Part shown: in pieces, positions 1 through 64,000 of the stretch | How the letters are laid out: each line of letters begins with the position of its first letter | How positions within the stretch are numbered: the stretch's first letter is position 1 | From: a virus | Reading direction: 5' to 3' (one strand) | Length of the DNA: 64,000 nt | IMG/VR virus record: IMGVR_UViG_3300045988_099276 | Location: 32,001 to 96,000 of that record | Translations under genes and position numbers: made by a program | The notes under the pieces: model-generated | The model's database searches: none | Told to the model about the DNA's origin: nothing | The model's input: only the letters and a program-made list of their open reading frames with translations

Positions 1-72
1 GAGAATGTTAAGCTCTTTGATTTCATCGTTCAATTCGCCATTCAATTGAAATGGAATTGCCAATTTAATCAT
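1..72 (-). CDS. hypothetical protein (5' part only; gene runs off the window)
   Basis: ATG at 72 preceded by GAAAGGA SD; frame open to the window edge (MIKLAIPFQLNGELNDEIKELNIL...). Confidence 0.4.
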   Translation of the reverse strand, partial: MIKLAIPFQLNGELNDEIKELNIL

Positions 73-153
73 ATATCATCCTTTCATAATAACCTATTTT
101 ATATTATATAGCAAAAAAGGGCAATTGTCAAGAGACAATCACCCTAAAAATCA

Positions 154-369
154 TTAAAGATATGCGGCCAAACGATTCCACAACCATTGCGGCAAATCGG
201 AAGTCTCAACCTCATAAGAATCCAAGAGGTCATAGACAATATCGGCAGAAGCATGTCCGTCATATTCAGTTTCAATAGTCTGGATTACAGCATCTACCTT
301 CTGCTCCATCTCTTCCTCAGAAGCAAGAAGCACCATGGGATTGCCCACAGAATTGTCCATGTGCAGCAT
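154..369 (-). CDS. hypothetical acidic protein
   Basis: 71-aa ORF co-oriented with neighbours and tightly packed with the next gene. Confidence 0.5.
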   Translation of the reverse strand: MLHMDNSVGNPMVLLASEEEMEQKVDAVIQTIETEYDGHASADIVYDLLDSYEVETSDLPQWLWNRLAAYL

Positions 370-371
370 TG

Positions 372-554
372 TTAGTCCTCCATCAAAATGTCGGCAATCT
401 TATACATATCTGCGGAAATACGCTCTACGCGCACGCCGTAGATGTTGTGAATCATATCAATTGCACCATCAAGATAATACCCAGAAATATCATCATGATG
501 CTCAAGATAATAGTTTGCAAGGTGCAGAATAGCGGTATTATAAGAAGCCATCAT
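372..554 (-). CDS. hypothetical protein
   Basis: 60-aa ORF; SD AAGAGAGAGGA upstream; follows a consensus promoter. Confidence 0.5.
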   Translation of the reverse strand: MMASYNTAILHLANYYLEHHDDISGYYLDGAIDMIHNIYGVRVERISADMYKIADILMED

Positions 555-583
555 ATCTTTTCCTCTCTCTTGGCTATACCATA

Positions 584-613
584 ATTATAGCATATGATAT
601 AGCCAATCGTCAA
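584..613 (-). promoter_or_regulatory. sigma-A-like promoter (minus strand)
   Basis: TTGACG-18 nt-TGCTATAAT read on the minus strand. Confidence 0.55.
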
Positions 614-615
614 GA

Positions 616-1560
616 TTAATTTTCAAACCAGTTACGCAACTCGATTACCGAAGGGCAAGTTCCTCGACCTTGCTCGCGGCACTCTTCCACGAACTCAGGA
701 ATTGCATCCATAAGACGAGGTTCAAATGCCAGCTTGGTCTTGATGTTCTTGATAGTCTCAATATCGCGTCCAGTCCAAACCTGCTGCAAAACTCCACGAG
801 CCTGCTTCCAGTTCTTGTACCAAGGGGTCTTATATTTCACCATGAATCCGTCTGCATCCTCGAATACAAAGCCCTCGATGCTAGCACGTGCGGCCCACTT
901 GTCAATGAAGGCTTCAAACTCCTGCCAGTTAGCAATGACTTTGCTAAGAGCCTTGCAATAGAATCCAAAATGTCCAGCAACATCAATCAAAGTGTTATAC
1001 TCTGCATGGCTGTAGTCAAAATCATTGTACACCAAGTCCAGAAGCACAAGGTGAGGATATGAATACTCAACGATATGCGGGTCATGGATAGGGTCAATGC
1101 ACTCAAAGACAGCGGTGCAGTCGTTCTTGCGCAGATATTCCGCAAACTCTACCTGCTGCGCAGTGGTCAACGTCTTATCCAAAACATCACGGATATATCC
1201 TGCAAAGTCTCCCTCATTAGTGCTCTTGGATGCGATGAACAGCTTGCAGTCCTCGGTCGGGTCAGCAGAAATCATCGCAAGAAATCCGTTAGACTTGACA
1301 TATGCGCACACAGGGAAAACAAGGTTTTCGCGCAGGCTATCCATTTCAGTCTCAGGACGCTCACCGATGTTGAAGAACTTGTTGTACGAACGTGCAACAA
1401 CCTTATTGTCTTTCACAAAAAGTCCGCGTGCCTTTACGTTGATGGAGTCCCATGCTTGGTTGAAAAAGCACTTGTTTGAGAAATTAAAAGAAGAGATTCC
1501 ATTGGCAAGATGCTTCTCGCGCACGAGCGAGCTATTACGCAGCATATCGACTTCGTTCAT
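616..1560 (-). CDS. ATP-dependent RNA/polynucleotide ligase-like nucleotidyltransferase
   Basis: 314 aa; putative motif I KSNGF (KxNG) after ...PVCAYV; downstream EGFVFED and KYK motifs resemble ligase motifs IV/V. Family assignment rests on motifs only. Confidence 0.55.
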   Translation of the reverse strand: MNEVDMLRNSSLVREKHLANGISSFNFSNKCFFNQAWDSINVKARGLFVKDNKVVARSYNKFFNIGERPETEMDSLRENLVFPVCAYVKSNGFLAMISADPTEDCKLFIASKSTNEGDFAGYIRDVLDKTLTTAQQVEFAEYLRKNDCTAVFECIDPIHDPHIVEYSYPHLVLLDLVYNDFDYSHAEYNTLIDVAGHFGFYCKALSKVIANWQEFEAFIDKWAARASIEGFVFEDADGFMVKYKTPWYKNWKQARGVLQQVWTGRDIETIKNIKTKLAFEPRLMDAIPEFVEECREQGRGTCPSVIELRNWFEN

Positions 1561-1588
1561 TTATCTTCCTCTCTCTTGGTTTAATAAT

Positions 1589-1617
1589 ATTATATCATAT
1601 ATATAACTGTGCGGCAA
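1589..1617 (-). promoter_or_regulatory. sigma-A-like promoter (minus strand)
   Basis: TTGCCG-17 nt-TGATATAAT on the minus strand, directly after a terminator hairpin. Confidence 0.5.
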
Positions 1618-1630
1618 ATATTTTTTTCTA

Positions 1631-1660
1631 TAAAAAAAGGGAGAGGACTAGTCCTCTCCC
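1631..1660 (-). terminator. Rho-independent terminator
   Basis: GGGAGAGGAC/GTCCTCTCCC 10-bp stem followed by a T7 run on the minus strand. Confidence 0.7.
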
Positions 1661-1836
1661 TTTGTAGCATTTTCTTCAAATTCCATGCGCTCTAACTTTT
1701 CCTTACGTTTTGCTTTATAAGTATCGTCTTTGCGCTGACGAATTAGCTTTGCTTTGTGGGAAAACTTCTCAAAAGTATCATCATCGCTATACTCAAGTTC
1801 GTCCCAGTCACGAATTTTCACAATAAATCCTTTCAA
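1648..1836 (-). CDS. hypothetical basic protein
   Basis: 62-aa Lys/Arg/Glu-rich ORF that ends inside the terminator stem. Confidence 0.45.
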   Translation of the reverse strand: MKGFIVKIRDWDELEYSDDDTFEKFSHKAKLIRQRKDDTYKAKRKEKLERMEFEENATKGED

Positions 1837-1873
1837 AGAAAAATGCTGTCTAATATAAGTCTGACAATCTGTC

Positions 1874-1950
1874 TGGTGGGCTATACAGAACTTGAATCTG
1901 TAACCTAAAGATTAGAAGTCTTTTGCTCTGTCCATTTGAGCTAATAGCCC
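1874..1950 (-). tRNA. tRNA-Arg (anticodon UCU), CCA encoded
   Basis: Minus strand reads GGGCTAT-TA-GCTC-AAATGGAC-AGAGC-A-AAAGA-CTTCTAA-TCTTT-AGGTT-ACAGA-TTCAAGT-TCTGT-ATAGCCC-A-CCA. This folds as a canonical cloverleaf with a 7-bp acceptor stem and a TTCAAGT T-loop. Confidence 0.9.
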
Positions 1951-1975
1951 GTCAAACAGATTGTCTAGGACTTGT

Positions 1976-2266
1976 CTAATAAGTGATGATATAAACCTTG
2001 CGGCTAGTGTCGTGATAAATCTGAGTGGCTTTTGTCAAATTGTCATGTAAGATAGCGTTGCCAACAATCTTCTTAGCTTCATCGTCGCCATATACACGAA
2101 TAAAATGCGGAACAATTGCGTCATATACATCACGCTCAGGATAACGCTTACCATTTACAAAATCTACAATTGTTGTATATTGCTCGCACCATACAAAAGT
2201 AAAGTTTGGATTGAGCTTTGTAATATATAAATTCATTTCCTTGTCAGGAATAATAATACAATTCAT
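1976..2266 (-). CDS. hypothetical protein
   Basis: 96-aa ORF; its start overlaps the upstream stop (TAATG). Confidence 0.5.
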   Translation of the reverse strand: MNCIIIPDKEMNLYITKLNPNFTFVWCEQYTTIVDFVNGKRYPERDVYDAIVPHFIRVYGDDEAKKIVGNAILHDNLTKATQIYHDTSRKVYIITY

Positions 2267-2346
2267 TATTTAAATCGCTTTCCATAGTAATATGCGTATA
2301 CAGAAAAAAGAAAAATAGAAACAATTCCTATAATTACAATAAACAT
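2266..2346 (-). CDS. small hydrophobic peptide (26 aa)
   Basis: AAGGTGA SD then ATG; MFIVIIGIVSIFLFSVYAYYYGKRFK; stop overlaps the next ATG. Confidence 0.35.
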   Translation of the reverse strand: MFIVIIGIVSIFLFSVYAYYYGKRFK

Positions 2347-2355
2347 GTTATCACC

Positions 2356-2799
2356 TTAGTAAAGTTCTTGAAAAGCAAGACCATTGTCATCAGTATAATA
2401 GATATGGCGAATTCCTTTGTCTCTCAAAGCGTTAAGACATGCGGCACAAGGAAAACTTCTGCCCATGAGAAGCGGCTTACCGGGTGAAATACGATAAATA
2501 TAGATGTTTGCCTTGCTATAATTGATATTTATATCAATGCACTTTGGAATGTTTAGCAAACAATCCATTTCAGCGTGCAAATAATCATGGATAGGCTTTC
2601 CATTATACCTAAAAGTCCTATATTTGCGATTATACTTTTTCTGCAAAGGATTAGTCTTGCGACTATTATGACCAGTAGCAAGAACACGTCCCTTATATGA
2701 GATTACTGCCCCGAGTTTGAAAGGTTCATATGTAGATTCAAGTGCCGCCTTTCGCGCCAAATCAAACATCTTCATATCATGCTTACTAAACTCAGCCAT
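2356..2799 (-). CDS. dCMP (deoxycytidylate) deaminase
   Basis: Zinc motifs HAEMDCL and PCAACLNAL (HAE...PCxxC) in a 147-aa protein. Confidence 0.85.
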   Translation of the reverse strand: MAEFSKHDMKMFDLARKAALESTYEPFKLGAVISYKGRVLATGHNSRKTNPLQKKYNRKYRTFRYNGKPIHDYLHAEMDCLLNIPKCIDININYSKANIYIYRISPGKPLLMGRSFPCAACLNALRDKGIRHIYYTDDNGLAFQELY

Positions 2800-2830
2800 T
2801 TATTAAATCCTTTCACATCTTATATTATAT

Positions 2831-2859
2831 ATAATATCATAAGATGTATCCAGCGTCAA
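2831..2859 (-). promoter_or_regulatory. sigma-A-like promoter (minus strand)
   Basis: TTGACG-17 nt-TGATATTAT on the minus strand. Confidence 0.5.
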
Positions 2860-2864
2860 GAACT

Positions 2865-3077
2865 TTATTTCACCAAAGTAAAATTAGGATGATAACCAAT
2901 CGACTTGCCGCATAGTGTAAGCAAGTTTACACAATTAGAGATAATACGCTCATACTCTTTAGTGCTCTTGGCATTCTCCAATAGAGAGATAGAAGCGGCC
3001 ATAGAAGTTTTTGCAAACTCTACAGGGCTTAACTCAATATAGATTTTTGCTTCTGGTGATAAATCATTCCAATTCAT
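2865..3077 (-). CDS. hypothetical protein
   Basis: 70-aa ORF with SD AAGAAAGGATG upstream. Confidence 0.5.
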   Translation of the reverse strand: MNWNDLSPEAKIYIELSPVEFAKTSMAASISLLENAKSTKEYERIISNCVNLLTLCGKSIGYHPNFTLVK

Positions 3078-3106
3078 ATGACCGCATCCTTTCTTAAACT
3101 AAATAT

Positions 3107-3135
3107 ATTATAGAATAAAATAATTCAAAAGTCAA
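3107..3135 (-). promoter_or_regulatory. sigma-A-like promoter (minus strand)
   Basis: TTGACT-17 nt-TATAAT on the minus strand. Confidence 0.5.
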
Positions 3136-3138
3136 TAA

Positions 3139-4113
3139 TTATTTTTCATCGTATGCGGCAAAAGCATTTAACATTTTAGTGATAAGAGCGTGCCTTACAA
3201 CATCTGCTTCTGTCATGCGGATAACGCCAATACCAGATACATCTTTCAGACTATTGGCAAGATATTCAAGACCGCTTTCGCCTTTGGAATCTTGCTGAAC
3301 CAAATCGCCGCATAGAACAATCTTAGAATCTTCGCCTAGACGTGTGACTGCGAGCTTTCCTAGAATAGGATTCATGTTCTCTGCTTCATCCACGAGAAGA
3401 AAAGTCTTATATAATGAGCATCCGCGCATATATCCTAGCGGCAGCATTTTAATTTTACCTTTTTCAATATATGAATCAAGTTTCTCACGACCGAGGACTC
3501 GTTCAAATACATCCATCATAGGAAGTGCATATAGTGAAAACTTTTCATCGGCAGTTCCGGGAAGTGCTCCTAAATCAGCTTCACCTTTAGCTGAAACCAT
3601 TGGACGAGAAATGACAATTGTATCTACATTCTTGCTAATCAGCTGAGATAAGGCATAACATACAGCTGTGTAGGTCTTCGAGGTCCCGGCTGCCCCGATA
3701 CAAATAGTGATAGCATTGTGTCTCATACTATTAAGGTATTCAAGTTGACCTTCTGTGCGTACTTTGATTTCTTTCTTGCCATATTTTAGAATCGTAGTAG
3801 AAGAATCAGAGTTATCAAAGATGCCGCCATCTGCACTCTGCTTAGCAAGAAGTCGCACTTCATCTGTGCTGATTTCGTCTTTTGAACATGCAATTTCAAT
3901 CAGCTTTTCAAATACCTCTTGGGCTTGATATACAGATTTCTCTTTGCCAAAAATTACAATATTATTTTCTTCCTTAGAACGTCCAAGATTAACACGCAGC
4001 GTATCGTCAATTTGCTCTTTAATGGCTTTTACATATTTATCAGATGGGCCTAATACATTGACTGCATCAATACCACGAGGAATAGATACACTAGCTTGAA
4101 CACTGTTATTCAA
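3139..4113 (-). CDS. phoH: PhoH-like ATPase
   Basis: Walker A GAAGTSKT and Walker B LLVDEAEN; length and C-terminal region typical of PhoH. Confidence 0.88.
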   Translation of the reverse strand: MNNSVQASVSIPRGIDAVNVLGPSDKYVKAIKEQIDDTLRVNLGRSKEENNIVIFGKEKSVYQAQEVFEKLIEIACSKDEISTDEVRLLAKQSADGGIFDNSDSSTTILKYGKKEIKVRTEGQLEYLNSMRHNAITICIGAAGTSKTYTAVCYALSQLISKNVDTIVISRPMVSAKGEADLGALPGTADEKFSLYALPMMDVFERVLGREKLDSYIEKGKIKMLPLGYMRGCSLYKTFLLVDEAENMNPILGKLAVTRLGEDSKIVLCGDLVQQDSKGESGLEYLANSLKDVSGIGVIRMTEADVVRHALITKMLNAFAAYDEK

Positions 4114-4126
4114 TAAAATCCCACCT

Positions 4127-4720
4127 TTAATCTAATACTAGTTCCGTATTCTTCTTATATCGCTCATAATCCTCTTGCGGCACATCGAAGACAGTTAAGA
4201 TACCAGTTTTAATATATACTCCACCCATATTTCCATCACGTTTGATGCGGCTAAGAAGGTCTTTCCAACCTTCCTCAATTACTTCAACGCGCTGCTGGTC
4301 TGGCTTGACGATACAGGCAGATGAATATTTACATCCTTCGTCTCCAGTTGTTTCAGCACTCATATAGAGATATTGTGGAGTCTTGCTAATATCTTCTTTG
4401 TACGAACGATAGATAGAAACCATGTTATCCATGAGGTTGCCAAGGACATAGATTTGAAGCACAGGCCGCACATGCTTGTAATCACAGATAACAGTTGAAA
4501 GCCAGTCGTTCAAAGACATGTCCTCGCACTTAAACTCTGCACCAAAATCGTCCATCAACATAATTTCAAAGTCAAGTTCTACTTCATCATCTTCGATGTT
4601 AAAGTCAATAGCTTGAGAGATATAATAGTCAATTTCATCATACGAGATTAGATTGTCGAACTGTCCATAGAAAGTATATGGAACGTTATTTACAGTAGTT
4701 TTAATTTTGCAATAGCGCAT
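4127..4720 (-). CDS. hypothetical protein
   Basis: 197-aa ORF tightly coupled to its neighbours. Confidence 0.55.
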   Translation of the reverse strand: MRYCKIKTTVNNVPYTFYGQFDNLISYDEIDYYISQAIDFNIEDDEVELDFEIMLMDDFGAEFKCEDMSLNDWLSTVICDYKHVRPVLQIYVLGNLMDNMVSIYRSYKEDISKTPQYLYMSAETTGDEGCKYSSACIVKPDQQRVEVIEEGWKDLLSRIKRDGNMGGVYIKTGILTVFDVPQEDYERYKKNTELVLD

Positions 4721-4721
4721 A

Positions 4722-5312
4722 TTAACCTTTCATCCTATAACGTCGAGAGTATTCCATCATACAACATGCGGCCGCTTGTGCAACATTTAATGAACGAATG
4801 CTGCCATCTTGACGAATATAAATCATTTCATCACACTTGTCAATAATTTCCTGCGGCAAACCATCGCACTCACTGCCATAGACAAACGCTGACTTCATCG
4901 GAATGTCTGCATCGAAAATACTCTTAGGATTATATTCAGGAATATTATCTACAGCAAAGATACTATATCCAAGAGGATGAAGAATCTCAAGGACTTCATC
5001 AAAATTATCCGCATGATATACACGCTCTACATGAGTGCTACCCACAGCTCCCCTTCTATCAAAGCGCTTGCGGCCAACGACATAAGTTTCCTTTGCAAGA
5101 AAACAATTAGATGCACGGATGATTGAACCTACATTGAAACCGTGGTCGAGATTGATACAGATATTCACTAGCGGCATACGGTTAGGTTGAAGTGCCGCAC
5201 GAATTTCCTCAGCAGACCACTTCTTATAAATGTCAATTACATTGTTACTTGGCTTTGCTTCGGTATTGATACCATGCGAATATTGAGTAATCATAATATC
5301 CTTTACATACAA
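4722..5312 (-). CDS. SpoU/TrmH-family (SPOUT) RNA 2'-O-methyltransferase
   Basis: Motifs NLDHGFNVGSIIRASN, VYGSECDGLP and IRQDGSIRSLNVAQAAA match the three SpoU motifs. Confidence 0.8.
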   Translation of the reverse strand: MYVKDIMITQYSHGINTEAKPSNNVIDIYKKWSAEEIRAALQPNRMPLVNICINLDHGFNVGSIIRASNCFLAKETYVVGRKRFDRRGAVGSTHVERVYHADNFDEVLEILHPLGYSIFAVDNIPEYNPKSIFDADIPMKSAFVYGSECDGLPQEIIDKCDEMIYIRQDGSIRSLNVAQAAACCMMEYSRRYRMKG

Positions 5313-5542
5313 ATAAAGATAGTGAACATTAAATAACCATAATTCCTTTCTGTCTTAATACCAAAGTTAACTACTTCTGCCTGTAAGATTTCCTGGTGTT
5401 TTTCCGTGAGCCAATCCTTTAAATAAATTGACCCTGTTTTCAGTTCTGGAACATCATACAGCGCAAACTCAACATATACATTTTCTTTTAGTTCGTCTGT
5501 CATAGACGATAATAGACTATTTACATCCATATTACCACTCAA
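5303..5542 (-). CDS. hypothetical protein
   Basis: 79-aa ORF; the alternative start at 5530 (MDVNSLL) sits just after the upstream stop. Confidence 0.45.
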   Translation of the reverse strand: MSGNMDVNSLLSSMTDELKENVYVEFALYDVPELKTGSIYLKDWLTEKHQEILQAEVVNFGIKTERNYGYLMFTIFICM

Positions 5543-5720
5543 TCAATGAAAGCTGGTCAGTAAGGCGCTGGGACAGTTCATCATCTTCAATATAGAAAAT
5601 ATCTTCATTATCATTTACAAGATAGTTAGAGATAATCTGTCCAAAACGCTGGTCAGGATATTGCTCCCATAGGTCTTGGAATTTTACAAGAATATCATAG
5701 ATTCGATTTACATCACGCAT
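5532..5720 (-). CDS. hypothetical protein
   Basis: 62-aa ORF, co-oriented. Confidence 0.45.
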   Translation of the reverse strand: MRDVNRIYDILVKFQDLWEQYPDQRFGQIISNYLVNDNEDIFYIEDDELSQRLTDQLSLIEW

Positions 5721-5730
5721 AATACAATCC

Positions 5731-5865
5731 CTAAGCTAGAATCTGAATCATATCAAGAAATGCCTTATAGATTTCAAAACGAAACTTCTCAAATCGTGCG
5801 GCAAATGCAACATATGAATAGCCGCATACAAAAAGTACATATAGTACAAATAGACAATCTGCCAT
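5731..5865 (-). CDS. small membrane protein (44 aa)
   Basis: GGGAG SD then ATG; MADCLFVLYVLFVCGYSYVAFAARFEKF...; too short for the ORF track. Confidence 0.35.
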   Translation of the reverse strand: MADCLFVLYVLFVCGYSYVAFAARFEKFRFEIYKAFLDMIQILA

Positions 5866-5938
5866 TACTACTCCCTAGAATTAAACATTAGACATGCTAC
5901 AGTATATCCGAAAAAGAAACCAATAGCAAAACAAATCA

Positions 5939-6121
5939 TTATTTCTTCTTCCAAATATTATCACATGTGTACGGAACGTTGTCAATATTTTTCTGTTGCG
6001 GACTTGCATTTGCGCGAATTTTTCTAGTCTCTAGCGCTATATACTCCATATAGCATTTTCCAGCAATTGCCGCAATCACAAGAACAGTGATGCAAATAAC
6101 TGTAACAGACCCAATATCCAT
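5939..6121 (-). CDS. small membrane protein
   Basis: 60 aa with an N-terminal TM helix (GSVTVICITVLVIAAIAG). Confidence 0.5.
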   Translation of the reverse strand: MDIGSVTVICITVLVIAAIAGKCYMEYIALETRKIRANASPQQKNIDNVPYTCDNIWKKK

Positions 6122-6154
6122 TATTCTTCTTTCTCTTGGATTTTATTTAAATCT

Positions 6155-6183
6155 ATTATATAGCAAAAAAGTCCCAAAGTCAA
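6155..6183 (-). promoter_or_regulatory. sigma-A-like promoter (minus strand), -35 inside a terminator hairpin
   Basis: TTGACT-17 nt-TATAAT on the minus strand. Confidence 0.5.
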
Positions 6184-6198
6184 TAGAAACTTTGGGAC
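6165..6198 (-). terminator. Rho-independent terminator
   Basis: GTCCCAAAG/CTTTGGGAC stem followed by T6 on the minus strand, after the SPFH gene. Confidence 0.65.
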
Positions 6199-6207
6199 TG
6201 ATTTATA

Positions 6208-7140
6208 TTATTTTGTATTTACTACTGGTGTTGACCCTTGCGGCACAACTACAGTGTTGCCATTCTTTGACATTTCCTTTAGAGCATCAATGTACTCTTG
6301 GGTTAGAACATTATCAGTCAGAGATTCATTGAGAACACGGTTTGCTTCTGCTTCTTTAGTGGCTTCAATAACCTTAGTTTCACCCTTAATCTTTGCAGTC
6401 TCCTGCTGGTTCTGAGCCTTAGCTTTCTCTACTTCTGCGGCCTGAGAATCAGCATACGCATCAGTAATAGACTTGGCATAAGAAATATCCTGAACGCTTA
6501 CCTGCTCAACAGTAAGACCAATCTTAGACCACTTCTTTTCAAGAGCCTTTTGGACAGCCTTTGTATACTGCGCACGGTCAGTTAGCATTGTAATGGTATC
6601 GAATTGACCAGAAACTTCACGTGCAACAGAACGTAGGTCATTAGCTGCGTAATTCTTGGTGAAATTCTCTTGTGTACCGTATTCAGTATAAAGATACTCG
6701 GCAGTCTTTGGATCAAGACTATAATTAACAGAAACATCGAGCGAAGCTTTAGAGCCGCTATGGTCGTTGATTGTAACTGCTGGACCTTCGGCAGAACCAC
6801 CATCATAAGAATATTCTGTGTCTTTACCGTAAAAGTTGATTAGGTTATTGCGCGTATCAAATGTAATTACATCGTTCCAAGGTGCGGTAAAATGAAAGCC
6901 TGCATCTGTAGTAGACCCAGCTAGATTACCGCCAATAGAACGAAGAACAACTACCTCACCTACGTCTTGAGAATAAATGCTGCTAAGACCAATAGCTACT
7001 AGACCAAGTACGATAACTACAGCTCGTAGTCCTAGAGGAACACGCTCTTCGTGTTTATTTTCTTTGAAGAAAGATAGACATGCGGCAATTCCACCAATTG
7101 TAATGATAATACCGATAATAAAAATAAGAATTTTAAACAT
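6208..7140 (-). CDS. SPFH/band-7 (prohibitin/HflK-C-like) membrane protein
   Basis: N-terminal TM helix; band-7-like core (VVVLRSIGG...FHFTAPW...); Ala/Glu/Lys-rich coiled coil (AYADSQAAEVEKAKAQNQQETAKIK). Confidence 0.8.
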   Translation of the reverse strand: MFKILIFIIGIIITIGGIAACLSFFKENKHEERVPLGLRAVVIVLGLVAIGLSSIYSQDVGEVVVLRSIGGNLAGSTTDAGFHFTAPWNDVITFDTRNNLINFYGKDTEYSYDGGSAEGPAVTINDHSGSKASLDVSVNYSLDPKTAEYLYTEYGTQENFTKNYAANDLRSVAREVSGQFDTITMLTDRAQYTKAVQKALEKKWSKIGLTVEQVSVQDISYAKSITDAYADSQAAEVEKAKAQNQQETAKIKGETKVIEATKEAEANRVLNESLTDNVLTQEYIDALKEMSKNGNTVVVPQGSTPVVNTK

Positions 7141-7182
7141 TATAACCTTTCATCGTAGTTGATTTCAATATTCAATTGTAAA

Positions 7183-7695
7183 TTAAATTGCTTTTAGTTG
7201 GTCAATGATTGGCAAGATTTGCATATTGCTTGTGCCGATAGCGTAGTTTTGCTGCTCTGAAATAAATACAATTTTGTCAAAAGGTTCATCATCTTGCGGT
7301 GAGACTTTGTACATATACATTTCATCAATTTCTTTTTCGCTGATACGGTGGTATTTATCACGATTCTTATTGCGTTCAACTGCTACATTTTTTGGAGTCT
7401 CTACCCAAACACAAACAATTTCGCAACCATTGCAATTTACATTGTTGAAAAACTTATCGCGCTCTTCACGATTGATATTGCGGTCATTAGCCACAACATA
7501 GCGATGTGATTTCAAAGCAATATTTACTGCACCATAGAAACGCTTGTCAACTGTATCAGCATTTTCTGAATTATACATGCGGCAATTATCTCTCTTGATT
7601 GTCATACAGTCTTCATGTGAATCTTGAATTGCCTTTGCAAATACAGACTTGCCGCTCTGTGTTACGCCGCACATTAAAATTAGCGTATGCTTCAT
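7183..7695 (-). CDS. P-loop kinase, polynucleotide-kinase-like
   Basis: MKHTLILMCGVTQSGKS Walker A at the extreme N-terminus, followed by KRDNCR. The layout resembles the T4 Pnk kinase domain. Confidence 0.6.
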   Translation of the reverse strand: MKHTLILMCGVTQSGKSVFAKAIQDSHEDCMTIKRDNCRMYNSENADTVDKRFYGAVNIALKSHRYVVANDRNINREERDKFFNNVNCNGCEIVCVWVETPKNVAVERNKNRDKYHRISEKEIDEMYMYKVSPQDDEPFDKIVFISEQQNYAIGTSNMQILPIIDQLKAI

Positions 7696-7701
7696 TTTAG
7701 C

Positions 7702-8085
7702 CTACCAATAGATAGAATACTTACTAATAGTAATATCAATGCGGTCAATTCCGGCACGGAAAAACGTAGCTTGGTAATTTGAAATACATACTACCTTATA
7801 TCCAAGAGATTCTTCAATTGCAGCAAAGACTTCTTTCTGCTGGTAGGTAAAGTCCTTTTCGTTTGCTTGAACGATTTTACCACTTTGAATAATTTCATCA
7901 TAAAAATCAGACTCATGCGGGAAGAAGTCTACACTATTCTTACCATCATTGGCGGCGGCTTCAATAGCTTCCATTACAACTGTAAAATAGTCATATGTTT
8001 GAGCTTTATTGAACCGCTCTTCCCTTTTCTTCTTTAGAGCGACATAACGCATGTCACGTGCTTTTTCTGCTGTAATTGGTTCCAT
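7702..8085 (-). CDS. hypothetical protein
   Basis: 127-aa ORF; first gene of the leftward block. Confidence 0.55.
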   Translation of the reverse strand: MEPITAEKARDMRYVALKKKREERFNKAQTYDYFTVVMEAIEAAANDGKNSVDFFPHESDFYDEIIQSGKIVQANEKDFTYQQKEVFAAIEESLGYKVVCISNYQATFFRAGIDRIDITISKYSIYW

Positions 8086-8115
8086 GTAATATCCTTTCTT
8101 TTATGCGTTGGCTAT

Positions 8116-8145
8116 ATTATAAACTATAGCTATAGCGCCTGTCAA
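8116..8145 (-). promoter_or_regulatory. sigma-A-like promoter for the leftward block
   Basis: TTGACA-18 nt-TATAAT on the minus strand. Confidence 0.55.
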
Positions 8146-8181
8146 TACTTTTTTAGAAAGAATTTTAATTAAAAATTGTTC

Positions 8182-8210
8182 TTGACAAAAGATTTGAAAA
8201 TCATTATACT
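8182..8210 (+). promoter_or_regulatory. sigma-A-like promoter
   Basis: TTGACA-17 nt-TATACT. Confidence 0.5.
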
Positions 8211-8497
8211 TTTAACTGGGTTGTTAAGGGGTTTACCCCTTAAATATATATAATATAATTTATATTAGTTTATAATGTAATTAAATTAGTTTATATTAGT
8301 TTATATGTATATATTGATTTTTATATATATAAGAGATATTATATAATTGTTTTATATATAAGATTTTATTATAAAGAAATTCCTGTGCTACGCACAGTAA
8401 TTTCTATTAAAAGAAGAGAAAAAGGATTAAAGAAAAATAAACTACTTTGCTACGCAAAGTAGTAAAAAGAAACAGGAAAAAGAGAAGAAAAAAGTTC

Positions 8498-8526
8498 TTG
8501 CGTGTTGCCAAAAATTTGTGTATAAT
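8498..8526 (+). promoter_or_regulatory. sigma-A-like promoter with extended -10
   Basis: TTGCGT-17 nt-(TGTG)TATAAT. Confidence 0.55.
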
Positions 8527-8547
8527 GTAATTACGAAAGGAAACAAA

Positions 8548-9447
8548 ATGAAAACTATAAAGGAACAAATTATTGATTATGTAGAACAACATCCTAATTG
8601 CACTACATTTGAGTGTCAAGAATCCATTGGTTGTACGATTAATTACGTTAGAATTGTCTTTAAAAAAATTGGTTATAAAGCTCCAATAGTTCAACCAAAA
8701 AGAATTAAATACGTTGAAGGAAATGTTATAGGCGATAATAACGTATTTTTTAAACAACGTTTAGATAGTGAAAACGGAATCTTTATATGTCCTCTTTGTG
8801 GAAAAGAATTTGCTGGAAGTATTAGTGGCGTTGGTAAAGGACTTATTAAATCTTGTGGTTGTTTACATGATGCAGCTGCCAGAAATAATACATTTAAAGA
8901 TTTAACTGGACAAAAATTTGGAAAACTTACTGTTCAATATTGTCTTCCTTATAGTACTTCTGAAAATAGAGCGATTTGGCATTGTGTTTGTGAATGTGGT
9001 GGAGAAAAAGATGTGGTTGGTAAGTCTTTAAGACAAGGTCATACTATATCATGTGGATGCTCTAATTCAAAAGGAGAAGTAAAATTAAAACAGATATTAA
9101 CTTTGTTAAAAATAAAATTTGAAGAACAAAAAACTTTTGAAGATTTTATTACTGAACATAATCGTTATTATAGATTTGATTTTTATTTACCTGAATATAA
9201 TACTTGTATAGAATATGATGGCAAACAACATTATAAAGTTACTGGTTGGCAAACAGAAGAAAAATTAGCTGATACAAAATACAAAGACTCTATTAAGAAT
9301 AGTTATTGTATTGAAAATAATATAACACTTATTAGAATTCCATATACATATTATGATGATATAAATGAAGAAACTATTTCAAATTTATTGAAAGGAGTAA
9401 AAGATGGCACACTTCAACAAGTATGTACATTTGGAGAGGTCTACTAG
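8548..9447 (+). CDS. free-standing homing-endonuclease-like protein (Zn-ribbon repeats + DUF559/Vsr-like PD-(D/E)XK domain), paralog 1
   Basis: AAAGGAAAC SD then ATG. Repeats of type GxxFGxLTV...WxCxCxCG...SCGC. C-terminal RFDFYLPEYNTCIEYDGKQH...LIRIPY. Paralogous to 15627-16418 and 42742-43632. Confidence 0.7.
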   Translation: MKTIKEQIIDYVEQHPNCTTFECQESIGCTINYVRIVFKKIGYKAPIVQPKRIKYVEGNVIGDNNVFFKQRLDSENGIFICPLCGKEFAGSISGVGKGLIKSCGCLHDAAARNNTFKDLTGQKFGKLTVQYCLPYSTSENRAIWHCVCECGGEKDVVGKSLRQGHTISCGCSNSKGEVKLKQILTLLKIKFEEQKTFEDFITEHNRYYRFDFYLPEYNTCIEYDGKQHYKVTGWQTEEKLADTKYKDSIKNSYCIENNITLIRIPYTYYDDINEETISNLLKGVKDGTLQQVCTFGEVY

Positions 9448-10336
9448 GCAGGAAGTCCAAAATTTCGTTGGAAGAGACGTAATTTTACAAGTTAAATTAG
9501 ATGGTACGTCAGCTTCCATCTGGGTAGATGATAACGGAAATATCGCTTGCGGTAGCCGCACTCGTGAGATTTCTATTGAGAAGGATAATGCTGGCTTTGC
9601 TGATTATATCACCAACACTGACGATGCCGAGGTTAAGGCACTAAGGGATTGGTTGCTTGACCATCCTACCTATATCATTTATGGCGAGTGGCTTGGCGGT
9701 GTTGATGGCCGCAAGTTCACTGGTACTATCAAGACTTATCTTGAGGGCGGTTTCTTCATCTTTGATATTCTCAATACTGAGGATGGTGAGTATATTAATT
9801 ATGATGTATGGTATCCAGTAGTCAGCAAGTTCTATCATCGTTGCGTTCCTGTCATTTGCCGCATTAGCAACATGACTTGGGACGATGTGAACAAGCACGT
9901 TGACGAGTGTACTTATAATCTTCCGAAGGGAACCATCGGAGAGGGCATTGTAATCAAGGCTTATCCTTGCGTGCGCGACCCGTGGGGTAATGTTCAGATT
10001 GCCAAGATTGTCCGTGACGAGTGGCATCAGGATAAGTCTAAGAAGAAGCCTGTCTACACGGGCACTGACTCTTTGGAGAAGGAGTTTGTAGAGAAGTATG
10101 GCACCGATGCCTTTGTCGAGAAGGAGGTCAATAAGGTTCTTATCGCTCTTGATATGGATAAAATTGATTGTAAGAACGGCAAGTTCTTTGGTATGGCTAT
10201 CAATAAGGTTCTTGATGAACTTATGGAAGAGAACTTCTGGGATTTCTTCAAGAAGAAGAAAGCTGCTTCTGTCAAACTGGCCGCAATCAAGGGTCTTGCT
10301 CAGGAACGAGTGCGCGAGTATATTCTTAAAAACTAA
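9404..10336 (+). CDS. RNA ligase, Rnl2-like
   Basis: Motif I KLDGTS, then YGEWLG, GEGIVIK and KIVRDEW. AAAGGAG SD. Start overlaps the upstream endonuclease gene. Confidence 0.7.
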   Translation: MAHFNKYVHLERSTRQEVQNFVGRDVILQVKLDGTSASIWVDDNGNIACGSRTREISIEKDNAGFADYITNTDDAEVKALRDWLLDHPTYIIYGEWLGGVDGRKFTGTIKTYLEGGFFIFDILNTEDGEYINYDVWYPVVSKFYHRCVPVICRISNMTWDDVNKHVDECTYNLPKGTIGEGIVIKAYPCVRDPWGNVQIAKIVRDEWHQDKSKKKPVYTGTDSLEKEFVEKYGTDAFVEKEVNKVLIALDMDKIDCKNGKFFGMAINKVLDELMEENFWDFFKKKKAASVKLAAIKGLAQERVREYILKN

Positions 10337-10367
10337 ATAAAATTTTAAGTGGCTGTCAAAATTTTTC

Positions 10368-10396
10368 TTGACGGCTCACTTTTTATATGTTATAAT
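10368..10396 (+). promoter_or_regulatory. sigma-A-like promoter with extended -10
   Basis: TTGACG-17 nt-TGTTATAAT. Confidence 0.6.
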
Positions 10397-10420
10397 TATA
10401 CCAAAAGAAAGGATAATTTT

Positions 10421-10843
10421 ATGCGTATTATCAATATCAACTTAGAGGATGAATATCCTGAAAACTATGACAATCTATACGAAGCTAAAAAACGTGAGAT
10501 TGAAAAATATATGAACGATGAACAGGAAACTGCTAATCGTCATTATGAAAAGCATATCACCGCCGAGAACGAAGAAGAGCGAGAGTCTTATCTTGACCTA
10601 TATCGTCACGTTCAAGATGTTCTTATCGGTTCAAAAAATGCTTTTTCTATTATGCAAATCAAAGTCGAATACAATTGGAAAGATGACGGTAAGTGGCATC
10701 TAGCTACACGCGCTGATTACCAAGAGTACAATGGATTAACTGATAATTGCAATTGTGACCATGCGACAAAAGTAGAACCGTATAGTCAGTGGCCAACTCC
10801 AAAAGGTGGCCGCAAGATTCAAGATACAGACCAACTTCTCTAG
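10421..10843 (+). CDS. hypothetical protein
   Basis: ATG after AAAGGA SD (MRIININLEDEY...). The ORF-track start at 10349 lies inside the promoter. Confidence 0.55.
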   Translation: MRIININLEDEYPENYDNLYEAKKREIEKYMNDEQETANRHYEKHITAENEEERESYLDLYRHVQDVLIGSKNAFSIMQIKVEYNWKDDGKWHLATRADYQEYNGLTDNCNCDHATKVEPYSQWPTPKGGRKIQDTDQLL

Positions 10844-10852
10844 GGAGATTTA

Positions 10853-11065
10853 ATGACACTCGAAGATGCAATCATTCAAGGCCGACCTGAGTACAAGACT
10901 TTTGATTTGTTCGGTTTGGTAAATCAAGGTGGATATACGCATTTTGTATGGCTTGGAAATGTTGACCAAGTATATGATTACTATCAAGACCAAGAGATAG
11001 AAGCAATTAACAATTTCACTAAAGAAATTCGTTTAAAACATATCATAGAAGAATTGGAGTATTAA
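10853..11065 (+). CDS. hypothetical protein
   Basis: 70-aa ORF with GGGAG SD. Confidence 0.5.
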   Translation: MTLEDAIIQGRPEYKTFDLFGLVNQGGYTHFVWLGNVDQVYDYYQDQEIEAINNFTKEIRLKHIIEELEY

Positions 11066-11068
11066 ATT

Positions 11069-11272
11069 ATGTGGATGATTTACGGAAAGCGCACTAAAGA
11101 ACCTTACGTTGATAAGCAGTTCCGTATGCTTACAGCAAAAGGTATGCGCACAACTGATTCAAGCAAGGCAATGATGTTTGTCGAGAAGAAGGATGCCGAA
11201 GCATTCCTTGAGAAAGTCAAATCTGGCAAGACTTATTATGACCCTATTTTTGAAATCCGCAAGGCTCGCTAA
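11069..11272 (+). CDS. hypothetical protein
   Basis: 67-aa ORF with GGAG SD. Confidence 0.5.
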   Translation: MWMIYGKRTKEPYVDKQFRMLTAKGMRTTDSSKAMMFVEKKDAEAFLEKVKSGKTYYDPIFEIRKAR

Positions 11273-11514
11273 TGTATACATATATTGGTGAAGACTGGGT
11301 ATATAAAAATCTTGTGCCGCCAATGAATGTTGAATTGAAACATGGACAGCAATATGATATTCATATTGAATCTGATTCACAGATGATATATGTAAACGGA
11401 GTTCCTATAGTCACAGAGTCAGTAGAAGTAAGAGTAGTTCTGCCACCAGATTATCAAGCATGGATTCCATACAATCCAGCTAGATTTGTAAAAGACTGGC
11501 AACCAAGTGGATGA
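11272..11514 (+). CDS. hypothetical protein
   Basis: 80-aa ORF; start overlaps the previous stop (TAATG). Confidence 0.5.
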   Translation: MYTYIGEDWVYKNLVPPMNVELKHGQQYDIHIESDSQMIYVNGVPIVTESVEVRVVLPPDYQAWIPYNPARFVKDWQPSG

Positions 11515-11839
11515 TTATACAATCGTTAGCCTATATTGCCATGAGTGCGATAATGATTCATGCCCATTGTGCCGCATAGGTGAATACGTTCCAGAAGAAT
11601 CTAGGCAAGGATGCACTAGAAAATTAGACGATGATACGTATGCAGAATATGAGCATATAAACAATGAGATTCTGCCCTTTCTTTCTCTTGGTATGTATAA
11701 AAATGAGATTGAAAAGGTAGATGAATTTTTAAAATATGTCTATAAAAGATGTCCTATCGGTACAGTTTTAGATGAAAAAGGCAAGGCCATCGGCACTAAA
11801 AAGAAAATAATTGACAAATGCAACTCTGAAATGATATAA
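11507..11839 (+). CDS. hypothetical Cys-rich protein
   Basis: 110 aa with CHECDNDSCPLC near the N-terminus. Confidence 0.5.
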   Translation: MDDYTIVSLYCHECDNDSCPLCRIGEYVPEESRQGCTRKLDDDTYAEYEHINNEILPFLSLGMYKNEIEKVDEFLKYVYKRCPIGTVLDEKGKAIGTKKKIIDKCNSEMI

Positions 11840-11866
11840 TATAGTGGAACAAAGAAAGGAAACTAT

Positions 11867-12652
11867 ATGAATAAATCAGAGATGCTTAATTTTCTTGACA
11901 ATAGGTTTCGCAATTGTAATCCTGAGTTTTTGAAACTATCTCAGGTATATTTTGAAAATGAAGATGGTTACACATTTCGCACTTTTATCAAACAGATTGG
12001 TAAGACTATTGGTGCAGACTGGGTTGAAGGTGGCTGCTCTAAATCTGTATTTCATTTTAAGGAATTTAAAGACTATGTGTTCAAAATTCCTTATATTGGT
12101 GCTGCATTTATAGAAGATGAAGATTTGGTACATTATGAGATTTGTGCAGCAGAGAATAGAATCCCAATGTATTTTTGTTTCGATGATGTTACTCTATATA
12201 AAAATGCGAATAATAATGGCTTCTATCCAGTGGATGCAAACGATTATTGTGCGGCAGAAGAGTACATCTATCGAGTTGCCCGCAAGTATAAAGTTAATAA
12301 AATGCTTGCCAAGACTACATTCCTTGGTTTCGTATGCGGTATTCCGGTGTATGTCTCTTCTTGTGCAGGAACGACTTATAGTCCCAAAAAAATAGATAAT
12401 GAAACTAGTAAGATTGCAAATGCAATGATTGACAAAAGTCGCAAAGAGCACAAAGATAGCTATAGTGAATTTTGTACTACAGAGTGTGGCGTTTTCATTG
12501 AAACGTATGGTCGCAGGGCAACTCAACGTTTCATTGATTTTTTTTATAAAGAAAAGATTTCAGACTTGCATACTGGCAACTATGGTTATGATGCTTTTGG
12601 CAATTTGAAAATCATTGACTATTCTGGTTTTCATGACCTAGATGTTTTCTAA
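11867..12652 (+). CDS. hypothetical protein, possibly protein-kinase-like fold
   Basis: C-terminal ISDLHTGNYGYDAFGNLKIIDYSGF resembles a kinase catalytic loop (DxHxxN) plus a DFG-like IDYSG. Motif-level inference only. Confidence 0.5.
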   Translation: MNKSEMLNFLDNRFRNCNPEFLKLSQVYFENEDGYTFRTFIKQIGKTIGADWVEGGCSKSVFHFKEFKDYVFKIPYIGAAFIEDEDLVHYEICAAENRIPMYFCFDDVTLYKNANNNGFYPVDANDYCAAEEYIYRVARKYKVNKMLAKTTFLGFVCGIPVYVSSCAGTTYSPKKIDNETSKIANAMIDKSRKEHKDSYSEFCTTECGVFIETYGRRATQRFIDFFYKEKISDLHTGNYGYDAFGNLKIIDYSGFHDLDVF

Positions 12653-12661
12653 AAATTTTAC

Positions 12662-12691
12662 TTGACAAGTCATATAAACAGATGTTATAAT
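12662..12691 (+). promoter_or_regulatory. sigma-A-like promoter with extended -10
   Basis: TTGACA-18 nt-TGTTATAAT. Confidence 0.6.
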
Positions 12692-12728
12692 ATAGGAAAG
12701 TTTTCCTTCCAAGAGAAAGTGATAAAAT

Positions 12729-14153
12729 ATGTCTAAGTTTAATGAAAAGGTTAAGCCCGAGCGTTCTATGTCCTATGAGGGTGGTAAGAATTACAAGAAG
12801 GATGTTCTTGAGGATTGGATGAACTTCCTATTCTCTAGCAAGATGGACGATGGTTTCTACGAGAATGCCGCAACGCAGCAAACTCGTTTCATCGAGCTTA
12901 CCAATCTTGTAATTGATAAGTATGGCGCTGAGTTTGCTGGTAAGTGTGCTATGTTCACGCGAAATGCTCTAGGGCAGCGTAGCACTGCTCAGCTTGTTGC
13001 GGCTATGCTGAATGGTCAGAGCTTTGAACGCAAGCGTGATTTCTACAAGGCTTTTTGTCATCGTCCTGATGATATGTCTGAGATTTTCGCTGCTGTTGAC
13101 ATGCTTGGTGGAAAGCGTTCTCATGCTATGATTCGTGGTTTTGCAGATTATATGTCTTGTCTTTCTGAGTACAATCTTATGAAGTATCAGATGAAGGGCA
13201 AGCGTTATAACATGTATGACCTTATCAATATCATTCACCCCAAGAGTGAGATTGTTGATGATTACATGAATGGTAAGCTAGAAGCTGCTGATACTTGGGA
13301 AGTCAATATCTCCACTGGCAAGGACAGTTGGAAGAATATGGTCGAAGGTAATCGTCTCGGTTATCTCGCTCTTATCCGCAATCTCAACAACATTCTCGCA
13401 GAGAATGTTGATGATGAATGGATTAAGCGTAATCTTGTAGACCAACTTATTAACGAGGTTTCTATCAAGAAGTCTCTTGTATTCCCTTATCAGATTTATA
13501 CCGCTTATCGCAATCTTAATGTTCAGAACTTTGCGGTCATCACAGCACTTGATACTGCTTTCCGTATTGCTTGCGGCAACATGCCCAAGCTGGAAGGTAA
13601 CTCCGTTATCATGCTTGATGTTTCCGGTTCGATGGAAGACCGCTATGGTAACAAGTCAAATCTTACCATCAAGGAAGTAGGAGCTTGCTACGCTGCGGCT
13701 CTTTACATTAACGGTAATTGCGACTTTGTAAAGTTCGGCAATCGTGCTAAATCTGCAACTTTCAAGAAGGCTTGCGGTCCGTTCCAAGTCATTCGTGAAA
13801 TGTGTGAGAATGATAATTGTGGTTATGGAACTGATATTGCTCCTGCTTTCGGTCTTATCAGTGACAAGAAGTACGACCGCATCTTCGTTGTCTCTGATAT
13901 GCAGGTTATGGAGCGTGTTTCATGGTGGGGAAGTGCTAACGATATGAGCAGCTATAATAGCTACTGTGCCAACAATGGCCGCACGATTCTTTATAGTTTT
14001 GACCTTGGAAACTATTCTAGCCAGATTGCCAATCCTAACAATCCTGATGTTCACTTCATGACAGCTCTGAACGATAACGTCTTCAAGATGCTTGAATACG
14101 TAGAGAATGGCGGCAAGTTATACGACTACATCAATGATAACTACCACTTCTAA
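12729..14153 (+). CDS. Ro60/Rsr-like TROVE-domain protein with vWA domain
   Basis: N-terminal SYEGGKNYKKD...W.NFLF is TROVE-like. C-terminal vWA domain with MIDAS motif VIMLDVSGSM. 474 aa. Confidence 0.8.
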   Translation: MSKFNEKVKPERSMSYEGGKNYKKDVLEDWMNFLFSSKMDDGFYENAATQQTRFIELTNLVIDKYGAEFAGKCAMFTRNALGQRSTAQLVAAMLNGQSFERKRDFYKAFCHRPDDMSEIFAAVDMLGGKRSHAMIRGFADYMSCLSEYNLMKYQMKGKRYNMYDLINIIHPKSEIVDDYMNGKLEAADTWEVNISTGKDSWKNMVEGNRLGYLALIRNLNNILAENVDDEWIKRNLVDQLINEVSIKKSLVFPYQIYTAYRNLNVQNFAVITALDTAFRIACGNMPKLEGNSVIMLDVSGSMEDRYGNKSNLTIKEVGACYAAALYINGNCDFVKFGNRAKSATFKKACGPFQVIREMCENDNCGYGTDIAPAFGLISDKKYDRIFVVSDMQVMERVSWWGSANDMSSYNSYCANNGRTILYSFDLGNYSSQIANPNNPDVHFMTALNDNVFKMLEYVENGGKLYDYINDNYHF

Positions 14154-14171
14154 TTTTCTTTCTTTTGGTAA

Positions 14172-14198
14172 AGGCACCCTCGTGGGTGCCTTTTTTTG
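14172..14198 (+). terminator. Rho-independent terminator
   Basis: GGCACCC-TCGT-GGGTGCC followed by T7. Confidence 0.8.
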
Positions 14199-14200
14199 TA

Positions 14201-14229
14201 TTGACACTGGTAAATAAATCTGTTATAAT
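14201..14229 (+). promoter_or_regulatory. sigma-A-like promoter with extended -10
   Basis: TTGACA-17 nt-TGTTATAAT. Confidence 0.6.
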
Positions 14230-14254
14230 ACATATATAGAGAAAGGAAATAGAA

Positions 14255-15106
14255 ATGGCAGAAAATGTAAATAAGATTCAGAATAGGGTTGAAGAGCATC
14301 TTGGCGCTATCATTGATACAGGCAAGTATTCACAGTATCCATATCTTGTATGTGCCGCCAATGGTTCCATGAATTATAATCTATGGGACGAAGCATCTGA
14401 TGTTGATACCAAGTTGCTTATGATTCCAACAGCATATGATTTGTTCTTGGATAAGAAGCATCTTAATAAAGTTGAGATTATGGATAATGGTGAACATTGT
14501 ACAGTTAAAGATTTTCGAGATTATTTTAAGATTCTTCATAAGGCAAATATTAACTTCTTGGAGATTCTTTGCACTGAATATTATGTTGTTAATCCTCAGT
14601 ATAAGATTTACTGGGAATATCTCCGCAAACATTGTGATGATATCGCTAACCTTAATCCTCAGAAGCTAATCTTTTCTTCTCTTGGAATGGCTATGGAAAA
14701 GGCAAAGAAGATTTGCCATGATTCTCCTGCCAACCATGAGCTGATTGAAAAGTACGGATATGTGGCGAAGGAATTACAGCATATTATGCGACTGTATCTA
14801 TTTGTCAAGCGTTATCTTATTGATGGAGCGCCATTTTCTCAGGCTATATGGATTGATGGATATGATTCTTTTGGTAAAGAGAATCTATATCGTGATGAAA
14901 TGATGGCTATTAAACGTTATGGTATTATCTATTCGTCAGAAGATGCAAAGGCAAAGGCAGAACACTATGTAATGAAAATGGACGAGCTTATTGAGAATAA
15001 TTCTAAGTTTATTCCTGACCCGTCTAAAGATGCGGTAGATGCGCTTGAATCAACTCAGTTTGGTATCATGAATGCTTATATGTCCGCAGCCTATAATAAA
15101 CGATAA
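14255..15106 (+). CDS. Pol-beta-superfamily nucleotidyltransferase (possibly RlaP-type, RNA-repair associated)
   Basis: NGSMNYNLWDEASDVDTK fits the NTase signature GS-x(9-13)-DxD. Located next to the TROVE gene. Confidence 0.6.
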   Translation: MAENVNKIQNRVEEHLGAIIDTGKYSQYPYLVCAANGSMNYNLWDEASDVDTKLLMIPTAYDLFLDKKHLNKVEIMDNGEHCTVKDFRDYFKILHKANINFLEILCTEYYVVNPQYKIYWEYLRKHCDDIANLNPQKLIFSSLGMAMEKAKKICHDSPANHELIEKYGYVAKELQHIMRLYLFVKRYLIDGAPFSQAIWIDGYDSFGKENLYRDEMMAIKRYGIIYSSEDAKAKAEHYVMKMDELIENNSKFIPDPSKDAVDALESTQFGIMNAYMSAAYNKR

Positions 15107-15117
15107 GGAGAAAATAA

Positions 15118-15528
15118 ATGGCGCATTGTCAGCTTACAGATTGCTATTGGAATGAGGAAACTAAGGTAGCATCGGTTACTATTACTTCACAGTGGGGTAA
15201 GTTTACTGAATATGCTAAGCCGCATGATGAAGATATGGACGTTGCTAATAAGTGGATTGGTTGGAGCATTGCCGAATACAAATGCCGCATGAAGTTACAG
15301 CAGAAGCGTGCTGCGGCTATGCGTGAACGCTATTATGGTATTGTGGCTTATGAGGACCATCTTTGGTATTCATTCAAGTACAATGACGCGCTGCGTTATG
15401 CTAAAAAGGATTGGTATGATGCTCGTGACAAGTATCATGCTTTAAAGAATAATTTCCATGCATTCTGCAAAGACCAAGTGGAAAGCCGTAGGAAGTTCCT
15501 AGAAGATTTAGAAAAAAAGGGATTGTAG
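15118..15528 (+). CDS. hypothetical protein
   Basis: 136-aa ORF with AAGGAG SD. Confidence 0.55.
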   Translation: MAHCQLTDCYWNEETKVASVTITSQWGKFTEYAKPHDEDMDVANKWIGWSIAEYKCRMKLQQKRAAAMRERYYGIVAYEDHLWYSFKYNDALRYAKKDWYDARDKYHALKNNFHAFCKDQVESRRKFLEDLEKKGL

Positions 15529-15573
15529 TTTATAATGGGTGTCGATTGCTATAATCGGCATCCATTTTTTTTG

Positions 15574-15602
15574 TTGACAATTGAAAATGAAAATGATATA
15601 AT
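15574..15602 (+). promoter_or_regulatory. sigma-A-like promoter with extended -10
   Basis: TTGACA-17 nt-TGATATAAT. Confidence 0.6.
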
Positions 15603-15626
15603 ATCTATAAATAGAAAGGAGGACTC

Positions 15627-16418
15627 TTGAGTAAAATTAAAACTGCAAAAGGTTCTTATATAGAAGATATTACTGGTCAAACTTTTAATAGGTTAACAGT
15701 TCTTGAATTAACAGATAAAAAAAATAATGACAATCGTTGGCTTTTGAAGTGTCAATGTTCTTGTGGTAATATTGTTTACGTTTCAATGCATCAGCTAAGA
15801 GCGAAAAAATATGGAACAAAATCTTGTGGTTGTTTGCAGCGAGAATGGGCAGTAAAGAAAAATAAAATGGGAACTATTGACTTGACTGGTCAACGTTATG
15901 GTATGCTAACAGTAATTAGAGATTTAGGAACAATAAATAAAATTCATTACTGGGAATGTAAATGTGATTGTGGTAATATAACAAGAGTTTCTGTAAATGA
16001 TTTGAGACGTGATTTATATGGAGATAAAACACGACACGGTACATATAGTTGTGGATGCTTATCTAAATCTGTTGGTGAGAAAAAAGTAAAAACACAATTA
16101 GAATTATTACAAATAAAATTTAAAAGAGAAAAGACATTTAAAGATTGTATAAATCCAAAAACAGGGCGTAAATTGCGTTTTGATTTTTATTTACCAGATT
16201 ATAATTGCTGTATAGAGTACGATGGATTTACTCATTTCGTTGCAAGTGGCGGATGGAATACAGAAGAAAATTTAGCTGGAATTCAATATCGAGATAATAT
16301 AAAAAATACATTTTGTAAAGATAATAATATTAGATTGGTTAGAATTCCTTATACAGATTTTAATGAAATTGATACAGATTATATTTTGAGTAGGATTGGA
16401 GATAAGATTGAGCAATAA
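15627..16418 (+). CDS. free-standing homing-endonuclease-like protein (Zn-ribbon repeats + DUF559/Vsr-like domain), paralog 2
   Basis: AAGGAGG SD then TTG. ITGQTFNRLTV...CQCSCG...SCGC occurs twice. C-terminal RFDFYLPDYNCCIEYDGFTH...LVRIPY. Confidence 0.7.
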   Translation: MSKIKTAKGSYIEDITGQTFNRLTVLELTDKKNNDNRWLLKCQCSCGNIVYVSMHQLRAKKYGTKSCGCLQREWAVKKNKMGTIDLTGQRYGMLTVIRDLGTINKIHYWECKCDCGNITRVSVNDLRRDLYGDKTRHGTYSCGCLSKSVGEKKVKTQLELLQIKFKREKTFKDCINPKTGRKLRFDFYLPDYNCCIEYDGFTHFVASGGWNTEENLAGIQYRDNIKNTFCKDNNIRLVRIPYTDFNEIDTDYILSRIGDKIEQ

Positions 16419-18279
16419 ATATACAGAAGATTCTATTCAAAAAATGGACCCATTGACTTTTACTCGCCATAGGCCAGATAGTTATTTAGGTTCAAATGAA
16501 GATTCTACGCAACTTTTACGTGAAATTATTTCAAATTCTTCTGATGAATTTTTAATTGGAAATTGTTCTGAAATTACAATTGAATATGATAAAGAAAAAA
16601 ATATTGCGAAAGTTTTTGACAATGGCCAAGGTATTTTCCCTAATGTAATAAAAGATGGTAAGTCTGTTCTTGAATTGGTGTATGGAGATATTAATTCAAG
16701 TGGTAAGTATGACAAGTCAGAAGATGCTGTATATAAGATTTCCACTGGCGCGTTTGGCATAGGAGCGGCCATTACTTGCTTTCTTTCTCATTGGCTTATT
16801 GCTACTACAAAGCGTGACGGTCAATTTGAAACAGTTTACTTTGAAGAAGGTAAATTTTCTAAACGCAAATCTGGTAAATGTGATAAGACAGAGCATGGTG
16901 TTTCTGTAGAATTCAATCCAAGCGAAGAATTTTTTAGAGATGCACATCCTAATATTTCTAAATTGAAAAAAGAATTATTCAATCTTTCGTGTGTTTGCAA
17001 GGGTCTAAAGATTATTTTCAATGGAGAAGAATTTTATCATCCAGAAGGTCTTGAAGAAATTGTTAAAGATTGTATTAATAATAGTGTTGAAATTGTAAAA
17101 ACACATTGCTGCTTTGAGCAAAAACAATCTGATACGCAAATTTTTGATTTTTGTATGTCTGCTACATCCAAAAGTAATTGTGAAATTATTCCATTTTGTA
17201 ACTATGCTTTGATTGAAAATGGCACTCCTGTTTCAGCAGTAAAATCAACTATTACTCGTTGCTTCAATAATTGGGCAAGAGAAAATGGAATTATCAAAAA
17301 GAAAGAAAAGAATCTTGATGGTTCTTCTATTCAAGAAGGACTAGTTATTGCTTTCAATTTAGTATCTCAAAATATTAGGTATGATAGTCAAACTAAAGTG
17401 AGAGCCACTTCAACAGAAGATAATCCATTTATCTCTTCTGTTCTTGGAGAACAATTAGAGGTATGGCTAGACAGCAATCCAGAAGATGCAAAGGCTATTC
17501 TTGAAAAAGCTATCCTTGCGCGAAAAGCAGCAGAAGCAGCTAAACGCGCGCGTGCGGCAGTTAAGAATAATAAAAAGCGTGGTAATAAGGTTAAGATTCT
17601 TAATCCAGACAAGCTCAAAGATGCCGAATTCCTAGGTCAAGATTCTACTCTTCTCGTTGTAGAAGGACTGTCAGCTGGAGCTTCGATGTGTGTTGCACGA
17701 GAAATTGACAAATATGGAATTTTAATGTTGCGCGGCAAGCTCATCAATGCACTAGCAAATAAAGACGATAGACTATTAAAGAACGAAGAGATTCAATTAC
17801 TTTTTAAGGCATTAGGTATTAGACCATATGAAGACTATGAAGAGACAAGTTTAAGATACGGTAGGATTGGCATCTGTGTCGATAGCGACAGTGATGGTTT
17901 TCACATCGGATTGCTTATTGCATCAGCTCTAGAACACTTTTGTCCTAAGTTCATCCGAGAAAATAGACTATGTTGGTTACGTTCTCCTCTATATATCGTC
18001 AAGTATAAAGACAAGGAACAGTATTACTTTACAGAACAAGAAATGAATGCAGCTAGACCAAATCTTCCCGCAGGAGTAGAGGTACAGCGTTGTAAGGGAT
18101 TGGGTTCCCTCTCGGCAAGCCAAGCACGTAATTCTATGTTTGGTGAGAATCAGCATATGGACGTTCTTATCCCAACAGATAAAACAAAGAATAAACTTGT
18201 AACTCTTATGGGTTCAAATGCAGATGGCCGCAAAGATTTTATTTTCAATAAGATTGACTTTAGCGAGGTGAAAGAGTAA
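16396..18279 (+). CDS. type IIA DNA topoisomerase, ATPase/TOPRIM subunit (GyrB/ParE-like)
   Basis: YTEDSIQKMDPLTFTRHRPDSYLG; GHKL motifs DNGQGI and GAFGIGA; TOPRIM motifs LVVEGLSAG and DSDSDGFHI; C-terminal QRCKGLG. Confidence 0.9.
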   Translation: MEIRLSNKYTEDSIQKMDPLTFTRHRPDSYLGSNEDSTQLLREIISNSSDEFLIGNCSEITIEYDKEKNIAKVFDNGQGIFPNVIKDGKSVLELVYGDINSSGKYDKSEDAVYKISTGAFGIGAAITCFLSHWLIATTKRDGQFETVYFEEGKFSKRKSGKCDKTEHGVSVEFNPSEEFFRDAHPNISKLKKELFNLSCVCKGLKIIFNGEEFYHPEGLEEIVKDCINNSVEIVKTHCCFEQKQSDTQIFDFCMSATSKSNCEIIPFCNYALIENGTPVSAVKSTITRCFNNWARENGIIKKKEKNLDGSSIQEGLVIAFNLVSQNIRYDSQTKVRATSTEDNPFISSVLGEQLEVWLDSNPEDAKAILEKAILARKAAEAAKRARAAVKNNKKRGNKVKILNPDKLKDAEFLGQDSTLLVVEGLSAGASMCVAREIDKYGILMLRGKLINALANKDDRLLKNEEIQLLFKALGIRPYEDYEETSLRYGRIGICVDSDSDGFHIGLLIASALEHFCPKFIRENRLCWLRSPLYIVKYKDKEQYYFTEQEMNAARPNLPAGVEVQRCKGLGSLSASQARNSMFGENQHMDVLIPTDKTKNKLVTLMGSNADGRKDFIFNKIDFSEVKE

Positions 18280-20373
18280 TTGGATTTTGAAGTAAGTTTA
18301 GACGATGTTATTGATAACAGTTTTGGACAATACGCTGGAGCAGTTATTCAATCACGTGCGCTAGTAGACGTTCGAGACTGCGTAAAGCCATCTACTAGAC
18401 AAGTCCTTTACTGTATGTTCACAGACAAATTCACTCACGACAAGCCGTTTAAAAAGACGCTGAAAGCGATAGGCAGTTGCATGAGGCTATACATTCATGG
18501 AGACGCATCTTGCGAAGGTATTGTAATGCGTAGTGGACAGCCTTTCTCCATGAGGTATCCACTAATAGAAGTGGAAGGCTCATACGGGACTTTAACAGAG
18601 ACAGGCAACTGGGCCGCACCACGATACACAGCATCGCGTCTATCTCAGCTGTCTGATTATCTTCTTAAAGAAACAGATAAATATACTGTAGATGAATGGG
18701 TAGATAACTATGACGATACTGAAAAGTATCCTAGAATTCTTTCTTCTCTTGGATTCTATAATATCGTCAATGGTACAAGTGGCATTGCGTCTGGTCTGGC
18801 CAGCTCCGTTCCACAGTTTAATCTTAAAGAAGTAAATGCGGCAATGGTATATATGCTAGAGCATAAAGATGCAACGTTTGATGATATTTTATGTTATCCT
18901 GATTTTGCTACTGGCGGCACAATCCTTAACAAAGATGAAGTGCGTGAAAGTCTTAAAACTGGTAAAGGTAAAGGTTGCATCATTCGCGCAAAACTAGAAT
19001 ATGATAAAAAAGATAATTGTATTATCGTTCGTGAACTTCCTTATAGTGTTTACACTAATACTATTTGTAATGAAATTGAAAAGATTACAAATGATGAAGA
19101 AACTAATCCCGGCATTGTTAATATCAATGACCTTACAGGCGAAAACGTCTGCATTAAGATTTATCTTTCTAAATCTGCCAATCCAAAAGAAGTAGCAACT
19201 TATCTGTTTGAAAACACTTCTCTACAGAAGACTTATGGTATCAACATGACTATGCTTGAGAATGGTCGCTATCCTAAAGTCTTTGGTTGGCAAGAAGCAT
19301 TGACCGCACACTTAAAACATGAGAAGCAAGTGTATATCAATATGTATAAGCATCAACTTGATGTTCTCAATTACAAATTGAAAATTACAAATGGTATTAT
19401 TGCGGCAATTAATAAGATTGATGAAACAGTTGAGACAATTAAAAATTCTTCTTCGACCAAAGAAGCTAATGAAAAGCTACAATCTTTCTTAGGTATTGAT
19501 GAAGACCAAGCCAAGGCAATTCTAGAGATTAAACTTGTTCGTCTTGCAAAACTAGAAGTAAACAAACTGCTTAAAGATAAAGAAAATCTTGAGTCTGAGA
19601 TTGAACGAATTAGTTCTATTCTAAATTCAAATAAACTTCTAAAGCAAGAAATGATTAAACGTTTTAATGAAGTATCTGAAAAGTTTGGAGATGAACGCCG
19701 AACTAAGGTAGTACAAAAAGAAATTACAAAGACGAAAAAGGCAAAGTCTTCTGCGCCAAAAGAAAATAGGAACTTTGTCATTGCTTTTAATCCTCTTGGT
19801 TATCTACAGAAAGTATCACCTTCTAAGTACAAGAGTGACGGTAGCCTTGCATTTACTGTATCTGAGGATAAGAAAGTAGCTCTATTCTCGAACAAGGGAC
19901 GATTCTTTAGGATTGCTCTTTCAGATATTAAAGAATGCGGCCCAAAGGGCAAGGGAACAGCTATCGGTGCAATCATCAATCTTGATAATGATGAAAAGAT
20001 TATCACAATTCACAACGATGTATTTGTAGATAAGCCTTATATGTTCTTTGTTACAGAGGACGGTAAGGTTAAGAAATGCGAAGGCAAACAATTCGCTGGC
20101 GGCACACGTAACGTCAAAGGTTCTGTGGCATTTAAGACTGACAGCAAAATCATTAGCATCCAAGAGACAAATGGATGTGTTGTAACATTAACGTCAACCA
20201 AGAGACAGATTAGTTTCATGGCTGATAGTGTGCGGGCAAGCAGTATTCGTTCTGGCGGTATGTGCGGCATTAAGCTAGACGATGATGATAAAATTGTATC
20301 TATGACAATCACTGAGCCGCAAAACTTCACAGGTAAAATTGCAAACAAGGGTGGACGAGGGACAATTCTTTAG
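18280..20373 (+). CDS. type IIA DNA topoisomerase, breakage-reunion subunit (GyrA/ParC-like)
   Basis: YAGAVIQSRALVDVRDCVKPSTRQVLY; GDASCEGIV; catalytic-Tyr context AAPRYTASRL. Confidence 0.9.
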   Translation: MDFEVSLDDVIDNSFGQYAGAVIQSRALVDVRDCVKPSTRQVLYCMFTDKFTHDKPFKKTLKAIGSCMRLYIHGDASCEGIVMRSGQPFSMRYPLIEVEGSYGTLTETGNWAAPRYTASRLSQLSDYLLKETDKYTVDEWVDNYDDTEKYPRILSSLGFYNIVNGTSGIASGLASSVPQFNLKEVNAAMVYMLEHKDATFDDILCYPDFATGGTILNKDEVRESLKTGKGKGCIIRAKLEYDKKDNCIIVRELPYSVYTNTICNEIEKITNDEETNPGIVNINDLTGENVCIKIYLSKSANPKEVATYLFENTSLQKTYGINMTMLENGRYPKVFGWQEALTAHLKHEKQVYINMYKHQLDVLNYKLKITNGIIAAINKIDETVETIKNSSSTKEANEKLQSFLGIDEDQAKAILEIKLVRLAKLEVNKLLKDKENLESEIERISSILNSNKLLKQEMIKRFNEVSEKFGDERRTKVVQKEITKTKKAKSSAPKENRNFVIAFNPLGYLQKVSPSKYKSDGSLAFTVSEDKKVALFSNKGRFFRIALSDIKECGPKGKGTAIGAIINLDNDEKIITIHNDVFVDKPYMFFVTEDGKVKKCEGKQFAGGTRNVKGSVAFKTDSKIISIQETNGCVVTLTSTKRQISFMADSVRASSIRSGGMCGIKLDDDDKIVSMTITEPQNFTGKIANKGGRGTIL

Positions 20374-20401
20374 TCTACCCTTTCCTTTCTATTGGAGGAA
20401 T

Positions 20402-21436
20402 ATGTCTCTAAATATTTACACCCCAATGTTGGTTGGTAAAGCCCCTAAGAATTATGAAGATATGTTTAAGAATACTCCTATTATCGGCACAGTCAAGAAG
20501 GACGGATATTGGAGCCAATTAGTCAAAGATGAAAATGAAGTTCATCTTTATAGCCGCACAATCTCTAAGAAGACTGGCTATTATAGCGATAATATTGAGA
20601 AAGTGCCGCATATTAAAGATTGGGCTATGAATGAGCTTCCTAATGGCACATGTATCATCGGTGAAGTTTATTATCCTAATGGTACCTCTAAGAATGTAAC
20701 ATCGGTTTTAGGTGCTTTACCAGAGAAAGCTATTGAACGTCAGAAAGGCGAGTACGGCAAAATTCATTTCTATATGCACGATATTCTTGCATATAATGGC
20801 GAAGATTATGTTATGAATAATATAACATATGATTATCGTTATAGTAATCTTTGCGGACATATTGATATTGCTACTCCTTTAATTCCAGAACTTGAAGTAG
20901 CTCGATGCTACGATAACGCTTATCTAGACCTAGATAAAGTCACAACTGATAAACTTGCCGCAGGCGAAGAAGGTATGGTATTTCGTGTTGAGAATGGTCT
21001 ATATGCACCGGGTAAGCGACAGCCAAAAGTAATGTTCAAAATCAAGCAGGCACAAAATGATATTGATTTTGTGATTACAGAAGTTCTGCCGCCAGAGTAT
21101 CTTTATACTGGTAAAGAATCTGAGACTTGGCAGTATAAAGACAAAGAAGGAAATCTAATTACAAAGGCCGCATATTATGGTTGGGCTGGTGCTTTGCGTC
21201 TTGGCGCATATGATAATGCGGGAAATCTTGTGTCTGTTGGTCGTGTGTCTTCTGGTCTTACAGATAATCTTAAAGCTGACCTTGCGGCAAATCCTGATAA
21301 GTATATTGGAACGGTCGTAGAGGTAAACTGCATGAGTCTTGATAAGGAAAATAAAACCATGAGACATTGTTACCTATCTAGACTCCGCGCCGACAAACCA
21401 GCGCAAGATTGCAAGCTAGAAGAAATTTTTAGCTAA
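20402..21436 (+). CDS. ATP-dependent DNA ligase
   Basis: GGAGG SD then ATG. Motif I KKDGYW (KxDG), then GEVY, EGMVFR and FKIK. Confidence 0.85.
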   Translation: MSLNIYTPMLVGKAPKNYEDMFKNTPIIGTVKKDGYWSQLVKDENEVHLYSRTISKKTGYYSDNIEKVPHIKDWAMNELPNGTCIIGEVYYPNGTSKNVTSVLGALPEKAIERQKGEYGKIHFYMHDILAYNGEDYVMNNITYDYRYSNLCGHIDIATPLIPELEVARCYDNAYLDLDKVTTDKLAAGEEGMVFRVENGLYAPGKRQPKVMFKIKQAQNDIDFVITEVLPPEYLYTGKESETWQYKDKEGNLITKAAYYGWAGALRLGAYDNAGNLVSVGRVSSGLTDNLKADLAANPDKYIGTVVEVNCMSLDKENKTMRHCYLSRLRADKPAQDCKLEEIFS

Positions 21437-21439
21437 TGC

Positions 21440-21468
21440 TTGACTTCTAGAATATTTTATGTTATTAT
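21440..21468 (+). promoter_or_regulatory. sigma-A-like promoter with extended -10
   Basis: TTGACT-17 nt-TGTTATTAT. Confidence 0.55.
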
Positions 21469-21505
21469 ATATGTGTGAAATATAAAATGAAAGTAAAGGA
21501 GTTAT

Positions 21506-21778
21506 ATGATTACAATTACTAAGCCAGTATTTTCAGACAATGCTAAAAAGGTTCTAAAGCATCTACAGGAGAATCAGGGCAAAGATGAAACCTTTAAAGA
21601 CATTGCAAAAGCTGTTCATCTAACTGATAAGGTTACCAATTGCATTATCACTTCTTCACTTGTTCGTAAGGGCTATGCGGTTCGTGAGCTACAGCCTGAT
21701 GGCGGCACTAACTTTATTCGTCTTACCGATGAAGGTATGAAAGTTGACCCTGAAATCACTGTAACATACACCAAGTAA
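21506..21778 (+). CDS. hypothetical small protein, possible winged-helix DNA binder
   Basis: 90 aa with AAGGAG SD; the helix-turn-helix-like segment FKDIAKAVHLTDKVTNCIITSSLVRKGY is weak evidence. Confidence 0.5.
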   Translation: MITITKPVFSDNAKKVLKHLQENQGKDETFKDIAKAVHLTDKVTNCIITSSLVRKGYAVRELQPDGGTNFIRLTDEGMKVDPEITVTYTK

Positions 21779-21779
21779 T

Positions 21780-22670
21780 ATGGTTCTAGAATTTATTATA
21801 GCAGTCGTCTGTGCAATTACATTTATCATATGCGGCTATAGTGTTGGTGTTATAGCTGGTAGAAAAGAAACATGTGATATAGTTAAAGAGAACAACAAAG
21901 AAGTTCTTATGGCGCGAGAGCATATTGAATATCAAATTCAAAATGAAAAAGCGCATTTAAAATCTCTCCAAGAGAATGTGGAACAGCAGAAGCAGAGCTT
22001 TGAAGATTTTAAAAAATCTGAAAAAGAGAATATTATGAATAATCTTCGTGATTTTCAAGCTCAAGTTGATAAAGATAAAGCTGAATATATTGAACAGATT
22101 CAGATTCTTCAAAGCTCGCTTGATAAGCTACAGCGCCAGAAGGCTGCGACAATTGAAGCGTTTCAGCGTGAACAGGCAGTTCAAGATTCTAAAGATGATT
22201 ATCGTATCATTATCGAAGATAGCGACAAAGCAGATATTGATATTCTTAATTCTTTTAAGAACCGCCTTTCCAATCCAGAGATTCTTTCAAAACTAATCTG
22301 GTCAACATATTTCCAAAAGAAAGCAAAGGCTTTATTTGTTAATATTGTTGGTACTGAAAAGGTATGCGGCATTTATAAGATTACAGATATAAATGATATG
22401 AAGTGTTATATAGGTCAGTCTGTAGATATTGCAAATCGCTTTACGCAACATTGTCGTTGCGGATGCGGCATAAAGACTCCTAAAGATAATAAGCTGTATG
22501 CGGCGATGCTTAAAGAAGGTTTAGACCAATTCACATTTGAGGTTGTAGAACTTTGTCCGCAAGAAGAATTAAATGAAAAAGAAAAATATTATATTGATGT
22601 ATATAATTCAGTTAATTATGGTTTCAATTCACAGGATGGTGTAAATGGGAAAAGTAACGATAATGCCTGA
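21780..22670 (+). CDS. membrane-anchored coiled-coil protein with a C-terminal GIY-YIG nuclease domain
   Basis: N-terminal TM helix FIIAVVCAITFIICGYSVGVIAG; about 130 aa of heptad-like Q/E/K-rich sequence; CGIYKITD...CYIGQS...RFTQH...KLY...E..YI..YN. Confidence 0.7.
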   Translation: MVLEFIIAVVCAITFIICGYSVGVIAGRKETCDIVKENNKEVLMAREHIEYQIQNEKAHLKSLQENVEQQKQSFEDFKKSEKENIMNNLRDFQAQVDKDKAEYIEQIQILQSSLDKLQRQKAATIEAFQREQAVQDSKDDYRIIIEDSDKADIDILNSFKNRLSNPEILSKLIWSTYFQKKAKALFVNIVGTEKVCGIYKITDINDMKCYIGQSVDIANRFTQHCRCGCGIKTPKDNKLYAAMLKEGLDQFTFEVVELCPQEELNEKEKYYIDVYNSVNYGFNSQDGVNGKSNDNA

Positions 22671-23319
22671 GACAATTAAGAATCCTTATACGTTCATTGG
22701 CGCATGTTCAGGTGTTGCTTATGATTCTGATGTGACAGATGATAAGAAGAATTATAGACGCGGTAAGCAATGTGTAGCAGACGGGCATGGACGTGTACTA
22801 GAATTTGTAGACGTATATATGGTTATTGAAGGATACTCGACCAGATGTATGCGTGAAATTATGCGTCACGTCGGAGACGGCTTAACAGTCGTGCAGAGGT
22901 CTACTAGGTATTGCAATGAAGATGGATTTGAATACTATACTCCACCTTCAATTGACAAAAACGAGACAGCTCTAAAGACTTATCAAGACGCTATGGCCGC
23001 AATTGAAAAGAGTTATAATGACCTTATTAGTGCTGGTATTCCTAAAGAAGATGCGGCAAACCTACTTCCTCTTGGAATTAACACGAAACTTTCGATGAAG
23101 AAGAATGCTCGTTGTCTCATGGATATGAGCCGCGTGCGCCTATGCAATCGTGCGCTTAAAGAAGCACGTGATTTTATGAATGACGTTGTAAATGCTCTAA
23201 AGGATTATTCACCAGAATGGAATGAGCTGGCTAACCAGATTTTTATGCCTAAGTGTGAAGCTCTTGGTTTTTGTAATGAAAAATTTAGTTGTGGAAAATA
23301 CCCTAAAAAAAGTTATTGA
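22645..23319 (+). CDS. thyX: flavin-dependent thymidylate synthase ThyX
   Basis: ThyX-like signature MRHVGDGLTVVQRSTRY (RHxxxx...QxSxRY); 224 aa. The start may be the ATG at 22660. Confidence 0.75.
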   Translation: MGKVTIMPETIKNPYTFIGACSGVAYDSDVTDDKKNYRRGKQCVADGHGRVLEFVDVYMVIEGYSTRCMREIMRHVGDGLTVVQRSTRYCNEDGFEYYTPPSIDKNETALKTYQDAMAAIEKSYNDLISAGIPKEDAANLLPLGINTKLSMKKNARCLMDMSRVRLCNRALKEARDFMNDVVNALKDYSPEWNELANQIFMPKCEALGFCNEKFSCGKYPKKSY

Positions 23320-23344
23320 CTAATATTTAAAAAGATGTTATAAT
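23316..23344 (+). promoter_or_regulatory. sigma-A-like promoter with extended -10
   Basis: TTGACT-17 nt-TGTTATAAT. Confidence 0.6.
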
Positions 23345-23383
23345 ATATGATGTATATTGAAAGAAAAATTAGAAAGGATTTAC

Positions 23384-24343
23384 ATGTTTAAAACAAATAA
23401 TTCGTGCCACGTCGAGGGATATGTATTTTCAACTGACCGCCTTGCTCAGCGTGTTTCTAAAAAGACAGGAACTCCATTTATTAATGGAACAGTAAACATT
23501 GCAACTGATGACAAGGGTCTTAACGTTGTCCCTGTGTTTTTCCGTTATGTTACTGAGACTTTCAAGAGTGGTAAGCCTAATCCTACATGGGAAATTCTAA
23601 CTGCCCTTATTGACCATGATGGTTCAGATACTTTTGAAGCTTTTGGTACTTCTGCTCTTAAAGTTCGTATTGATGGTTCTGTCGGCACAAATGATTTTGT
23701 ATCTCGTGATGGTGAAGTTGTTTCTCCTAAGCGTGTCGAGGGTCAGTTTATGCACGTTATGACCAACGAGATTTCTGAGAATCCTGCGACATTCGATGTC
23801 GATATGCTGATTGCAAATGCGGCTGAGCAGGAAGTAGAAGATGGCGATGATTTCGTCAAGCTACGTGGTTATGTTTTTGATTATCGTGGAGACGCTCTTC
23901 CCGTTGATGTTAACGTTCGTTCCAAGGGCGGCATGGATTACTTCATTGACCAAGACATTTCCAATAAGAATCCTCTTCTAACTCATATTAAGGGTTCTAT
24001 TGTATCTCAGGCTATCACCACTGAGAAAACTGAGGAATCTGCATTTGGTGACCCTGTAGTTCATAAGGTTGTTCGTCATGTTCGCTCTTGGGATGTTACT
24101 TGGGCTGCTGTTGAACCTTATGAGTGGGATGATGAATCTACCATTACCAAGAAGGAATTCAAGCAGAAGCTAGACGAGCGTGAAGAGCGTATGGCAGAAC
24201 TTAAGCGTAATCATGACGAGTATCAGGCTAGTCGTAACGGTGGTCAGAATTTTGCGGCTGTTAAAGAATCTCCAAAGCCTGCGCCTAAGACCGAAGTACA
24301 GACAGATACAGACGAAGATGACGACGAGGATTGGCCTTTCTAG
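23384..24343 (+). CDS. single-stranded DNA-binding protein (phage SSB-like)
   Basis: AGAAAGGA SD then ATG. Acidic C-terminal tail ...DTDEDDDEDWPF resembles the SSB DDDIPF tip. OB-fold is inferred, not demonstrated. Confidence 0.55.
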   Translation: MFKTNNSCHVEGYVFSTDRLAQRVSKKTGTPFINGTVNIATDDKGLNVVPVFFRYVTETFKSGKPNPTWEILTALIDHDGSDTFEAFGTSALKVRIDGSVGTNDFVSRDGEVVSPKRVEGQFMHVMTNEISENPATFDVDMLIANAAEQEVEDGDDFVKLRGYVFDYRGDALPVDVNVRSKGGMDYFIDQDISNKNPLLTHIKGSIVSQAITTEKTEESAFGDPVVHKVVRHVRSWDVTWAAVEPYEWDDESTITKKEFKQKLDEREERMAELKRNHDEYQASRNGGQNFAAVKESPKPAPKTEVQTDTDEDDDEDWPF

Positions 24344-24370
24344 TCCAGTAATAGACAATTAAATAGATAG

Positions 24371-24394
24371 GGGAGAGATTAAGTTCTCTCCCTT
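24371..24394 (+). terminator. possible terminator hairpin
   Basis: GGGAGAGA-TTAAGT-TCTCTCCC with a weak T tail. Confidence 0.45.
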
Positions 24395-24416
24395 ATAAGA
24401 TAGAAAAGGATTTAAA

Positions 24417-24671
24417 ATGGAATTTAACTTTACGACATGTGCGGCTCCTGCCGATAACACTTTCGGCAAGACTGTTTCAAAGTATGCTGAGCCAGTAAAG
24501 GCTTTCTATGAGTCTGGCGATGAACATCAGTGTATGACATGTGCTGATGCAGATGAAGCAAAGCGCATCTATAAGGGTCTTTATTCATATGTTCATGGAA
24601 ATAGCTGTGAGTATAAGGATAAAGTTAGTACTTGCCGCCGAGACAATGTTATTTATCTAAATCGTATTTAA
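24417..24671 (+). CDS. hypothetical protein
   Basis: 84-aa ORF with AAAGGA SD. Confidence 0.5.
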   Translation: MEFNFTTCAAPADNTFGKTVSKYAEPVKAFYESGDEHQCMTCADADEAKRIYKGLYSYVHGNSCEYKDKVSTCRRDNVIYLNRI

Positions 24672-24718
24672 TAGCAGATAGCAAAAGATTAAACCAAGAG
24701 AGAAAGAGAAAGTAATAT

Positions 24719-24802
24719 ATGGCAATTGATATTTTTAATGTAGAACCTCACAAAGTCAGCCGTTCACTAGAGGGCTACACAGTCATGTTTTACGGTGAGC
24801 CT
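24719..24802 (+). CDS. Sak4-like (AAA_24) recombination ATPase, exon 1
   Basis: MAIDIFNVEPHKVSRSLEGYTVMFYGEP ends in the first half of a Walker A motif. An in-frame stop follows 18 nt later. Confidence 0.75.
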
Positions 24803-26116
24803 AAGTTTTGGGCATTTAACTAAAATAGTTATCTAAATTGTAGTAAAAAACTGGAAGCCTAAACCTTAAATATAAGGCATGGTAATCAGAGCGGAAGTCA
24901 TTGTTTAAAAGCATTGACACGCGCAACGCATAGGAATATTAAACATTTATTTAGAAAGGTTGTCTGGATGGAGAACCGCGAAAATCTAATTATTGAATTA
25001 TATCAAAGTGGATGCAGTCAAGCTGAATGTGCAAGAAAAGAGCATACAAATGTTAGAACCGTAAAGAAAGTTTTAAACAAAAATAATATTCATATTAGGA
25101 CTTCATCAGAAGCATCACGATTAGCTTATAGTTCTGGAAAGAAACAAAAAGGCCCAACTCCATATACTCAAGAGCAGGAGCAGATTGTTTTAGACTGCTA
25201 TGTAAATCAAAAACGTGGATTAAATTATTGTAAATCACAAGCAAAAGTTTCTCTTGCTACTTTAAATCAAATTTTAAAAGATAACGGTATTAAAAAACGA
25301 ACTTATGCAGAAGCAGCAGTTGAAAGTAATCAAAATAGAGCTTTGCATAAGAATAAAGAATATTTTAATATTCAGTCTAGTAACATGGCGTGGATTATTG
25401 GATTCTTAGCAGCAGATGGAAATGTGTCTAAAAGAGGAAACGAAATTAGTATTGGATTATCTTCTGTTGATAGAGAAATTCTAGAACGAATAAAAGCAGA
25501 AATTGAAATTGAAAATCCAATTCGTGATTTTACTTCTAGGGCAGGATTTGATTATTCAGAGTTAGTATGGACTTGTAAAGAGCATAGAGAAGAGTTAAAA
25601 AAATATTCTATTGTGCCGCAAAAGACTTTTATCTTAGAACCGCCAATTAATCTTGATAAAAAATATTGGCTTGATTACGTTCGTGGATATTTTGATGGAG
25701 ACGGTAGCGTTAATTTTATTGAAGTTAATGGAAAGAAACATTATACTGCATTAAGATGGCAAGTATGTTCTGCTACGCCATGTGTATTAGAGTTCATTCT
25801 AAATGTATTAGAATCATATGGTATTAAAAAGGTTAGTATTCAAAAGCAAAAGAGAGAAACAAGCGATTTATACTGTATTCAGTATAGCACAAATGCCACT
25901 AAAGAGATTTATAAAATTTTATATTCAACAGATAGCACGCTTTATTTAGCAAGAAAAAAGAAACACTTTGAAGAAATTATTCAAAAAATTGACAATAAAT
26001 AAATGAAATAGATTCCCACGAGACTACACTTGCCGAGAGCGGTGAGAAAAGATATGCTGAACTTATAGGAAACTATAAGAAGTAGAGGATAAAAAGCCTT
26101 TACGATAACACATTTG
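24803..26116 (+). mobile_element. group I intron carrying a LAGLIDADG homing endonuclease ORF
   Basis: Joining 24802 to 26117 restores GEPKTGKT. The 5' exon ends in U, which can form a G.U pair in a 4-bp P1 (GCCU 24799-24802 with GGGC 24810-24813). The intron ends in G (26116). The ORF is flanked by about 165 nt and about 114 nt of non-coding sequence. Confidence 0.75.
24968..26002 (+). CDS. LAGLIDADG homing endonuclease (double-motif) with N-terminal HTH repeats
   Basis: IIGFLAADGNV and YVRGYFDGDGSV motifs. Two HTH-like repeats (SQAECARKEHTNVRTVKKVL and SQAKVSLATLNQILKDNGI). Confidence 0.85.
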   Translation: MENRENLIIELYQSGCSQAECARKEHTNVRTVKKVLNKNNIHIRTSSEASRLAYSSGKKQKGPTPYTQEQEQIVLDCYVNQKRGLNYCKSQAKVSLATLNQILKDNGIKKRTYAEAAVESNQNRALHKNKEYFNIQSSNMAWIIGFLAADGNVSKRGNEISIGLSSVDREILERIKAEIEIENPIRDFTSRAGFDYSELVWTCKEHREELKKYSIVPQKTFILEPPINLDKKYWLDYVRGYFDGDGSVNFIEVNGKKHYTALRWQVCSATPCVLEFILNVLESYGIKKVSIQKQKRETSDLYCIQYSTNATKEIYKILYSTDSTLYLARKKKHFEEIIQKIDNK

Positions 26117-27049
26117 AAAACCGGAAAAACATCTACCGCCGCAAAATTTCCCAAGGCGCTTCTATTAGGCTTTGAAGTTGGTTATCTGACTATTGGCGGT
26201 ATTAAAGCTATTCCTATTAATAAGTGGTCTGAGTTTAAGCAGATTCTAAAGCAGCTTAAAGACCCCAAAGCCCATGAAATGTATAGTAACATCATTGTCG
26301 ATACTGCGGATATTGCTTACGACCTTTGTGAAAAGTATATCTGCAATCAAGCTGGAGTCTCGGCTGTAAACGAGCTACCTTATGGTCAGGGATGGTCTAA
26401 GACTAGTAAAGAGTTCGATGAATGTCTTCGTTCAATTCCTCAGATGGGCTATGGTCTAGTAATGATTTCACATAGTCAAGATAAGACTTTTACTGATGAA
26501 AATGGTAGTGAATATAACCAAATTGTTCCCACTCTTGGTAATCGTCCGCGTCTAATCGTTGACCGAATGAGTGACGTTATCGGTTACGCCCATCCAGTAG
26601 AAGAGGAAGATGGCCGCACTCATACTGTTCTGTATATGCGCGGAACCCCTCGATTCGTAGCTGGTTCTCGATTTAAGTATACTCCTGATTCTATTGACTT
26701 CACCTATGACAATCTTGTCAAGGCTATTGGTGATGCAATTGATAAGCAGGCAGAGGAAGATGCTGGAAAATTCGTGACTGATGCACGCACTACTGCTTAT
26801 GACATTAATGATGGACCTGACTTTGAAGCTATGAAGAATGAGTTCAAGGAACTAACTGTAAAGATTCAGCACAGCGTTTCTAAGGATGAATTCAAGAAGT
26901 CTTGGGCGCCTAAGATTATCGAAATTACAGATAAGTATCTTGGTGTCGGCAAGAAGGTTAATGACTGTACTGCCAAGCAAGCTGAACAGCTTTCACTTAT
27001 CCTCGATGACCTTAAAGACTTACTGTCTAATGGAATTGATGTAGCTTAA
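26117..27049 (+). CDS. Sak4-like (AAA_24) recombination ATPase, exon 2
   Basis: Begins KTGKTSTAAKFP (second half of Walker A). Walker B-like NIIVDTAD, then LVMISHSQ. Confidence 0.8.
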   Translation, partial: KTGKTSTAAKFPKALLLGFEVGYLTIGGIKAIPINKWSEFKQILKQLKDPKAHEMYSNIIVDTADIAYDLCEKYICNQAGVSAVNELPYGQGWSKTSKEFDECLRSIPQMGYGLVMISHSQDKTFTDENGSEYNQIVPTLGNRPRLIVDRMSDVIGYAHPVEEEDGRTHTVLYMRGTPRFVAGSRFKYTPDSIDFTYDNLVKAIGDAIDKQAEEDAGKFVTDARTTAYDINDGPDFEAMKNEFKELTVKIQHSVSKDEFKKSWAPKIIEITDKYLGVGKKVNDCTAKQAEQLSLILDDLKDLLSNGIDVA

Positions 27050-27056
27050 TTTTGAA

Positions 27057-27085
27057 GACCGTCCATAATTGGGCGGTCTTTTTTG
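27057..27085 (+). terminator. Rho-independent terminator
   Basis: AGACCGTCC-ATAATT-GGGCGGTCT followed by T6. Confidence 0.75.
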
Positions 27086-27114
27086 TTGACAAAATCTCCT
27101 GAATATGCTATAAT
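27086..27114 (+). promoter_or_regulatory. sigma-A-like promoter with extended -10
   Basis: TTGACA-17 nt-TGCTATAAT. Confidence 0.6.
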
Positions 27115-27138
27115 TATATTATAAAGTTAGGAGAAAAT

Positions 27139-27657
27139 ATGGTAAAGCAAAAACCTGTTAAATGCCCATATTGTGGTCAAATGATTGACCGTGATTATGA
27201 GTTTGATTGGAAAAAGATTGGCAACCGATATTGGCATGATGAATGTTATACCAAAAGCCAAGAGGAAAAAGAAAAAAATAAAGATAAACTAAAAAAGCAA
27301 CGAGAAGCGGTTATGAAAATGGCAGGCAAATATCTCGGTGCATATGTAGATTATCAGAAGGTTGCCTTAAATATGGGACAACTGATTAAGGCTGGCGTTA
27401 CATATGAGCAGATGGCTAAATCTTTAAAATATTGGTATGAAATAAAGCATAATGATCCGAGTAGGTCGAATGGCGGCATATGGATTGTCAAATCAATTTA
27501 TATCGAAGCAGAAAACTATTTCAATCGATTGGAACAGATTAGAACTCTACAGAGCGAAGAAAAAGTGAATACAGATATTACAGATGAACATCGTGTATTT
27601 GTGCGGCCAAGGGATGTAAATATCTATAGAAAAAAGCCACGTTTCAACTTGGAATAG
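27139..27657 (+). CDS. hypothetical Zn-ribbon protein (possible helicase loader or replication accessory)
   Basis: CPYCGQ...WHDEC near the N-terminus; sits directly upstream of the DnaB-like helicase. The function is a guess. Confidence 0.5.
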   Translation: MVKQKPVKCPYCGQMIDRDYEFDWKKIGNRYWHDECYTKSQEEKEKNKDKLKKQREAVMKMAGKYLGAYVDYQKVALNMGQLIKAGVTYEQMAKSLKYWYEIKHNDPSRSNGGIWIVKSIYIEAENYFNRLEQIRTLQSEEKVNTDITDEHRVFVRPRDVNIYRKKPRFNLE

Positions 27658-27669
27658 AAGGGAGGATAT

Positions 27670-29232
27670 TTGATTAGTAAATACTATGATTCTGTCGCGG
27701 CATTACAGGTAATTGGATGTTGTATGCGGAAACCCGAATACTTAGCGGCAGATGGACAATACTTCTTTTCAGAACACGATTTTTGCAATGATTTACATAA
27801 GGTAGTATTTGGTGCGTTATATAGTCTATATAACGCAGGTGTAACCGACCATCTTGCACGAGAAATTGAAAATTATCTTAAAGATAAGCCGAAAGCATAT
27901 GCAATCTATAAAGCAAACAAAGGTAGAGAGTGGATGTTTGAAACTCATGCAAATGCCCACTTAGATGCTTTTGAGTATTATTATAATCGTCTAAAGAAAA
28001 TGTCTCTACTTCGCGCATATGATGATGTTGGTGTAGATGTATCTGATATTTATGACCCTGATAATATTTTAGATTCTGCAAAGAAGCAAGCGCAAGACGA
28101 GTATCTTGACGGTACAACATTAGAGCAATTAGCAGATGATGTAGAAGGTAAGTTTTATTTTATTAGGGATTTATATGTAGACAATAACGATAATGACTCT
28201 GTTGCTATTGGTGATAATGTCCAAAAGATTGTAGATGAATTGGCACAGCATCCTGCGCGTGGTTGGGCGATGTATGATTTATATGAAGATGCAATCGCTA
28301 TGGGCGCACGACCTGGCCGCTTTTATTTAAGAAGTGCAGCTACGGGCGTGGGCAAAAGCCGAACTGGTGTTGCCGATGCTTGCTTTTTTTCATGTTCTGA
28401 ATATTATTCAGATGAAGGTAAATGGGAGCGTTTATATAATCGAGTACCTACTTTATATATTTCAGTAGAGCTAGATATTGAAGAGCTTACAACTATGGCG
28501 TTGGCTTTTATCGGTAATATTCCAGAAGACCATATCGTTGAAATGGATTTACTTACTTTTGAAGAAGAAGAGAGATTAAAAAGAGCTGTAAAGATTCTAG
28601 AAGAAGCGCCACTTCGTATGGAATATCTTCCTAACTATGGCATGAAAGATGTTGAGAATTGTATCAAGCGCAATATGCGTAAATACAAATATCCACGAGT
28701 AGATGAACAAGGCAATACAGATTACCTAACTTTTCAATGTGTTGTCTTTGACTATCTAACTTCATCCATTAAGATGATTGAAGAAATCTCACATGGAACT
28801 GGTGTAAAAATTCGTGAGGACCAGATTCTATTCCTTATGTCGTCTAAACTTAAAGAAATAGCTGTTGAAAATAATATCTTTCTCTTGTCAAGTACGCAAA
28901 TCAATAATAATTTTAAACAAGAGAAGATTCTAGACCAAAGTATGCTGGCTGGTGCAAAATCAATCGCAAACCGAATCGACTACGGTGAAATCATGGTCGA
29001 TTGCACAGATGAAGATATTCAAGATATTGAAGGCGTTTTGGCGCAGCATCCCGGCATGTGTCCACCAAATGTAAAAAGAAGTGTATATAAGAATCGACGA
29101 GGTAAATTCAATCGTGTTATTTGTTGGATGCGCGCAAACAAAGGCACTTGTCGATATAAGACTTTATTTGTAACTGACTTCTCTTTTAAACCAATAGACA
29201 AAGATGAAATCTTCCAGAAGAAGAAAGAATAG
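27670..29232 (+). CDS. dnaB: replicative DNA helicase, DnaB-like
   Basis: GGGAGG SD then TTG. DnaB N-terminal-like ALQVIGCCM...; RecA-like core with Walker A SAATGVGKS and Walker B VVFDYL. Confidence 0.8.
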   Translation: MISKYYDSVAALQVIGCCMRKPEYLAADGQYFFSEHDFCNDLHKVVFGALYSLYNAGVTDHLAREIENYLKDKPKAYAIYKANKGREWMFETHANAHLDAFEYYYNRLKKMSLLRAYDDVGVDVSDIYDPDNILDSAKKQAQDEYLDGTTLEQLADDVEGKFYFIRDLYVDNNDNDSVAIGDNVQKIVDELAQHPARGWAMYDLYEDAIAMGARPGRFYLRSAATGVGKSRTGVADACFFSCSEYYSDEGKWERLYNRVPTLYISVELDIEELTTMALAFIGNIPEDHIVEMDLLTFEEEERLKRAVKILEEAPLRMEYLPNYGMKDVENCIKRNMRKYKYPRVDEQGNTDYLTFQCVVFDYLTSSIKMIEEISHGTGVKIREDQILFLMSSKLKEIAVENNIFLLSSTQINNNFKQEKILDQSMLAGAKSIANRIDYGEIMVDCTDEDIQDIEGVLAQHPGMCPPNVKRSVYKNRRGKFNRVICWMRANKGTCRYKTLFVTDFSFKPIDKDEIFQKKKE

Positions 29233-29235
29233 GAG

Positions 29236-30315
29236 GTGCGGGAATTGGGATACGATAAAGCAAAAGTAAAAGAATCAATTGAACCAGAAAACGTATATGA
29301 TATTCTAGAATACTTTGGCGCAGAACCAGAAATGTATTCTGATTATATTATTTCCCGCACGATTTGTCACAATGGCATTGGTGAAGGTTCAAAGAAACTA
29401 TATTATTATTTTGAAAATAGTATGTTTAATTGCTATACTGAGTGCGGCGCATTTGATATTTTTGAACTTGTTGAGAAAGTTAAGAATGTAGATTTAAATT
29501 CCGCAATCTATTTCGTGGTTAATTTCTTAAATCTTCAAATTGATTTAGATAACGATATTGATTTAAAAGATAGTCAGGAAGACTGGAAAATATTCAATAG
29601 ATATAAAGAGCAAAAAGATGTAACTGTAAATGATAATACCATTGAGTTGCCAGAATATGATATCTCTATTATTCAGCATTATCCTCAACCTATTATTTCC
29701 TCTTGGTCTAATATCTCAAAAGAGGTATGCGATTTTGCTCAAATTCATTATGACCCTCTTGGCGGCAATATCCTTATCCCACATTTTGACCAGAATGATA
29801 GGTGTATAGGTATTCGACAGAGAACTATTATCCAAGAGCAAGAGAAAAAAGGAAAATACAAACCTTGGCGAGTTCATGGTCAACTTTATAATCATGCTCT
29901 TGGCTTTAACTTGTACGGTCTGAACTGGGCTAAGGAAAGAATCGGAGAAATACAGACTGCTATTGTGACTGAATCAGAGAAGTCTGTTCTGGCATACATG
30001 TCCTATTATGGTACAGGCAACAACATCTGTGTCGCAACGTGCGGCAGCTCCTTGTCTAAATATCAATTCAAACTTCTTAAAGATGCTGGATGTAAAGAAA
30101 TTGTTATCGCATTTGACCATGACTTTGATGAATATGGTTCAGATGAAAGTCTAAAGGTTGAAGAAAAGATTGCCAAGATTGGTAACAAATATAAACCATA
30201 TATGAATATGTCTGTGGTCTTTGACAGAGAGAATATCTTAGGATATAAGGCAAGTCCATTAGACCAAGGTAAAGATGTATTTATGTATCTATTTAAGAAT
30301 AGGATTATGTTGTAA
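29236..30315 (+). CDS. dnaG: DNA primase (Zn finger + TOPRIM)
   Basis: CHNG...(x19)...CYTEC zinc-finger-like segment; TOPRIM-like VTESEKSVLA and AFDHDFD. Confidence 0.7.
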   Translation: MRELGYDKAKVKESIEPENVYDILEYFGAEPEMYSDYIISRTICHNGIGEGSKKLYYYFENSMFNCYTECGAFDIFELVEKVKNVDLNSAIYFVVNFLNLQIDLDNDIDLKDSQEDWKIFNRYKEQKDVTVNDNTIELPEYDISIIQHYPQPIISSWSNISKEVCDFAQIHYDPLGGNILIPHFDQNDRCIGIRQRTIIQEQEKKGKYKPWRVHGQLYNHALGFNLYGLNWAKERIGEIQTAIVTESEKSVLAYMSYYGTGNNICVATCGSSLSKYQFKLLKDAGCKEIVIAFDHDFDEYGSDESLKVEEKIAKIGNKYKPYMNMSVVFDRENILGYKASPLDQGKDVFMYLFKNRIML

Positions 30316-30545
30316 TGGAATGGATTGTATGGCTATTTCTCATATTTGTTTCTCCACTTTTCTTTGTTGGATTTTTACGAATAACGTGGGTCCTTATAGA
30401 TATTTGGATAGATATTATATTCACACCTTTAGAGTTTCTTTATAATAAAATCAATAACTATTTAAAGCAAAAAGAATTAGAAAATGACCCGCATTATACT
30501 GAAAGTATTAACGATGCAGTCTGGTGGGAGGAAGACGATGATTAA
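30315..30545 (+). CDS. small membrane protein
   Basis: 76 aa with two hydrophobic helices. Confidence 0.45.
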   Translation: MEWIVWLFLIFVSPLFFVGFLRITWVLIDIWIDIIFTPLEFLYNKINNYLKQKELENDPHYTESINDAVWWEEDDD

Positions 30546-30831
30546 AAATGAAATTCCATTGATAATGTGTTTAACTCACTGTTGGGATAATTGTAATAAT
30601 GCTCAAAGCTATTTAGATATTATTGACCCAGAACATAAAAAAATTAGCCCACCTCCTTGGGAAGAACTTCTATATTGCTGTAAAAGTATTGAAAAATGTT
30701 ATCCGCATCTTTATGAAAAAATTCAACGCAACAGTAATCTAGATAGCTCTTGGAAAGAAAATTTGCTATCACCAGATGAATTTATAAAAGTAAATAGCCA
30801 AGAGGAAGATGTGCAAAGAGTTTGGAGTTGA
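30538..30831 (+). CDS. hypothetical protein
   Basis: GGGAGGAAG SD then ATG (MIKNEIPLIMC...). Confidence 0.45.
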   Translation: MIKNEIPLIMCLTHCWDNCNNAQSYLDIIDPEHKKISPPPWEELLYCCKSIEKCYPHLYEKIQRNSNLDSSWKENLLSPDEFIKVNSQEEDVQRVWS

Positions 30832-32582
30832 TGAAAATAGATTATAAATTATATAAGCCAACATTGGATAATTTGACACCTCAACAACAAATTTTGTATA
30901 ATAGAGATATTCCAGTAGAAGAACAAAGTAATTGGCTTAATGCCTATTGGAATGACGTAAATGATTTTCATTTGTTAAAGAACATTAAAGACGCGGCTGT
31001 AATGATTATCAATCACTGTATGTGGACAAGCTCAAAGATTACTATTCTTCAGGACTCAGACCCGGATGGCCTTGGCTCTACTTCTATTATGGCTAACTAT
31101 ATTCATCGTATTTGTAGCAAGGAGCCGACTATTCTAATCCACGAAGGGAAAGCTCACGGACTTACAGACATTGATTTAGACAATATTATAGACACTACAA
31201 ATCTTCTTATTATCCCAGATGCGGCAAGTAATGATTATGAGCAGCTTAAATATTTACATGACAATGGCGTAGATATTGTAATCGCCGATCACCATCATGC
31301 TGAGAAATATTCTGAGGATGCTATTGTAGTAAATAACCAATTAGACGATTATCCAAATAAGAACTTCTGCGGTGCAGGTATTACATGGCAACTTTGCCGC
31401 CAGATGGATGAACTTCTTCATTTTGATTACGCAAATGATTTAATTGATTTATGTGCGCTGTCTTTATGCGCGGATATGATGGATTATCGTGAAAAAGAAG
31501 TGAGAGCGCTTGTCAACATAGGTTACGCGAACGTCAAGAATAAATTCTTTAAAGCGTTCGTAGACAAGCAAGAGTTTTCTTTAAATAAGATGAACGGTCT
31601 TAACTATCTTAGCTCTAGCTTTTACGTGGTTCCTTATCTGAATAGCTGCTGTCGAACTGGTGAAATGGTAGAGAAACGTCTTCTTATTAATGCTCTATTG
31701 GATTACAAATGTGATACAATGATTCCATCATCCAAGAGAGGTGAAAAGGGTAAAGAAGTTCCTATCTGGAAAGAAGCCATTACTGTTATTGAACGAGTAA
31801 AACGCAGACAGACTAAGCTACAAGATGAAGCTATGGAATTCTTTGAATATCAAATTCAATCCAAAAAGCTAACAGATAATGCTATCATTACTTGCGTATG
31901 CGGCAAAGATGATGCTGAACCAGGTATTCTCGGATTGGTGGCGAATCGTATCCAAGCTAAATATCAGCATCCCACACTAGTCTTGCAGGAAGTTGAAGAG
32001 GAAGACGTGGTGCATCTAAAAGGGTCTGCTCGTAATTACTCTTATTGTCCTATTGAAGATATGCGTAGTCTTTGTGAAGATACTGGTGTTGTCGATTATG
32101 CTTCTGGGCACGGGTCTGCATTTGGTCTGTCCTTGCCTTTAGAGAACTTTTATGAGTTCTTAGACAAGACCAATGAGCAATACAAAGGTGTCGATTTTAA
32201 ACCTGTCTATCTCGTTGATTACGTTTGGAATTACGATAGAGTCAATCCAAAATATGTTCTTGATATTGCAGAACTTAATATTTATGGTCAGGGTATTCCA
32301 GAGTCTAAAGTTGTGGTAGAAGATATTGCATTAGACAATGTTAATGTACAGCTTCTAGGTGAAGCAAAAGGGCATCCTACTATTAAGATTTCTTTACCGT
32401 CTGGCGTTGATATTATGAAATTCAAATCTTCTAGAGAAGAATTTGAAGAATGGACAAGTGGTGAAAAGAAGCTAACCATTGTAGGAACGTGTTCCAAAAA
32501 TTCTTGGATGGGAAACATTACGCCGCAAATTCTAATTGATGATTTTGAATTAGAAGATTATGAAGAGGAATGGGTATTTTAA
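30822..32582 (+). CDS. recJ: RecJ-like DHH-family ssDNA exonuclease
   Basis: DHH motifs DSDPDGLGS, IPDAASND, ADHHH and GAGITWQL. Exact start uncertain (30822 TTG or 30831 ATG). Confidence 0.75.
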   Translation: MELMKIDYKLYKPTLDNLTPQQQILYNRDIPVEEQSNWLNAYWNDVNDFHLLKNIKDAAVMIINHCMWTSSKITILQDSDPDGLGSTSIMANYIHRICSKEPTILIHEGKAHGLTDIDLDNIIDTTNLLIIPDAASNDYEQLKYLHDNGVDIVIADHHHAEKYSEDAIVVNNQLDDYPNKNFCGAGITWQLCRQMDELLHFDYANDLIDLCALSLCADMMDYREKEVRALVNIGYANVKNKFFKAFVDKQEFSLNKMNGLNYLSSSFYVVPYLNSCCRTGEMVEKRLLINALLDYKCDTMIPSSKRGEKGKEVPIWKEAITVIERVKRRQTKLQDEAMEFFEYQIQSKKLTDNAIITCVCGKDDAEPGILGLVANRIQAKYQHPTLVLQEVEEEDVVHLKGSARNYSYCPIEDMRSLCEDTGVVDYASGHGSAFGLSLPLENFYEFLDKTNEQYKGVDFKPVYLVDYVWNYDRVNPKYVLDIAELNIYGQGIPESKVVVEDIALDNVNVQLLGEAKGHPTIKISLPSGVDIMKFKSSREEFEEWTSGEKKLTIVGTCSKNSWMGNITPQILIDDFELEDYEEEWVF

Positions 32583-32834
32583 ATGAAACTTCAAATTGAA
32601 GAAGCAGAGCTGCGAAATCTTGCGTATAAGGCATCACGTTATGATATTATCATTGATGCTCTTATTCGTGAGAAATTCGATAAGATTGACATTTATAGCG
32701 ATTGGGAAATGACTGAAAACTATATGCAAGACATTATCAATCAGCAGCAAAGTGATATTAAGCCTGCAAACGAAGATAAGATTAAAGCAGACCGAGAGTG
32801 GATGGATAAGCATCCTGACTTTGGTATAATGTAA
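32583..32834 (+). CDS. hypothetical protein
   Basis: 83-aa ORF; start abuts the previous stop. Confidence 0.5.
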   Translation: MKLQIEEAELRNLAYKASRYDIIIDALIREKFDKIDIYSDWEMTENYMQDIINQQQSDIKPANEDKIKADREWMDKHPDFGIM

Positions 32835-32841
32835 TTAAAAG

Positions 32842-32876
32842 CCCTCTAGTTTTTTGTTTGACTAGAGGGTTTTTTT
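32842..32876 (+). terminator. Rho-independent terminator
   Basis: CCCTCTAG/CTAGAGGG stem followed by T7. The next promoter's -35 lies in the loop and 3' arm. Confidence 0.7.
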
Positions 32877-32886
32877 ATGTTATAAT
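32858..32886 (+). promoter_or_regulatory. sigma-A-like promoter with extended -10
   Basis: TTGACT-17 nt-TGTTATAAT. Confidence 0.6.
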
Positions 32887-32928
32887 ATATTTATAAAGAA
32901 AATCCAGTAGAAAGGAGTAGCATAGATT

Positions 32929-33339
32929 ATGCGAATGGCGAAATGTCCTCTGTGCGGAAAGACGGCACCTAACAATTTTAAAAAAGGAAATAAGTGGTAT
33001 TCTAAGTGTTACAATAAGGAGTGCGGATATACTACCGAGGTTGGTATGCCAACACGTAAAATGAGTCGTTTTAATTGGAATCTAAACTATGAGCGTTTAA
33101 CTGGCGAGACTCTTCCTGATGAAATGACTGGTCGGCAGAAGGGTGCTTATATGAAAAAGGAAATTCGTTGCGGCGTGCCTGAATTAGTTCAGTGTTTCAC
33201 TCAAGAAGACTTTGAAAACTGGGAAGAAAAGTACGACTACAAAGACATCAACTGGGTTGCGCCAAAAGGCAAGAAACAGCGTGCGGCATATAGGAAGCGT
33301 AAACAAAAAGAACGTGCGGAAAATGAACAGAAATGCTAA
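32929..33339 (+). CDS. hypothetical Zn-ribbon protein with basic C-terminus
   Basis: CPLCGK...CYNKEC; C-terminal KGKKQRAAYRKRKQKER. Confidence 0.55.
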   Translation: MRMAKCPLCGKTAPNNFKKGNKWYSKCYNKECGYTTEVGMPTRKMSRFNWNLNYERLTGETLPDEMTGRQKGAYMKKEIRCGVPELVQCFTQEDFENWEEKYDYKDINWVAPKGKKQRAAYRKRKQKERAENEQKC

Positions 33340-33377
33340 ATATAACATTTTATGTATAACTAAGGCTAAGGACGGTG

Positions 33378-36300
33378 ATGCCAATGACAGTGCCGCGATT
33401 TGATATTCACAATCATACGCACTATTCTTAACCAACTTACGACTTATTGACTCAACTGTCAAACCAAAAGAACTAATTGATAGAGCTATAGAATTAGGTC
33501 TTGCGGGAATCGCAATCACCGACCATGAAGCGTTAGGCGGACACGTAGAGATTGACCGCATCCAAGAGGAATATAAAGATAAATATCCTGATTTTAAAAT
33601 CGTTCGCGGCAATGAGATTTATCTTACAGACACACGAGATTATGGTCAATATTACTATCACTTTGTTCTCTTGGCTTTAGATGCTATTGGGCATAAGATG
33701 CTACGTGAGCTATCTTCTACTGCTTGGATTAATAGCTATTTTGACCGAGGAATGGAACGTGTACCTACTCTAAAGTCAGACCTTGCGGCAATTGTTGAAA
33801 AGTATGGAAAAGGTCACCTGCATGGTAGCTGCGCCTGCTTAGCGGGAGAAGTCAATCATAACCTTAGTCTTATGATTAAAGCTGAAAAACAAGGAAATGC
33901 CGCACAAGTTAAAGTATATCATAAGAATATTGTTAACTTTATCAAGTGGTGTATATCAATCTTTGGCAAAGATTATTTTTCTTTAGAGGTTGCTCCCGGT
34001 CGCAATGAAGAACAATTCGCTGTCAACTCTAGAATGAATTCTTTATCTAAAGTATTCAATCTTCCAATTGTTATTGGATGTGATACACACTATCTTAAAA
34101 AGGAAGATAGATACGTACACAAGGCTTTCCTTAATTCTAAAGGTGGAGAGCGTGAAGTAGATTCGTTTTATGAGTATTGCTATTTACAATCTGAACAAGA
34201 GATTATAAAAAATCTTGAAGGCACAGGTCTTGATTATGAAGAACTATGCGCCAATTCAATGAATATTCTTGATAAGTGCCAGTATTATACTTTATATCAT
34301 AAACAGCAAGTGCCGCAAGTGGAAGTTCCTTCTTATCCAAAAGAGGAAAAGAATCATCACTTCTATGATGTAGATAAATATCCTACACTAGATTATCTTA
34401 TGCACTCAGATAATCCGCAAGAACGTTATTGGATAAACTATTGCCAAAACGAGCTGAATAAAAAGGGATTAAATAACGAAACCTATCTTGCAAGATTAGA
34501 GGAAGAAGCTGATATTAACAAGGTTATTGGCGATAAACTTGATACTTGTATGTTTGCTTATCCTATTTTTCTACAGCATTACATCAATCTTTTTTGGGAA
34601 TGCGGCTCAACGGTCGGTGCTGGTCGAGGGTCAGCTTGTTCTGGTCTTAACCACTGGCTTTTAGGTGTTACACAGCTAGACCCAGTTGTCAATGACTTGC
34701 CTTATTGGAGGTACTCGAATAAGGAACGTATCGAGCTAGGCGATATTGATATAGATTTAGCCCCGTCTAAACGCGAACTAGTCTTTGAGAAAATTAGGGA
34801 AGAACGTGGTCAATTAGGATGTGTGCAAGTCTGTACATATGGTACGGTTACATCTAAGGCAGCAGTAAAAATTGCTTGTCGAGGATATCGCTCAGATAAA
34901 TATCCAAATGGAATTGAGCTAGATGAAGCAGAATACCTTTCTTCTTTAATTCCTTCTGAACGTGGTTTTGTCTGGCCTTTATCTGATTGCTTTTTTGGCA
35001 ACGAAGAGAAGAAACGCAAGCCTAATAAAACTTTTGTCCAAGAGGTAAACAAATTCCCTCGTCTACAAGAAATCTTATTGAATATCTGCGGACTTGTTAC
35101 GCAACGAGCTATTCATGCTTCTGGTGTTAACTTTTATGGAGAAGACCCATACCAGACTGCTTGCTTTATGAAAGCTAAAAATGGAGCTATAATTACACAG
35201 TATTCTCTAGCGAATGCAGAGTACTGCGGTGATGTGAAGCTCGATTTCCTTGTGACGGAAGTGCAGGATGTAATTACTCAATGCCTTAATCTCTTACAGG
35301 AGAATGGTAAGATTGAATCTGGTCTAACACTTCGTCAAATGTATGATAAGTACCTACATCCTACAGTGTTACCGTTACATGATGAAAAACTGTGGAAAGC
35401 AGCTGTTTCTGGAAAGGTCTTAAAATTTTTCCAATTTGACACACAGGTCGGCGGTCAGACAATTAAGCTCTTAAAGCCGCACACACCTCTTGAAATGGCG
35501 AACTGCAATTCCATTATGCGTCTCATGGCTAGTGAACAAGGTGATGAAACACCAACAGAACGATACAAGCGCATGAAAGATGATATGTCGCAATGGTATG
35601 CGGAAATGGATAGATGGGGTCTTTCAAAGGAAGAACAAAAGAGTCTAGAGAAGTATTATCTGCCAACGTATGCGGCGCCTGCTCAGCAAGAAGATATGAT
35701 GATAATCCTAATGGAAGTCTGCGGCTTTTCTTTATCTGAGTCGAATTTTGCAAGAAAAGTTTGCGCAAAAAAGAAGATGGACAAGATTCCTGAGCTGAGA
35801 AAAATGGTATTACAAGGTGCTCCAAACGAAAATCTTGGTAAATACATTTGGGAGACTGCTATCAAACCACAGATGGGCTACTCATTTTCTCGAATCCATT
35901 CTCTGGCTTATTCCTATATCGGTCTACAAACGGTCTATTTAGCTACCTATTTTCCTGTCGTATATTGGAATACAGCTTGTCTTCGAGTCGATGCTGGTCT
36001 TGATGAAGATGCCGCATCTAACTATGGCAAGATTGCAAAGGCAATTGGTAATATGATTAACAATGGCGTTACAGTAAAGCCAGTTAATATCAATAAGTCT
36101 GGTTATCTATTTGAACCAGATGAGGAAGACAATGCTATCTTATATGGCATGAAATCGTTAAATGGAGTTGGCGGCGAAGTAGTTTCAAGAATTATTGCCA
36201 ATCGTCCATATGATTCATTCCAAGATTTCTTAGATAAAAACAATGAAAATAAGACTACAGTATTAGCTCTTATCAAAGGCGGCGCTTTTGATTCTTTCGA

Positions 36301-37231
36301 TAGCCGCAAGAATATTATGAAACAATATATTGAGATTGTAAGTAATCCCAAAAAGCGTATCACAATGCAAAACTTTAAATCTTTAATTGATTATAAGCTC
36401 ATTCCAAAAGAACTAAAGTTCCAAAAGCAAGTGTTTAATTTCGACAAAACAATGAAAAAACAATGCAAATATACAGCAGAAGAATTTGATTTAAGCAAAT
36501 CAGATATACATTATAAGTTTTATAATAAATACTTTGATACTGATAATCTATATATTAAAAATAATTCTATATGTCTAAATAAAACGACTTGGAAGAAAGA
36601 ATATGATAAAGTAATGCTTGCCGCAAAAGATTACATCCAAGAGAACAAAGAAGTTTTATTACAGAAGCTAAATAGGAAACTGTTCTTAGAGCAATGGAAT
36701 ACATATGCGACAGGTACATATTCAACTTGGGAAATGGATGCTCTTGGATATTATTATCATAAACATGAATTGTCAAATGTTGACGAATCTATTTATGATA
36801 TAGTATCATATAATAGTTTACCGACAACGCCACCTACCGATTATGTATTTAAACGTGGCGATAAAGAGATTAAAATTCCTAAGACTTGCAGAATTATTGG
36901 TACAGTGGTCGGCAAGAATAATACAAAAGGACAAGTTGATATTCTTACAACTGATTCTGGCGTTGTAACTGTTAAGTTTGCATTAGATTATTTTGCAAAA
37001 TATAATCGCCGTGTAAGTGAAAATGTAAATGGTGAAAATAAGGTTATGGAACAAGGATGGTTTCAAAAAGGAACACTGATTGTAGTTAATGGCTATCGAA
37101 ACGGTGATATGTTTAGAGCAAAGAAATATAAGAAAACCAACTCGCATCAATTATATAAAATTACGAAAGTAAATAAAGACGGCACTATAGAAATGACCAA
37201 TAACCGCTATGGCGAAAATGTTGACAATTAA
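33378..37231 (+). CDS. dnaE: DNA polymerase III alpha subunit-like replicase (PHP + pol core), reading frame broken near codon 17
   Basis: AAGGA SD then ATG 33378 gives MPMTVPRFDIHNHTHYS, followed by TAA at 33429. The rest of the PHP domain (NLRLIDSTVKPKELIDRAIELGLAGIAITDHEALGG...) and the 1186-aa core continue in the -1 frame, which is open from 33404. Confidence 0.85.
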
Positions 37232-37249
37232 ATAAAGTTATGTTATAAT
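37221..37249 (+). promoter_or_regulatory. sigma-A-like promoter with extended -10
   Basis: TTGACA-17 nt-TGTTATAAT; the -35 overlaps the last pol codons. Confidence 0.55.
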
Positions 37250-37296
37250 ATAGGAGTAAACAAAAGGAAAGGTTTACTCCTATATTTTTTGGAGGT

Positions 37297-37926
37297 TTGA
37301 TGTATCCAATAGTAATTGGCATTTGCGGTAAGTCGAGTGCTGGCAAAGATTTTGTTGCCACTCGATTGGTTGAAGAGTATAAGAAAATTGGTATCCCAGC
37401 AAAAAAGGTAATCAGTTATACAACTCGTCCTCCAAGAGAGGGAGAAGTTGACGGTGTTGATTATCATTTCGTTGATTTGGAAACTTTTATTGAAATGCAA
37501 TATGATAATAAGTTTATTGAGCATACTGAGTTTCGCGGTTGGCGATATGGCACTGCAATCAATTCATTCGATGATGATTGTGTAAATATCTGCGTTCTTA
37601 ATCCTACTGGTATGTACTCTTTACATAAATACTATCGTCATACTCGTTCAATTGCGGCATGTGAATTATTTTATCTTAAAGTGCCGTTCTTTACGCGACT
37701 TAAACGTTCTATCAAACGTGAACATACTTTTAAATGGGAGTTTATCAGACGAGCGTTCGCGGACAATCATGACTTCCTAGATTATGATGAATACTTTGGA
37801 CATATGGAACATGAACATCTTCTGCCCTATTGTCATGGTCGCATAGATTTTGTATCCAAAATTATGAATAATGATAGACTGATTTATGAAATTTCAAAGC
37901 TAAAACGTAAACATTTATCCAAATAA
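37297..37926 (+). CDS. gmk: guanylate kinase-like nucleoside monophosphate kinase
   Basis: P-loop GICGKSSAGKD and Gmk signature TTRPPREGEVDGVDYHFV. Confidence 0.75.
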   Translation: MMYPIVIGICGKSSAGKDFVATRLVEEYKKIGIPAKKVISYTTRPPREGEVDGVDYHFVDLETFIEMQYDNKFIEHTEFRGWRYGTAINSFDDDCVNICVLNPTGMYSLHKYYRHTRSIAACELFYLKVPFFTRLKRSIKREHTFKWEFIRRAFADNHDFLDYDEYFGHMEHEHLLPYCHGRIDFVSKIMNNDRLIYEISKLKRKHLSK

Positions 37927-37988
37927 ACGTATGGACATAAGTTTAGAAAGTTTATTAACCAATTTTTATATAAGAGAAAGAGGATAAA

Positions 37989-38441
37989 ATGATTTTTCAA
38001 GTACGGCAAGGAGTGTTTGAAACTAATTCAAGCTCAACACATACGCTAACTATCTGCTCAAAAGATGATTTTGACAAGTGGAAAAATGGCGAAGTATTTT
38101 GGCTTGACAATGATTGGCATAAATTAGATACAGATAAGAATTTTGTTACCCCAGAAGAGCTAAAAGAGCTTGCGGAAAAGTACAATGAAGAACAACAGAA
38201 GCGCATTGACGCAGGAGATAAGTACGCTAAACTGCTTGATATTGACAAAGTTCTCAATGAGCGTCCAGATTACGATAGTTGGGACGATAGCTATTGGGAC
38301 ACTGAGCGTAGTGCGCTGGAAGCATATACAACAGATGATTTTTATGTACGTAACGATGAACTTGAAACTTATAGTGAAACTTTTACTTCTCCTTCTGGTG
38401 ACGAAATGGTAGCGTTTGGAGCGTTTGGATATGATGACTAA
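37989..38441 (+). CDS. hypothetical acidic protein
   Basis: 150-aa ORF with AGAGGA SD. Confidence 0.5.
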   Translation: MIFQVRQGVFETNSSSTHTLTICSKDDFDKWKNGEVFWLDNDWHKLDTDKNFVTPEELKELAEKYNEEQQKRIDAGDKYAKLLDIDKVLNERPDYDSWDDSYWDTERSALEAYTTDDFYVRNDELETYSETFTSPSGDEMVAFGAFGYDD

Positions 38442-40557
38442 AGATTGGAATATGACAGCCAAAGGTTTTGACCCTCGCCCTTCCAATTGTGTTTCTTACA
38501 ATAACGGTAACTATACAGTTACGTTATCTCTTGCAGACGGGACTATGATTCGATACAGTAAAGACGACAAATTGGTCCCGTCTTTTCCTGACTCTATGGA
38601 TATTAAAATTACCAACTGCTGTTCGCTGAATTGCCGTTATTGTCACGAGAAATCGATAAAGGACGGACAGCATGGAGACATCTTATCAGACAGCTTTATT
38701 GACAAGCTACATCCTTACACTCAACTAGCTTGCTTAGCGGGAGATACAACCGTTCATACTGAATACGGTGCAAAAAATATTTCTGAGCTTAAAGTTGGTG
38801 ACAAGATTTACGATTCTGAATATAAATTACGAACTGTAATTTCTATTCAAACAAAACAAGACTCTTATCTAACAATTAAAGGTAATAGAGGTTTTAATGT
38901 TCAATGTTCAAAAGACCATCCATTCTATAGCAATAATGTTAAGACATTAGCTGAAAATATAAAAGCAAAAACTCAAATTGATGTTATTTCTTCTTTTGAA
39001 GATACAACTTTTACAAAAAATGAAAAGCCAATCATCTGTTATATGAACAAGTATATTCACCATTACACAAATCCAAGATATAAAAATACACATAGCGGCT
39101 ACATAACAGATGATAACAAAGTTGTTCTGTGTCCTAATACTCCAGCAATTCCTCAGCGCATCGTTCTTAATGAAGATTTAATGTGGTTATATGGATTATA
39201 TGTGGCCGAAGGGTCTTCAAAGAGTTTTGTTTTGCATGAAAAAGAAACTGACTTTGCAAATAGAATTAAACAAATATGGAAAGACAATTTTAAATTAGAT
39301 TGTGCTATTTACTATCATCCAGAAAGACACAGCCAAGCGATAGAGCCACAATCAAAATCTATTATGGATGCTTTCTTTGTAAAATATTTACAGGCAGGTC
39401 ATGGTGCTAGAAATAAAACTCTTAGCTTCTTATATAAAGTAAACAATAAAGAGTTTATTAGAAGTGCTTTGCGTGGGTTATATGATGGTGACGGTTGTAT
39501 TAGAACAAGAAAAAGAGGCGATTCTGTTTTCTATTCTTTAAGTTTAAAAACAACCAGTAAAACCTTAGCTTATGACGTAGCTTTTCTGATTGCAAAATGG
39601 TTTGGTATTTATGCTTCTGTTTTTCACGGCATCAGTCCAGAAAGAGAAATTGAGGGTAGAACTTTACAATCATCAGATTATTATATGGTTGATATTTATG
39701 GATTGGAATCTTGCAAGAAACTTTTTCCAGATTATATTGAATGGCAAGAACTAAAAGTAATACAACATCGTAGACAGCCTATTCTAAAAGCAAAAGAAAT
39801 CGTAGAAAGCTTAGACGAACAGACTCTTTATGATATTACGTTAGACGGCGGTACGCATATTTTTCCAATAAATGGATACGTATTAACACATAATTGCGGT
39901 GGGGGCAATGTTCTAGAGCATCCCGACCTTGTACCTTTTCTAAAGAAGTGTAAGGAACTAAAGTTAGTCCCATCTATAACAGTGAACCAGATTCATTTTA
40001 TGCAACAGCATAAGTTTCTCAAGCAGTTGACAGATGAAAAGCTAATCTATGGTCTTGGTATCTCTTTCCATCACCCTGATAAGAACTTCCTGCTTATGCT
40101 CCGCAGCTTTCCTAATGCGGTCATTCATACAATCGCAGGTATCACCAAGGAAAGAAATTATGAGTTCCTTGCCGACAACGGTTTAAAGATTCTTATTCTT
40201 GGATATAAGAAATTCGGTCGTGGAATTCAAGCCTACCAAGAGTCTCATCAGCATATTGATTACAGTATCATGAATCTCAAACACCTTTTGCCGTATATGG
40301 TCAAAGAAAAGTGGTTTGACAGCATTTCATTTGATAATCTTGCGCTAGAGCAGCTTGACGTAAAGAACCTTATGCCGCAAGATAAGTGGGATATGTTCTA
40401 TATGGGCGATGAAGGTAGTTCCACGATGTATGTTGATATGGTCAATCGAGAGTTTGCGGCGAATTCTACGTCTGAAACTCGTTATCCTCTTTTGGACAAT
40501 GTAGAAGATATGTTGAATGTAATTCACCAAGAGAAGAAGGGAAAAGATATTGACTAA
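38431..40557 (+). CDS. radical SAM protein interrupted by an intein
   Basis: Cluster motif CSLNCRYC (CxxxCxxC) in the N-extein; CGGGNVLEHPD (GGE-like SAM motif) at the start of the C-extein. The ATG at 38431 overlaps the upstream stop. Confidence 0.8.
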   Translation: MMTKDWNMTAKGFDPRPSNCVSYNNGNYTVTLSLADGTMIRYSKDDKLVPSFPDSMDIKITNCCSLNCRYCHEKSIKDGQHGDILSDSFIDKLHPYTQLACLAGDTTVHTEYGAKNISELKVGDKIYDSEYKLRTVISIQTKQDSYLTIKGNRGFNVQCSKDHPFYSNNVKTLAENIKAKTQIDVISSFEDTTFTKNEKPIICYMNKYIHHYTNPRYKNTHSGYITDDNKVVLCPNTPAIPQRIVLNEDLMWLYGLYVAEGSSKSFVLHEKETDFANRIKQIWKDNFKLDCAIYYHPERHSQAIEPQSKSIMDAFFVKYLQAGHGARNKTLSFLYKVNNKEFIRSALRGLYDGDGCIRTRKRGDSVFYSLSLKTTSKTLAYDVAFLIAKWFGIYASVFHGISPEREIEGRTLQSSDYYMVDIYGLESCKKLFPDYIEWQELKVIQHRRQPILKAKEIVESLDEQTLYDITLDGGTHIFPINGYVLTHNCGGGNVLEHPDLVPFLKKCKELKLVPSITVNQIHFMQQHKFLKQLTDEKLIYGLGISFHHPDKNFLLMLRSFPNAVIHTIAGITKERNYEFLADNGLKILILGYKKFGRGIQAYQESHQHIDYSIMNLKHLLPYMVKEKWFDSISFDNLALEQLDVKNLMPQDKWDMFYMGDEGSSTMYVDMVNREFAANSTSETRYPLLDNVEDMLNVIHQEKKGKDID
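38731..39894 (+). mobile_element. intein (388 aa) with LAGLIDADG homing endonuclease domain
   Basis: Block A CLAGDTTVHT; block B SKDHPF; LAGLIDADG motifs LYGLYVAEGS and LRGLYDGDGCI; terminal block INGYVLTHN followed by the +1 Cys (TGC at 39895). Confidence 0.9.
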
Positions 40558-42730
40558 ATATATTACAAAACGAAATGGAAATAAAGTAGAATTCGATATT
40601 TCTAAGATTGAAAATGCGGTATTTCGTGCGGCATGTGATGTTTCTGGTACTCTTGGATGGACACTGACGTTTTGCCATGAGGTTGCGAAAGATATTGCAC
40701 ATGACTTTGAAAAAGCTGAATATTATCATGACGGCATGACAGTCGAAGAAATTCAGGACGCTGTTGAAGAACTGCTCATGGGCGATTTTCCGCATGTTGC
40801 AAAATCATATATGATTTATCGTTATGAACATCAGATTGCACGTCAAGAAAATTTTGAAGACGAATTACAGAAAATTGTAAATAATGATACTTCGAGTGCA
40901 TATGCTTACGAAAATAGCAATAAAGATTTTACATCTGTGGCTATTCAGAGAGATTATATCGCTGGTATGATGTCAACAAAACTAGCTTTGAAATACGTTT
41001 TTCCAGATGACGTTGTGCAAGCTCATAAAGAGGGCTATTTATATATTCATGATTTAGATTATTCATTCCAGCACACTTTAAATAATTGCGGATTATTAAA
41101 TCTTGAAGATATGCTAAACAATGGTACTGTAATTAGTGGAGTTAAAATTGAAAAACCACACTCTCTTTTAACTGCTACCACTATTGCAACTCAAATTATG
41201 ATGCAAGTAGCAAATTTTCAGTTTGGCGGCCAAACAATTAATTTGGGTCATTTAGCTCCATTTGTAAGAGTCTCTTATGAAAAGTATTTAAAGAAATACA
41301 AAGATTATGGTTTAGATGAAAATCAAGCAAAATCTTTTGCAGAAAAGGATACCAAGAAAGAGATTAAAGATAGTATCCAATGTCTTAATTATCAACTAAG
41401 TACATTGTTCAGCGCTGGGTCAGGTCAAACTCCATTCGCCTCCGTGTTCATTTACCTGAACGATAATCCTGAATATACAAAAGAGCTTATTGCACTAACA
41501 GAAGAGTTACTTGAACAGAGACTTCTTGGTATGCCTAATGAAGATGGTGTGCGCATAACTCAGGCATTCCCCAAGATTCTGTATTGTTTAGATGAAGATA
41601 ATTATAAGCCTGGTACAAAATATTGGTGGCTTACAGCAAAAGCAGCCAACTGTTCTATTCATCGCCTTGTCCCAGATTTTATTTCAGTAAAAAAGAGCAA
41701 GGAGCTAAAAGAAGGCTATGTTGTACCTAATATGGGTTGTCGTTCATTCCTCGCTCCTTGGTACGATGAAAACGGTAAAGCAAAATTCTGGGGACGTTGG
41801 AATCTTGGCGTTTGTTCACTAAACCCACTTCTAATGGCTTACGATAGTAACAAGGACGAAGATAAGTTTTTTGAGATTTTAAGGGATAAAGCAGAATTAG
41901 CGAAGAAAAGTCTTGAAGTACGAGCAAAACGTCTAGCCAATACAAAATCAGATGTAGCTCCTATCCTTTGGCAACATGGAGTCTATGCGCGTTTAAAGCC
42001 AGGCGAGACATTAAAAGAAATGGTTTACAATGGTTATTGCTCTGCTTCTTTAGGCTTTATCGGCTTAGCAGAGGTAACACAATATATGAAAGGCGTTAGT
42101 ATTGCAACGCCAGAAGGCGAAGCATTTGCAACAAAAATTATGAGTTTCTTGAGTGATTTATGCGCCAAATGGAAAGAAGAAACCGGCATCGGATTTTCAC
42201 TTTACTCAACTCCCTCAGAAAATTACTGTGGTAAGGCTTGTCATGCTGTAAAGGCCAAATATGCAGAACAATTTAAATCTGATTTTGGGGAAACAAAAGA
42301 TTATTTAGAGAACTCTTATCATATTCCTTCGTGTGAAGAAATTGACCCGTTCTCAAAAATTACCATTGAAGGAAGGCTACAGGCACATAGTCTAGGCGGT
42401 TGCCTAAGCTATATTAACTGCGCAGATATTACAGCAAATCCATCTGCTATTTATAAGGTGCTTGAATGTATCTATAATAATTGTCTATATTGTGAAATCA
42501 ATGTTATTACTTCCTATTGCCATACGTGCGGACAAAAACAAACAATTCATGTCCATGAGAACGAAGATGGCAGCACTTGGTGGGAATGCGATAACTGTGG
42601 CGAAACAGACCAAAATAAAATGGATGTTGCAGCGCGTACGTGCGGTTATATCGGAACTAATTGGTGGAACAGCTCTAAGACTCAAGAAATTGCTAGAAGG
42701 TATTACAATTTAGATAATCATAAAATATAA
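40550..42730 (+). CDS. nrdD: anaerobic ribonucleoside-triphosphate reductase (class III)
   Basis: N-terminal ATP-cone (ITKRNGNKVEFDISKIENAV); C-terminal CHTCG...CDNCG zinc site; glycyl-radical motif RTCGYIG. Confidence 0.92.
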   Translation: MTKYITKRNGNKVEFDISKIENAVFRAACDVSGTLGWTLTFCHEVAKDIAHDFEKAEYYHDGMTVEEIQDAVEELLMGDFPHVAKSYMIYRYEHQIARQENFEDELQKIVNNDTSSAYAYENSNKDFTSVAIQRDYIAGMMSTKLALKYVFPDDVVQAHKEGYLYIHDLDYSFQHTLNNCGLLNLEDMLNNGTVISGVKIEKPHSLLTATTIATQIMMQVANFQFGGQTINLGHLAPFVRVSYEKYLKKYKDYGLDENQAKSFAEKDTKKEIKDSIQCLNYQLSTLFSAGSGQTPFASVFIYLNDNPEYTKELIALTEELLEQRLLGMPNEDGVRITQAFPKILYCLDEDNYKPGTKYWWLTAKAANCSIHRLVPDFISVKKSKELKEGYVVPNMGCRSFLAPWYDENGKAKFWGRWNLGVCSLNPLLMAYDSNKDEDKFFEILRDKAELAKKSLEVRAKRLANTKSDVAPILWQHGVYARLKPGETLKEMVYNGYCSASLGFIGLAEVTQYMKGVSIATPEGEAFATKIMSFLSDLCAKWKEETGIGFSLYSTPSENYCGKACHAVKAKYAEQFKSDFGETKDYLENSYHIPSCEEIDPFSKITIEGRLQAHSLGGCLSYINCADITANPSAIYKVLECIYNNCLYCEINVITSYCHTCGQKQTIHVHENEDGSTWWECDNCGETDQNKMDVAARTCGYIGTNWWNSSKTQEIARRYYNLDNHKI

Positions 42731-42741
42731 TAGAGGAAGAT

Positions 42742-43632
42742 ATGAAAAGAGCAATTCAGTATACTTACGGTCAAGAAATTGGTCCGTATCATAATAAATA
42801 TATCAAAGAAGCTGAACCAGATAAAGACCCAAAGCATCCCAATAGGAAAATTAGAAAAGCAGAATTTGAATGCGGAAATTGTGGCAAGCATTTTGTAGCA
42901 AGAATTGGTAATGTTAAGAATGGGCATACTAAATCATGTGGTTGCAAGAACTTGGAAAGTTGTATTAAAACAATTAAAGAATACAACGCTTTAAAATTAC
43001 CTCCTTGGAATCGAAAAGAATATATAAAAGGTCAAGCCATTGGAGATAATGGTGTTATATATATTCAAGAAAAAGAATCTAAGAGGCATGGTCAGCAACA
43101 AGGGATGACACGGTATGCTGAATTTAAATGCCCTATTTGCGGTAATCATTTTATTAGTATGATTGAAAACGTCAGTTTAAATAAAGTTAAATCCTGCGGA
43201 CAACATTCTTCACTAGGAGAAAATAAAATCGCAACGCTTTTACAAACAATGGGCATTTATTTTGAATCTCAAAAGTCTTTTGAAGGACTAGGTAAATATA
43301 GTAATCAGAGAAATAGATTCTTTTATTTTCCTTTCGATTTTTATATTCCAAACTTAAATCTATGTATAGAATATGATGGAATTCAACATTTCTCGTATCA
43401 TGAAAATTCAGAAGATAGTTGGAATAATAAAGAGAATTTTCAAGAGACAAGAGAACATGATGAAATTAAAAATAAATACTGTAAAGACAATGATATTTAC
43501 TTAGTTCGTATTCCATATATTGATTTTAATAAAATTGATGAAAAATACATTGAAAATATTCTATCCAATTATAGATTATACGATTATAATTATGATAATA
43601 AACGTGATATATATCAACAACTATACAAATAA
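42742..43632 (+). CDS. free-standing homing-endonuclease-like protein (Zn-ribbon repeats + DUF559/Vsr-like domain), paralog 3
   Basis: FECGNCGKHF...TKSCGC and FKCPICGNHF...VKSCG; C-terminal FPFDFYIPNLNLCIEYDGIQH...LVRIPY. Inserted between nrdD and nrdG. Confidence 0.7.
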   Translation: MKRAIQYTYGQEIGPYHNKYIKEAEPDKDPKHPNRKIRKAEFECGNCGKHFVARIGNVKNGHTKSCGCKNLESCIKTIKEYNALKLPPWNRKEYIKGQAIGDNGVIYIQEKESKRHGQQQGMTRYAEFKCPICGNHFISMIENVSLNKVKSCGQHSSLGENKIATLLQTMGIYFESQKSFEGLGKYSNQRNRFFYFPFDFYIPNLNLCIEYDGIQHFSYHENSEDSWNNKENFQETREHDEIKNKYCKDNDIYLVRIPYIDFNKIDEKYIENILSNYRLYDYNYDNKRDIYQQLYK

Positions 43633-43649
43633 AATAAGGAGTATTTTTA

Positions 43650-44174
43650 ATGAGATATTTTCAAATAAGGTCAATGGACATTAGCAACGGCATGGGCATT
43701 GGCGCCAGTGTCTTTCTATCTGGTTGTCATTTCCATTGTAAGAATTGTCACAACCAAGAGTTATGGGATTTTAATAGTGGCAATGAATATACCAATGATG
43801 CTAAGAATAAAATCTTAAAGACTATCCAACCAAAATGGGTAGAAAGATTTTCAATTCTAGGTGGAGAACCATTAGAGACAATTAACTTAAAAGAGCTATT
43901 AGCTCTTATCGAAAACATTAAGGTCTTACGTCCTGATATTAAAATTTGGATTTATACTGGATACACCTATGAACAGCTCCAAGAGAGAATTAAAAAGAAT
44001 AAAGACGATTATTATCTAGAACCTATTTTGCGATTCGCTGATGTTCTAGTAGATGGCCCATTTATCCAAGAGAAGAAAGATTTAACGCTTGCTTTTAAAG
44101 GCAGCTCTAATCAACGAGTAATTGACCTTCAAAAGACACATGCGGCAAATGATATTGTGCTTTTGGATATTTAA
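43650..44174 (+). CDS. nrdG: anaerobic RNR activating enzyme (radical SAM)
   Basis: DISNGMGIGASVFLSGCHFHCKNCHN (CxxxCxxC) and GGEPL; 174 aa. Confidence 0.88.
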   Translation: MRYFQIRSMDISNGMGIGASVFLSGCHFHCKNCHNQELWDFNSGNEYTNDAKNKILKTIQPKWVERFSILGGEPLETINLKELLALIENIKVLRPDIKIWIYTGYTYEQLQERIKKNKDDYYLEPILRFADVLVDGPFIQEKKDLTLAFKGSSNQRVIDLQKTHAANDIVLLDI

Positions 44175-44178
44175 GTAT

Positions 44179-44212
44179 GAGGGATAGATTTTGTTCTATC
44201 CCTCATTTTTTT
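44179..44212 (+). terminator. Rho-independent terminator
   Basis: GAGGGATAG/CTATCCCTC stem followed by a T-rich tail. Confidence 0.75.
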
Positions 44213-44213
44213 A

Positions 44214-44242
44214 TTGACTTTTGTAGAGCATTATGATATAAT
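44214..44242 (+). promoter_or_regulatory. sigma-A-like promoter with extended -10
   Basis: TTGACT-17 nt-TGATATAAT. Confidence 0.6.
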
Positions 44243-44273
44243 ATAATTACAAATAAAGAAGAAAGGAAAATAT

Positions 44274-44648
44274 ATGGATACAGCAGTAATTGATAATTAT
44301 GCTCTAAACAAACAAATGTACGCCAAGATTACGCCACCTTCACAGGATGAAGTAAATGCAATGTTTGTCAATGTAGGTGCATGGCTTTCAACGCATCATA
44401 AAAAACATTACTATATGCTACTTAATAATGAGCTTCATTATTATACTACCTTCAATCTTAAAAATCCAAATTACGATAAGATGATTCAAGAACTCAAAGA
44501 GTGCCTTGCGTTCCGTGGCCGTGTTCTTGATATTGAATATCAGCACGCAGAAGATACTTATCAGATTTGGATTAAAGAATATAAGACCGATAATGTCTAT
44601 ATGTTTATGCTATTTGAAGCAGAAGATTTTGTGATTGAGGTGGAATAA
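44274..44648 (+). CDS. hypothetical protein
   Basis: 124-aa ORF with AAAGGAAA SD. Confidence 0.5.
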   Translation: MDTAVIDNYALNKQMYAKITPPSQDEVNAMFVNVGAWLSTHHKKHYYMLLNNELHYYTTFNLKNPNYDKMIQELKECLAFRGRVLDIEYQHAEDTYQIWIKEYKTDNVYMFMLFEAEDFVIEVE

Positions 44649-44896
44649 TGAATAAGTTAATTATTGCTGCTTTTCCCGCAGCAGCTATTAAGTTTATGGT
44701 ACAAGGTGATACAGAGCAAGTCGATTCACAGAAGATGTGCTGGTTTCCTGAATTCGAGGAAAACTTCACGCCATACCTAGAGAAAGAATATGCTATTCAA
44801 GAAATTTATGTTCTTGGACCTAAGAGTTATATTCCAGAAGTAGTAAGTAAAATCAAGGGTCTTACGACTCTACCAGTTATCGAGGAAGGTATTTAA
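44648..44896 (+). CDS. hypothetical protein
   Basis: 82-aa ORF with a TAATG overlap. Confidence 0.5.
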   Translation: MNKLIIAAFPAAAIKFMVQGDTEQVDSQKMCWFPEFEENFTPYLEKEYAIQEIYVLGPKSYIPEVVSKIKGLTTLPVIEEGI

Positions 44897-44898
44897 TT

Positions 44899-45210
44899 AT
44901 GCGCCATTACGTTATCAAGAACACTGCCGAGTATCGTGTTGAAACGATTGAAGATGTAGTAGCTTTTCGTGAAGAGCTACAGAAGCAGGCCGCACAGGAT
45001 GGTTATTCTCTATCTGCCTTTAGCTATTCTGAGAAGCTAGTTAAGGAAAGGGGTATTGTGCTAGATTCGTTCTATGTTGTCAAAGCAGTCTTTACGGTCA
45101 ATGATGTTAAGGAACCTACTCTTCCTATCTTTGATGTAGAGCTACCTTATGCGGCAGAGTCTATGCGTTCTACTAATAACGATGATAGTGAGGATGATAT
45201 TTTTGAGTAA
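44899..45210 (+). CDS. hypothetical protein with acidic C-terminus
   Basis: 103-aa ORF. Confidence 0.5.
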   Translation: MRHYVIKNTAEYRVETIEDVVAFREELQKQAAQDGYSLSAFSYSEKLVKERGIVLDSFYVVKAVFTVNDVKEPTLPIFDVELPYAAESMRSTNNDDSEDDIFE

Positions 45211-45640
45211 TTCAGAGACTATTAAGATTCAGTATTGGCCCGGTATGCCGCGTCTAGAGGTTAATCCCAATGGCTCTTGGATTGACCTTTATACACGAGA
45301 GGATGTTACTCTTCAAGCAGGAGAATTTGCTATCATTCCTCTTGGGGTTGCAATGAAGCTCCCAGAAGGGTATGAAGCCAATTTCGTTCCTCGTTCTTCT
45401 ACCTTTAAGCGCTATAAGGTACTACAAACGAACGCTTTTTCCGTGATAGACCCAACGTATTGCGGACCCGGCGATGAATGGGGCTATCCAGTGTATGCTA
45501 CTTTTCCAGTAGTCATTCCTAAAGGCACTCGTCTTTGTCAGTTCCGTATTAACAAAGTTCAACCGCATATTATTTTTGATGAAGTTGCTTCACTTGCCGC
45601 AGAAAATCGCGGCGGCTTCGGTACGAGCAATACTGATTAA
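45194..45640 (+). CDS. dut: dUTP diphosphatase
   Basis: Motifs PRSS, VIDPTYCG, RLCQF and C-terminal NRGGFGTSN. The start is ambiguous (45182-45203). Confidence 0.8.
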   Translation: MIFLSNSETIKIQYWPGMPRLEVNPNGSWIDLYTREDVTLQAGEFAIIPLGVAMKLPEGYEANFVPRSSTFKRYKVLQTNAFSVIDPTYCGPGDEWGYPVYATFPVVIPKGTRLCQFRINKVQPHIIFDEVASLAAENRGGFGTSNTD

Positions 45641-45649
45641 GGAGCGGAT

Positions 45650-46483
45650 ATGGATAAGATAATTGAATCTACTATTAAAAAGCTAGAGACAGTTGCCATT
45701 GACCCGCATCTCACACTTAATCCTACTCTTGGTGTTATCTATCGAGCGGATGATGCAGCCGCAGGCTCGTATCTCCGCTCCATTACGCGCAATGCTGAGA
45801 AATATAAATCAACTACAATTTCAGCTCAATGCGATACAATTCAAGACGCAAGTCTACAAATTCGCAGATGGACACAAGACCCTAGTATCAATGGAATTAT
45901 TCTTATCTCAGATTATGGTGAAGCGACTCAATCATTATATAATCTGATTCCAATGCGACTTGATATTGATGGTCTTTCCAATAAATCTGCGGCGCATCTA
46001 TATGGTAGTAAAGACCCTATCGCATATCGTAAGGCTCCATGCACTGCCGTTGCATGTCTAAAAATTATTCAAACGCTTTACAATAATGACCTTGCAGGTC
46101 TTAATGTCGCCGTTGTTGGTCGGTCTATGCGAGTTGGGCGACCGCTTGCAGAGCTGCTTTTACAACAAGATTGCACCGTAACACTTTATCATACCAAGAG
46201 TAAGAAAACCAATTTCAGCGATAAAGACATACTTGTTTCTGCTATTGGACAGTCTAACTATTTTTCTTCTTCAAACGTTGATGCGAAAGATTTGAATATC
46301 ATTGACGTTGGAATCAACCATGATGAACAAGGACATATTTGCGGCGATGTTGATTATGATAGTGTTAAATACTTGGCTGACTATATCACGCCAGTTCCCA
46401 ATGGCGTAGGTGCTGTTACGAATACTGTGCTATTTGCCAAGCTATATGCAAACAAACTTGACTTCACAGGGATTGATGTTTAA
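45650..46483 (+). CDS. folD: bifunctional methylene-THF dehydrogenase / methenyl-THF cyclohydrolase FolD
   Basis: PCTAVACLKII, VVGRSMRVGRPLAELLL, TVTLYHTKS and PVPNGVGAVT match FolD hallmarks. Confidence 0.82.
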   Translation: MDKIIESTIKKLETVAIDPHLTLNPTLGVIYRADDAAAGSYLRSITRNAEKYKSTTISAQCDTIQDASLQIRRWTQDPSINGIILISDYGEATQSLYNLIPMRLDIDGLSNKSAAHLYGSKDPIAYRKAPCTAVACLKIIQTLYNNDLAGLNVAVVGRSMRVGRPLAELLLQQDCTVTLYHTKSKKTNFSDKDILVSAIGQSNYFSSSNVDAKDLNIIDVGINHDEQGHICGDVDYDSVKYLADYITPVPNGVGAVTNTVLFAKLYANKLDFTGIDV

Positions 46484-46977
46484 TGCGTCTCTTGGCATTA
46501 GACCAAGCTAGTAGAGTTACAGGAGTTGCTATTTTTGATGATGATAAGTTAGTCAAATACGGCACTTTTGAAATTAAGTCAAACCAAGAGCTAGGTAAAA
46601 GATTAACACAGTTTCTTGAGAATCTAGATAAGCTATCTGCGGCATATCATTTTGATGCTGTTGCCTATGAAGATATTCAATTACAAATGGGCAATGTTGA
46701 GACGTACAAGAAATTAGCATATATTCAAGCTATGATTCTCTTTTGGTGTGAGAAACATGAAAAGAATCTATATTGTCTTTCTCCATCGCATTGGCGAAAA
46801 ATCTTAAAAGATAAGTATGGTATGTCATTGGGTAGAAAGAGAGCAGAACAAAAACAAACTGCAATTGATTTTATCCAAGAGCACTACAAAAAAGAAGTAG
46901 ATAGCGATACTGCTGACGCTATTTGTATCGGGTGTGCGGCCAATATTGAAATCAACAAAAACGAATCGGCTTTCTAA
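46483..46977 (+). CDS. ruvC: RuvC-like Holliday junction resolvase
   Basis: MRLLALDQASRVTGVAIF (catalytic Asp), AYEDIQ, and C-terminal DTADAICIG. Confidence 0.78.
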   Translation: MRLLALDQASRVTGVAIFDDDKLVKYGTFEIKSNQELGKRLTQFLENLDKLSAAYHFDAVAYEDIQLQMGNVETYKKLAYIQAMILFWCEKHEKNLYCLSPSHWRKILKDKYGMSLGRKRAEQKQTAIDFIQEHYKKEVDSDTADAICIGCAANIEINKNESAF

Positions 46978-46983
46978 AGCCAT

Positions 46984-47030
46984 AAAAAAAAAGAGGGGTA
47001 TTCTCAATTAAGAGAATACCCCTTATTTTA
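46984..47030. terminator. bidirectional terminator between convergent blocks
   Basis: GGGGTATTCTC/GAGAATACCCC 11-bp stem flanked by an A run (5') and a T-rich run (3'). Confidence 0.8.
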
Positions 47031-47035
47031 TTTAA

Positions 47036-48082
47036 TTAAAAAGGATTAGCATCAGAAATACAGACTTGTAGACGGTCAAGAGCTTCGCCATACATACCAG
47101 CGAAATCATCACCACCGTATGTAGAGCCATCATCGCATACAGAGTTTAGCCAACCTTCACGGGCAACTGTCTGTGAACGATAGTATACTTGCTTATATTC
47201 TTCACCTTTGGGTGTAATATAATACATGCGTACACCGTCAATCGCATGACCACCAATACCAGCACAGCCGTTAACTAGGTCATTTTTATTACCCTGAGAT
47301 ATATAGTCTAGCCAGCCATCCTGCTGAGTGTGAACCTGATACTTGAGAGTACCACGGTCAGCCCAAGCGCATAGATAATCGTGCTTGCCGCAAGGCACAC
47401 CAGCAAAGCCGTTTGAATCAGAATTATTAAAGTTAGTTACTGTATCATTCCAGCCGCCATTAAGATTGCGCAGAGCATAGTGAACATTAACAAGAGCTTT
47501 ACCCTGCGGAGCCTTATTAGTAGGTGCAGGTGCAGGAATAGGTTTATTTGTAGAAGGAGCAGGAGCAGCTTCGGCGCCGTTCTTCATTGCATCATACCAA
47601 GCCTGCGCTCGACTCATATATTCAGCGTTTTGACTACCAGCTAGTTCGCCCGGACACGCCGTAGACGACCAATAGCGATGTGGGAAGACATTAACTAGCC
47701 ACTGAGGACGACCAAGATTGTAATAGAGACATAGAGCAGCGACTAGATGCGCACCAGACTCTAAAGCAGCAGGGAAGACAGTCCAAGGATTGCTGTTGTT
47801 GTTAGCGTGCTCAATAGAGATAGTATGAGTATTTGCATACCAATTACCGCAAGCCCAAGCGGTATCCCAGTCATTGACCATCTGACCGATTTTACCATCA
47901 GCCTGAACCGCATAGTGAGCAGAAGTCTGCGAATGGCTCCATAGATTATAGCACTGGTCGATAGAAAGATTACCAGCCATATGATGAATAGTAATACCAG
48001 TAATGTTAGCACCTTCACGACCTGCGGTATAGTCACAAGGTAGAATCTTTGTTACATCAGCTTGAATATTTTTCCAATCCAT
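47036..48082 (-). CDS. endolysin: N-acetylmuramoyl-L-alanine amidase (Amidase_2/PGRP) + ChW-like cell-wall-binding repeats
   Basis: N-terminal ITGITIHHMAGN...SAHYAV...ISIEH...CPG. Pro/Ala linker. C-terminal repeats (GWND...FAGVPCG, DGWLDY...CAGIGGHAIDGVRM, EGWLNS...FAGMYGEALDRLQV). Confidence 0.82.
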   Translation of the reverse strand: MDWKNIQADVTKILPCDYTAGREGANITGITIHHMAGNLSIDQCYNLWSHSQTSAHYAVQADGKIGQMVNDWDTAWACGNWYANTHTISIEHANNNSNPWTVFPAALESGAHLVAALCLYYNLGRPQWLVNVFPHRYWSSTACPGELAGSQNAEYMSRAQAWYDAMKNGAEAAPAPSTNKPIPAPAPTNKAPQGKALVNVHYALRNLNGGWNDTVTNFNNSDSNGFAGVPCGKHDYLCAWADRGTLKYQVHTQQDGWLDYISQGNKNDLVNGCAGIGGHAIDGVRMYYITPKGEEYKQVYYRSQTVAREGWLNSVCDDGSTYGGDDFAGMYGEALDRLQVCISDANPF

Positions 48083-48103
48083 AATTTTCCTTTCTATTGG
48101 AAA

Positions 48104-48135
48104 TAAAAAAAGAGCCGCAAATGCGGCTCTTTTTA
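48104..48135. terminator. hairpin/terminator between holin and endolysin
   Basis: GAGCCG-CAAATG-CGGCTC flanked by A and T runs. Confidence 0.5.
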
Positions 48136-48140
48136 TTTAA

Positions 48141-48422
48141 CTATTTAGTCTTGCCGCTCATAAGATTCTTAAATTGTTCGTAGACGGCTGTGCTCGCAAG
48201 ACCGCTCACAAGACTCCCAACGACAAGTTCAAGAGTAACTGGAGTACCAGTAGTAACAGCAGAGACAACACCTGCGACAAGACCGACAACACCTACGATT
48301 AGAGGAATGAAACGGTTAACAGAATCATTAGGAATAAGATTCTTGACAATGTAGCCGACACAAAGACCAAGAACAAGAATTGTTGGCATCAGCATTGTAG
48401 AGATAGTTGATAAATCAAACAT
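48141..48422 (-). CDS. holin (putative)
   Basis: 93 aa, mostly hydrophobic (2-3 TM helices), charged C-terminus, immediately upstream of the endolysin. Confidence 0.65.
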   Translation of the reverse strand: MFDLSTISTMLMPTILVLGLCVGYIVKNLIPNDSVNRFIPLIVGVVGLVAGVVSAVTTGTPVTLELVVGSLVSGLASTAVYEQFKNLMSGKTK

Positions 48423-48434
48423 TTGTTAAATCTC

Positions 48435-48590
48435 CTATTCAGATTTGTAATTCTTAAATTCTTCAAGAATTTCATCAGCCTGAGCCTGAGATAGCTTAGG
48501 ATAACTATTTAAAATATCATCAAGAGTTTCGCCACGTTCAAGACGAATTTGTACTGCACTTTTAACGATTTTAAAAGCCATTTTAGATAC
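48435..48590 (-). CDS. small protein (51 aa), XkdX-like position
   Basis: MAFKIVKSAVQIRLERGETLDDILNSYPKLSQAQADEILEEFKNYKSE; lies between the fibre-associated genes and the holin. Too short for the ORF track. Confidence 0.4.
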   Translation of the reverse strand, partial: VSKMAFKIVKSAVQIRLERGETLDDILNSYPKLSQAQADEILEEFKNYKSE

Positions 48591-48595
48591 TGCCA

Positions 48596-49117
48596 TTATT
48601 CATCACTTCCTGCAACGATTTCAGCTAACATGATAGTTAAATTACCGATAGATGTAGCATTGGATTCAAGCTGGTCAGGACCATTTTCCATAAAAGCAGT
48701 TTGCTTTGCTTGCTTTTCTTCCATTTCCTTACGCTCTTTAAGTTCGGCTTCGGTATATAGAACGTAACGCTGAATATCTTCATATTCATCATATGCGTCT
48801 TTATGTTCTACATGCTCTTGGTCAATTACAGATTTGATTTCTGCGCCATGATACACATTGCCTTCTCCCCTATCTACATATTCAAAGACACCTGCTTGGT
48901 CATCAATAACTTTGACGTGCGGGTCTTCGTTGCTTTCAATAAGCATTTGCGAGCCATCTTCAAAAGCAAATCGAATTACCTCATAATGCTTTTTTTCAGG
49001 AATTTCAGCCTGTTCCTCATGGTGTGCAACAAATTTCTTGTCAGACTTTAGATAGCCTTTTGTAGTATCAACGTCAGATTCTTTAATCTCAACGTCTTCC
49101 TCGTTTAAAATTTTCAT
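48596..49117 (-). CDS. hypothetical acidic protein
   Basis: 173-aa ORF. Confidence 0.55.
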   Translation of the reverse strand: MKILNEEDVEIKESDVDTTKGYLKSDKKFVAHHEEQAEIPEKKHYEVIRFAFEDGSQMLIESNEDPHVKVIDDQAGVFEYVDRGEGNVYHGAEIKSVIDQEHVEHKDAYDEYEDIQRYVLYTEAELKERKEMEEKQAKQTAFMENGPDQLESNATSIGNLTIMLAEIVAGSDE

Positions 49118-49144
49118 TTATACTCCTTTTATTTCCTAGGGTCT

Positions 49145-50122
49145 CTATCCCTTATTGATATATATAGCTTTAATTTTAGCTCCATCTGGAATATTTACAT
49201 AACAGATAGGCTGTGGATGCACCGCAATCTTTACCGCATTTGACCAACCAGAAGCGATTGAATTATCATAATTATATATCCTAGCACGAACATAACAATT
49301 ATTATTATTCTTCATACCCATAATAAAAGAGTTAAGCGAAGAATCAGATGAACTTACAGATATAACGTTACCAGATGCGGTATGTGTTGTAGACCAAGAA
49401 GACCCGCCATTAGTTGAATATTGCCATTCAACTTTATCAGAAGGATATAACGTACTAGAGTTATTCACGGAAAAATTAAAACTGCCCGCAGAAGGGAAAA
49501 TAACGCCAGCAGGATTGACAACCGTTGGAGCTACAGGTGCCGTATAAATTGTATTCGTGCTTTGATTGGCAGATTGACCAGCAGAGTTATATGAATTAAC
49601 TCTAAACTCATATTTATGGTTTGCGGAGACAGAATATGTTGTGCTAGTAGCTTTAGTATTTAAAATATTTTTCCAATCACTATCATCAACTCTTACATCA
49701 ACATGATTGCCTGTAGGATTGCTTGTGCCAGAACCATTATTCGTCCAAGAGATGGTTACAGTTGAACCAGACAATACCGCCTTTTGATTAGTTACTACAG
49801 GAGGCGTTGTAACAGACGGAGGTGTAGCAGGGACACTAACAGTTGTGCTTGCAGAGCTATTGTCAAAATTGCTCCAACTTGGCCCACCAGCGCTAACTGA
49901 ATACGAGCGCACACTTGTACTGTTTCCAACATTATATGAATGAGTCCAAGAAAAACTAGCACCATAAGGAATAGTACGATACATATATTGTCGCGTACCA
50001 TTACATTCAGTCCAAAAGGTTTCGGTAATACCACTATATGTATAGCCATTGTTTGTAAATGTACCTGTTACATTTACAGTATTCTGATTTGCGCTAGCAG
50101 AAACAGAATATCTACTTCCCAT
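49145..50122 (-). CDS. structural / receptor-binding protein with fibronectin type III-like domain
   Basis: Ser/Thr/Asn-rich. TVTISWTNNGSG...HKYEFRVNSYNSAGQS is FN3-like. Confidence 0.55.
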   Translation of the reverse strand: MGSRYSVSASANQNTVNVTGTFTNNGYTYSGITETFWTECNGTRQYMYRTIPYGASFSWTHSYNVGNSTSVRSYSVSAGGPSWSNFDNSSASTTVSVPATPPSVTTPPVVTNQKAVLSGSTVTISWTNNGSGTSNPTGNHVDVRVDDSDWKNILNTKATSTTYSVSANHKYEFRVNSYNSAGQSANQSTNTIYTAPVAPTVVNPAGVIFPSAGSFNFSVNNSSTLYPSDKVEWQYSTNGGSSWSTTHTASGNVISVSSSDSSLNSFIMGMKNNNNCYVRARIYNYDNSIASGWSNAVKIAVHPQPICYVNIPDGAKIKAIYINKG

Positions 50123-50167
50123 TCAGTTCCTCCTTCCATTTTTAAATTATATTTTACTAATTATACA

Positions 50168-50208
50168 TAAAAAATGGGCAGAACTATTTACATAATTCTG
50201 CCCAAAAA
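50168..50208 (-). terminator. Rho-independent terminator
   Basis: GGGCAGAA/TTCTGCCC stem followed by a T run on the minus strand. Confidence 0.6.
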
Positions 50209-50215
50209 TTTTAAG

Positions 50216-50509
50216 CTACTTGTACATATCAATTAATGTCTTGACATGTGCCGCACCGTCAATTAGTTTTTTGTTTTGCCAATCAAATAGATTCTGCACT
50301 ATATCAGTTTGTTCTCCAAGAGATTCATAAACCTTGAGTAAATGTGAATGTAATATCTGTATGTGAGAATACTCTTGTTTAGACAAATCATTATACATAT
50401 TAGATAGTTGCGGCGAATCGTTTTTCAATGATAGCGCTAGCTCCGCATATTCCTTTGCGCCGCATATTTCATCATCAACTTGGTCAAGTAGCGTTTTAAA
50501 AATTTCCAT
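50216..50509 (-). CDS. hypothetical helical protein
   Basis: 97-aa ORF; E..GA..Y...QE..H pattern is faintly ferritin-like. Low-confidence product call. Confidence 0.45.
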   Translation of the reverse strand: MEIFKTLLDQVDDEICGAKEYAELALSLKNDSPQLSNMYNDLSKQEYSHIQILHSHLLKVYESLGEQTDIVQNLFDWQNKKLIDGAAHVKTLIDMYK

Positions 50510-50916
50510 TACGCAATCTTTACTACAATAATATTGGCAATACGGACACTCGTAGCACTTAACGCCTTAACGTTAATTGTTGCTTGCGGAGCATTGCAAG
50601 GAACCGTGACAAGTGCGGAAAACGCCTGAGACACAAGATTACCTGCTGCGGCACCTGTGTCAATAGCATGTGCCGCAGGAAGAGCGTTGCCGTTGCGATA
50701 CATTTGTGTTTCTATTGGTCCTTCTGCTGTTGCGGCAAATGTGAAATTCGCCATAATCTGATAAAGACCGCTATTGTTAATAGTGATGTTCTTGCCATCG
50801 CACGAGACGCACTTATTGGATACTGTGGAGCTAGGTACTGGAATGGTGTCACCAGCAGCTAGTGTAAGCGCAGTAGCGCTGTCATAAGTGAATCTTCCTA
50901 CTGTTTTGATGCCCAT
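50509..50916 (-). CDS. BclA-C-terminal / C1q-TNF-like jelly-roll protein (putative fibre tip or decoration)
   Basis: 135 aa. The pattern ...NNSGLYQIMANFTFAA...MYRNGNALP...LVTVPCN...IANIIVVKIA resembles BclA_C/C1q-like domains. Pattern-level inference only. Confidence 0.45.
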   Translation of the reverse strand: MGIKTVGRFTYDSATALTLAAGDTIPVPSSTVSNKCVSCDGKNITINNSGLYQIMANFTFAATAEGPIETQMYRNGNALPAAHAIDTGAAAGNLVSQAFSALVTVPCNAPQATINVKALSATSVRIANIIVVKIA

Positions 50917-50941
50917 AATAAACTCCTAAAGATAGATAGGA

Positions 50942-51559
50942 TTAAAAAGTAGCTCCGTTGCAGCCACAGCCACAAGGAGTAGCGAAATTAGGCACTACGC
51001 CATAGCCATAAGGGGAAATACGAGGTACTCCGCAGAACATATTCTGGGTTTTAAGCTCGGAAACTTGAGCCTGTAGAGACTTAATCTTATCCTGTGCAAG
51101 AGCATCTAGAATCTTTTGGGTCTGTGCGGTGGTGTTCTCATTAATAGCAGCTGTGTTCATTGCAGCACTGTATTTAATGTCAGAAGATGCTAAGCGATTC
51201 TCGCAGCAACAATTCGCTAGCTGGCTAGAAAGCGCATAATTACCATCTTTGATCGCATCCTGAGTAGATGCGAAGTTGCGTAGATTCTCATAGCCAACAG
51301 ATGCTAAACCTTGTGAAGTCTGCATGAACTGTGTCTGCATTAGGTCAGACAGACGGCCAACGCTATTTTCGAGGTTATTGAAATTCATAGCGTTGCAAAG
51401 ACCTGCTTCGGTAACAGGCTGTTCAGCGGTGTTGCGATTCCAGCCATTACCATACATGAATAGGAAAAGAACAATAATCCAAATCCAGCCACCAGCACCG
51501 CCCCAATTGTCGTTGTCTTTGGTGACTGCCGCAATATCGGATAGAGACATATTTTCCAT
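50942..51559 (-). CDS. hypothetical membrane protein with Cys-rich C-terminus
   Basis: AGAAAGAAG SD then ATG at 51559. TM helix GGWIWIIVLFLFMYG; CCC motif; C-terminal PCGCGCNGATF. Confidence 0.5.
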   Translation of the reverse strand: MENMSLSDIAAVTKDNDNWGGAGGWIWIIVLFLFMYGNGWNRNTAEQPVTEAGLCNAMNFNNLENSVGRLSDLMQTQFMQTSQGLASVGYENLRNFASTQDAIKDGNYALSSQLANCCCENRLASSDIKYSAAMNTAAINENTTAQTQKILDALAQDKIKSLQAQVSELKTQNMFCGVPRISPYGYGVVPNFATPCGCGCNGATF

Positions 51560-51621
51560 AATAATCTTCTTTCTATCGTGGTGCATAGAAATATTTTATC
51601 CTGTGCGCACAAGTGGATAAA

Positions 51622-51831
51622 CTAATTGAAGAATTTGGCTATATTCATAGCTTGTTGCTTTAGTGTCTCAAATTGCTGTTGAGACATTTGCCCAGAAGAG
51701 ATAAGAGACTGAACCTTCTCTTGGGCTTGCTGAGGTGTGATGTTACTACTTTTAATGAAGTCCAACAACTCGGTCATTGGGTTGTTTTGCGGCATTTGTG
51801 TTTGCTGCAATGTTTGAAATAATTGATTCAT
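51622..51831 (-). CDS. hypothetical Gln-rich protein
   Basis: GGAAGGAG SD then ATG at 51831 (MNQLFQTLQQTQ...). Confidence 0.45.
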   Translation of the reverse strand: MNQLFQTLQQTQMPQNNPMTELLDFIKSSNITPQQAQEKVQSLISSGQMSQQQFETLKQQAMNIAKFFN

Positions 51832-52135
51832 ACTGCTCCTTCCATTTGTTGAATTCATCTTTTGTTATATAGTTATCCGCAGTTTGCGGCTCAACTTTTT
51901 GGAAGGAGTATTCTGAAATGGTAGATATACCATTCATATCAGTTTCTTTCAAATAAAAAATATCCTTATTTGAGTCCATAAGCAACGCTTTCGTTCCGCG
52001 AGGAACGGCACAGTTTTCCGCTTCTTGACGATTAGACACAAATCTAACGCCTTGAATTTGATTTGCGGGTGTGTAGGCGCTATTCTGCATAGGCATATAT
52101 GGCGCATATGGATTGAAATAAGGATATTCGTTCAT
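51752..52135 (-). CDS. hypothetical protein
   Basis: 127-aa ORF with AAGGAGAAC SD. Its 3' end overlaps the next gene by 80 nt. Confidence 0.5.
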   Translation of the reverse strand: MNEYPYFNPYAPYMPMQNSAYTPANQIQGVRFVSNRQEAENCAVPRGTKALLMDSNKDIFYLKETDMNGISTISEYSFQKVEPQTADNYITKDEFNKWKEQYESIISNIAANTNAAKQPNDRVVGLH

Positions 52136-52321
52136 GGTGTTCTCCTTAGTGATATGTAGTAATACATATATATAAAAGAAGATATGGTAAGAGTTAATCT
52201 ATTTTATTGCATGGAATCTGATTTAACTTCATTACCATATCTTCGTAGTGTCTTTAAGATTTTTCTCTCTATTGTACCTAAAAATTAGAGGGTAAAAATT
52301 ATAATACTTTGCCCAATAATT

Positions 52322-53053
52322 TTAAATTTTTATCCACAACTTACATCTTGAATCTGTTGGCTGAGTAGATGAAACTTGAACTGAATATTCAGTGTTTGCA
52401 CTTCCAGCAGTAGTGGCATATTTAACTGATTGAGAACCAATATCAGCTGATGTAATACATTGGCCGTAATATGAATCGTCTGAGTTATATAGAGAAACAT
52501 TCGGAGTACCATTTAAACCTTTGACGCAAAAGGCACCACTCTTATTATGGTCACCAATAGCAGCATCATCGCCAACGACATACCAAGTATTGTTTGCGAA
52601 ATACGGTTCTAGCTTAGAAGGAAAATCACTGATTTGAGACTTTGTATGTGTATGACTAGAAGGCGTATATGTATTTGGCTTTCCAGATATATTATTCCAA
52701 GCGACAGCATTCGCAGTGGCGGCTGTAGTCGCTGTTGTGGCACTTCCTGCTGAATCAGCATATCCCGCAGACATTTTATACCAAGCACTAGAATTTAGCG
52801 CTCTTTTGTATAAATAAGATGATGCTCCGTCTGGAATAGCAATTTGAAATGGAGTGCCAATATCTGCATCGGTGAACACACTTGCCCATGTGCCAACGGG
52901 AGAAGATGCGTTGCCACCAGTTGACGGCACTCCCCTGACAACATAATAACCAGTTTTGGTATGATTATCTAGATTCGTATCAGTTGTTACTGTTTCTGTC
53001 AACAGCGGTATTTTAGAAAATTTACTACCATCAGAAAGATAAAGTTCAGCCAT
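52322..53053 (-). CDS. tail fibre / receptor-binding protein (fibre C)
   Basis: N-terminal MAELYLSDGSKFSKIP; ISGKPNTYTPSSHTHTKSQISDFP module; conserved C-terminus SSTQPTDSRCKLWIKI. No SD; ATG overlapped by the leader stop. Confidence 0.72.
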   Translation of the reverse strand: MAELYLSDGSKFSKIPLLTETVTTDTNLDNHTKTGYYVVRGVPSTGGNASSPVGTWASVFTDADIGTPFQIAIPDGASSYLYKRALNSSAWYKMSAGYADSAGSATTATTAATANAVAWNNISGKPNTYTPSSHTHTKSQISDFPSKLEPYFANNTWYVVGDDAAIGDHNKSGAFCVKGLNGTPNVSLYNSDDSYYGQCITSADIGSQSVKYATTAGSANTEYSVQVSSTQPTDSRCKLWIKI

Positions 53054-53117
53054 TTAAATCAATTAAACTAGTTAATGTGGGCTTAAAGCCCCCCCCCCAA
53101 GAAGTGTAAGTTTGCAT
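53046..53117 (-). CDS. poly-G leader ORF C (23 aa, ON frame)
   Basis: GAAAGGA SD then ATG; MQTYTSWGGGFKPTLTSLIDLNG. The TGA overlaps the fibre ATG (AATGGCTGA). Confidence 0.5.
   Translation of the reverse strand: MQTYTSWGGGFKPTLTSLIDLNG
53089..53098 (-). repeat. homopolymeric tract, G10 on the coding strand
   Basis: C10 run on the + strand inside leader ORF C. Confidence 0.95.
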
Positions 53118-53134
53118 AAAAATTCCTTTCAATC

Positions 53135-54181
53135 TTAAATTTTAATCCATATCTTACATGTATTGCTAGTAGGCTTTGTGCTAGATATGGTTACAATGTC
53201 GCTCGCTGCCTTGGCATTGAGCTTTGTGTTCATTTCACTTTCAGTATAGTAGCGGTCATCGTGAGTGTGGCTAGAGTTGGCTTTGCCGTTTAATTTAGTA
53301 TTGATTTCGCTTTCAGTGTAATATCTATCATCGTGAGTGTGACTTGACGGAGCATACGTAGAAGGTTTGCCATTAACATTCCCCCATGACACACTATTGG
53401 CAGAACCAGCACTGCTGGCATATGCAACTTTACCAACATCATAACCAGTAGCTTGTGCAGTATATGCTCTTGTGTCCATTGCAGCTCGGGGTTCATCGTT
53501 CATTAACTGCCAAGAAGAGCCATTACCACCACGGGTGCTGTTTGCTAAAATTCGGATATTACACGAATTATATGTGCCAGTAGCATGAAAATATAAATCA
53601 GCATATCCAACAGTTGATTTAGCAGAATGTATTTTTAAAATAAATTGGTCTGGTTCATATCCATATCTACAAAGCCATTGAACGTTTCCATGAGTAGCCA
53701 CAGCGCTTTCAGATACATTATCATTGCGGAAACGGACTGCTAGAATGCCAAATCCACCACTTTCGTAACCAGAATCTACACACAATACAACGCTACCATC
53801 GAAAGAATTAGTTTTTGATTCAAGCTTTAAACAACGCCAATATGGTTTAGCAGCACTGCTTTGAGTAACATATCGGACAGTACCATTTAAATAATTAGCG
53901 ATATTAGCTGTACCAGAAATATTACATGATACAACATTTCCTACTGGATTATATTTAAAATTATCGCTATGAACTCTTTGATTATCTGCACTATTATTTG
54001 AAAACCAAACATGTCTTGCAGCATTGTCCGAAGCGGTACCATAACTTTTTACTTCTTTCGCGGCACCTCCTGCGGAATCTGCACCCGCATAATTATGGCT
54101 ATGACTAGCAGCTGCTGCTCCCACCATATCTGGCGTCCACTCTTTAAAAGACCCGCCACTGGGATAATACGCTTTAGCCAA
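53135..54181 (-). CDS. tail fibre / receptor-binding protein (fibre B)
   Basis: TTG start without SD; MAKAYYPSGGSFKEW; SSHTHDDRYYTESE(I/M)NTKL occurs twice; C-terminus SSTKPTSNTCKIWIKI. Confidence 0.72.
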   Translation of the reverse strand: MAKAYYPSGGSFKEWTPDMVGAAAASHSHNYAGADSAGGAAKEVKSYGTASDNAARHVWFSNNSADNQRVHSDNFKYNPVGNVVSCNISGTANIANYLNGTVRYVTQSSAAKPYWRCLKLESKTNSFDGSVVLCVDSGYESGGFGILAVRFRNDNVSESAVATHGNVQWLCRYGYEPDQFILKIHSAKSTVGYADLYFHATGTYNSCNIRILANSTRGGNGSSWQLMNDEPRAAMDTRAYTAQATGYDVGKVAYASSAGSANSVSWGNVNGKPSTYAPSSHTHDDRYYTESEINTKLNGKANSSHTHDDRYYTESEMNTKLNAKAASDIVTISSTKPTSNTCKIWIKI

Positions 54182-54193
54182 TTAAATCATTGG

Positions 54194-54253
54194 CTACTGA
54201 TGCCCCCCCCAGCAGACCTCACTAAAGGTGCGCTGTGTTAAAATATTCTTCAT
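54194..54253 (-). CDS. poly-G leader ORF B (19 aa as sequenced, OFF frame)
   Basis: MKNILTQRTFSEVCWGGHQ* with G8. With G9 it reads ...WGGASVANDLIG* and its TAA overlaps the fibre TTG (TTGGCTAA). Confidence 0.45.
   Translation of the reverse strand: MKNILTQRTFSEVCWGGHQ
54203..54210 (-). repeat. homopolymeric tract, G8 on the coding strand
   Basis: C8 run on the + strand inside leader ORF B. Confidence 0.95.
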
Positions 54254-54260
54254 ATTATCA

Positions 54261-55721
54261 CTATACCTTAATCCATAATTTACAAGTACTCGCGTTGGGC
54301 TGCGAAGAAGAAACGATAACTTCTTCTGGCCGCCAAGTGTTAGTGTCATTATCAGTAAGCGCAATAGTCGCATTGCCAGACTGGTTCAAAGTAAACGTAC
54401 CCTTTGTAGCGCCGTTCTGCGTAATTGTAATAGTACCATTGCCGACAGAAGGAATTGACGGTCTGTTAGAGATTTCAGACCAAGAATAGGAAGGTTTGCT
54501 TGAAGCCTTAGCCCAAGCATACACATCACTTGCTGGCATACTGGTAGGGAAATCTGTAATCTGGGACTTTGAATGAGTGTGTGAAGAAGCGGCGGCACCG
54601 ATACTAGAAGCTGTGATATTAATATTCTTGACTGCACTACCATCATATGCACCTTGAGAAGTACCATTTAAAGAAATGGTAAGCGCATTAGGATTCTTTA
54701 AAGAACTTGGAACAGTAGGAATAGTAGGCTTATTGGAAAGGTCATTATATGAGCCGCTTGTCGCAACGGTAGCAAAAGATGGCTTGCCAGATACCTGTGA
54801 CCAAGTAGGAGTATGATTGGAATCAAAATAATGCGCCCAAGCGCTCCAAGCGTTAACATTAAACTGGCGAATCCAAGTTTTCATAGCATTGGTATTGCCC
54901 TCAGTTAAAACTTGAACTAGATAACTGCCAGCTGTTCTTTTGACTTCAAGACCGAAAGCGTCTACGCCAGTGGGCTTATTCTTGACACTATTTGAACCAC
55001 CCGCAAAATAAAGGCCAACTGTTTTAGTATCATCAAGATTTTGTGTAGTAAGTTCTGTTACCTTTAGTGCGTTTGCGGTTGCAGCAGTAGTCGCACTGCC
55101 AGCACTAGCCGCATACTTTACACTCTTGGCAGAGTCAGCGGTATTATCAACATTACCTAGACCGACTTCTGCCTTAGAATATGAAGGTTTTGTGGCTGCT
55201 TTCGCCCATGCAGAAACATCTGATGCTGGCATTGAAGTCGGAAAATCTGTAATATCGGCTTTAACATGTTTGTGACCAGTATCAGACTTACCGTCAAGAG
55301 CAGATTTAACAACCTTACTCTGAACTGGATTGGTAGAATTAGTAACGAACGATGTATCTACAACTGTCTTGTTCGCGCCAGTAGCAACACCGTCAAGTTT
55401 AGCCTTATCTGCGGCAGACATAAGACCTGCGGCACTGGTAGTAGCATTGCCGTATACAGTATTTGAATCGGTAACATTAAATGTACTACCATCGCTACCC
55501 TTGAGGGTAATTGTATTGCCATTTTTGGTTAGATTATAAGTTGTATTTGTATTGATATTATCTTTAATCTGAATCAGAGAGGATGAAGAAATACCCATCC
55601 ACAAAGTGCCGGTATCGGTGGCAACATACAATGCACCGTCCAATACTTTATTTTCGGCAGTGAGTGCTTTGATATTAGGTTCTTTATCTCTGATAAATTT
55701 TACTCTTGCTATCTTGCTCAC
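54261..55721 (-). CDS. tail fibre protein (486 aa)
   Basis: GAAAGGA SD then GTG. Repeated KADITDFPTSMPASDVSAWAKA / KSQITDFPTSMPASDVYAWAKA modules with HTH/HKH motifs. C-terminus SSSQPNASTCKLWIKV. Confidence 0.78.
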   Translation of the reverse strand: MSKIARVKFIRDKEPNIKALTAENKVLDGALYVATDTGTLWMGISSSSLIQIKDNINTNTTYNLTKNGNTITLKGSDGSTFNVTDSNTVYGNATTSAAGLMSAADKAKLDGVATGANKTVVDTSFVTNSTNPVQSKVVKSALDGKSDTGHKHVKADITDFPTSMPASDVSAWAKAATKPSYSKAEVGLGNVDNTADSAKSVKYAASAGSATTAATANALKVTELTTQNLDDTKTVGLYFAGGSNSVKNKPTGVDAFGLEVKRTAGSYLVQVLTEGNTNAMKTWIRQFNVNAWSAWAHYFDSNHTPTWSQVSGKPSFATVATSGSYNDLSNKPTIPTVPSSLKNPNALTISLNGTSQGAYDGSAVKNINITASSIGAAASSHTHSKSQITDFPTSMPASDVYAWAKASSKPSYSWSEISNRPSIPSVGNGTITITQNGATKGTFTLNQSGNATIALTDNDTNTWRPEEVIVSSSQPNASTCKLWIKV

Positions 55722-55736
55722 ATCCTTTCTGATAGA

Positions 55737-56498
55737 CTATTTAATAGAAGACCAAGTTAAATCATCTGGCGTAGCAAAATCAGAAGCATCATGATATGCG
55801 GCAGATTTTAAACCATATACTGCCACAGATTTATCTTTAACTTTGATTGTACCATTTGTAGTGCCAGTAGTAATAGATGTAACTGTCAAAACATCAGATG
55901 GCAAAATGCCGCTTGCAACGGTATCGACATATGCTTTAGTGGCAATGTCATTATCGTCATTGATGGCTTGACCAGCCGCGTATTTAATTTTACCAGATAA
56001 AGTACCACCAGTAAGAGGAAGATATTTCGCTTTCTCTTGGTCGGTATATGCCTTTGCATCTTTAAGGGCTTTATCTGCCCTTACTTGTGCGTCTGTTGAA
56101 GACGCACCAGATGCAGTCTTAATTGCTGAATTCATCTCACTCTTGGTTGGATAGTTCGATAGGTCGGTCTTAGAACCACCTAGCTTTTCAAACTTACCAT
56201 TAACCCAAAAATATTCAGTATATTCATTGCTGGATTCAGTCAAATCTGGCAACATATAAATTGTATTTTCTTCGCCAGTAGAAGGAAGAGTTGACCCTTT
56301 TGCAAGCACAACACGTTTAAGATGCGGCGCACCTGCCACTGCATTGGCAATAGCTGTGTTCATAGCATCCTTTTTAACATATTCTGCTGGAATTTTGTTA
56401 CTTGGAATGTTAATATCCCAATTAATATCAGAAGCATCTACGAGTTTGAAAGTGCCGTTATTCTTTTGTTTGATTTTATCAATAAGTTGAACAGGCAT
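55737..56498 (-). CDS. tail fibre protein (253 aa)
   Basis: Shares modules with 57341-58987 (HLKR.VLA..., TEY..VNG.FE..G, GTTNGTIKVKDKSVAVYGLKSAAY). Confidence 0.68.
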   Translation of the reverse strand: MPVQLIDKIKQKNNGTFKLVDASDINWDINIPSNKIPAEYVKKDAMNTAIANAVAGAPHLKRVVLAKGSTLPSTGEENTIYMLPDLTESSNEYTEYFWVNGKFEKLGGSKTDLSNYPTKSEMNSAIKTASGASSTDAQVRADKALKDAKAYTDQEKAKYLPLTGGTLSGKIKYAAGQAINDDNDIATKAYVDTVASGILPSDVLTVTSITTGTTNGTIKVKDKSVAVYGLKSAAYHDASDFATPDDLTWSSIK

Positions 56499-57316
56499 TA
56501 TTTCACCTCCACCGTAGTTGCACCTAATCCTGCATTAGTTGACCTATAGATATTATAAGAAGCGGTATAGCCACTTGCATTTGTGAAATCAAAAGTCTTT
56601 ACTTTGTTGAAGCCACCCTCGAAACCTCCAACATAAAATGCGGGAGTTCCAAAAGAAGCAGGAATAGCAAAATAAATATGCTGCTCAGCATTAGCTGTGA
56701 CGCTCCATGAACCAGTGCGGCCAGACACTAGATTTTTAGTAAGCCCTTTGACAAATGTCGCATCCATCCTAGAAGTATCTGTTATATTGCTCACGCCATA
56801 GTATTTACCATTTAAAAAGTAAATTGTAGTCTGCTTAGTAGATGTGGCTTTGCGAGCATCAGTAGCGGTCAAAGTAAATGCGGTCGTTGCGGTAAGAGGT
56901 GCCGCAAATGTAATTGCCGCATTCCCAGATTGTGTCTTATTGATTTCAAATGATTGGCTACCTGTTGTAATTGTCAGTTTAGAAGGTTGTTTGTTCAAAT
57001 TCCAAGAGAAGTTGGAAGATGGAAGACGAGAACCTATTTCAAGTGTGCCGCTATTGTTAGAAAAACTATTAACGGACATCGCTTTATAAATTGAAAGTGT
57101 GCCGTCAGAGGTAATATCAAAATCTCCGCTTGGCTTGATAATACCTGCAGCAGAACCCGTGGCAATTTTAATATCGCCACAGCTATATTTGATATTATTT
57201 TTCATGATACTCGTGGTATCTGAAAGAAAATAGATGCCGTTGGGGTCTATTTTGGTAGACCCCAACGCATCATACTCTGATTGCACGCCTGTGTAAAATC
57301 TAATATCAGCAGACAT
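56498..57316 (-). CDS. tail fibre / baseplate-associated protein
   Basis: N-terminus MSADIRFYTGVQSEYDALGSTKIDPNGIYFLSD resembles the other fibre N-termini; Ser/Thr-rich beta-type sequence. Confidence 0.6.
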   Translation of the reverse strand: MSADIRFYTGVQSEYDALGSTKIDPNGIYFLSDTTSIMKNNIKYSCGDIKIATGSAAGIIKPSGDFDITSDGTLSIYKAMSVNSFSNNSGTLEIGSRLPSSNFSWNLNKQPSKLTITTGSQSFEINKTQSGNAAITFAAPLTATTAFTLTATDARKATSTKQTTIYFLNGKYYGVSNITDTSRMDATFVKGLTKNLVSGRTGSWSVTANAEQHIYFAIPASFGTPAFYVGGFEGGFNKVKTFDFTNASGYTASYNIYRSTNAGLGATTVEVK

Positions 57317-57340
57317 ACAATCTCCTTAATCTAATTTAAA

Positions 57341-58987
57341 TTAGAGCGTCTGCCATTCAATTAGGCTGTTAGCATATTCCTTCGCAGATTTAAGAGCGTT
57401 GTTAGCCTTGGTAGTAGCATCTGCGGCAGCAGCGTCAATAGCTTCGCTCTTCTTTGTGTCAGCATAAGTCTTAGCTTCAGAAAGAGCGCCAGCAGCGGAA
57501 CCAGAAGCATCAAAAGCACCACTGTTCTGATAGGCAGCAGAACCAAGACCCTTAACGGCAACGTCTGTACCCTTGACAGAGATTGTACCGTTAGCGGTAC
57601 CAGAAATAACGTCAGCAGCCTGTAGAGCAGTATCGGCCTTTGTACCCTGAGCAGAGGTAGCGAAAGCACCAGTGGCGGCATACGCGGCAGTACCTAGGCC
57701 ATGAACCTTGACGGGAGCGCCCTTAACGGAGATAGCACCGTTAACAGTACCCTCAACAACATCAGCAGCCTGTAGAGCAGAATCAGCTTTATCACCTTGG
57801 TCGGCAGTAGCATAATTCTTGGCTAGACCATCAGAATAAGCCTTAGCATCTTCAAGAGCCTTATCAGCCTTTTTACCAGCTTCGGTGATAGCAGCAGCTT
57901 GAGCAGCGTTAGCCTTTGTGGTGGCATCGGTTGCGGCAGCAGCAATGGCAGCATTCTTAGCAGCATCGGCCTTAGTCTGAGCATCGGCAGCAGCTACGCC
58001 CTTAGCGGTAGTAATAGCACTAGTTACTTGGTCTTTAGTGAAGTAATTGCTAAGGTCTGTATCAGAAGTACCAATGCGTTCAAAGGCACCATTGATAAGC
58101 ATATACTCAGTGTATACAGACTTATTAGAACCTGCGGCATCAGCGCTGCCAGAATCAGGAACCATATAAATTGTATCTTCATTGGCAGCAGAAACCTCGG
58201 GGAGCTGAGCAACGATTTCACGCTTTAGGTGATGTGCGTTAGCTACAGCAGAAGTGATATGGCTATCAACTTCGGTCTTTGTATAAGCATCTCCGATACC
58301 ATAGCCAGCAAGAGTAGTAGCCTTGTTAGCTTTTTTATCAATTTCAGCCTGTAGAGCAGTCTTTGCGGCACCAACCTGACGGGTTGTCTCAGCAGCAGCA
58401 GCTTCGATAGCTTCTGTTTTCTTGGTAGCAGAATCAGCCTTGGCATCCTCTAGAGCCTTATTGGCTTTAGTAGTAGCGTCTGCGGCAGCGGCTCCAATAG
58501 CAGCCTGCTTAGCATCAGCAGCAGCTTTCTTGATAGAGCCTTCGCCCTCACCGTTAATAACGCCAATAGCAGCTTCATTAGCATTAGCTTTGCCCTCAAC
58601 AGCGGTAACGCGGTCAGCTAGAGCACCTGTATTAAGATTAGCAATAGTATCCTTAACATAATCGGCAACAGACTTAGCAGTAGCAAGCTCAGCGGCAGTG
58701 CTAGCATCAGAAATAGTAGTAGCCTTGGGAAGAACTACGGTCTGAAAAGCAGAGCCATCATAAAAACGAACTTCACCAGTAGTCTTATGGACATAGAGGA
58801 CATTCTGCTTAGCCGTATCGGTTGCAGGGAAAGCATCAACAGTCTTGTAAACGCCACCAGAGAAGCACTGGTCACCCTTGAAGATTTGGTTGACACCGTT
58901 ACCGATAAAGTACAGAGTATTGGGGTCTTTTACAGCAAGAGAGTTATACTTTGCAAGGTCGGTAGCAATAAATTTTACTTGTGCCAT
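57341..58987 (-). CDS. long Ala-rich coiled-coil tail fibre (548 aa)
   Basis: MAQVKFIATDLAKYNSLAVKDPNTLYFI; three AAADATTKAN.AL(E/K).AK repeats; duplicated GT.NG.ISVKG..V.V.GLG.AAY modules. Confidence 0.75.
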   Translation of the reverse strand: MAQVKFIATDLAKYNSLAVKDPNTLYFIGNGVNQIFKGDQCFSGGVYKTVDAFPATDTAKQNVLYVHKTTGEVRFYDGSAFQTVVLPKATTISDASTAAELATAKSVADYVKDTIANLNTGALADRVTAVEGKANANEAAIGVINGEGEGSIKKAAADAKQAAIGAAAADATTKANKALEDAKADSATKKTEAIEAAAAETTRQVGAAKTALQAEIDKKANKATTLAGYGIGDAYTKTEVDSHITSAVANAHHLKREIVAQLPEVSAANEDTIYMVPDSGSADAAGSNKSVYTEYMLINGAFERIGTSDTDLSNYFTKDQVTSAITTAKGVAAADAQTKADAAKNAAIAAAATDATTKANAAQAAAITEAGKKADKALEDAKAYSDGLAKNYATADQGDKADSALQAADVVEGTVNGAISVKGAPVKVHGLGTAAYAATGAFATSAQGTKADTALQAADVISGTANGTISVKGTDVAVKGLGSAAYQNSGAFDASGSAAGALSEAKTYADTKKSEAIDAAAADATTKANNALKSAKEYANSLIEWQTL

Positions 58988-59053
58988 GTAACATCCTTTC
59001 TTTTACATCTTGCAATACATATATATTATAAGCGCATTTGCGCATATAACCAA

Positions 59054-59485
59054 TTAAGATTCCAACTGATTCCATTCAGTTAGATTTGAAACCATAATAT
59101 ATTCTTTTGTGGCCGCAGACCATTTATAAGTAGCTTTGTCGGCAACATATAGTGTCTTTGGATTCCCTTCTTTTGGAAAATCTAGAACGCTTGTGGCAAA
59201 CACGATAGGCTCTAGATTGTCTGGAGTCATTTGCTGCCAAGAGCCATTTGAAAAATTCCACATGACGTTCGTAGAAGTGACGTAATAATATCCTTCAATG
59301 ACAGCAGTATATTTAATTCTGTCTTCTTCTGTGGCAAATGTCTGAATTGTCTTGAATGGATAGCGACCGCCATTGAAATCTAGACAAACTGTGCCGCCGT
59401 CAGTTACAAAAATAATATTGCCGTCACGCACTGGGAGCTTTGAGAGGTTCTTCGCGCTAACAGTGTAGAGGTTAGTATAAGTCAT
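59054..59485 (-). CDS. structural protein (fibre-associated)
   Basis: 143 aa; N-terminus ...LPVRDGNIIFVTDGGTVCLDFNG resembles the fibre N-terminal motif. Confidence 0.5.
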   Translation of the reverse strand: MTYTNLYTVSAKNLSKLPVRDGNIIFVTDGGTVCLDFNGGRYPFKTIQTFATEEDRIKYTAVIEGYYYVTSTNVMWNFSNGSWQQMTPDNLEPIVFATSVLDFPKEGNPKTLYVADKATYKWSAATKEYIMVSNLTEWNQLES

Positions 59486-60307
59486 TTAATCACCCTCCCC
59501 TACAAGTTTATCGAAGTCTATCATTTCAAGGTGCGGAGTTTGAATATTTCTATCAATATATTCTTTAATTGTAGAAATATCATCTGTAAACGTAATGCCG
59601 CATTTATCAGCATCTAGTTTTGAATCAATGCGGGCATCGACAATCGCCAAAGATTTCTTAGCTTCTTCCAGAGCTGCATCGGCTTTATTGCCAATTTGCT
59701 CAACACGTTCCATAGCTTCGGTAGCCTTTTTTGCCGCATCGTCTGCCTTACTAGCAGCCGCATTAGCTGTATCTACTGCTTCTTTTGCATCGACCTTTAC
59801 CTTGCTAAACTCAAGCAGCATGTCTTCAAATTCAATTTTCTGAGCAACCATCTGCTTTTTCATTTGGTCACCGATACAATTTAGACGAATAACTGCATTC
59901 TGGAATAGCGTGAAATCATCAGAAACTACAAAAGAAGAGCCGTCATTTGGGTCTGATAAAACGTGTACGATGAAGTTTGTAGACTGAGCAATAGAAACGC
60001 TGTCTACTAATTCAATGCAGCATAGAACATCGCCTTCGAGCAACATAGCTTGCGGCCATTTGATTTCCCAGATAATTGGGTCATCATTCGTCTGCGTGAA
60101 GACATTATATCCCTTAATCTTCTTTTGGCGATGGAACCAACTCAGATATACTTTAGTCTCAGGAGTAATTTGAGCAGCAGCTTCTTGGTCAAAAATAATC
60201 CTAAAAGTACGACCGTTCGCATCCGCGCCACCAGCTACAATAGGGTCTTTAATATCTTGGTCAAGAGACTTTAAATTGACTGTAACTGTTTTCAATTCCT
60301 GACTCAT
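59486..60307 (-). CDS. baseplate upper protein (BppU)-like
   Basis: N-terminal TVNLKSLDQDIKDPIVAGGADANGRTFRIIF resembles the BppU N-domain; C-terminal Ala-rich coiled coil. Pattern-level inference. Confidence 0.45.
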   Translation of the reverse strand: MSQELKTVTVNLKSLDQDIKDPIVAGGADANGRTFRIIFDQEAAAQITPETKVYLSWFHRQKKIKGYNVFTQTNDDPIIWEIKWPQAMLLEGDVLCCIELVDSVSIAQSTNFIVHVLSDPNDGSSFVVSDDFTLFQNAVIRLNCIGDQMKKQMVAQKIEFEDMLLEFSKVKVDAKEAVDTANAAASKADDAAKKATEAMERVEQIGNKADAALEEAKKSLAIVDARIDSKLDADKCGITFTDDISTIKEYIDRNIQTPHLEMIDFDKLVGEGD

Positions 60308-60841
60308 TTATTCACTCCTTTCATTGTTCTTTTGGCTTACAATAAATTGTGGATTGGAAAGATTGATTCTCGGTAGTTCGCGTATCTCTTCCATTAAGCC
60401 ATCAATGAATGAGTTGCCGCCTGCCGCTTTATAATATAAATATCTACGCTCTAGAGATTCTAGGTTAAGGTCATCAATAGCCTTGATTTCATAGCAAAAA
60501 TAGTGATGCTTGTCAATGATATAACTGCGAGAATTTTCCTGCAATCTTTCAAGAGTAAGTTTTTCATGCTCTTGGAGTGTTTTAATATCATTCGATTGGT
60601 TGCTAATTTCTTGGCTAAGATTTTTAACGTCTGCTTGCAACGAAGCAATACTTTCCACAATCTCAGAGTGCTTTATATCTTTAATTGTCTGATAGTTGAA
60701 ATACTTTTTTAATTTATCATAACAATATTCCAATAGCTCACTTAAAAATTTAAAAGCGACAGCTAAAGTCACAACTAGCATAACGATAGCCCCAAAAGAG
60801 TATTGCGATACCAGTTGCGATAAAGCATCCATTCTCGGCAA
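60308..60841 (-). CDS. membrane-anchored coiled-coil protein
   Basis: TM helix FGAIVMLVVTLAVAFKF followed by a coiled coil. Confidence 0.5.
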   Translation of the reverse strand: MPRMDALSQLVSQYSFGAIVMLVVTLAVAFKFLSELLEYCYDKLKKYFNYQTIKDIKHSEIVESIASLQADVKNLSQEISNQSNDIKTLQEHEKLTLERLQENSRSYIIDKHHYFCYEIKAIDDLNLESLERRYLYYKAAGGNSFIDGLMEEIRELPRINLSNPQFIVSQKNNERSE

Positions 60842-60910
60842 TATCCCTTCTTCTCTACATAATCTATATAATATGAAAATAATTTGTATTTGATTTTAGG
60901 AATTTGCCCA

Positions 60911-60943
60911 TAAAAAAACGAGGGAAACATAAAGTTTCCCTCG
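60911..60943 (-). terminator. Rho-independent terminator
   Basis: CGAGGGAAAC/GTTTCCCTCG stem followed by T7 on the minus strand. Confidence 0.75.
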
Positions 60944-61008
60944 AATTAATAAACTATGTCTAGGAGATTAACAAAATTTGATATTATGCTGCACCTCCTA
61001 TCATATAA

Positions 61009-61395
61009 CTAGGCTGTGCGGAAATAGATATTAAAAGCCCTGTACTTTGGGCGGTTGTCAAAAGGTTGATTACCGCCTGTATTTTCCATCGAATCGTTTG
61101 GTGGATTCCAGCTTCTAGAACCGTTAAGAGCAGCTTTAAAATAGTTTTGTGAATTGCCAGTAAGCCATTCACCGAATCCAGCAAGCACGTGGTTATGTGA
61201 TGGCATTTGGTTAATTGTAAGTTTAATAGAGTTTGTGCCACCTGTTGTATTTGGCGTGCCGCAACAAATGAACGTGTCATTATCGAGCTTTGTCCATGTT
61301 CCGCCAATGGAATCTGCTGGCGAGACTGAATTGTTTGAAATAAAGACTGACCCAACTGGGTAGACAATATCCATGAGGTTAACGTAGTTAGACAT
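61009..61395 (-). CDS. phage tail-collar-domain protein, paralog 4
   Basis: MSNYVNLMDIVYPVGSVFIS...SPADSIGGTWTKL...MPSHNH...GGNQPFDNRPKY...YFRTA. Confidence 0.72.
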   Translation of the reverse strand: MSNYVNLMDIVYPVGSVFISNNSVSPADSIGGTWTKLDNDTFICCGTPNTTGGTNSIKLTINQMPSHNHVLAGFGEWLTGNSQNYFKAALNGSRSWNPPNDSMENTGGNQPFDNRPKYRAFNIYFRTA

Positions 61396-61413
61396 ACGCC
61401 ACCTCGCTCAGAT

Positions 61414-61806
61414 TTAAGCTGTACGATACCAGATAAAGCAAGTTGTATAGGGCGGCAGATTGTTGTGTGCTTGCCCCCCCCCAGTATTCTTTGCAGCATT
61501 ATTCCAATCTGGATTACCATCATTCCACGCAGGAGAATTAGTTGCAAAAAGTGTACGATATGTTGTTGCATTTCCACCGTTAACAACAGCAACAACAATG
61601 CCATGTCCATGAGACGGCATTTCATCAATTGTTAACGTATGCTTTGCTTCTCCGCCTGTTTGATTTGCGGTATTAGCTCCATAGAGGAAAGTCTTAATTT
61701 TCGTCCATGTACCACCAATAGAATCAGCAGGTGATGTTGCACTCATGCTCTGATAGATTGAGCCTACTGGATATACGATATCCAATAGATTTACAAAATT
61801 ACTCAT
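61414..61806 (-). CDS. phage tail-collar-domain protein, paralog 3 (contains an in-frame G9 tract)
   Basis: MSNFVNLLDIVYPVGSIYQS...GGTWTKI...MPSHGH...NTGGGQAHNNLPPY...WYRTA. The GGG GGG GGG codons encode the conserved GGGQ motif. Confidence 0.72.
   Translation of the reverse strand: MSNFVNLLDIVYPVGSIYQSMSATSPADSIGGTWTKIKTFLYGANTANQTGGEAKHTLTIDEMPSHGHGIVVAVVNGGNATTYRTLFATNSPAWNDGNPDWNNAAKNTGGGQAHNNLPPYTTCFIWYRTA
61474..61482 (-). repeat. homopolymeric tract, G9 on the coding strand, intragenic
   Basis: C9 run on the + strand, 23 codons before the stop of 61414-61806. Confidence 0.95.
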
Positions 61807-61850
61807 TTATATCCTTTCTAATTTAATAGAAAGAATATTATAAAATCTTC

Positions 61851-62303
61851 TTAGGCTGTTCTCTTATATACATTTAAAGAATAATGATAAGGAATATGCT
61901 TCTGCTGCTCGACTAATTGCCCATTTGAGTCTATTCGCCAAATGTCTTTAGTCCACAAATTCCAACCAGTATCACCACCATCTTTACCACCAACTGACAA
62001 TAATTGCCATAGATTACCAGCGGCAGCATTAGTATTCCAAAAACCAATACCCGAATATTGTTCCCTGTCATGATGCCAACCCACAACATTGTGCTGATGG
62101 TCTGGTATGGCTAGCTGAGAAATTATATTGCTACCAGAAAAACGTCCAGCTACGTTATAGGTATCACCACTTGCCGCAAGCAAACAATTTTCAATTTGTG
62201 TCCACGTACCACCAATAGAATCAGCAGGAGAAGTAGCATTTGTACTAATATAGATACTTCCTACTGGATAAATAATATCAAGAAGATTTACAAAATTAGA
62301 CAT
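61851..62303 (-). CDS. phage tail-collar-domain protein, paralog 2 (divergent C-terminal half)
   Basis: MSNFVNLLDIIYPVGSIYIS...SPADSIGGTWTQI...IPDHQH...YKRTA. Confidence 0.68.
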   Translation of the reverse strand: MSNFVNLLDIIYPVGSIYISTNATSPADSIGGTWTQIENCLLAASGDTYNVAGRFSGSNIISQLAIPDHQHNVVGWHHDREQYSGIGFWNTNAAAGNLWQLLSVGGKDGGDTGWNLWTKDIWRIDSNGQLVEQQKHIPYHYSLNVYKRTA

Positions 62304-62342
62304 GATAAATCACCATGCCTAGAACAGCCATTGAAGAAGAAG

Positions 62343-62399
62343 CTACATTACTGTAGCCTCCCCCCCCCAATGACTGTGATTAGTCATTAAGTTTTTCAT
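62343..62399 (-). CDS. poly-G leader ORF D (18 aa as sequenced, OFF frame)
   Basis: GAAAGGA SD then ATG; MKNLMTNHSHWGGEATVM* with G9. With G10 it reads ...HWGGGGYSNVASSSMAVLGMVIYHV* and its TAA overlaps the next ATG (ATGTCTAA). Confidence 0.45.
   Translation of the reverse strand: MKNLMTNHSHWGGEATVM
62360..62368 (-). repeat. homopolymeric tract, G9 on the coding strand
   Basis: C9 run on the + strand inside leader ORF D. Confidence 0.95.
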
Positions 62400-62434
62400 A
62401 ATATCCTTTCGTTTAGATATTATGATTTTAGACT

Positions 62435-62818
62435 TTAAGCAGTTCGCACCCAAACTTTGCAAGCATATGAATAAGGATAATAATCCTGTCCACCACCAGC
62501 ATCACCAGTATTACACCCTTGAGGATAGTTTTGTGCGCCAGCACTGCCTGAATCTTCACTATAGTCTTTACGAACAATATTAGGATTACCGTAATTTGCT
62601 GTAACATATTGAGCGTGTGCGTGAACTGGCATCTGTTTAACGCTAATAGTCTTACTACCAGTATAACCTACAATATCATCATATGCGGCCAAACATGCGC
62701 CATCTTTAATTTGAGTCCATGTACCGCCAATAGATGATGCAGGTGAAATACCGCTAGCAGTGATATATATACTGTTTACAGGATAGATAATATCTAGAAG
62801 GTTTACGAAATTGCTCAT
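62435..62818 (-). CDS. phage tail-collar-domain protein, paralog 1
   Basis: MSNFVNLLDIIYPVNSIYIT...GGTWTQI...MPVHAH...GGGQDYYPYSY...VWVRTA. Strong AAGGAGG SD. Confidence 0.72.
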   Translation of the reverse strand: MSNFVNLLDIIYPVNSIYITASGISPASSIGGTWTQIKDGACLAAYDDIVGYTGSKTISVKQMPVHAHAQYVTANYGNPNIVRKDYSEDSGSAGAQNYPQGCNTGDAGGGQDYYPYSYACKVWVRTA

Positions 62819-62931
62819 TATTCAACCTCCTTATTTGGGAGGTTATCTAAAATCATAATATCAAATTGATTTATAGATTCTAAGCTACCGCAGTAGCCCC
62901 CTAGAGAGGTCAATTCATTAAACTTATTCAC
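62818..62931 (-). CDS. leader-like small ORF E (37 aa) with a short G5 run
   Basis: AAAGGAG SD then GTG; VNKFNELTSLGGYCGSLESINQFDIMILDNLPNKEVE. Its TAA overlaps the next ATG (TAATG). LGGY aligns with WGGGGY of leader D. Confidence 0.45.
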   Translation of the reverse strand: MNKFNELTSLGGYCGSLESINQFDIMILDNLPNKEVE

Positions 62932-62975
62932 ATAAAACTCCTTTTCTTTCTCAGAATTATATTCTATATCTATAT

Positions 62976-63010
62976 GAAAAAAGGGCAAAACCCCTAATAG
63001 GATTTTGCCC
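62976..63010 (-). terminator. Rho-independent terminator
   Basis: GGGCAAAA/TTTTGCCC stem followed by T6 on the minus strand, after fibre A. Confidence 0.6.
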
Positions 63011-63019
63011 AAAACTATA

Positions 63020-63838
63020 TTAGATTTTAATCCACAATTTACAAGTAGAGGATGTAGGCTGAGAAGATGATACAGTGATAACATCATTTGCCGCATAATT
63101 GGAAGAAGAAGTATATGCGGCGCTACCAAGACCTAACCATTTCCTATATTCACCTTGTGATACGTCTTTAATTTTTCGTTCATCGTTCATACCAAGAGCA
63201 TACTTAAAATCGGCAGATGTAAATCCATCACCAGCATAACCGATTTTAATACCTTGATTAGTATTATTATAATCCGCTATCTCAATAGCTTTATCTGCTG
63301 AACCTGCACTTGTAGCTTTACCAGTAAGATTGCCTTTAAAATTATTAGCTTCAATCGTTGAATACGCAGTATTCGATGTATAATTACAAAACTTATATGT
63401 AATACCAGTAGTCCCACCATCTGATGCATCAGAGTCGGCATTTCTATAATTAAAATAACAAGTAGGTTGCTTACCACCAGAAAAGTTAATTTCATTTTGA
63501 TGAGTATAAATTACATTTATACACTTATTAGCGGTACCAGCTGAATTAGCATAATTTACTGACTTACTAGAATCTGCTGTATTATTGACGTTATTGATAC
63601 CTAGATATTGCTTTGCCGCATCTAGATTTACATCTTTAATATGATTGCCAGTTGAACTATATCCTGCAAGACAACCTAAATTCTTTTCAGCATCTTCTTG
63701 ATTTAATCTTAAAGATTCTGCTGCAAATCCTATTTTAATTGTTCTACCGGTAGGTGCATTATAATCTCGCACACCATCGGCTTTAGAAGGGACAAATTCA
63801 GAAAAATTCGTCCCATCGCTCACCATAAAATCAGCCAC
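63020..63838 (-). CDS. tail fibre / receptor-binding protein (fibre A)
   Basis: GTG start without SD; MADFMVSDGTNFSEFVP; C-terminus SSSQPTSSTCKLWIKI. Confidence 0.72.
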   Translation of the reverse strand: MADFMVSDGTNFSEFVPSKADGVRDYNAPTGRTIKIGFAAESLRLNQEDAEKNLGCLAGYSSTGNHIKDVNLDAAKQYLGINNVNNTADSSKSVNYANSAGTANKCINVIYTHQNEINFSGGKQPTCYFNYRNADSDASDGGTTGITYKFCNYTSNTAYSTIEANNFKGNLTGKATSAGSADKAIEIADYNNTNQGIKIGYAGDGFTSADFKYALGMNDERKIKDVSQGEYRKWLGLGSAAYTSSSNYAANDVITVSSSQPTSSTCKLWIKI

Positions 63839-63852
63839 ATCTATCAGCTAAG

Positions 63853-63897
63853 TTATCTAGCGGGGCAGATGCCCCCCCCCAGAAACGTATTATTCAT
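63853..63897 (-). CDS. poly-G leader ORF A (14 aa as sequenced, OFF frame)
   Basis: AAGGA SD then ATG; MNNTFLGGGICPAR* with G9. With G8 it reads MNNTFLGGASAPLDNLADRCG* and its TGA overlaps the fibre GTG (GTGGCTGA). Confidence 0.45.
   Translation of the reverse strand: MNNTFLGGGICPAR
63872..63880 (-). repeat. homopolymeric tract, G9 on the coding strand
   Basis: C9 run on the + strand inside leader ORF A. Confidence 0.95.
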
Positions 63898-63907
63898 ATC
63901 TACATCC

Positions 63908-64000
63908 TTAAATTTGTACCCACAGTTTAACATGTTCTTCTGTTGGCTTACTCACGCCAACATAAACAGTACCAACATCATCTGCAAGTTTACCATTGGT
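63908..64000 (-). CDS. tail fibre protein (3' end only; gene starts beyond the window)
   Basis: ...TNGKLADDVGTVYVGVSKPTEEHVKLWVQI*; the C-terminus is homologous to the ..QPT...CKLWIKI ends of the other fibres. Confidence 0.6.
   Translation of the reverse strand, partial: TNGKLADDVGTVYVGVSKPTEEHVKLWVQI

Follow-up and report, generated by a model that had tools for sequence, protein, structure and literature searches.

The block of genes described here, from an uncultured gut phage with a genome of ~140 kb and probably an anaerobic Bacillota (Firmicutes) host, is quite likely part of a loose early-gene neighbourhood in which RNA-end healing and sealing enzymes are combined with a Ro60 RNA-binding protein. 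Within the window, the 64-kb stretch of DNA that was analysed, a preliminary description had delineated a phage-borne RNA-repair island of four open reading frames: an Rnl2-like ligase, a kinase-like protein, a TROVE/vWA protein and a Pol-beta nucleotidyltransferase (NTase). All four lie where they had been placed and all four domain calls hold up, but separate promoters speak against one single system. Here, we document the domain identities, the intact catalytic motifs, the synteny, the separate promoters and the Y-like RNA genes of relatives. As the same gene order is found in 22 close IMG/VR relatives, the arrangement is not due to chance, and the synteny of Rnl, kinase and TROVE is kept in six sister loci. 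The combination of RNA ligases, RNA kinase, end-filling enzyme and Ro60 is already described in phages: since sets of Rnl1/Rnl2/RtcB, PNK, RlaP and ROT/TROVE have been published (PMC7824862), the block does not represent a new kind of gene set, and its modest novelty is limited to a protein-kinase-like (PKL) kinase family without characterisation and to a relocated array of Y-like RNAs.

For the sealing step, the phage encodes an ATP-dependent RNA ligase of the PF09414 clade (9404-10336, plus strand), which scores 63.3 bits with the RNA_ligase model (cut-off 27), matches phrog_548 'RNA ligase' over its full length (E=7.5e-40) and carries motifs I, III, IIIa, IV and V (K31-x-D33-G34, E95, F120, E180-G181, K201, K211), all invariant in eight sequences. 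With an N-terminal nucleotidyltransferase domain followed by ~110 helical C-terminal residues, the domain order fits an Rnl2-like layout. The earlier designation as Rnl2-like is appropriate for family and motifs and compatible with the domain order, but the protein fails the Rnl2 equivalog model TIGR02307 (31.8 bits versus a cut-off of 197.15, with only residues 4-212 aligned). The strongest match in a PDB profile search was NgrRnl (3e-12, nucleotidyltransferase domain only), besides T4 Rnl2 (2hvq; E=1e-7, query 21-275, target end 302) and Pab1020 (4e-5), and the nucleotidyltransferase core is closest to NgrRnl, which is a nick-sealing enzyme. A T4 Rnl1-type RNA ligase (616-1560, minus strand; PF09511 RNA_lig_T4_1, 140.8 bits) also matches the ligase domains of fungal tRNA ligase (Trl1) in the PDB (E=1e-10). 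This gene lies outside the coordinates of the preliminary description, yet belongs to the same RNA toolkit; in the sister loci L046 and L050, an Rnl1-type ligase gene directly follows TROVE. Close by, ARAGORN and the Rfam tRNA model (69.6 bits) identify a tRNA-Arg(UCU) gene (1874-1950, minus strand), located on a ~120-nt indel that is absent from several relatives.

A candidate for 5'-end healing is the P-loop polynucleotide 5'-kinase-like protein at 7183-7695 (minus strand), supported by AAA_33 (51.3 bits), phrog_505 'polynucleotide kinase' (E=4.7e-14) and TIGR04075, the Pnkp N-terminal region (30.9 bits). It shows a Walker A motif (GVTQSGKS) together with D36-N-C-R39 (D-x-x-R) and matches PDB entries 4gp7/4jst (E=3e-4), 171-residue chains named 'Metallophosphoesterase', which we take to be the kinase domain of Clostridium thermocellum Pnkp. 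The protein of 170 aa comprises the kinase domain only, without a fused 3'-phosphatase/phosphoesterase domain, and neither a phosphatase nor a cyclic phosphodiesterase was found within the 64-kb window. In relatives, a separate Metallophos_2 gene (L295:18440-18988, 43 bits) adjoins an array of Y-like RNAs. The Rnl1-type ligase, the P-loop kinase and the tRNA-Arg gene, none of them listed before, strengthen the RNA-repair reading, as does the finding that, just to the left of the window, most close relatives also possess a metallophosphoesterase gene together with a cluster of tRNA genes and an array of Y-like RNAs.

The NTase gene (14255-15106, plus strand) forms a unit (14201-15106) with its own promoter at 14201-14229. 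Its product matches phrog_388 'nucleotidyltransferase' (E=2.4e-13), has an AF2 model with a pLDDT of 91.8 and contains G37-S38 and D49-x-D51, which are invariant in 22 homologues. The suggested kinship with Ro-linked NTases (RlaP) is borne out by fold and motifs, but the protein has no PF10127 (RlaP) match of its own at E<=0.1, and indeed no Pfam match. Given that 11 of the 22 homologues do match PF10127 at E<=0.01 (best 4.2e-6; three with precomputed PF10127 matches), the RlaP link is one of transitive homology only, and the protein can be seen as a diverged relative of that family. As in members of PF10127 such as PfRlaP/PaRlaP and T4 NrdC.11, which are likewise encoded close to RNA ligases, a Pol-beta fold with GS...DxD is followed by a helical C-terminal domain; in Foldseek, against a PDB copy that yielded no RlaP entry to compare with, its best structural matches are kanamycin nucleotidyltransferase ANT(4') (E=3e-5, probability 1.0), LinB and HalB. 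The gene has RNA ligases as neighbours throughout the close relatives: that of the PF09414 clade 3.9 kb upstream in the same orientation, and one of Rnl1 type in the region. The adjacency of TROVE and NTase, to which attention had been drawn, is kept in the 22 close relatives but is specific to this lineage, as the NTase is absent from that position in the six sister loci.

Upstream of the NTase lies a monocistronic TROVE/vWA (Ro60-like) gene (12662-14193, plus strand) consisting of a promoter (12662-12691), the coding region (12729-14153) and a terminator (14170-14193). The call of a TROVE protein with an intact MIDAS is confirmed by PF05731 (51.5 bits, cut-off 23, with only residues 183-264 aligned), by a full-length match to phrog_850 (E=3.5e-28) and by a match of residues 14-394 to the Ro60 of phage phiLo (PDB 9l5y/9kop; E=1.2e-22). 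The MIDAS residues D297-V-S299-G-S301, T368 and D390 are invariant in the alignment of TROVE homologues and have DvSgS and D-x-Q as their aligned counterparts in phiRo60. The vWA_Ro60 HMM remains below threshold (15.4 versus 27.7), and the bacterial Rsr equivalog NF041674 scores 17.4 bits where 900 are required. Based on the alignment to the solved phiRo60 ring, the protein is predicted to form a closed HEAT-repeat ring. Homologues occur in 97 phage records.

In agreement with the preliminary description, no Y RNA is found beside TROVE: the two short intergenic regions contain sigma-70 consensus promoters (12662-12691, 14201-14229) and one intrinsic terminator (14170-14193) and no structured RNA gene. 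The suggested YrlA model search (Rfam RF02553) yielded zero matches at E<=10 across the 64-kb window, and neither the lineage-specific model R1 with filters off nor motif scans detected a Y RNA there. The divergent regulatory region between the minus- and plus-strand blocks (8086-8517), assessed by an alignment of 16 genomes and a promoter/terminator scan, contains promoters, two conserved hairpins and AT-rich repeats whose copy number varies; it was rejected as a Y RNA locus, as no Y-like module was found. In each of the six sister phages, whose TROVE proteins are 50-54% identical, Rfam YrlA matches of 27-35 bits, below the Rfam gathering score of 69, are by comparison located directly upstream of TROVE, with the kinase gene on their other side; of the 17 pairs in their tRNA-like core, 11 have undergone compensatory changes. 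In relatives of the own lineage, a tRNA cluster 6.2-6.8 kb to the left of the window contains a tandem array of Y-like RNAs, usually with five units, and this array is present in ~20 of the 23 close-relative loci whose sequence extends to the region. Its units share the terminal-stem module with the sister YrlA-like RNAs and are mostly minimal (T-arm in one of five, D-arm in none of five). Both stems are paired in 87 of 111 motif matches, versus 3 after shuffling, and RNAfold recovers the unit architecture without being given it. TROVE and the array occur on one contig, as L010 and L295 are both derived from IMGVR_UViG_3300045988_074091. Since the window ends before the corresponding position and the array is seen only in relatives, we infer its presence in this exact genome, and the candidate partner RNAs of Ro60 are likely located just outside the window.

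Judging from what is known of these families, the components could be arranged as follows. Host ribonucleases that cut tRNA or other RNAs would leave one end with a 5'-OH and the other with a 2',3'-cyclic phosphate, and a nucleotide may at times be missing. The P-loop kinase (7183-7695) would phosphorylate the 5' end, and the 3' end would be cleared by the metallophosphoesterase whose gene is found, in relatives, just beyond the left edge of the window. The RlaP-like NTase (14255-15106) could restore one or two 3' nucleotides, as RlaP adds 1-2 NMP to RNA 3'-OH ends and restores repaired tRNA (PMC12776372). Broken stem-loops would then be sealed by the Rnl1-type ligase (616-1560) and nicked duplex RNA by the PF09414 ligase (9404-10336). 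The TROVE/vWA protein (12729-14153) would act as a ring binding phage Y-like RNAs, via which it might either present damaged or misfolded RNA ends to be processed or capture a host 3'-5' exonuclease, e.g. PNPase.

The latter option leads to a different view of TROVE, which we regard as possible though less probable: together with the Y-like RNAs it might serve host takeover by capturing and attenuating, or re-targeting, a host 3'-5' exonuclease such as PNPase, which would protect phage transcripts or disable an RNA-based defence, with the ligases and the NTase acting independently. The only biochemically studied phage Ro60, that of phiLo, has two Y-like RNAs as ligands and lowers the activity of host PNPase by complexing it (PMC12135203); the sole tested function of a phage Ro60 is Y-like RNA binding and PNPase attenuation and not RNA repair. 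Moreover, TROVE is a separate transcription unit, and in sister phages it is accompanied by YrlA-like RNAs and not by the NTase. On the other hand, RNA ligases accompany TROVE in every lineage examined. Exonuclease capture and the repair explanation can coexist.

The gene directly upstream of TROVE encodes a small stand-alone kinase, probably of the PKL fold (11811-12652, plus strand; promoter 11811-11840, gene 11867-12652), which by its sequence looks like an active enzyme: G56, K59, K73, D233-L-H235-x-x-N238 and D251-Y-S-G-F255 are invariant in 19 sequences down to 26% identity. The AF2 model (pLDDT 90.3) retrieved kinases as all of its top 50 PDB matches in Foldseek, nearly all of the PKL fold and with weak scores (best E=6e-3, TM ~0.3-0.45), including APH(2''), Rio2, OspG, NleH and FN3K. 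With these minimal kinases and choline kinase it shares the glycine loop, the beta3 lysine, the D-x-H-x-x-N catalytic loop, the D-[FY]-[SG]-G metal-binding motif and the small single-domain format (~260 aa here); it differs in that its sequence is not significantly similar to Pfam kinase families. Searches assigned it to neither a Pfam nor a PHROG family, and tblastn gave no match among 50,697 GenBank phage records; one homologue matches Choline_kinase at 1.6e-4, and a profile search retrieved 2,866 cluster representatives at E<=0.001. The preliminary call of a kinase-like protein is justified by the catalytic motifs and the probable fold, but its place in RNA repair is unsupported, because the family is also present in phage regions without TROVE. 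We consider it rather improbable that kinase, Y RNA and TROVE represent the core unit, with the kinase as the polynucleotide/RNA-end kinase of a Ro60 module or as an enzyme phosphorylating Ro60 or a host RNA enzyme. Such a role could explain why it adjoins the YrlA-like RNA and TROVE in all six sister loci and TROVE in the 22 close relatives, with all catalytic residues intact; however, among six contexts reached via kinase homologues alone, one contains TROVE and one Rnl1, and the closest folds, at weak scores, are small-molecule and protein kinases. We are also not aware of any polynucleotide kinase with a PKL fold, which further counts against such a role.

As to transcriptional organisation, a promoter/terminator scan revealed four separate consensus promoters in the block, including one each with a 12/12 score for the kinase-like gene (here with TG), TROVE and the NTase, and terminators after Rnl, TROVE and the ORF at 15118-15528. 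The block is not a single operon, and these promoters and internal terminators, TROVE's own among them, speak against one system. The 136-aa ORF (15118-15566 including the terminator at 15534-15566, plus strand) has no family match, occurs in 21 of 21 relatives whose locus extends that far and is probably co-transcribed with the NTase, as no separate promoter was found. Between ligase and kinase, five small ORFs without assigned function (10349-11839, plus strand) gave no family matches; judged by synteny, that at 10349-10843 varies in presence among relatives, and the Cys-rich ORF at 11507-11839 is conserved beside the kinase gene, sister lineages included. The homing endonuclease gene at 8518-9447 (plus strand; phrog_559, E=1.7e-33), with a close copy (84-99%) in only 3 of 22 relatives and a distant HEG at this position in two more, is a mobile insertion outside the toolkit. 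Its paralogue at 15627-16418 (plus strand; phrog_559, E=1.2e-38), variably present in ~8 of 22 relatives, likewise stands outside.

It might be argued that the four genes are unrelated early neighbours and that the 'island' only reflects how nucleic-acid metabolism genes usually cluster in the early part of large phage genomes. The genes have a promoter each, variable ORFs and homing endonucleases lie among them, genes for gyrase subunits, PhoH, dCMP deaminase and an SPFH protein flank the block, and in other phages the kinase family adjoins PARG, gyrase, Rnl1 or nothing notable. We nevertheless judge this unlikely: the order Rnl, kinase, (YrlA), TROVE is kept down to ~50% TROVE and 26-31% kinase identity, and five to six RNA-end enzymes in 15 kb are denser than expected by chance and match published sets (PMC7824862).

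A loose neighbourhood of RNA-end enzymes and Ro60 fits well with the phage RNA-repair sets known from T4 (Pnkp, Rnl1, Rnl2 and NrdC.11/RlaP) and from jumbo phages with ROT/TROVE (PMC7824862 and its reference 178). The same families, namely Rnl1-type, PF09414/Rnl2-clade, P-loop polynucleotide kinase, RlaP-related NTase and TROVE, are found here, and again the genes sit close to tRNA genes in the early part of a large phage genome. In contrast to these sets, the genome of ~140 kb is under the jumbo threshold, the polynucleotide kinase lacks a fused phosphatase domain, the NTase and the PF09414 ligase are divergent and fall short of the cut-offs for RlaP and Rnl2, the Y-like RNAs lie away from the TROVE gene, and a PKL kinase is added. 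The closest solved homologue of the TROVE protein is phiRo60 of Thermus phage phiLo (9l5y, 9kop; PMC12135203); the match spans the TROVE HEAT-repeat region and the vWA domain with DxSxS, albeit at distant sequence similarity only. PhiLo also encodes Y-like RNAs, but its Yrl RNAs immediately precede the gene, whereas only a promoter is found in that position here and the candidate RNAs are ~18-19 kb away in relatives. Compared with bacterial Rsr and YrlA/YrlB (RF02553), as in the Salmonella rsr-yrlBA-rtcBA locus (PMC4201824), our protein is not an Rsr equivalog and the ligases are ATP-dependent Rnl types instead of RtcB, but TROVE/vWA is likewise linked with RNA ligase genes. YrlA genes adjoin Ro60 genes in many phages (PMC4201824), and the RNAs of the sister phages resemble bacterial YrlA in combining a tRNA-like domain with T-arm and D-arm and a terminal bulged stem.

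The window derives from a phage, which encodes the A and B subunits of gyrase/topoisomerase IV, DNA polymerase III alpha, DnaB, RecJ, an anaerobic ribonucleotide reductase, an amidase and tail proteins. DNA near-identical to the window, or to the block at 9404-15106, is absent from GenBank phages, and its polymerase has its nearest relatives, with 38% identity, in SPbeta-like Bacillus phages. In IMG/VR, 22 contigs of 78-148 kb carry TROVE proteins with 86-94% identity to that of the window, and all 22 of these close relatives share one gene order: a polynucleotide-kinase-like gene on the minus strand, a divergent intergenic region, the ligase gene, small ORFs, the kinase-like gene, TROVE, the NTase gene, a 136-aa ORF and gyrase B. 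In the window, five small ORFs follow one another at 10349-11839 on the plus strand. The last, a Cys-rich ORF of 110 aa (CHEC...CPLC, 11507-11839) without a family match, is found next to the kinase-like gene in every close relative and is inverted, albeit present, in sister lineages. Two homing endonuclease genes that are paralogues of each other (8518-9447 and 15627-16418) and the ORF 10349-10843 vary in presence among the relatives and therefore fall outside the set. Of the endonuclease genes, which lie on either side of the block, the first overlaps the start of the ligase gene and the second precedes gyrase B; their relatives occupy other positions in other genomes. Besides, a LAGLIDADG_3 domain is contained in a 713-aa ORF (38416-40557) that immediately precedes the gene for the anaerobic ribonucleotide reductase; an intein is one possibility, a fusion of a free-standing homing endonuclease another.

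The four domain assignments of the preliminary description were borne out by profile searches, motifs and predicted structures, with the NTase and the kinase-like protein lacking a Pfam match of their own. The ligase (9404-10336, plus strand, 310 aa) matches PF09414 with 63.3 bits and phrog_548 over its full length (E=7.5e-40), and across eight sequences with identities down to 29% no change is seen in ligase motifs I, III, IIIa, IV and V. Compared with solved structures, the family profile matches the Naegleria RNA ligase in the nucleotidyltransferase domain only (3e-12), T4 Rnl2 across query residues 21-275 (1e-7) and Pab1020 (4e-5). Since the protein scores 31.8 bits against the 197 of the Rnl2 equivalog model, the earlier label "Rnl2-like" holds for architecture and clade, but not for strict membership of Rnl2. 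The TROVE protein (12729-14153, plus strand, 474 aa) matches PF05731 with 51.5 bits, phrog_850 over its full length and the crystal-structure sequences of the Thermus phage phiLo Ro60 across residues 14-394 (E=1.2e-22); the MIDAS motif, described as intact beforehand, is complete with D297, S299, S301, T368 and D390. For the NTase (14255-15106, plus strand, 283 aa), no Pfam family was matched by the protein itself and no solved structure by the sequence profile of its family. It does match phrog_388 (E=2.4e-13), its GS and DxD motifs are invariant, 11 of 22 homologues match RlaP (PF10127), and the predicted structure (pLDDT 91.8) resembles kanamycin nucleotidyltransferase, LinB and HalB. Its position beside TROVE is a gain specific to the lineage of the window.

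The kinase-like protein (11867-12652, plus strand, 261 aa) has no family match in Pfam or PHROG, and tblastn against 50,697 GenBank phage records gave none either. Its glycine-loop, lysine, D-L-H-x-x-N and D-Y-S-G-F motifs are invariant, and the top 50 PDB matches of its predicted structure (pLDDT 90.3) are all kinases, nearly all of the protein-kinase-like fold, at weak scores. A profile search returned 2,866 cluster representatives (clusters at 50% identity) at E<=0.001, among them 392 at E<=1e-30, and nearly all of the best 150 of the 2,866 are stand-alone proteins of about 190-280 aa. None of ten sampled members matched a Pfam family and one gave a weak PHROG match; a single homologue matched Choline_kinase at 1.6e-4. 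The six genomic contexts reached through kinase homologues alone are mixed: YrlA and TROVE adjoin the kinase gene in one, another has an Rnl1 ligase, a metallophosphoesterase and a dCMP deaminase lie nearby in a third, a PARG-like gene is adjacent in a fourth, and the remaining two contain nothing telling. The kinase-like assignment proposed previously is supported by the motifs. A role in RNA repair therefore finds no support beyond the neighbourhood in the clade of the window. The family, whose genes adjoin YrlA and TROVE in the sister phages, could be a functional partner.

The genes of the block 9404-15106 do not form an operon. A perfect TTGACA/TGnTATAAT promoter stands ahead of the kinase-like gene (11811), of TROVE (12662), of the NTase gene (14201) and of the second endonuclease gene (15574), and terminators lie 3' of the ligase gene, TROVE and the 136-aa ORF. 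These signals fill the two short spacers (12653-12728 and 14154-14254), in agreement with the earlier statement that neither holds an obvious Y RNA gene. The TROVE-NTase spacer folds well (z = -5.8), but terminator, promoter and leader sequence account for the fold.

To the left of the divergent region, the minus-strand genes share the RNA theme. They include a T4 Rnl1-type ligase (616-1560; PF09511, 140.8 bits), whose PDB matches are fungal tRNA ligase domains, a tRNA-Arg(UCU) gene (within 1858-1976), a SpoU-family RNA methylase (4722-5312) and a P-loop kinase of 170 aa (7183-7695) that matches phrog_505 "polynucleotide kinase" and the N-terminus of bacterial Pnkp. This kinase also matches the 171-residue PDB chains 4gp7/4jst (E=3e-4), which we take to be the kinase domain of Clostridium thermocellum Pnkp; no phosphatase domain was found in the window. 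Further early genes beside the RNA enzymes, likewise on the minus strand, encode a dCMP deaminase (2356-2799), a PhoH-like ATPase (3139-4113) and an SPFH/Band 7 membrane protein (6208-7140). The tRNA-Arg(UCU) gene sits on a segment of roughly 120 nt (1858-1976) that is absent from the alignments of about 12 of 23 relatives' loci (e.g. L291, L296, L303). The divergent intergenic region itself (8086-8517) carries AT-rich ATTAGTTTATA-type repeats whose copy number differs among genomes; the GC skew flips sign here, and the contigs of several relatives start or stop within it. Possible readings of the region are a terminus of the genome, an origin of replication and a break point of the assembly. 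It also contains two conserved hairpins (8383-8397 and 8441-8463), the latter with compensatory G-C to A-T changes between genomes. Both were rejected as Y RNA candidates because they lack the Y module, and they look like minus-strand terminators or protein-binding palindromes.

The analysis shows what the genes are, that their motifs are intact, that synteny is conserved, and where transcription signals and candidate partner RNAs lie. In the best-supported reading, in which we infer every functional step, early genes whose products heal and seal broken RNA make up a loose neighbourhood. The P-loop kinase would phosphorylate RNA 5'-OH ends, a metallophosphoesterase would clear 3' ends, the RlaP-like enzyme may restore one or two 3' nucleotides, as demonstrated for Pseudomonas RlaP (PMC12776372), and the Rnl1-type and PF09414 ligases would seal the breaks. 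Phage RNA-repair sets that include a ROT/TROVE protein have been described and read as a counter to host RNases (PMC7824862). The RNA-repair interpretation of the preliminary description is partly supported: it is in line with these published sets and with the wider RNA toolkit, but a place in repair for the kinase-like protein finds no support beyond its neighbourhood.

In the sole experimental data on a phage Ro60, Y-like RNAs were bound and the host PNPase was attenuated (PMC12135203). For the TROVE protein such a role is a live alternative, which may coexist with repair. No Y RNA or YrlA was detected in the 64-kb window by an Rfam scan at E<=10. Sister phages were reached stepwise, L023 through kinase homologues and L046, L048, L049, L050 and L053 through the TROVE alignment. 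Their TROVE proteins are 50-54% identical to that of the window, and all six loci keep the order ligase, kinase-like gene, TROVE, with a non-coding gap of 0.5-1 kb between the last two and, within it, an Rfam YrlA (RF02553) match of 27-35 bits, under the gathering score of 69. The YrlA-like RNAs lie at L023:8979-9120, L053:5423-5560, L048:5608-5724, L049:5584-5711, L046:5821-5944 and, as a pair, L050:5460-5573 and 5636-5757. Aligned, the seven RNAs have a conserved T-arm, a variable hairpin and a D-arm, with compensatory changes at 11 of 17 predicted pairs. Run with filters off, the covariance model built from them (R1) detected none in the window, its best match (13 bits, E=1.2) having the tRNA-like core deleted. 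The check for Y RNA proposed in the preliminary description came out negative over these 64 kb. In the lineage of the window, only 66-80 nt separate the kinase-like gene from TROVE, 76 nt in the window itself. Inspection of the L023 gap (0.5 kb) points to three more units, each starting with a GAUGAU motif. Pattern scans of IMG/VR for YrlA-like motifs gave, among the matches listed, mostly unrelated contigs and tRNA arrays, and were uninformative on the lineage of the window. Three proteins proved unrelated both to TROVE and to the NTase: one of 269 aa encoded 3' of TROVE in L023, and two of 417 and 272 aa encoded 3' of a kinase homologue in locus L025.

Candidate partner RNAs were found outside the window. 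We gathered 23 loci of its lineage (L291-L313) leftward from the Rnl1 gene, extending about 10 kb past the left end of the window, and these contain a tRNA cluster beyond that end. R1 matches in these flanks are of two kinds. Matches over model positions 34-95 are false and combine the T-arm of one tRNA with the D-arm of the adjoining tRNA-Asn, as do the Rfam "YrlA" matches of 40-41 bits at L295:16980-17108 and L307:16740-16868; the upstream tRNA of this junction is an Rfam tRNA (L295:16957-17025) missed by ARAGORN. The other kind is a unit of ~100 nt in at least 16 genomes, which shares with the sister RNAs the AGUUACUUC motif, the T-arm and the 3' UAUCUUUUCC tail. On reading the region, five tandem Y-like units were identified at L295:17811-18346 (plus strand of the locus, minus strand of the window), and an array of about five is present in about 20 of the 23 loci. 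Each unit begins with an outer stem (5-8 bp), followed by the 5' loop UGAU-NNN and an inner stem (7-8 bp); UACUUC and a tip that varies come next, and UUUUC stands on the 3' side ahead of the closing strand. The tRNA T-arm is kept by one of the five. The inner stems differ (AAAUCAGU, GAUUCAGU, GUUUCAG, UAAAGAGU, UAUUCAGU) yet remain complementary, and unguided RNAfold predicts the two-stem layout for every unit. In a motif scan of the left flanks, both stems were paired in 87 of 111 5'-motif matches, and in 3 after shuffling of the 5' stem halves, compared with 0 of 1 in the window, 0 of 12 in the 22 TROVE-region loci and 8 of 72 in 2.1 Mb of unrelated viral DNA. For the array, Rfam gave no match, and neither did blastn in GenBank phages; on its 3' side follow a terminator and the metallophosphoesterase gene (L295:18440-18988). 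Since window position 1 corresponds to L295 position 11581, it would lie 6.2-6.8 kb left of the window, its presence in this very genome being deduced from the relatives. TROVE and array do share one contig (074091, the source of both L010 and L295), about 18 kb apart.

In this phage lineage, the candidate Ro60 partner RNAs may have moved from beside TROVE and expanded to ~5 minimal Y-like RNAs in the tRNA cluster, ~18-19 kb off, a joint reading that we hold tentatively and with clearly less than even confidence. The minimal units would be a Y RNA subclass missed by the Rfam YrlA model, and each could tether Ro60 to a different client. Array units and kinase family provide concrete substrates for binding and activity assays.

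The gene set itself repeats a theme already catalogued for phages, and phage Ro60 genes with adjoining YrlA genes are already known (PMC4201824). Three points go past routine annotation: the gain of the NTase beside TROVE, the loss of YrlA from that position together with the minimal Y-like array in the relatives' tRNA cluster, and a large kinase-fold family without annotation, which at 50% identity comprises at least 2,866 clusters. With regard to the published options for the role of phage Ro60, RNA repair versus exonuclease hijack, the clade offers a natural comparison between sister phages with YrlA-like RNAs beside TROVE and a lineage with an array and a gained RlaP-like NTase, in which the array units have the same module as the YrlA-like RNAs of the sister phages.

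What the first reader, a model, noticed from the sequence alone, without database searches (positions are those of the whole stretch)
24719..27049. Group I intron with a LAGLIDADG ORF splitting the Walker A motif of a Sak4-like ATPase
Exon 1 ends ..VMFYGEP, and the frame hits TAA after 6 more codons. About 1.3 kb downstream, an ORF with no proper start begins KTGKTSTAAKFP. Joining 24802 to 26117 restores a perfect P-loop, GEPKTGKT, in frame. That junction obeys group I rules. The last exon nucleotide is U and can wobble-pair with G in a P1 helix (GCCU/GGGC). The last intron nucleotide is G. A double-motif LAGLIDADG endonuclease occupies the middle. Insertion at the most conserved catalytic motif is typical of homing introns.
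Basis: partly seen in the sequence, partly recalled or inferred. Interest (0 to 1): 0.7.

Follow-up and report, generated by a model that had tools for sequence, protein, structure and literature searches.

The report
Homing group I intron in phage Sak4
A 1.3 kb self-splicing-type (group I) intron that carries its own homing endonuclease gene interrupts the ATP-binding motif of a phage recombination gene; it is a real but fairly ordinary example of a well-known kind of selfish genetic element.

Summary
Window 24803-26116 is a 1314-nt group I intron. It splits a Sak4-like (Pfam AAA_24, PHROG 124) ATPase gene between codons P and K of the Walker A motif GEP|KTGKT. Intron-less homologues up to 96% identical read straight through the junction. 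A sister phage (L052) carries a 258-nt ORF-less intron at the same site. A third relative (L177) carries the intron with an orthologous endonuclease. The three introns differ by 11-21 compensatory double changes spread over P2-P9.1. The guide sequence 5'-GUUUUGGGC matches the ligated exons GCCU|AAAAC, with the U·G wobble at the 5' splice site and a terminal G at 26116. The P3/P7 pseudoknot, P7.1, P8 and P9 covary across a family whose 32-nt 3' element is exact in at least 120 viral contigs and 42 bacterial species genomes. Rfam's RF00028 model misses the whole family. A family-specific covariance model hits the ORF-less orthologue at E=4e-23. The double-motif LAGLIDADG endonuclease lies in the P7.1 loop. 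Its closest named relative is I-MsaII, from an annotated intron that also splits the Walker A of the RecA-like rec gene in Staphylococcus phages. Verdict: a new member of a known kind, of modest interest. Splicing itself was not tested.

The parts
24719..24802 (+). Exon 1 of the Sak4-like (AAA_24) ATPase gene: 28 codons ending ..VMFYGEP. The last base is U.
24803..26116 (+). The group I intron (1314 nt), subgroup IA-like, with the endonuclease ORF in the P7.1 loop.
24799..24813 (+). P1 and the internal guide sequence. Exon GCCU (24799-24802) pairs with GGGC (24810-24813), with a U24802·G24810 wobble. GUUUU (24805-24809) is the P10 half of the guide.
   Evidence: Sequence. An own-versus-foreign exon test over 11 homing sites gave 0 of 5000 permutations reaching the observed score.
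24817..24831 (+). P2 hairpin UAACUA-AAA-UAGUUA.
   Evidence: Compensatory change in L052 (UAAUUA/UAAUUA).
24839..24844 (+). P3 5' strand UGUAGU, which pairs with 26023-26028.
   Evidence: Across the family, 6 of 6 pairs show double changes and 95% of cells are paired. L052 has CGCGGA/UCCGCG and L177 has GACAGU/ACUGUC.
24851..24924 (+). P4-P6 domain. P4 is CUGG 24851-54 / UCAG 24886-89. P5 is 24857-59 / 24881-83, with P5a 24864-77. P6 is GCG 24891-93 / CGC 24920-22. P6a is the hairpin 24897-24918 with loop UUUAAAAG.
   Evidence: P6 and P6a covary among the window, L052, L083, L041 and L177. P4 does not vary among these relatives, so it has no covariation support.
24928..24932 (+). P7 5' strand GCAUA, which pairs with UAUGC 26053-26057. 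Together with P3 it forms the pseudoknot.
   Evidence: 100% paired. The middle pair covaries A-U / G-C / U-A across the family.
24933..24937 (+). P7.1 5' strand GGAAU, which pairs with AUUCC 26012-26016 and closes the loop that holds the endonuclease ORF.
   Evidence: 100% paired, and 4 of 5 pairs covary.
24968..26002 (+). Homing endonuclease ORF (344 aa from the ATG, preceded by GAAAGG). It has two N-terminal helix-turn-helix-like repeats followed by a double LAGLIDADG core.
   Evidence: Pfam PF14528 E=8.5e-12 in two stretches. PHROG 4645 E=2.7e-41, covering profile positions 2-307 of 308. 63% identical to the orthologue in L177 and 28% to I-MsaII.
26012..26028 (+). P7.1 3' strand (26012-16), the conserved joiner CACGAG (26017-22) and the P3 3' strand ACUACA (26023-28).
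26029..26046 (+). P8 hairpin CUUGCCG-AGAG-CGGUGAG.
   Evidence: Sequence. The hairpin is present with different sequences throughout the family. Column-wise counting was spoiled by register shifts in the alignment.
26047..26061 (+). J8/7 (AAAAGA), the P7 3' strand UAUGC (26053-57) and UGAA. The stretch resembles the Rfam group I consensus AAGAUAUAGUC.
   Evidence: (consensus line).
26062..26079 (+). P9 hairpin CUUAUAG-GAAA-CUAUAAG.
   Evidence: 99% paired, and 6 of 7 pairs covary.
26079..26116 (+). The 32-nt element GAAGUAGAGGAUAAAAAGCCUUUACGAUAACA, which is the most conserved part of the family. It contains the P9.1 hairpin (26082-26103). After it comes the tail CAUUUG, ending in the terminal G at 26116.
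   Evidence: Exact in at least 120 IMG/VR contigs and 42 species genomes. P9.1 shows compensatory changes in L177 (GUAAGAG/CUCUUAC).
26117..27049 (+). Exon 2 of the Sak4-like ATPase gene (KTGKTSTAAKFP... to the stop). The first 5 nt, AAAAC, pair with the guide sequence (P10).

Best explanation
Window 24803-26116 is a mobile group I intron of IA-like architecture, with an extra P7.1 stem between P7 and P3'. It sits in the gene for a Sak4-like RecA-fold ssDNA-annealing ATPase of an SPbeta-like phage. The phage is known only from metagenomes.

**Inferred splicing mechanism.** The pre-mRNA folds so that the guide sequence 5'-GUUUUGGGC-3' holds the end of exon 1 (GCCU, with the U·G wobble) in P1 and the start of exon 2 (AAAAC) in P10. 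A free guanosine bound in P7 attacks after U24802. The terminal G26116 then occupies the G-site, and the exons are ligated to read GAGCCU|AAAACC. This restores the Walker A motif GEPKTGKT and a 338-aa protein.

**Inferred mobility.** The LAGLIDADG endonuclease is translated from the P7.1 loop. It cuts intron-less alleles near the P-loop codons, and repair copies the intron together with the flanking exon sequence.

**What is shown and what is inferred.** Shown here: the gene is collinear with intron-less homologues. All three allele states occur in relatives (no intron, intron without ORF, intron with ORF). The guide sequence is complementary to both exons. The core helices covary, and the endonuclease ORF is intact. 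Inferred: catalysis (self-splicing or protein-assisted), the endonuclease's activity and its target.
For: 1. **Collinearity.** The spliced protein matches AAA_24 and Sak4-like profiles without a gap across the junction. Intron-less homologues of 338 aa, up to 96% identical, read FYGEPKTGKT. Their DNA reads GGTGAGCCTAAGACTGGAAAAACA.
2. **Three allele states at the same site.** L131/L132 have no intron. L052 has a 258-nt intron without an ORF. The window and L177/L178 have the intron with an orthologous LAGLIDADG ORF in the same loop.
3. **Compensatory evolution among the orthologous introns.** The window differs from L177 by 21 double changes over 69 helix positions, and from L052 by 11 over 58. 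Pairing is kept in P2, P3, P5, P6, P6a, P7.1, P8, P9 and P9.1.
4. **Family-wide covariation** (14 sequences). Paired cells: P3 95%, P7 100%, P7.1 100%, P9 99%. 19 pairs show double changes. 0 of 500 shuffles reach the observed values on four of the five measures, and 2 of 500 on the fifth (further pair types). Structures slid by 1-3 columns pair at only 29-48%.
5. **Splice-site rules.** Exon 1 ends in U opposite G, and the intron ends in G. At 11 different homing sites the intron's guide sequence matches its own exons (mean 10 bp) but not foreign exons (2.2 bp); 0 of 5000 permutations reach the observed score.
6. **Family covariance model.** A model built without the window, L052 or the 32-mer hits L052 over its full length (121.7 bits, E=4e-23). 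It also hits both halves of the window intron (28.2 and 21.2 bits).
7. **Thermodynamic fold.** Folding the ORF-less orthologue recovers P2, P3, P5, P6, P6a, P7.1, P8, P9 and P9.1.
8. **A tract that fits co-conversion.** The 210 nt just 3' of the insertion site is only 74-81% identical to the intron-less allele, against about 90-100% over most of the rest of the gene. In the same tract the window is 86-98% identical to the intron-bearing L052.
9. **Other phages.** The same ribozyme family interrupts DNA polymerase, terminase and tape-measure genes, with HNH or other endonuclease ORFs in different loops.
Against: - Rfam RF00028 gives no hit in the window, or in any family member, even at E<=10.
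- P1 has only 4 bp on the exon side.
- P4 is invariant among the few relatives that share the window's type of P4-P6 domain, so it has no covariation support.
- The MFE z-score of the ORF-less orthologue is modest (-1.56).
- The 5' strands of P3 and P7.1 used to assemble the family set were found by searching for complementarity. Those counts are therefore partly circular. P7, P9 and the slide controls are not.
- There is no RNA or biochemical evidence of splicing. Dependence on a maturase or a host factor cannot be excluded.
Confidence: 0.9

Rival explanations
1. A genes-in-pieces arrangement. A free-standing LAGLIDADG homing endonuclease gene has inserted into the ATPase gene, and the two fragments are translated separately. 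They would either reassemble, or only exon 2 would function.
For: - Gene callers list 307-311-aa proteins that start MKTGKT, from a TTG at 26114.
- Split phage genes caused by endonuclease insertion are known (PMC3045599, listed).
Against: - Exon 1 would be a 34-aa peptide that carries half a P-loop.
- No Shine-Dalgarno sequence precedes the TTG at 26114.
- L052 has the same interruption with no ORF at all, only 258 nt of conserved, covarying RNA.
- The flanks obey the guide-sequence rules.
Confidence: 0.04
2. A decayed, splicing-dead intron that makes the Sak4-like gene a pseudogene in this phage.
For: - No experimental splicing data exist.
- Rfam's model does not recognise the RNA.
- The 1 kb ORF lies inside the core, between P7 and P3'.
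Against: - Every core helix is intact, and the helices have been kept by compensatory changes across three diverged orthologues.
- The exons remain under protein-level constraint: 96% amino-acid identity against 90% nucleotide identity with the intron-less allele.
- The endonuclease ORF is intact and 63% identical to its orthologue.
- At least one exon-2 protein traced to its contigs (P0025, carried by 9 contigs) lies downstream of this intron at the same site. Dozens more exon-2-length (304-312 aa) homologues suggest the intron is common there.
Confidence: 0.04
3. Another kind of intervening element: an intein, a group II intron or a translational bypass.
For: - Exon 1, the endonuclease ORF and exon 2 all lie in the same reading frame, and the insert is a multiple of 3 (1314 nt).
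- P-loops are classic intein sites.
- An intein with a LAGLIDADG domain does exist elsewhere in this window.
Against: - Six in-frame stop codons lie between the exons.
- There are no intein splice residues at the junctions.
- There is no reverse-transcriptase ORF, no 5' GUGYG and no domain V, and Rfam reports no group II hit.
- 1314 nt is far beyond any known translational bypass.
Confidence: 0.01

Closest known systems
The intron (predicted group I) with the endonuclease I-MsaII in the RecA-like rec gene of Staphylococcus Kayvirus/Silviavirus phages (MSA6, fRuSau02, Romulus, Remus; PMC5618024)
   Same: - The host gene is a RecA-fold phage recombinase.
- That intron also splits the Walker A motif (..EVYGLTGSG|KSTFAVHLS), with U at -1, a P1 of GUGGU/GCCAC and a terminal G.
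- Its endonuclease is the closest named relative of the window's ORF. It is 28% identical over the full length and has the same layout: two N-terminal HTH-like repeats followed by a double LAGLIDADG core.
   Different: - The insertion point is 3 codons further into the P-loop (GSG|KS, against GEP|KTGKT).
- The ribozyme is a different sequence family, with the classical GUUCAACGACUA element and without the 32-nt 3' element.
- The host protein is a RecA/UvsX-type protein, not Sak4/AAA_24.
IA1/IA2 group I introns in tape-measure, terminase and tail-tube genes of Bacillus cereus-group prophages (Tourasse and Kolsto 2008, PMC2504315)
   Same: - Same kind of element and the same host range (phages of Bacillota).
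- The window's ribozyme family is found in tape-measure, terminase and DNA polymerase genes of Staphylococcus, Clostridioides, Alicyclobacillus and Arcanobacterium phages and in many Bacillaceae genomes, including Bacillus albus.
- Retargeting happens through changes in P1/P10 while the core is kept, as that paper describes.
   Different: I could not check sequence identity with those published introns, because their figures and sequences are not held. That paper reports no LAGLIDADG ORFs (0 occurrences) and no intron in a Sak4 gene.
Phage T4 td/nrdB/sunY introns and the Twort/SPO1 introns (classical IA2 phage introns; Rfam RF00028)
   Same: - The P1-P10 organisation, the U·G at the 5' splice site and the terminal G.
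- A J8/7-P7 sequence similar to the Rfam consensus AAGAUAUAGUC (against window 26048-26058).
- An endonuclease ORF looped out of a peripheral stem.
- From general knowledge: extra stems between P7 and P3' are a subgroup IA trait.
   Different: - RF00028 does not score this family at all.
- The endonuclease is LAGLIDADG, not GIY-YIG or HNH.
- The ORF sits in P7.1.
- The 3' P9.1-plus-tail domain is unusually invariant.

Membership tests
Group I intron | The last exon-1 nucleotide is U and forms a U·G wobble with the internal guide sequence in P1. | tested here: met
   U24802·G24810, flanked by GCC/GGC. The same rule holds at 11 homing sites of the family.
Group I intron | The last intron nucleotide is G (omega-G), and P10 pairs the guide sequence with the 3' exon. 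| tested here: met
   G26116, with GUUUU 24805-09 pairing AAAAC 26117-21. Across the family the 3' end reads GAUAACA-N(2-6)-G followed by the exon. P10 averages 6 bp with the intron's own exon and 1.6 bp with a foreign exon.
Group I intron | A conserved core in the order P3-P4-P5-P6-P7-P3'-P8-P7'-P9, with a P3/P7 pseudoknot supported by covariation. | tested here: met
   P3, P7, P7.1 and P9 are 95-100% paired with many double changes, and the slide and shuffle controls fall far below. P4 is invariant and so uninformative. P8 is supported by inspection only.
Group I intron | A match to the curated covariance model (Rfam RF00028). | tested here: not met
   No hit in the window or in ORF-less family members at E<=10, although the model found classical introns in L001. 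This is a limit of the model's sensitivity, not a defining property of the class. The family-specific model R1 hits the orthologue L052 at E=4e-23.
Group I intron | Guanosine-dependent two-step transesterification (self-splicing). | not testable with these tools
   This needs in vitro transcription with GTP, or RT-PCR from infected cells.
Group I intron, subgroup IA | Extra stem(s) P7.1/P7.1a or P7.1/P7.2 between the P7 5' strand and the P3 3' strand (criterion recalled from Michel and Westhof 1990). | tested here: met
   The P7.1 stem follows P7 directly and precedes CACGAG-P3'. It is 100% paired and 4 of 5 pairs covary.
LAGLIDADG homing endonuclease (single-chain, double-motif) | Two LAGLIDADG motifs, each ending in an acidic catalytic residue, within one polypeptide. 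| tested here: met
   Pfam PF14528 E=8.5e-12 in two stretches. The motifs are IIGFLAADG and YVRGYFDGDG. Full-length match to PHROG 4645. Only a weak sequence match to the solved structure I-MsoI (E=0.26).
LAGLIDADG homing endonuclease (single-chain, double-motif) | Site-specific cleavage of the intron-less allele. | not testable with these tools
   The candidate target is the L131 sequence around GGTGAGCCTAAGACTGGAAAAACATC. The divergent exon tract fits past homing but is not proof.
Sak4-like / AAA_24 RecA-fold ATPase (host gene) | A profile match above the curated cut-off, with an intact Walker A after the exons are joined. | tested here: met
   PF13479 scores 143.9 bits against a cut-off of 27. 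PHROG 124 E=1e-52. The GEPKTGKT motif is identical in intron-less homologues.
Intein | An in-frame insertion with no stop codons, an N-terminal Cys/Ser and a C-terminal His-Asn followed by Cys/Ser/Thr. | tested here: not met
   Six in-frame stops lie between the exons, and the junction residues are absent.
Group II intron | A 5' GUGYG, domain V, and usually a reverse-transcriptase ORF. | tested here: not met
   The sequence shows none of these. Rfam gives no hit, and the ORF is LAGLIDADG only.

The most novel reading that the evidence does not exclude
Two related possibilities remain open.

1. The I-MsaII-like endonuclease lineage (tandem N-terminal HTH repeats plus a double LAGLIDADG core) may specialise in the Walker-A-coding DNA of RecA-fold phage recombinases. 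It would then have moved between two unrelated ribozyme scaffolds: the Kayvirus rec intron and this family.
2. The ribozyme family here may be a widespread group I lineage that has not been curated. Rfam does not detect it. Its near-invariant 32-nt P9.1-plus-tail module is combined with interchangeable P4-P6 domains and guide sequences, and it occurs in at least 120 viral contigs and 42 bacterial species.
Probability: 0.25. Interest if true: 0.5.

Novelty: new member of a known kind. Interest (0 to 1): 0.3.

Why it matters
**Annotation.** This phage's Sak4-like recombinase is intact, not truncated. Gene callers split it into a 34-aa stub and an 'MKTGKT...' ORF of about 310 aa. Dozens of database homologues have that exon-2 length (304-312 aa), which suggests the same mis-annotation is frequent.

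**Detection methods.** Rfam RF00028 gives no hit for any member tested of an abundant family of phage group I introns. Intron surveys that rely on it will therefore undercount. The family alignment made here could seed a better model.

**Biology.** Intron-less, ORF-less and ORF-bearing alleles coexist at one site in related phages. This is a clean natural snapshot of the homing cycle. It is also a second case of an intron with a related LAGLIDADG enzyme in the P-loop of a RecA-fold recombinase gene.

None of this changes the current understanding of group I introns.

Tried and rejected
- **Rfam cmscan.** I ran it on the region at E<=1, on the whole window at gathering thresholds, on three phage loci, on five loci with compact family members at E<=10 and on the MSA6 rec intron. 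The family never matched Intron_gpI. The only hits were two unrelated classical introns in L001.
- **Similarity search for the 5' half.** blastn and nhmmer of the intron's 5' half against the first ten loci gave almost nothing. The 5' domain was identified by structure instead.
- **Automatic 5' splice-site search.** Scanning 2.5 kb upstream by P1/P10 complementarity gave many false positives. With random exon-2 controls the scores were not discriminating on their own. I replaced this with a cross-site permutation test on curated sites.
- **Alternative 5' splice site.** The complementarity scan preferred a site 12 nt upstream (..AUGUUU|). I rejected it because it would delete YGEP from the Walker A that is present in all intron-less homologues.
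- **P8 pair counting.** Column-wise counting on the MAFFT alignment failed (37% paired) because of register shifts. P8 rests on inspection of individual hairpins.
- **Full-length family covariance model.** A shorter model without the 32-mer was used.
- **Four-sequence MAFFT alignment of the orthologues.** It misaligned P3 by one column, so I tabulated the helices explicitly.
- **PDB sequence search with the endonuclease.** It gave only a marginal I-MsoI match.
- **Literature search.** A search for 'Sak4' together with 'intron' found no report of an intron in a Sak4 gene.
Full report
**1. The observation**

- An ORF starts at ATG 24719 and reads MAIDIFNVEPHKVSRSLEGYTVMFYGEP up to base 24802. 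It then runs six more codons (KFWAFN) into TAA.
- A 344-aa ORF (ATG 24968 to TAA 26002) follows. The mechanical ORF list extends it upstream to TTG 24914.
- A further ORF, entered at 26114/26117, reads KTGKTSTAAKFP... to 27049.
- Joining 24802 to 26117 gives GEPKTGKT. The joined 338-aa protein matches Pfam AAA_24 without a break (residues 19-214 against profile positions 2-195, E=7e-42). It also matches PHROG 124, 'Sak4-like ssDNA annealing protein' (E=1e-52).
- The middle ORF is a double-motif LAGLIDADG protein (PF14528, two stretches, E=8.5e-12; PHROG 4645 'endonuclease', full length, E=2.7e-41).
- All three ORFs happen to share one reading frame, but six in-frame stops separate the exons. 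An intein is therefore excluded.

**2. Is the gene really one gene?**

A search of the protein collection found 4246 homologues.
- The best are full-length proteins of about 338 aa. P0001 (96% identical), P0002, P0003 and P0004 all read ..VMFYGEPKTGKTSTAAKFPK.. without a break.
- The DNA of the intron-less allele (L131/L132) reads GGTGAGCCTAAGACTGGAAAAACA at the site.
- Many other homologues are 307-311 aa and start MKTGKT. These are exon-2-only gene calls. For P0025, the contigs L177-L180 show exon 1 and/or the same intron immediately upstream.
- The nearest cultured relatives are the uninterrupted Sak4-like genes of 134-142 kb Enterococcus phages, at 55% identity.
- The neighbouring genes are a YorF-like gene, a YorH-like gene, a DnaB-like helicase, a primase, a RecJ-like gene and Pol III alpha. 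This places the window in an SPbeta-like replication module.

**3. Related introns**

Megablast of the region against phage genomes matched only about 70 nt (window 26046-26121). That stretch was 87-95% identical in 14 unrelated phages of Staphylococcus, Mammaliicoccus, Clostridioides, Alicyclobacillus and Arcanobacterium. Where annotation or ORFs could be read, the segment lies inside or next to split genes:
- DNA polymerase, with an 'endonuclease' ORF (L002);
- terminase (L003);
- the tape-measure gene (L005, L006, L010).

In L006 the tape-measure gene reads ..GSTIVNLG | NNMAAQESEI.. across an insert that contains an HNH ORF.

It is also exact in 42 species-representative genomes, mostly Bacillota. 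It occurs once in the window.

One of the viral contigs is decisive. L052 is a 134.7 kb contig from a sister phage. Its exons are 93% identical to the window's, and it has an intron at exactly the same site. That intron is only 258 nt long and has no ORF. L177/L178 come from a more distant relative (Sak4 78% identical). They carry the intron with an orthologous LAGLIDADG ORF (63% amino-acid identity) in the same position.

**4. Structure**

From these comparisons the window intron folds as a group I intron.

| Element | Window coordinates and sequence |
|---|---|
| P1 | GCCU 24799-802 / GGGC 24810-13, with U24802·G24810 |
| P10 | GUUUU 24805-09 / AAAAC 26117-21 |
| P2 | 24817-31 |
| P3 | UGUAGU 24839-44 / ACUACA 26023-28 |
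| P4 | 24851-54 / 24886-89 |
| P5 and P5a | 24857-83 |
| P6 | 24891-93 / 24920-22 |
| P6a | 24897-918 |
| P7 | GCAUA 24928-32 / UAUGC 26053-57 |
| P7.1 | GGAAU 24933-37 / AUUCC 26012-16 (the endonuclease ORF lies in its loop) |
| Joiner | CACGAG 26017-22 |
| P8 | 26029-46 |
| J8/7 | AAAAGA 26047-52 |
| P9 | 26062-79 |
| P9.1 | 26082-103 |
| Tail | GAUAACACAUUUG, ending in G26116 |

The guide sequence 5'-GUUUUGGGC-3' is the reverse complement of the ligated exons GCCU|AAAAC, apart from the single G opposite U that makes the wobble.

**5. Tests of that structure**

(a) *Orthologues.* Against L177, 21 of 69 helix positions differ on both strands and still pair. Against L052, 11 of 58 do. The changes fall in P2, P3, P5, P6, P6a, P7.1, P8, P9 and P9.1.

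(b) *Family.* On a MAFFT alignment of 14 members, the named structure pairs 91.6% of cells, against 75.6% in shuffles and 29-48% when slid by 1-3 columns. 19 pairs show double changes. None of 500 shuffles reaches the observed value on four of the five measures, and 2 of 500 do on the fifth.
- P3 has 6 of 6 covarying pairs.
- P7 covaries at its centre: GCAUA/UAUGC, GCGUA/UACGC and GCUUA/UAAGC.
- P7.1 has 4 of 5 covarying pairs, and P9 has 6 of 7.

Two caveats apply. The 5' strands of P3 and P7.1 were located by complementarity when the set was assembled. P8 could not be counted column-wise.

(c) *Guide sequences.* At 11 different homing sites, each intron's guide sequence matches its own exons (mean 10 bp of P1 plus P10) and not the exons of other sites (2.2 bp). 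0 of 5000 permutations reach the observed total.

(d) *Covariance models.* Rfam RF00028 finds nothing in the window or in ORF-less family members at E<=10. It did detect two classical introns in L001. I built a model from 11 family members, excluding the window, L052 and the invariant 32-mer. It hits L052 end to end (121.7 bits, E=4e-23). It hits the window in two pieces, 25936-26079 (28.2 bits) and 24837-25046 (21.2 bits). That is expected, because a 1 kb ORF interrupts P7.1.

(e) *Thermodynamic fold.* RNAfold of the L052 intron recovers the non-pseudoknotted helices. The z-score is only -1.56, as may be expected for an AU-rich RNA.

**6. Mobility**

- The endonuclease ORF is intact, and each LAGLIDADG motif keeps its acidic residue.
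- In other members of the ribozyme family the ORFs differ. Some are HNH (in L006), and they sit in other loops, such as P8 or P9, or upstream of P6a.
- Among 73 unique 3' domains, only the window has an ORF-sized (about 1 kb) insert in P7.1. The orthologue L177 does as well.
- The 210 nt of exon 2 next to the insertion site are 74-81% identical to the intron-less allele, against roughly 90-100% over most of the rest of the gene. The same tract is 86-98% identical to the intron-bearing L052. This is the pattern expected from co-conversion during homing, but it is not proof.

**7. Comparison with what is known**

Group I introns of subgroups IA1 and IA2 in tape-measure, terminase and tail genes of Bacillota prophages are well described, including retargeting through P1/P10 (PMC2504315). 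Phage introns that encode LAGLIDADG enzymes are known but uncommon (PMC11878797).

The closest named relative of the window's endonuclease is I-MsaII, at 28% identity over the full length and with the same domain layout. It is encoded in the intron of the RecA-like rec gene of Staphylococcus Kayvirus and Silviavirus phages (PMC5618024). Reading that locus shows that its intron also splits the Walker A motif..EVYGLTGSG | KSTFAVHLS, with P1 GUGGU/GCCAC and a terminal G. The insertion point is three codons further along than in the window, and the ribozyme is a different sequence family.

I found no paper that reports an intron in a Sak4-type gene.

**8. Verdict**

It is a new member, at a new host-gene site, of a known kind of element.
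- Confidence that it is a group I intron carrying a homing endonuclease: about 0.9.
- Not shown: actual splicing, whether self-catalysed or assisted, and endonuclease activity.
- Interest is modest (0.3). The useful by-products are the annotation fix for split Sak4 genes, the demonstration that Rfam misses an abundant phage intron family, and the parallel with the I-MsaII/rec intron.

Noticed in passing
window 38416-40557 (+): This 713-aa ORF has a radical-SAM start and lies just upstream of the anaerobic ribonucleotide reductase NrdD (40550-42730). It contains an apparent intein..LHPYTQLA|CLAGDTTVH...GYVLTHN|CGGGNV.., with a LAGLIDADG_3 domain (LYGLYVAEGS / LRGLYDGDGC). It is a second LAGLIDADG-bearing selfish element in the same window.
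   Followed up: partly
window 21780-22670 (+): A GIY-YIG endonuclease ORF (296 aa) whose 3' end overlaps the start of the ThyX gene (22645-23319). It looks like a free-standing homing endonuclease. The same arrangement occurs in the relative L131. The family covariance model R1 gave a weak hit, probably by chance, inside it at 22309-22393 (21.7 bits, E about 0.009).
   Followed up: no
window 26015-26022 and 26053-26057; family loci: The conserved joiner CCA[C/A]GAG, between P7.1 and P3', tends to vary together with the middle pair of P7. CACGAG mostly goes with GCAUA/UAUGC, and CAAGAG mostly with GCGUA/UACGC, with exceptions in L067 and L119. This could be a base triple onto P7 or just shared ancestry.
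   Followed up: no
L135, L138, L139, L144, L166, L168 (genome-contig hits): The exact 32-nt 3' element of the family also occurs in metagenome-assembled genomes labelled Dolichospermum, 'uncultured archaeon', Heimdallarchaeota, Gammaproteobacteria, Omnitrophota and Bacteroidota. Either phage contigs were mis-binned or the family's range extends well beyond Bacillota.
   Followed up: no
L001 (Staphylococcus phage PT1-1) 4178-4403 and 4453-4787: Two tandem classical group I introns (Rfam RF00028, 41.5 and 51.4 bits) lie about 1.1 kb downstream of the family-type intron (3' end near 3077), all close to the start of the tape-measure gene. That would make three introns of two ribozyme families within about 2 kb. 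None of them is annotated in the record.
   Followed up: no
window 23357-24343 (+): The YorF-like protein directly upstream of the Sak4-like gene ends in an acidic tail..TDEDDDEDWPF. This resembles the C-terminal tip of bacterial SSB proteins. From general knowledge, Sak4 of phage HK620 is stimulated by its cognate SSB, so this may be the partner single-strand-binding protein.
   Followed up: no
L177 216-1103: The relative L177 has an additional 295-aa ORF with a faint LAGLIDADG_3 match between the YorF-like gene and exon 1 of the Sak4 gene. The window has only a short 84-aa ORF (24417-24671) at that place.
   Followed up: no
window 12729-14153 (+) and 1877-1950 (-): The phage encodes a protein with a TROVE (Ro60-like) domain (E=1e-13) and one tRNA gene (Rfam, 69.6 bits). 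I did not look for a Y-RNA-like partner.
   Followed up: no

Follow-up and report, generated by a model that had tools for sequence, protein, structure and literature searches.

Hypermutable poly-G tracts in receptor-binding genes are known from the Campylobacter Fletchervirus phages (Sorensen et al. 2021 Cell Rep 35:109214, as related in bioRxiv 10.1101/2025.10.21.683753 and PMC10877375). As that system is summarised in these later sources, the locus described here resembles it in that several receptor-binding genes of a single large myovirus-type phage have G runs of about 7–11 nt, and the toggling of single genes by length changes to give mixed virions is proposed equally here. Closest in mode is an intragenic tract in one tip-protein gene (tip gene 3), with 58 such tracts in relatives. 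In contrast to Fletchervirus as so described, four of the five tracts in the window (the 64-kb stretch of DNA analysed) are in separate upstream leader ORFs, where any effect would go via translational coupling, the putative host is a Gram-positive gut bacterium, and there are up to nine switches per genome. Neither Fletchervirus phages nor their receptor-binding proteins showed homology in megablast and tblastn comparisons. Contingency homopolymers are also described in T2, T4 and other coliphages (Gomez, Barrick & Waters, bioRxiv 10.1101/2025.10.21.683753), and these have in common with the proposed switches reversible mutation by polymerase slippage and a bet-hedging role; the coliphage runs are mostly A/T, at least 6 nt long, distributed among all gene classes and under-represented in tail fibres. 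Unlike these, the long G runs here are limited to the receptor-binding module, in what appears to be a dedicated regulatory ORF.

Contingency genes of Campylobacter, Neisseria and Haemophilus carry poly-G/C tracts of 8–11 nt that turn expression ON or OFF by frameshifting, with many loci giving combinatorial phenotypes; the classical tract lies inside an ORF or a promoter spacer, whereas here it is mostly in an upstream leader ORF. Termination-reinitiation and SD unmasking operate at the coat-lysis/replicase genes of RNA phage MS2 and in many bacterial operons, and the arrangement here is similar in its stop/start overlap and in a downstream SD that is unusable or predicted to be hairpin-held until upstream ribosomes melt the hairpin, but differs in that the upstream cistron is a non-conserved mini-ORF, apparently just a mutable frame selector. 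The Mu G and P1 C invertible segments and the BPP-1 diversity-generating retroelements are DNA-level tail-fibre switches, with which phage-encoded stochastic receptor-binding variation would be shared, although the variation here would be in expression state and not in protein sequence. All of the fibre and tip genes share one orientation, and no invertase, recombinase or reverse transcriptase was found among the proteins scanned, which cover parts of the window. Poly-G contingency in receptor-binding genes is thus of a known kind, but we regard the leader-coupled design as new, there being in the literature searched, which was of limited coverage, no described case of a tract carried by an upstream ORF that ends in a stop overlapping the start of the regulated gene. 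We propose, with a probability of roughly 0.6, that the poly-G runs of this ~146-kb phage serve as contingency loci of its host-recognition module, in both leader-coupled and intragenic designs.

Poly-G tracts and leader ORFs in the fibre and tip-protein module

The window matches a 146-kb human-gut metagenome contig with full identity, and the genome has a G+C content of 37%. It contains just five G/C homopolymers of at least 7 nt, all reading as C on the strand shown and as G on the coding (minus) strand: tract A (53089–53098, G10), tract B (54203–54210, G8), the tip gene 3 tract (61474–61482, G9), tract C (62360–62368, G9) and tract D (63872–63880, G9). All five are inside 11 kb of tail-fibre and tip-protein genes, and by our own arithmetic only ~0.05 runs of at least 8 nt are expected at a C content of 17.8% (Poisson p ~1e-9). 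The initial description of these as the only long homopolymers is correct among G/C runs, but A/T runs reach 9 nt; the A/T runs of at least 7 nt (13 A and 8 T) are near the number predicted from composition. The G tracts therefore exceed composition in both length and frequency, and are restricted to one functional class of genes.

Four of the tracts are inside short ORFs, 17–43 nt downstream of ATG codons at 53117, 54253, 62399 and 63897, and each ORF begins 7–35 nt after the stop codon of the preceding gene. Leaders A, C and D have clear SDs (AAAGGA or AAGGA) and that of leader B is weak (AAGGT). In each leader one of the three length classes gives read-through to a stop codon overlapping the next start, at ATGGCTGA, TTGGCTAA, ATGTCTAA and GTGGCTGA for A, B, C and D respectively, and only leader A is in that frame here. 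For the fibre genes beginning at 53053, 54181 and 63838 (ATG, TTG and GTG starts), the 25 nt upstream contain no SD-like motif. All of these features had been noted in the sequence-only reading and are borne out.

Leader A (53046..53117; this and all features below are on the minus strand) has an AAAGGA SD and with G10 is ON, terminating at the TGA at 53048–53046 within ATGGCTGA at the start of fibre gene A (52322..53053, 243 aa); folding prediction gave no significant structure for this leader. Leader B (54174..54253) opens 7 nt after the stop of a 486-aa fibre gene (54261..55721) ending in CKLWIKV*, and its read-through stop is the TAA at 54176–54174 within TTGGCTAA; G9 is required to reach it, and the G8 present here is OFF. 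A predicted hairpin (UAGCCAAU/AUUGGCUA) buries the TTG start of fibre gene B (53135..54181, 348 aa). The public gene call for fibre gene B begins at an internal ATG (54127). Leader C (62296..62399; AAAGGA SD) has its read-through TAA at 62298–62296 within ATGTCTAA and requires G7 or G10, such that G9 is OFF; the whole leader C region folds with z = -7.25, and a predicted hairpin at 62297..62321 (UAGGCAUGGUGA-UUU-AUCAUGUCUA) buries both the SD (GGUGA) and the AUG of tip gene 2 (61851..62303, 150 aa). Leader D (63831..63897; AAGGA SD) would read through to the TGA at 63833–63831 within GTGGCTGA with G8 or G11, but with G9 it stops early at 63855–63853 and is therefore OFF here; the homologous tract in one relative (L023) is G20 and in frame. 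Fibre gene D (63020..63838, 272 aa) ends in CKLWIKI* and its N-terminus is homologous to those of fibres A and B.

A fifth leader, absent from the earlier description, precedes the first tip gene. Leader E (62818..62931) starts at a GTG (62931) after an AAGGAG SD, and its TAA (62820–62818) overlaps the ATG of tip gene 1 (62435..62818, 127 aa). Its tract is shrunk to G5 (62897–62901), where relatives have G8–G11, and since G5 is in the read-through frame this leader looks locked ON. The tip gene 1 SD is predicted to pair with an anti-SD inside leader E (AACCUCCC/GGAGGUU, 62823..62844). Tip gene 1 has no internal tract, with GGTGGTGGA at the position of a G9 in the L023 homologue. Tip gene 2 follows leader C, and tip genes 3 (61414..61806, 130 aa) and 4 (61009..61395, 128 aa, no tract) each have their own SD. 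The intragenic G9 of tip gene 3, which is in frame here, falls within the conserved GGGQ motif, 22 codons from the stop; in the +1 frame, translation would instead terminate at ATGTCTAA, overlapping the tip gene 4 start. The tip-gene operon is bracketed by intrinsic terminators at 62983..63010, 3' of fibre D, and at 60919–60943.

All four tip genes of the window are of Gp10_C type; tip proteins match Pfam PF21939 (Gp10_C) above the curated threshold in ten of ten cases (best E-value 1e-21) and share an invariant PxHxH motif; the fibres match PHROG tail-fibre families. From these matches we consider the downstream fibre and tip genes to be candidate receptor-binding genes. Megablast of the DNA against 50,697 phage records gave no match, and tblastn with the 486-aa fibre gave hits to uncultured gut and archaeal viruses alone. 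For the polymerase, the closest matches are in SPbeta-like Bacillus phages (38%). The endolysin is similar to those of phages infecting Gram-positive hosts, suggesting a Gram-positive gut bacterium as the candidate host. SD-dependent initiation is plausible in view of this type of endolysin and the strong SDs across the phage.

Tract length and reading frame in related genomes

Among 51 related loci (0.86 Mb) there are 172 G runs of at least 7 nt, all G on the coding strand, with no C runs, and all are in the fibre/tip module except for one in-frame G7 in another gene (L035, 13215). The leader-ORF design is present at 93 of these, across many unalignable leader families, and 58 fall towards the 3' end of Gp10_C-type tip genes, within the conserved GGGQ motif. 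Genomes have up to nine switches, and often a leader switch and an intragenic one are in series on the same gene. The tracts are in frame in 37 of the 93 leaders and 25 of the 58 intragenic cases, and in the ~60% of switches that are out of frame the shifted coding sequence is still intact; the conserved ...CxxWxRTA end is encoded in one frame at all 37 of the tip-gene tracts first examined, both in and out of frame. The 16 combinations originally calculated for four leaders, or 32 with the intragenic tract, are correct as arithmetic, but hold only if the switches are independent and binary.

Length polymorphism among relatives, a prediction of the slippage interpretation, is evident between otherwise near-identical genomes from different samples, which differ almost solely by ±1 G at these runs, with the proviso that consensus assemblies are being compared and that short-read miscalls in G runs are possible. 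Three sets of genomes (L031/L032/L057, L029/L053 and L037/L064) differ by 0–2 substitutions over 11–20 kb and have indels at G tracts, the exception being one single-G indel elsewhere in leader C of L029, and in a further pair (L043/L044) four of four indels are at tracts. Flanking changes restore frame at other tract lengths, as in TT+G8 (L005), T+G8 (L004) and a 13-nt deletion with G10 (L001). Length variation in A/T runs is confined to intergenic terminator tails.

The in-frame fraction of the leaders (40%) is close to the one-third expected were length irrelevant, and the modal length, G9, is mostly out of frame (39 of 48 G9 leaders). These proportions fit an alternative in which RNA polymerase stutter or ribosome slippage feeds a fixed minority of ribosomes into read-through at any DNA length; differences in DNA length would in that case be near-neutral, and the leader would act as a throttle that keeps the expression of accessory fibres low and noisy. 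That every one of the 172 tracts is G in the mRNA sense would suit such an RNA-level function, and G runs are themselves SD-like, SD sequences being stimulators of frameshifting. Nonetheless, we consider this explanation unlikely, as near-identical genomes do differ in DNA tract length, the same tracts occur inside tip genes where rescue of a minority would waste most of the product, and RNA polymerase slippage is best documented on A/T runs rather than G. RNA slippage and DNA switching are also not mutually exclusive, and DNA-level switching is the interpretation we favour.

Stop/start overlap and predicted masking of ribosome-binding sites

The leaders of relatives are constructed much like those in the window, all five of which have a stop/start overlap. 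Direct overlap is present in 75 of the 93 leaders (42 with the -5 geometry of start, 2 nt and stop, 25 TAATG and 8 ATGA), 85 have an SD, and the downstream start is TTG or GTG in 35. Out-of-frame leaders terminate 5–26 nt after the G run, and both alternative frames stop within 26 nt of the run in 91% of unique leaders, compared with 22% of background positions. At the level of reading frame, tract length decides whether the junction is reached, and a corresponding effect on protein output would be expected. There is no SD-like motif at 22 of the 50 unique junctions, and at the remainder the SD or start codon is mostly paired in a predicted hairpin; the junctions fold more stably than do 175 control genes (MFE of -16.5 vs -8.8 kcal/mol, p = 3e-16). 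By these predictions the downstream gene would lack an independently accessible ribosome-binding site. The out-of-frame stops are 6–45 nt from the downstream start, such that reinitiation might leak and OFF may mean merely lower. The SD-masking hairpin of one leader family has its 5' arm at the tract itself (L023, 6802; L033, 7415), and any leader translation could therefore open it, whatever the frame.

We also considered whether the leaders act on transcription, the hairpins being attenuators that form according to leader translation, or else on recombination, the junctions being mainly homology blocks for swapping of fibre cassettes with the G runs as by-products. The hairpin at 62321–62297 was flagged as terminator-like. 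Cassette exchange would be in keeping with the repeat family formed by the fibre 3' ends, the homology between fibre N-termini, and a conserved inverted repeat of 20 nt on either side of tip gene 1. However, the hairpins are poor in G-C pairs and their T tails are weak, terminator-like features are missing from most junctions, the repeat-flanked tip gene 1 segment is inverted in none of eight relatives, and cassette homology leaves unexplained the early stops and stop/start overlaps in unalignable families; we find either version improbable.

The resemblance of the read-through leader peptides was initially taken as a sign that this frame is the selected state, but this argument fails, as variable sites are distributed 24, 25 and 27 over codon positions 1, 2 and 3 of the read-through frame. 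The peptides themselves are not conserved, their likeness stemming from the G run and the fixed stop/start junction, and the lack of codon-position bias suggests that the leader is regulatory. Programmed recoding to form a fused protein was rejected separately: each of the three leader frames terminates ahead of, or at, the gene start, every fibre start has in-frame stops directly upstream, and the leader has no codon-position bias.

A proposed translational switch

The interpretation of these tracts as slippage switches, having lost the leader-peptide argument, is now favoured by length polymorphism, a recurrent design, early stops and ribosome-binding sites that are absent or predicted to be masked. 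That the tracts are sequencing or assembly errors, and the short ORFs meaningless intergenic frames or remnants of frameshifted gene starts, is very improbable indeed: Illumina quality does fall in and past long G runs, the G20 tract looks implausible and the evidence is drawn wholly from consensus assemblies, but more than 50 assemblies, made by different projects and assemblers, have tracts at homologous positions, length variation in A/T runs is restricted to terminator tails, substitutions adjoining tracts compensate frame, the architecture is kept across unalignable sequences, and own-frame stops directly upstream of each fibre start show that the leaders are not displaced N-termini.

A plausible sequence of events under the slippage interpretation is that copying of the phage DNA gains or loses a G at high rate at poly-G runs. 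The run is positioned early in a leader of 20–40 codons with a good SD, opening just past the preceding gene. With one length class, ribosomes would reach a stop overlapping the next start (ATGNNTRA, TAATG or ATGA), and with the other two they would terminate 5–26 nt past the run. The downstream fibre or tip gene presumably recruits ribosomes poorly by itself: some of these genes lack an SD, many starting at TTG or GTG, and in others a hairpin is predicted to lock up the SD or the start codon. We therefore propose that it is translated mainly via the leader, through termination-reinitiation and hairpin melting. The intragenic run encodes the GGG of GGGQ about 20 codons from the end of a Gp10_C-type protein, and a frameshift in it swaps the conserved C-terminus. 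If the genes flip independently, a lysate would be a mix of virions with different receptor-binding sets, which may in turn affect host range.

We give an even chance to the broader proposition that this is a modular, self-contained translational phase-variation cassette, in which a mini-ORF with its SD carries the poly-G frame selector, the two wrong frames soon run into stops, and the remaining frame ends at a stop that overlaps a start otherwise devoid of a usable ribosome-binding site. The cassette would have spread by duplication together with receptor-binding cassettes through a widespread ~145-kb human-gut phage clade, providing up to 2^9 surface configurations per genome, and would be the first contingency locus to act via an upstream ORF and coupling, in a virus or possibly anywhere. 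If true, this would be a new viral way of varying which host-binding proteins get made, with contingency operating through an upstream ORF and translational coupling and not through breakage of the regulated gene or its promoter.

Poly-G tracts and gene order in the receptor-binding module

The window contains five poly-G tracts, each with G on the minus strand (C on the plus strand): tract A (53089-98, 10 nt), tract B (54203-10, 8 nt), a tract inside tip gene 3 (61474-82, 9 nt), tract C (62360-68, 9 nt) and tract D (63872-80, 9 nt). The sequence-only reading had described these as the only long homopolymers, which is correct for G and C, where they are the only runs of at least 7 nt, and incorrect overall, as A and T runs of up to 9 nt are present at about the expected number. 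The observation as such is far beyond chance, with only about 0.05 G/C runs of at least 8 nt expected from composition.

On the minus strand, a fibre gene leaving the window end (...KLWVQI*) is followed by leader D, fibre D (272 aa, GTG start) and a terminator, and then by leader E, tip gene 1, leader C, tip gene 2, tip gene 3 with its internal tract, and tip gene 4. Beyond tip gene 4 are a remnant of a fifth tip gene, a terminator, five structural genes, a 486-aa fibre gene, leader B, fibre B (348 aa, TTG start), leader A and fibre A (243 aa, ATG start). The leaders are short ORFs, placed ahead of fibre genes (A, B and D) or of Gp10_C-type tip genes (C and E). The geometry previously described for leaders A-D is exact: the ATG lies 17-43 nt before the tract and 7-35 nt past the preceding stop, and one tract-length class in three reaches a stop within ATGGCTGA, TTGGCTAA, ATGTCTAA or GTGGCTGA that overlaps the downstream start. 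We refer to this as the read-through or ON frame, and to the other two as OFF. Fibres A, B and D do lack an SD-like motif upstream, with B starting at TTG and D at GTG. In the window, leader A is in the read-through frame and leaders B, C and D are out of it; tip gene 3 has its internal tract in frame.

The best-supported reading, to which we assign a probability of about 0.6, is that slippage-prone G runs gate individual receptor-binding genes by way of a translationally coupled leader ORF. Hypermutability of the tracts is a more secure proposition than this gating, and a consequence of tract switching for host range is the least secure.

Tract variation and possible locked alleles

Protein-guided scans recovered 29 IMG/VR loci, one MAG and 28 metagenome contigs, nearly all from human-gut short-read assemblies and from genomes of 80-147 kb; searching IMG/VR with the leader A junction as a DNA pattern gave no contigs beyond this set. 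Removal of copies of the same contig left 51 loci (0.86 Mb), in which there are 172 G runs of at least 7 nt on the coding strand and zero C runs, with 1-9 runs per locus, a modal length of 9 and most lengths between 7 and 12. All but one are in the fibre/tip module, the exception being an in-frame G7 in another gene (L035, 13215). Leader design, defined as a run in a short ORF whose farthest-reaching frame stops no more than 15 nt from the start of an ORF of at least 90 aa, is seen for 93 runs, with direct stop/start overlap in 75, an SD in 85, and a downstream TTG or GTG in 35. In the internal design, represented by 58 runs, the tract is in a GGGQ motif about 20 codons before the tip-gene stop. 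Across the 51 loci the 5' flank of the leader tracts is pyrimidine-rich (-6 to -1 mostly T or C) with C at +1 in 96%; some leader families have this stretch paired with the SD downstream. By far the longest tract is a G20 in a leader D homologue (L023, 5425-5444), which is in the read-through frame and may be either a real expansion or an assembly artefact.

Homologous tracts were paired by all-against-all BLAST of the loci, as fuzzy-flank matching had missed many sites. The proposal of slippage agrees with the comparison of related genomes, which are length-polymorphic at the tracts between near-identical loci. Among L031, L032 and L057 there are 1-2 substitutions in 14-20 kb, and no indels apart from ±1 G in a tip-gene tract; L029 and L053 have 0 substitutions in 16.8 kb and two indels, both in leader C and one within the tract; L037 and L064 differ by one substitution and one tract indel; and for L043 and L044 the indels are at tracts in 4/4 cases. 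Tracts constitute about 0.3% of the near-identical sequences compared, and length variation of A/T runs is confined to intergenic terminator tails. In L005 (TT+G8), L004 (T+G8) and L001 (G10 with a 13-nt deletion), flanking changes preserve the read-through frame at other tract lengths, a pattern that would not arise from sequencing error. It is thus highly probable, from these comparisons, that the tracts are hypermutable.

The tract is in frame in 25/58 internal tracts and in 37/93 leader tracts, the latter share being near one third. Tracts of the commonest length, G9, are out of frame in 39 of 48 leaders, but 16 of the 26 in tip genes are in frame. A conserved ...CxxWxRTA end is still encoded in one frame at all of the 37 tip-gene tracts first examined, so the shifted tip genes are not decaying pseudogenes and bear the signature of reversible ON/OFF loci. 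For leader-gated genes the frame distribution fits bet-hedging of a "default OFF, rare ON" kind. It also fits slippage at the RNA level, by which a constant minority of ribosomes would be fed into the read-through frame; both the near-one-third share of in-frame leaders and the mostly out-of-frame G9 are compatible with this.

Some alleles look as if they no longer switch. A fifth leader, missed in the sequence-only reading, is leader E (62931-62818), which lies ahead of tip gene 1 (62435-62818) and ends in a TAA overlapping the ATG of that gene (TAATG). The tract of leader E (62897-62901) is down to G5 and in the read-through frame, where relatives have G8-G11. The GGG motif of tip gene 1 is written GGTGGTGGA, and its L023 homologue has a G9 run (7908-7916); the same tip glycines have a mutable or a non-mutable spelling depending on the genome. 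With leader E in frame at G5 and no internal tract, tip gene 1 looks fixed ON in the window phage, and the G5 appears to be a locked-ON allele. In the leader C homologue of L022 (8448-8457) and L040, the Trp codon just before the tract is changed from TGG to TAG, such that the leader ends before the G run at any tract length, and this looks like a locked-OFF allele.

Several other features accompany these genes. Behind the SD of leader E is a start-stop mini-ORF, ATGTGA (62928-62933), that overlaps the GTG taken as the leader start. Tip gene 1 is flanked by a 20-nt inverted repeat (62846-62865 and 62413-62432, 95% complementary, arms 413 nt apart), with one arm inside leader E just 5' of the anti-SD and the other between the tip gene 1 stop and the leader C SD. 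It is kept in the same orientation in L022, L029, L040-L042 and L053, with the inverted form never seen, and might serve either for recombination or for long-range RNA pairing between the two leaders. When the internal tract of tip gene 3 is shifted by +1 (61388-61482), the frame stays open beyond the normal stop as far as ATGTCTAA, which overlaps the tip gene 4 start, a leader-like geometry by which this tract might also alter coupling to tip gene 4. The fifth-tip-gene remnant (60946-60987; ATA ATA TCA AAT TTT GTT AAT ... TAA) reads IISNFVNLLDIVY* and lies after a AGGAGGTG SD and before the terminator at 60943-60919. Ten tip genes were tested against Pfam, and each one matches Gp10_C and has an invariant PxHxH motif; PDB sequence searches gave no useful match for tip gene 1, and weak matches only for fibre B and a tip-protein profile.

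Proposed coupling of leaders to downstream genes

Stop/start overlap recurs across leader families that are not mutually alignable. Of 91 unique leaders, 91% have a stop within 26 nt of the tract in each of the two non-read-through frames, compared with 22% of 20,400 background positions, and the median distance from tract to stop is 12 nt in these frames versus 49-54 nt in the read-through frame. The downstream SD, where present, is usually predicted to pair with a matching anti-SD, such as ACCUCC(C)/(G)GGAGGU, CCCUCU/AGAGGG or CUCCCUU/AAGGGAG, and at other junctions (leaders B and C) the start codon itself is in a predicted stem. The leader C region has a folding z of -7.25; leader A has no significant structure. 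The MFE at junctions is -16.5 kcal/mol versus -8.8 kcal/mol at 175 control gene starts in the same loci (p = 3e-16), and the pairing probability of the ribosome-binding site is 0.57 versus 0.46 (p = 8e-7), in a comparison where the G run inflates junction MFE and homologous junctions are not independent.

The OFF state may leak, as out-of-frame leader stops are 6-45 nt from the downstream start; and in one leader family the anti-SD is immediately 5' of the tract, so that any leader translation might expose the SD. The hairpin that buries the tip gene 2 ribosome-binding site (62297-62321) is also terminator-like, with 11 pairs followed by ATTTTG, and there may be some transcriptional attenuation at it. 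In a promoter scan, promoter-like sites were no more numerous than in shuffled sequence.

Similarity among the leader peptides had been offered as a sign of selection on the ON frame, an argument that fails, as variable sites show no bias across codon positions 1, 2 and 3 of the read-through frame (24/25/27) and this even spread rules out peptide-level selection. With its peptide under no selection, the ORF presumably matters as a path for ribosomes rather than for its product, which fits a regulatory mini-ORF. Leader-fibre fusion or recoding is ruled out by stops in all frames.

The N-termini of fibres A, B and D are homologous from codon 2 (A-E/D/K-x-Y/M-x-S/P-D/S-G) and there is a stop in the own frame directly upstream of each start, indicating that the start assignments are sound and that the leaders are not displaced N-termini. 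A fibre 3' end, ...SSxQPxxSxCK[LI]WIK[IV]*, is common to four genes (52329-52375, 53142-53188, 54268-54314 and 63027-63073) as a direct-repeat family; together with the homologous N-termini of the three leader-gated fibres, these conserved ends make the variable middles look like exchangeable cassettes. The public gene call for fibre B (53135-54181; compare L014) starts at an internal ATG (54127; 330 aa), as opposed to the TTG backed by N-terminal homology, and an exact-protein look-up of the 348-aa TTG-start product found no record. Gene callers systematically mis-start or split leader-gated genes, and with such truncation, and more than half of the tip genes appearing frameshifted, annotation pipelines under-report them.

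Host, precedents and biological meaning

The window stretches that were tested, the A and B junctions among them, show complete identity to ENA contig ERZ916335 k127_113253 (146,342 bp), a k-mer assembly from human gut metagenome ERR321583. Exact look-ups of the ATG-start products led to this contig, with five further carrier contigs merged into the same entries as duplicates. The window has a G+C content of 37.4% (33% to 50% across the clade) and encodes a PolC/DnaE-type polymerase with 38% identity to its SPbeta-like Bacillus phage counterpart, topoisomerase II, an anaerobic ribonucleotide reductase, a RecJ-like nuclease and an Amidase_2 endolysin, nearest to those of Eggerthella, Lactococcus and Enterococcus phages; strong AAAGGA or GGAGG SD motifs precede most genes. 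From this gene content, the endolysin and the SD motifs, we consider the source a large phage with a Gram-positive gut bacterium as its host. The sole tRNA in the window is a tRNA-Arg (anticodon TCT, 1874-1950, minus strand), and megablast of the 12-kb module against phage records gave no match. A 130-kb relative (L021, CALBYK010000319.1; 50% G+C in the module, six tracts) is in a MAG labelled uncultured Prevotella. The window phage, by its Gram-positive-type endolysin and its use of SDs, does not agree with this label, which is probably a binning error, binning of phage contigs being unreliable.

Campylobacter Fletchervirus phages are an established case of receptor-binding genes with internal poly-G tracts of 7-11 nt (bioRxiv 10.1101/2025.10.21.683753; PMC10877375). 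These sources also mention poly-G tracts in PB1-like phages and BPP-1, and in T2 and T4 homopolymers have been shown to act as contingency loci. The internal tip-gene tracts here add further members to this kind. The leader placement had been put forward as an undescribed architecture, and full-text searches of a limited library gave no description, in phages or bacteria, of a tract in a coupled upstream ORF; Rfam at E ≤0.1 gave no family match in 52000-64000. On these grounds we judge the leader design to be a new form of a known type of locus, with phage poly-G switching itself already known, and it is the new step, gating through a coupled leader, that we infer from sequence.

Contingency repeats are classically found in two positions, the coding sequence and the promoter. 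If the proposed mechanism is true, a coupled upstream mini-ORF would be a third, one that keeps the regulated protein intact in both states and is movable between genes as a cassette. Host range in gut phages of Gram-positive bacteria would then be hedged by numerous reversible switches, 2-9 per genome, each independent of the others, and would be defined at the level of the phage population, not by any single genome sequence. Phage-host network inference from metagenomes, phage-therapy design and the question of how virulent phages persist in the gut would all be affected.
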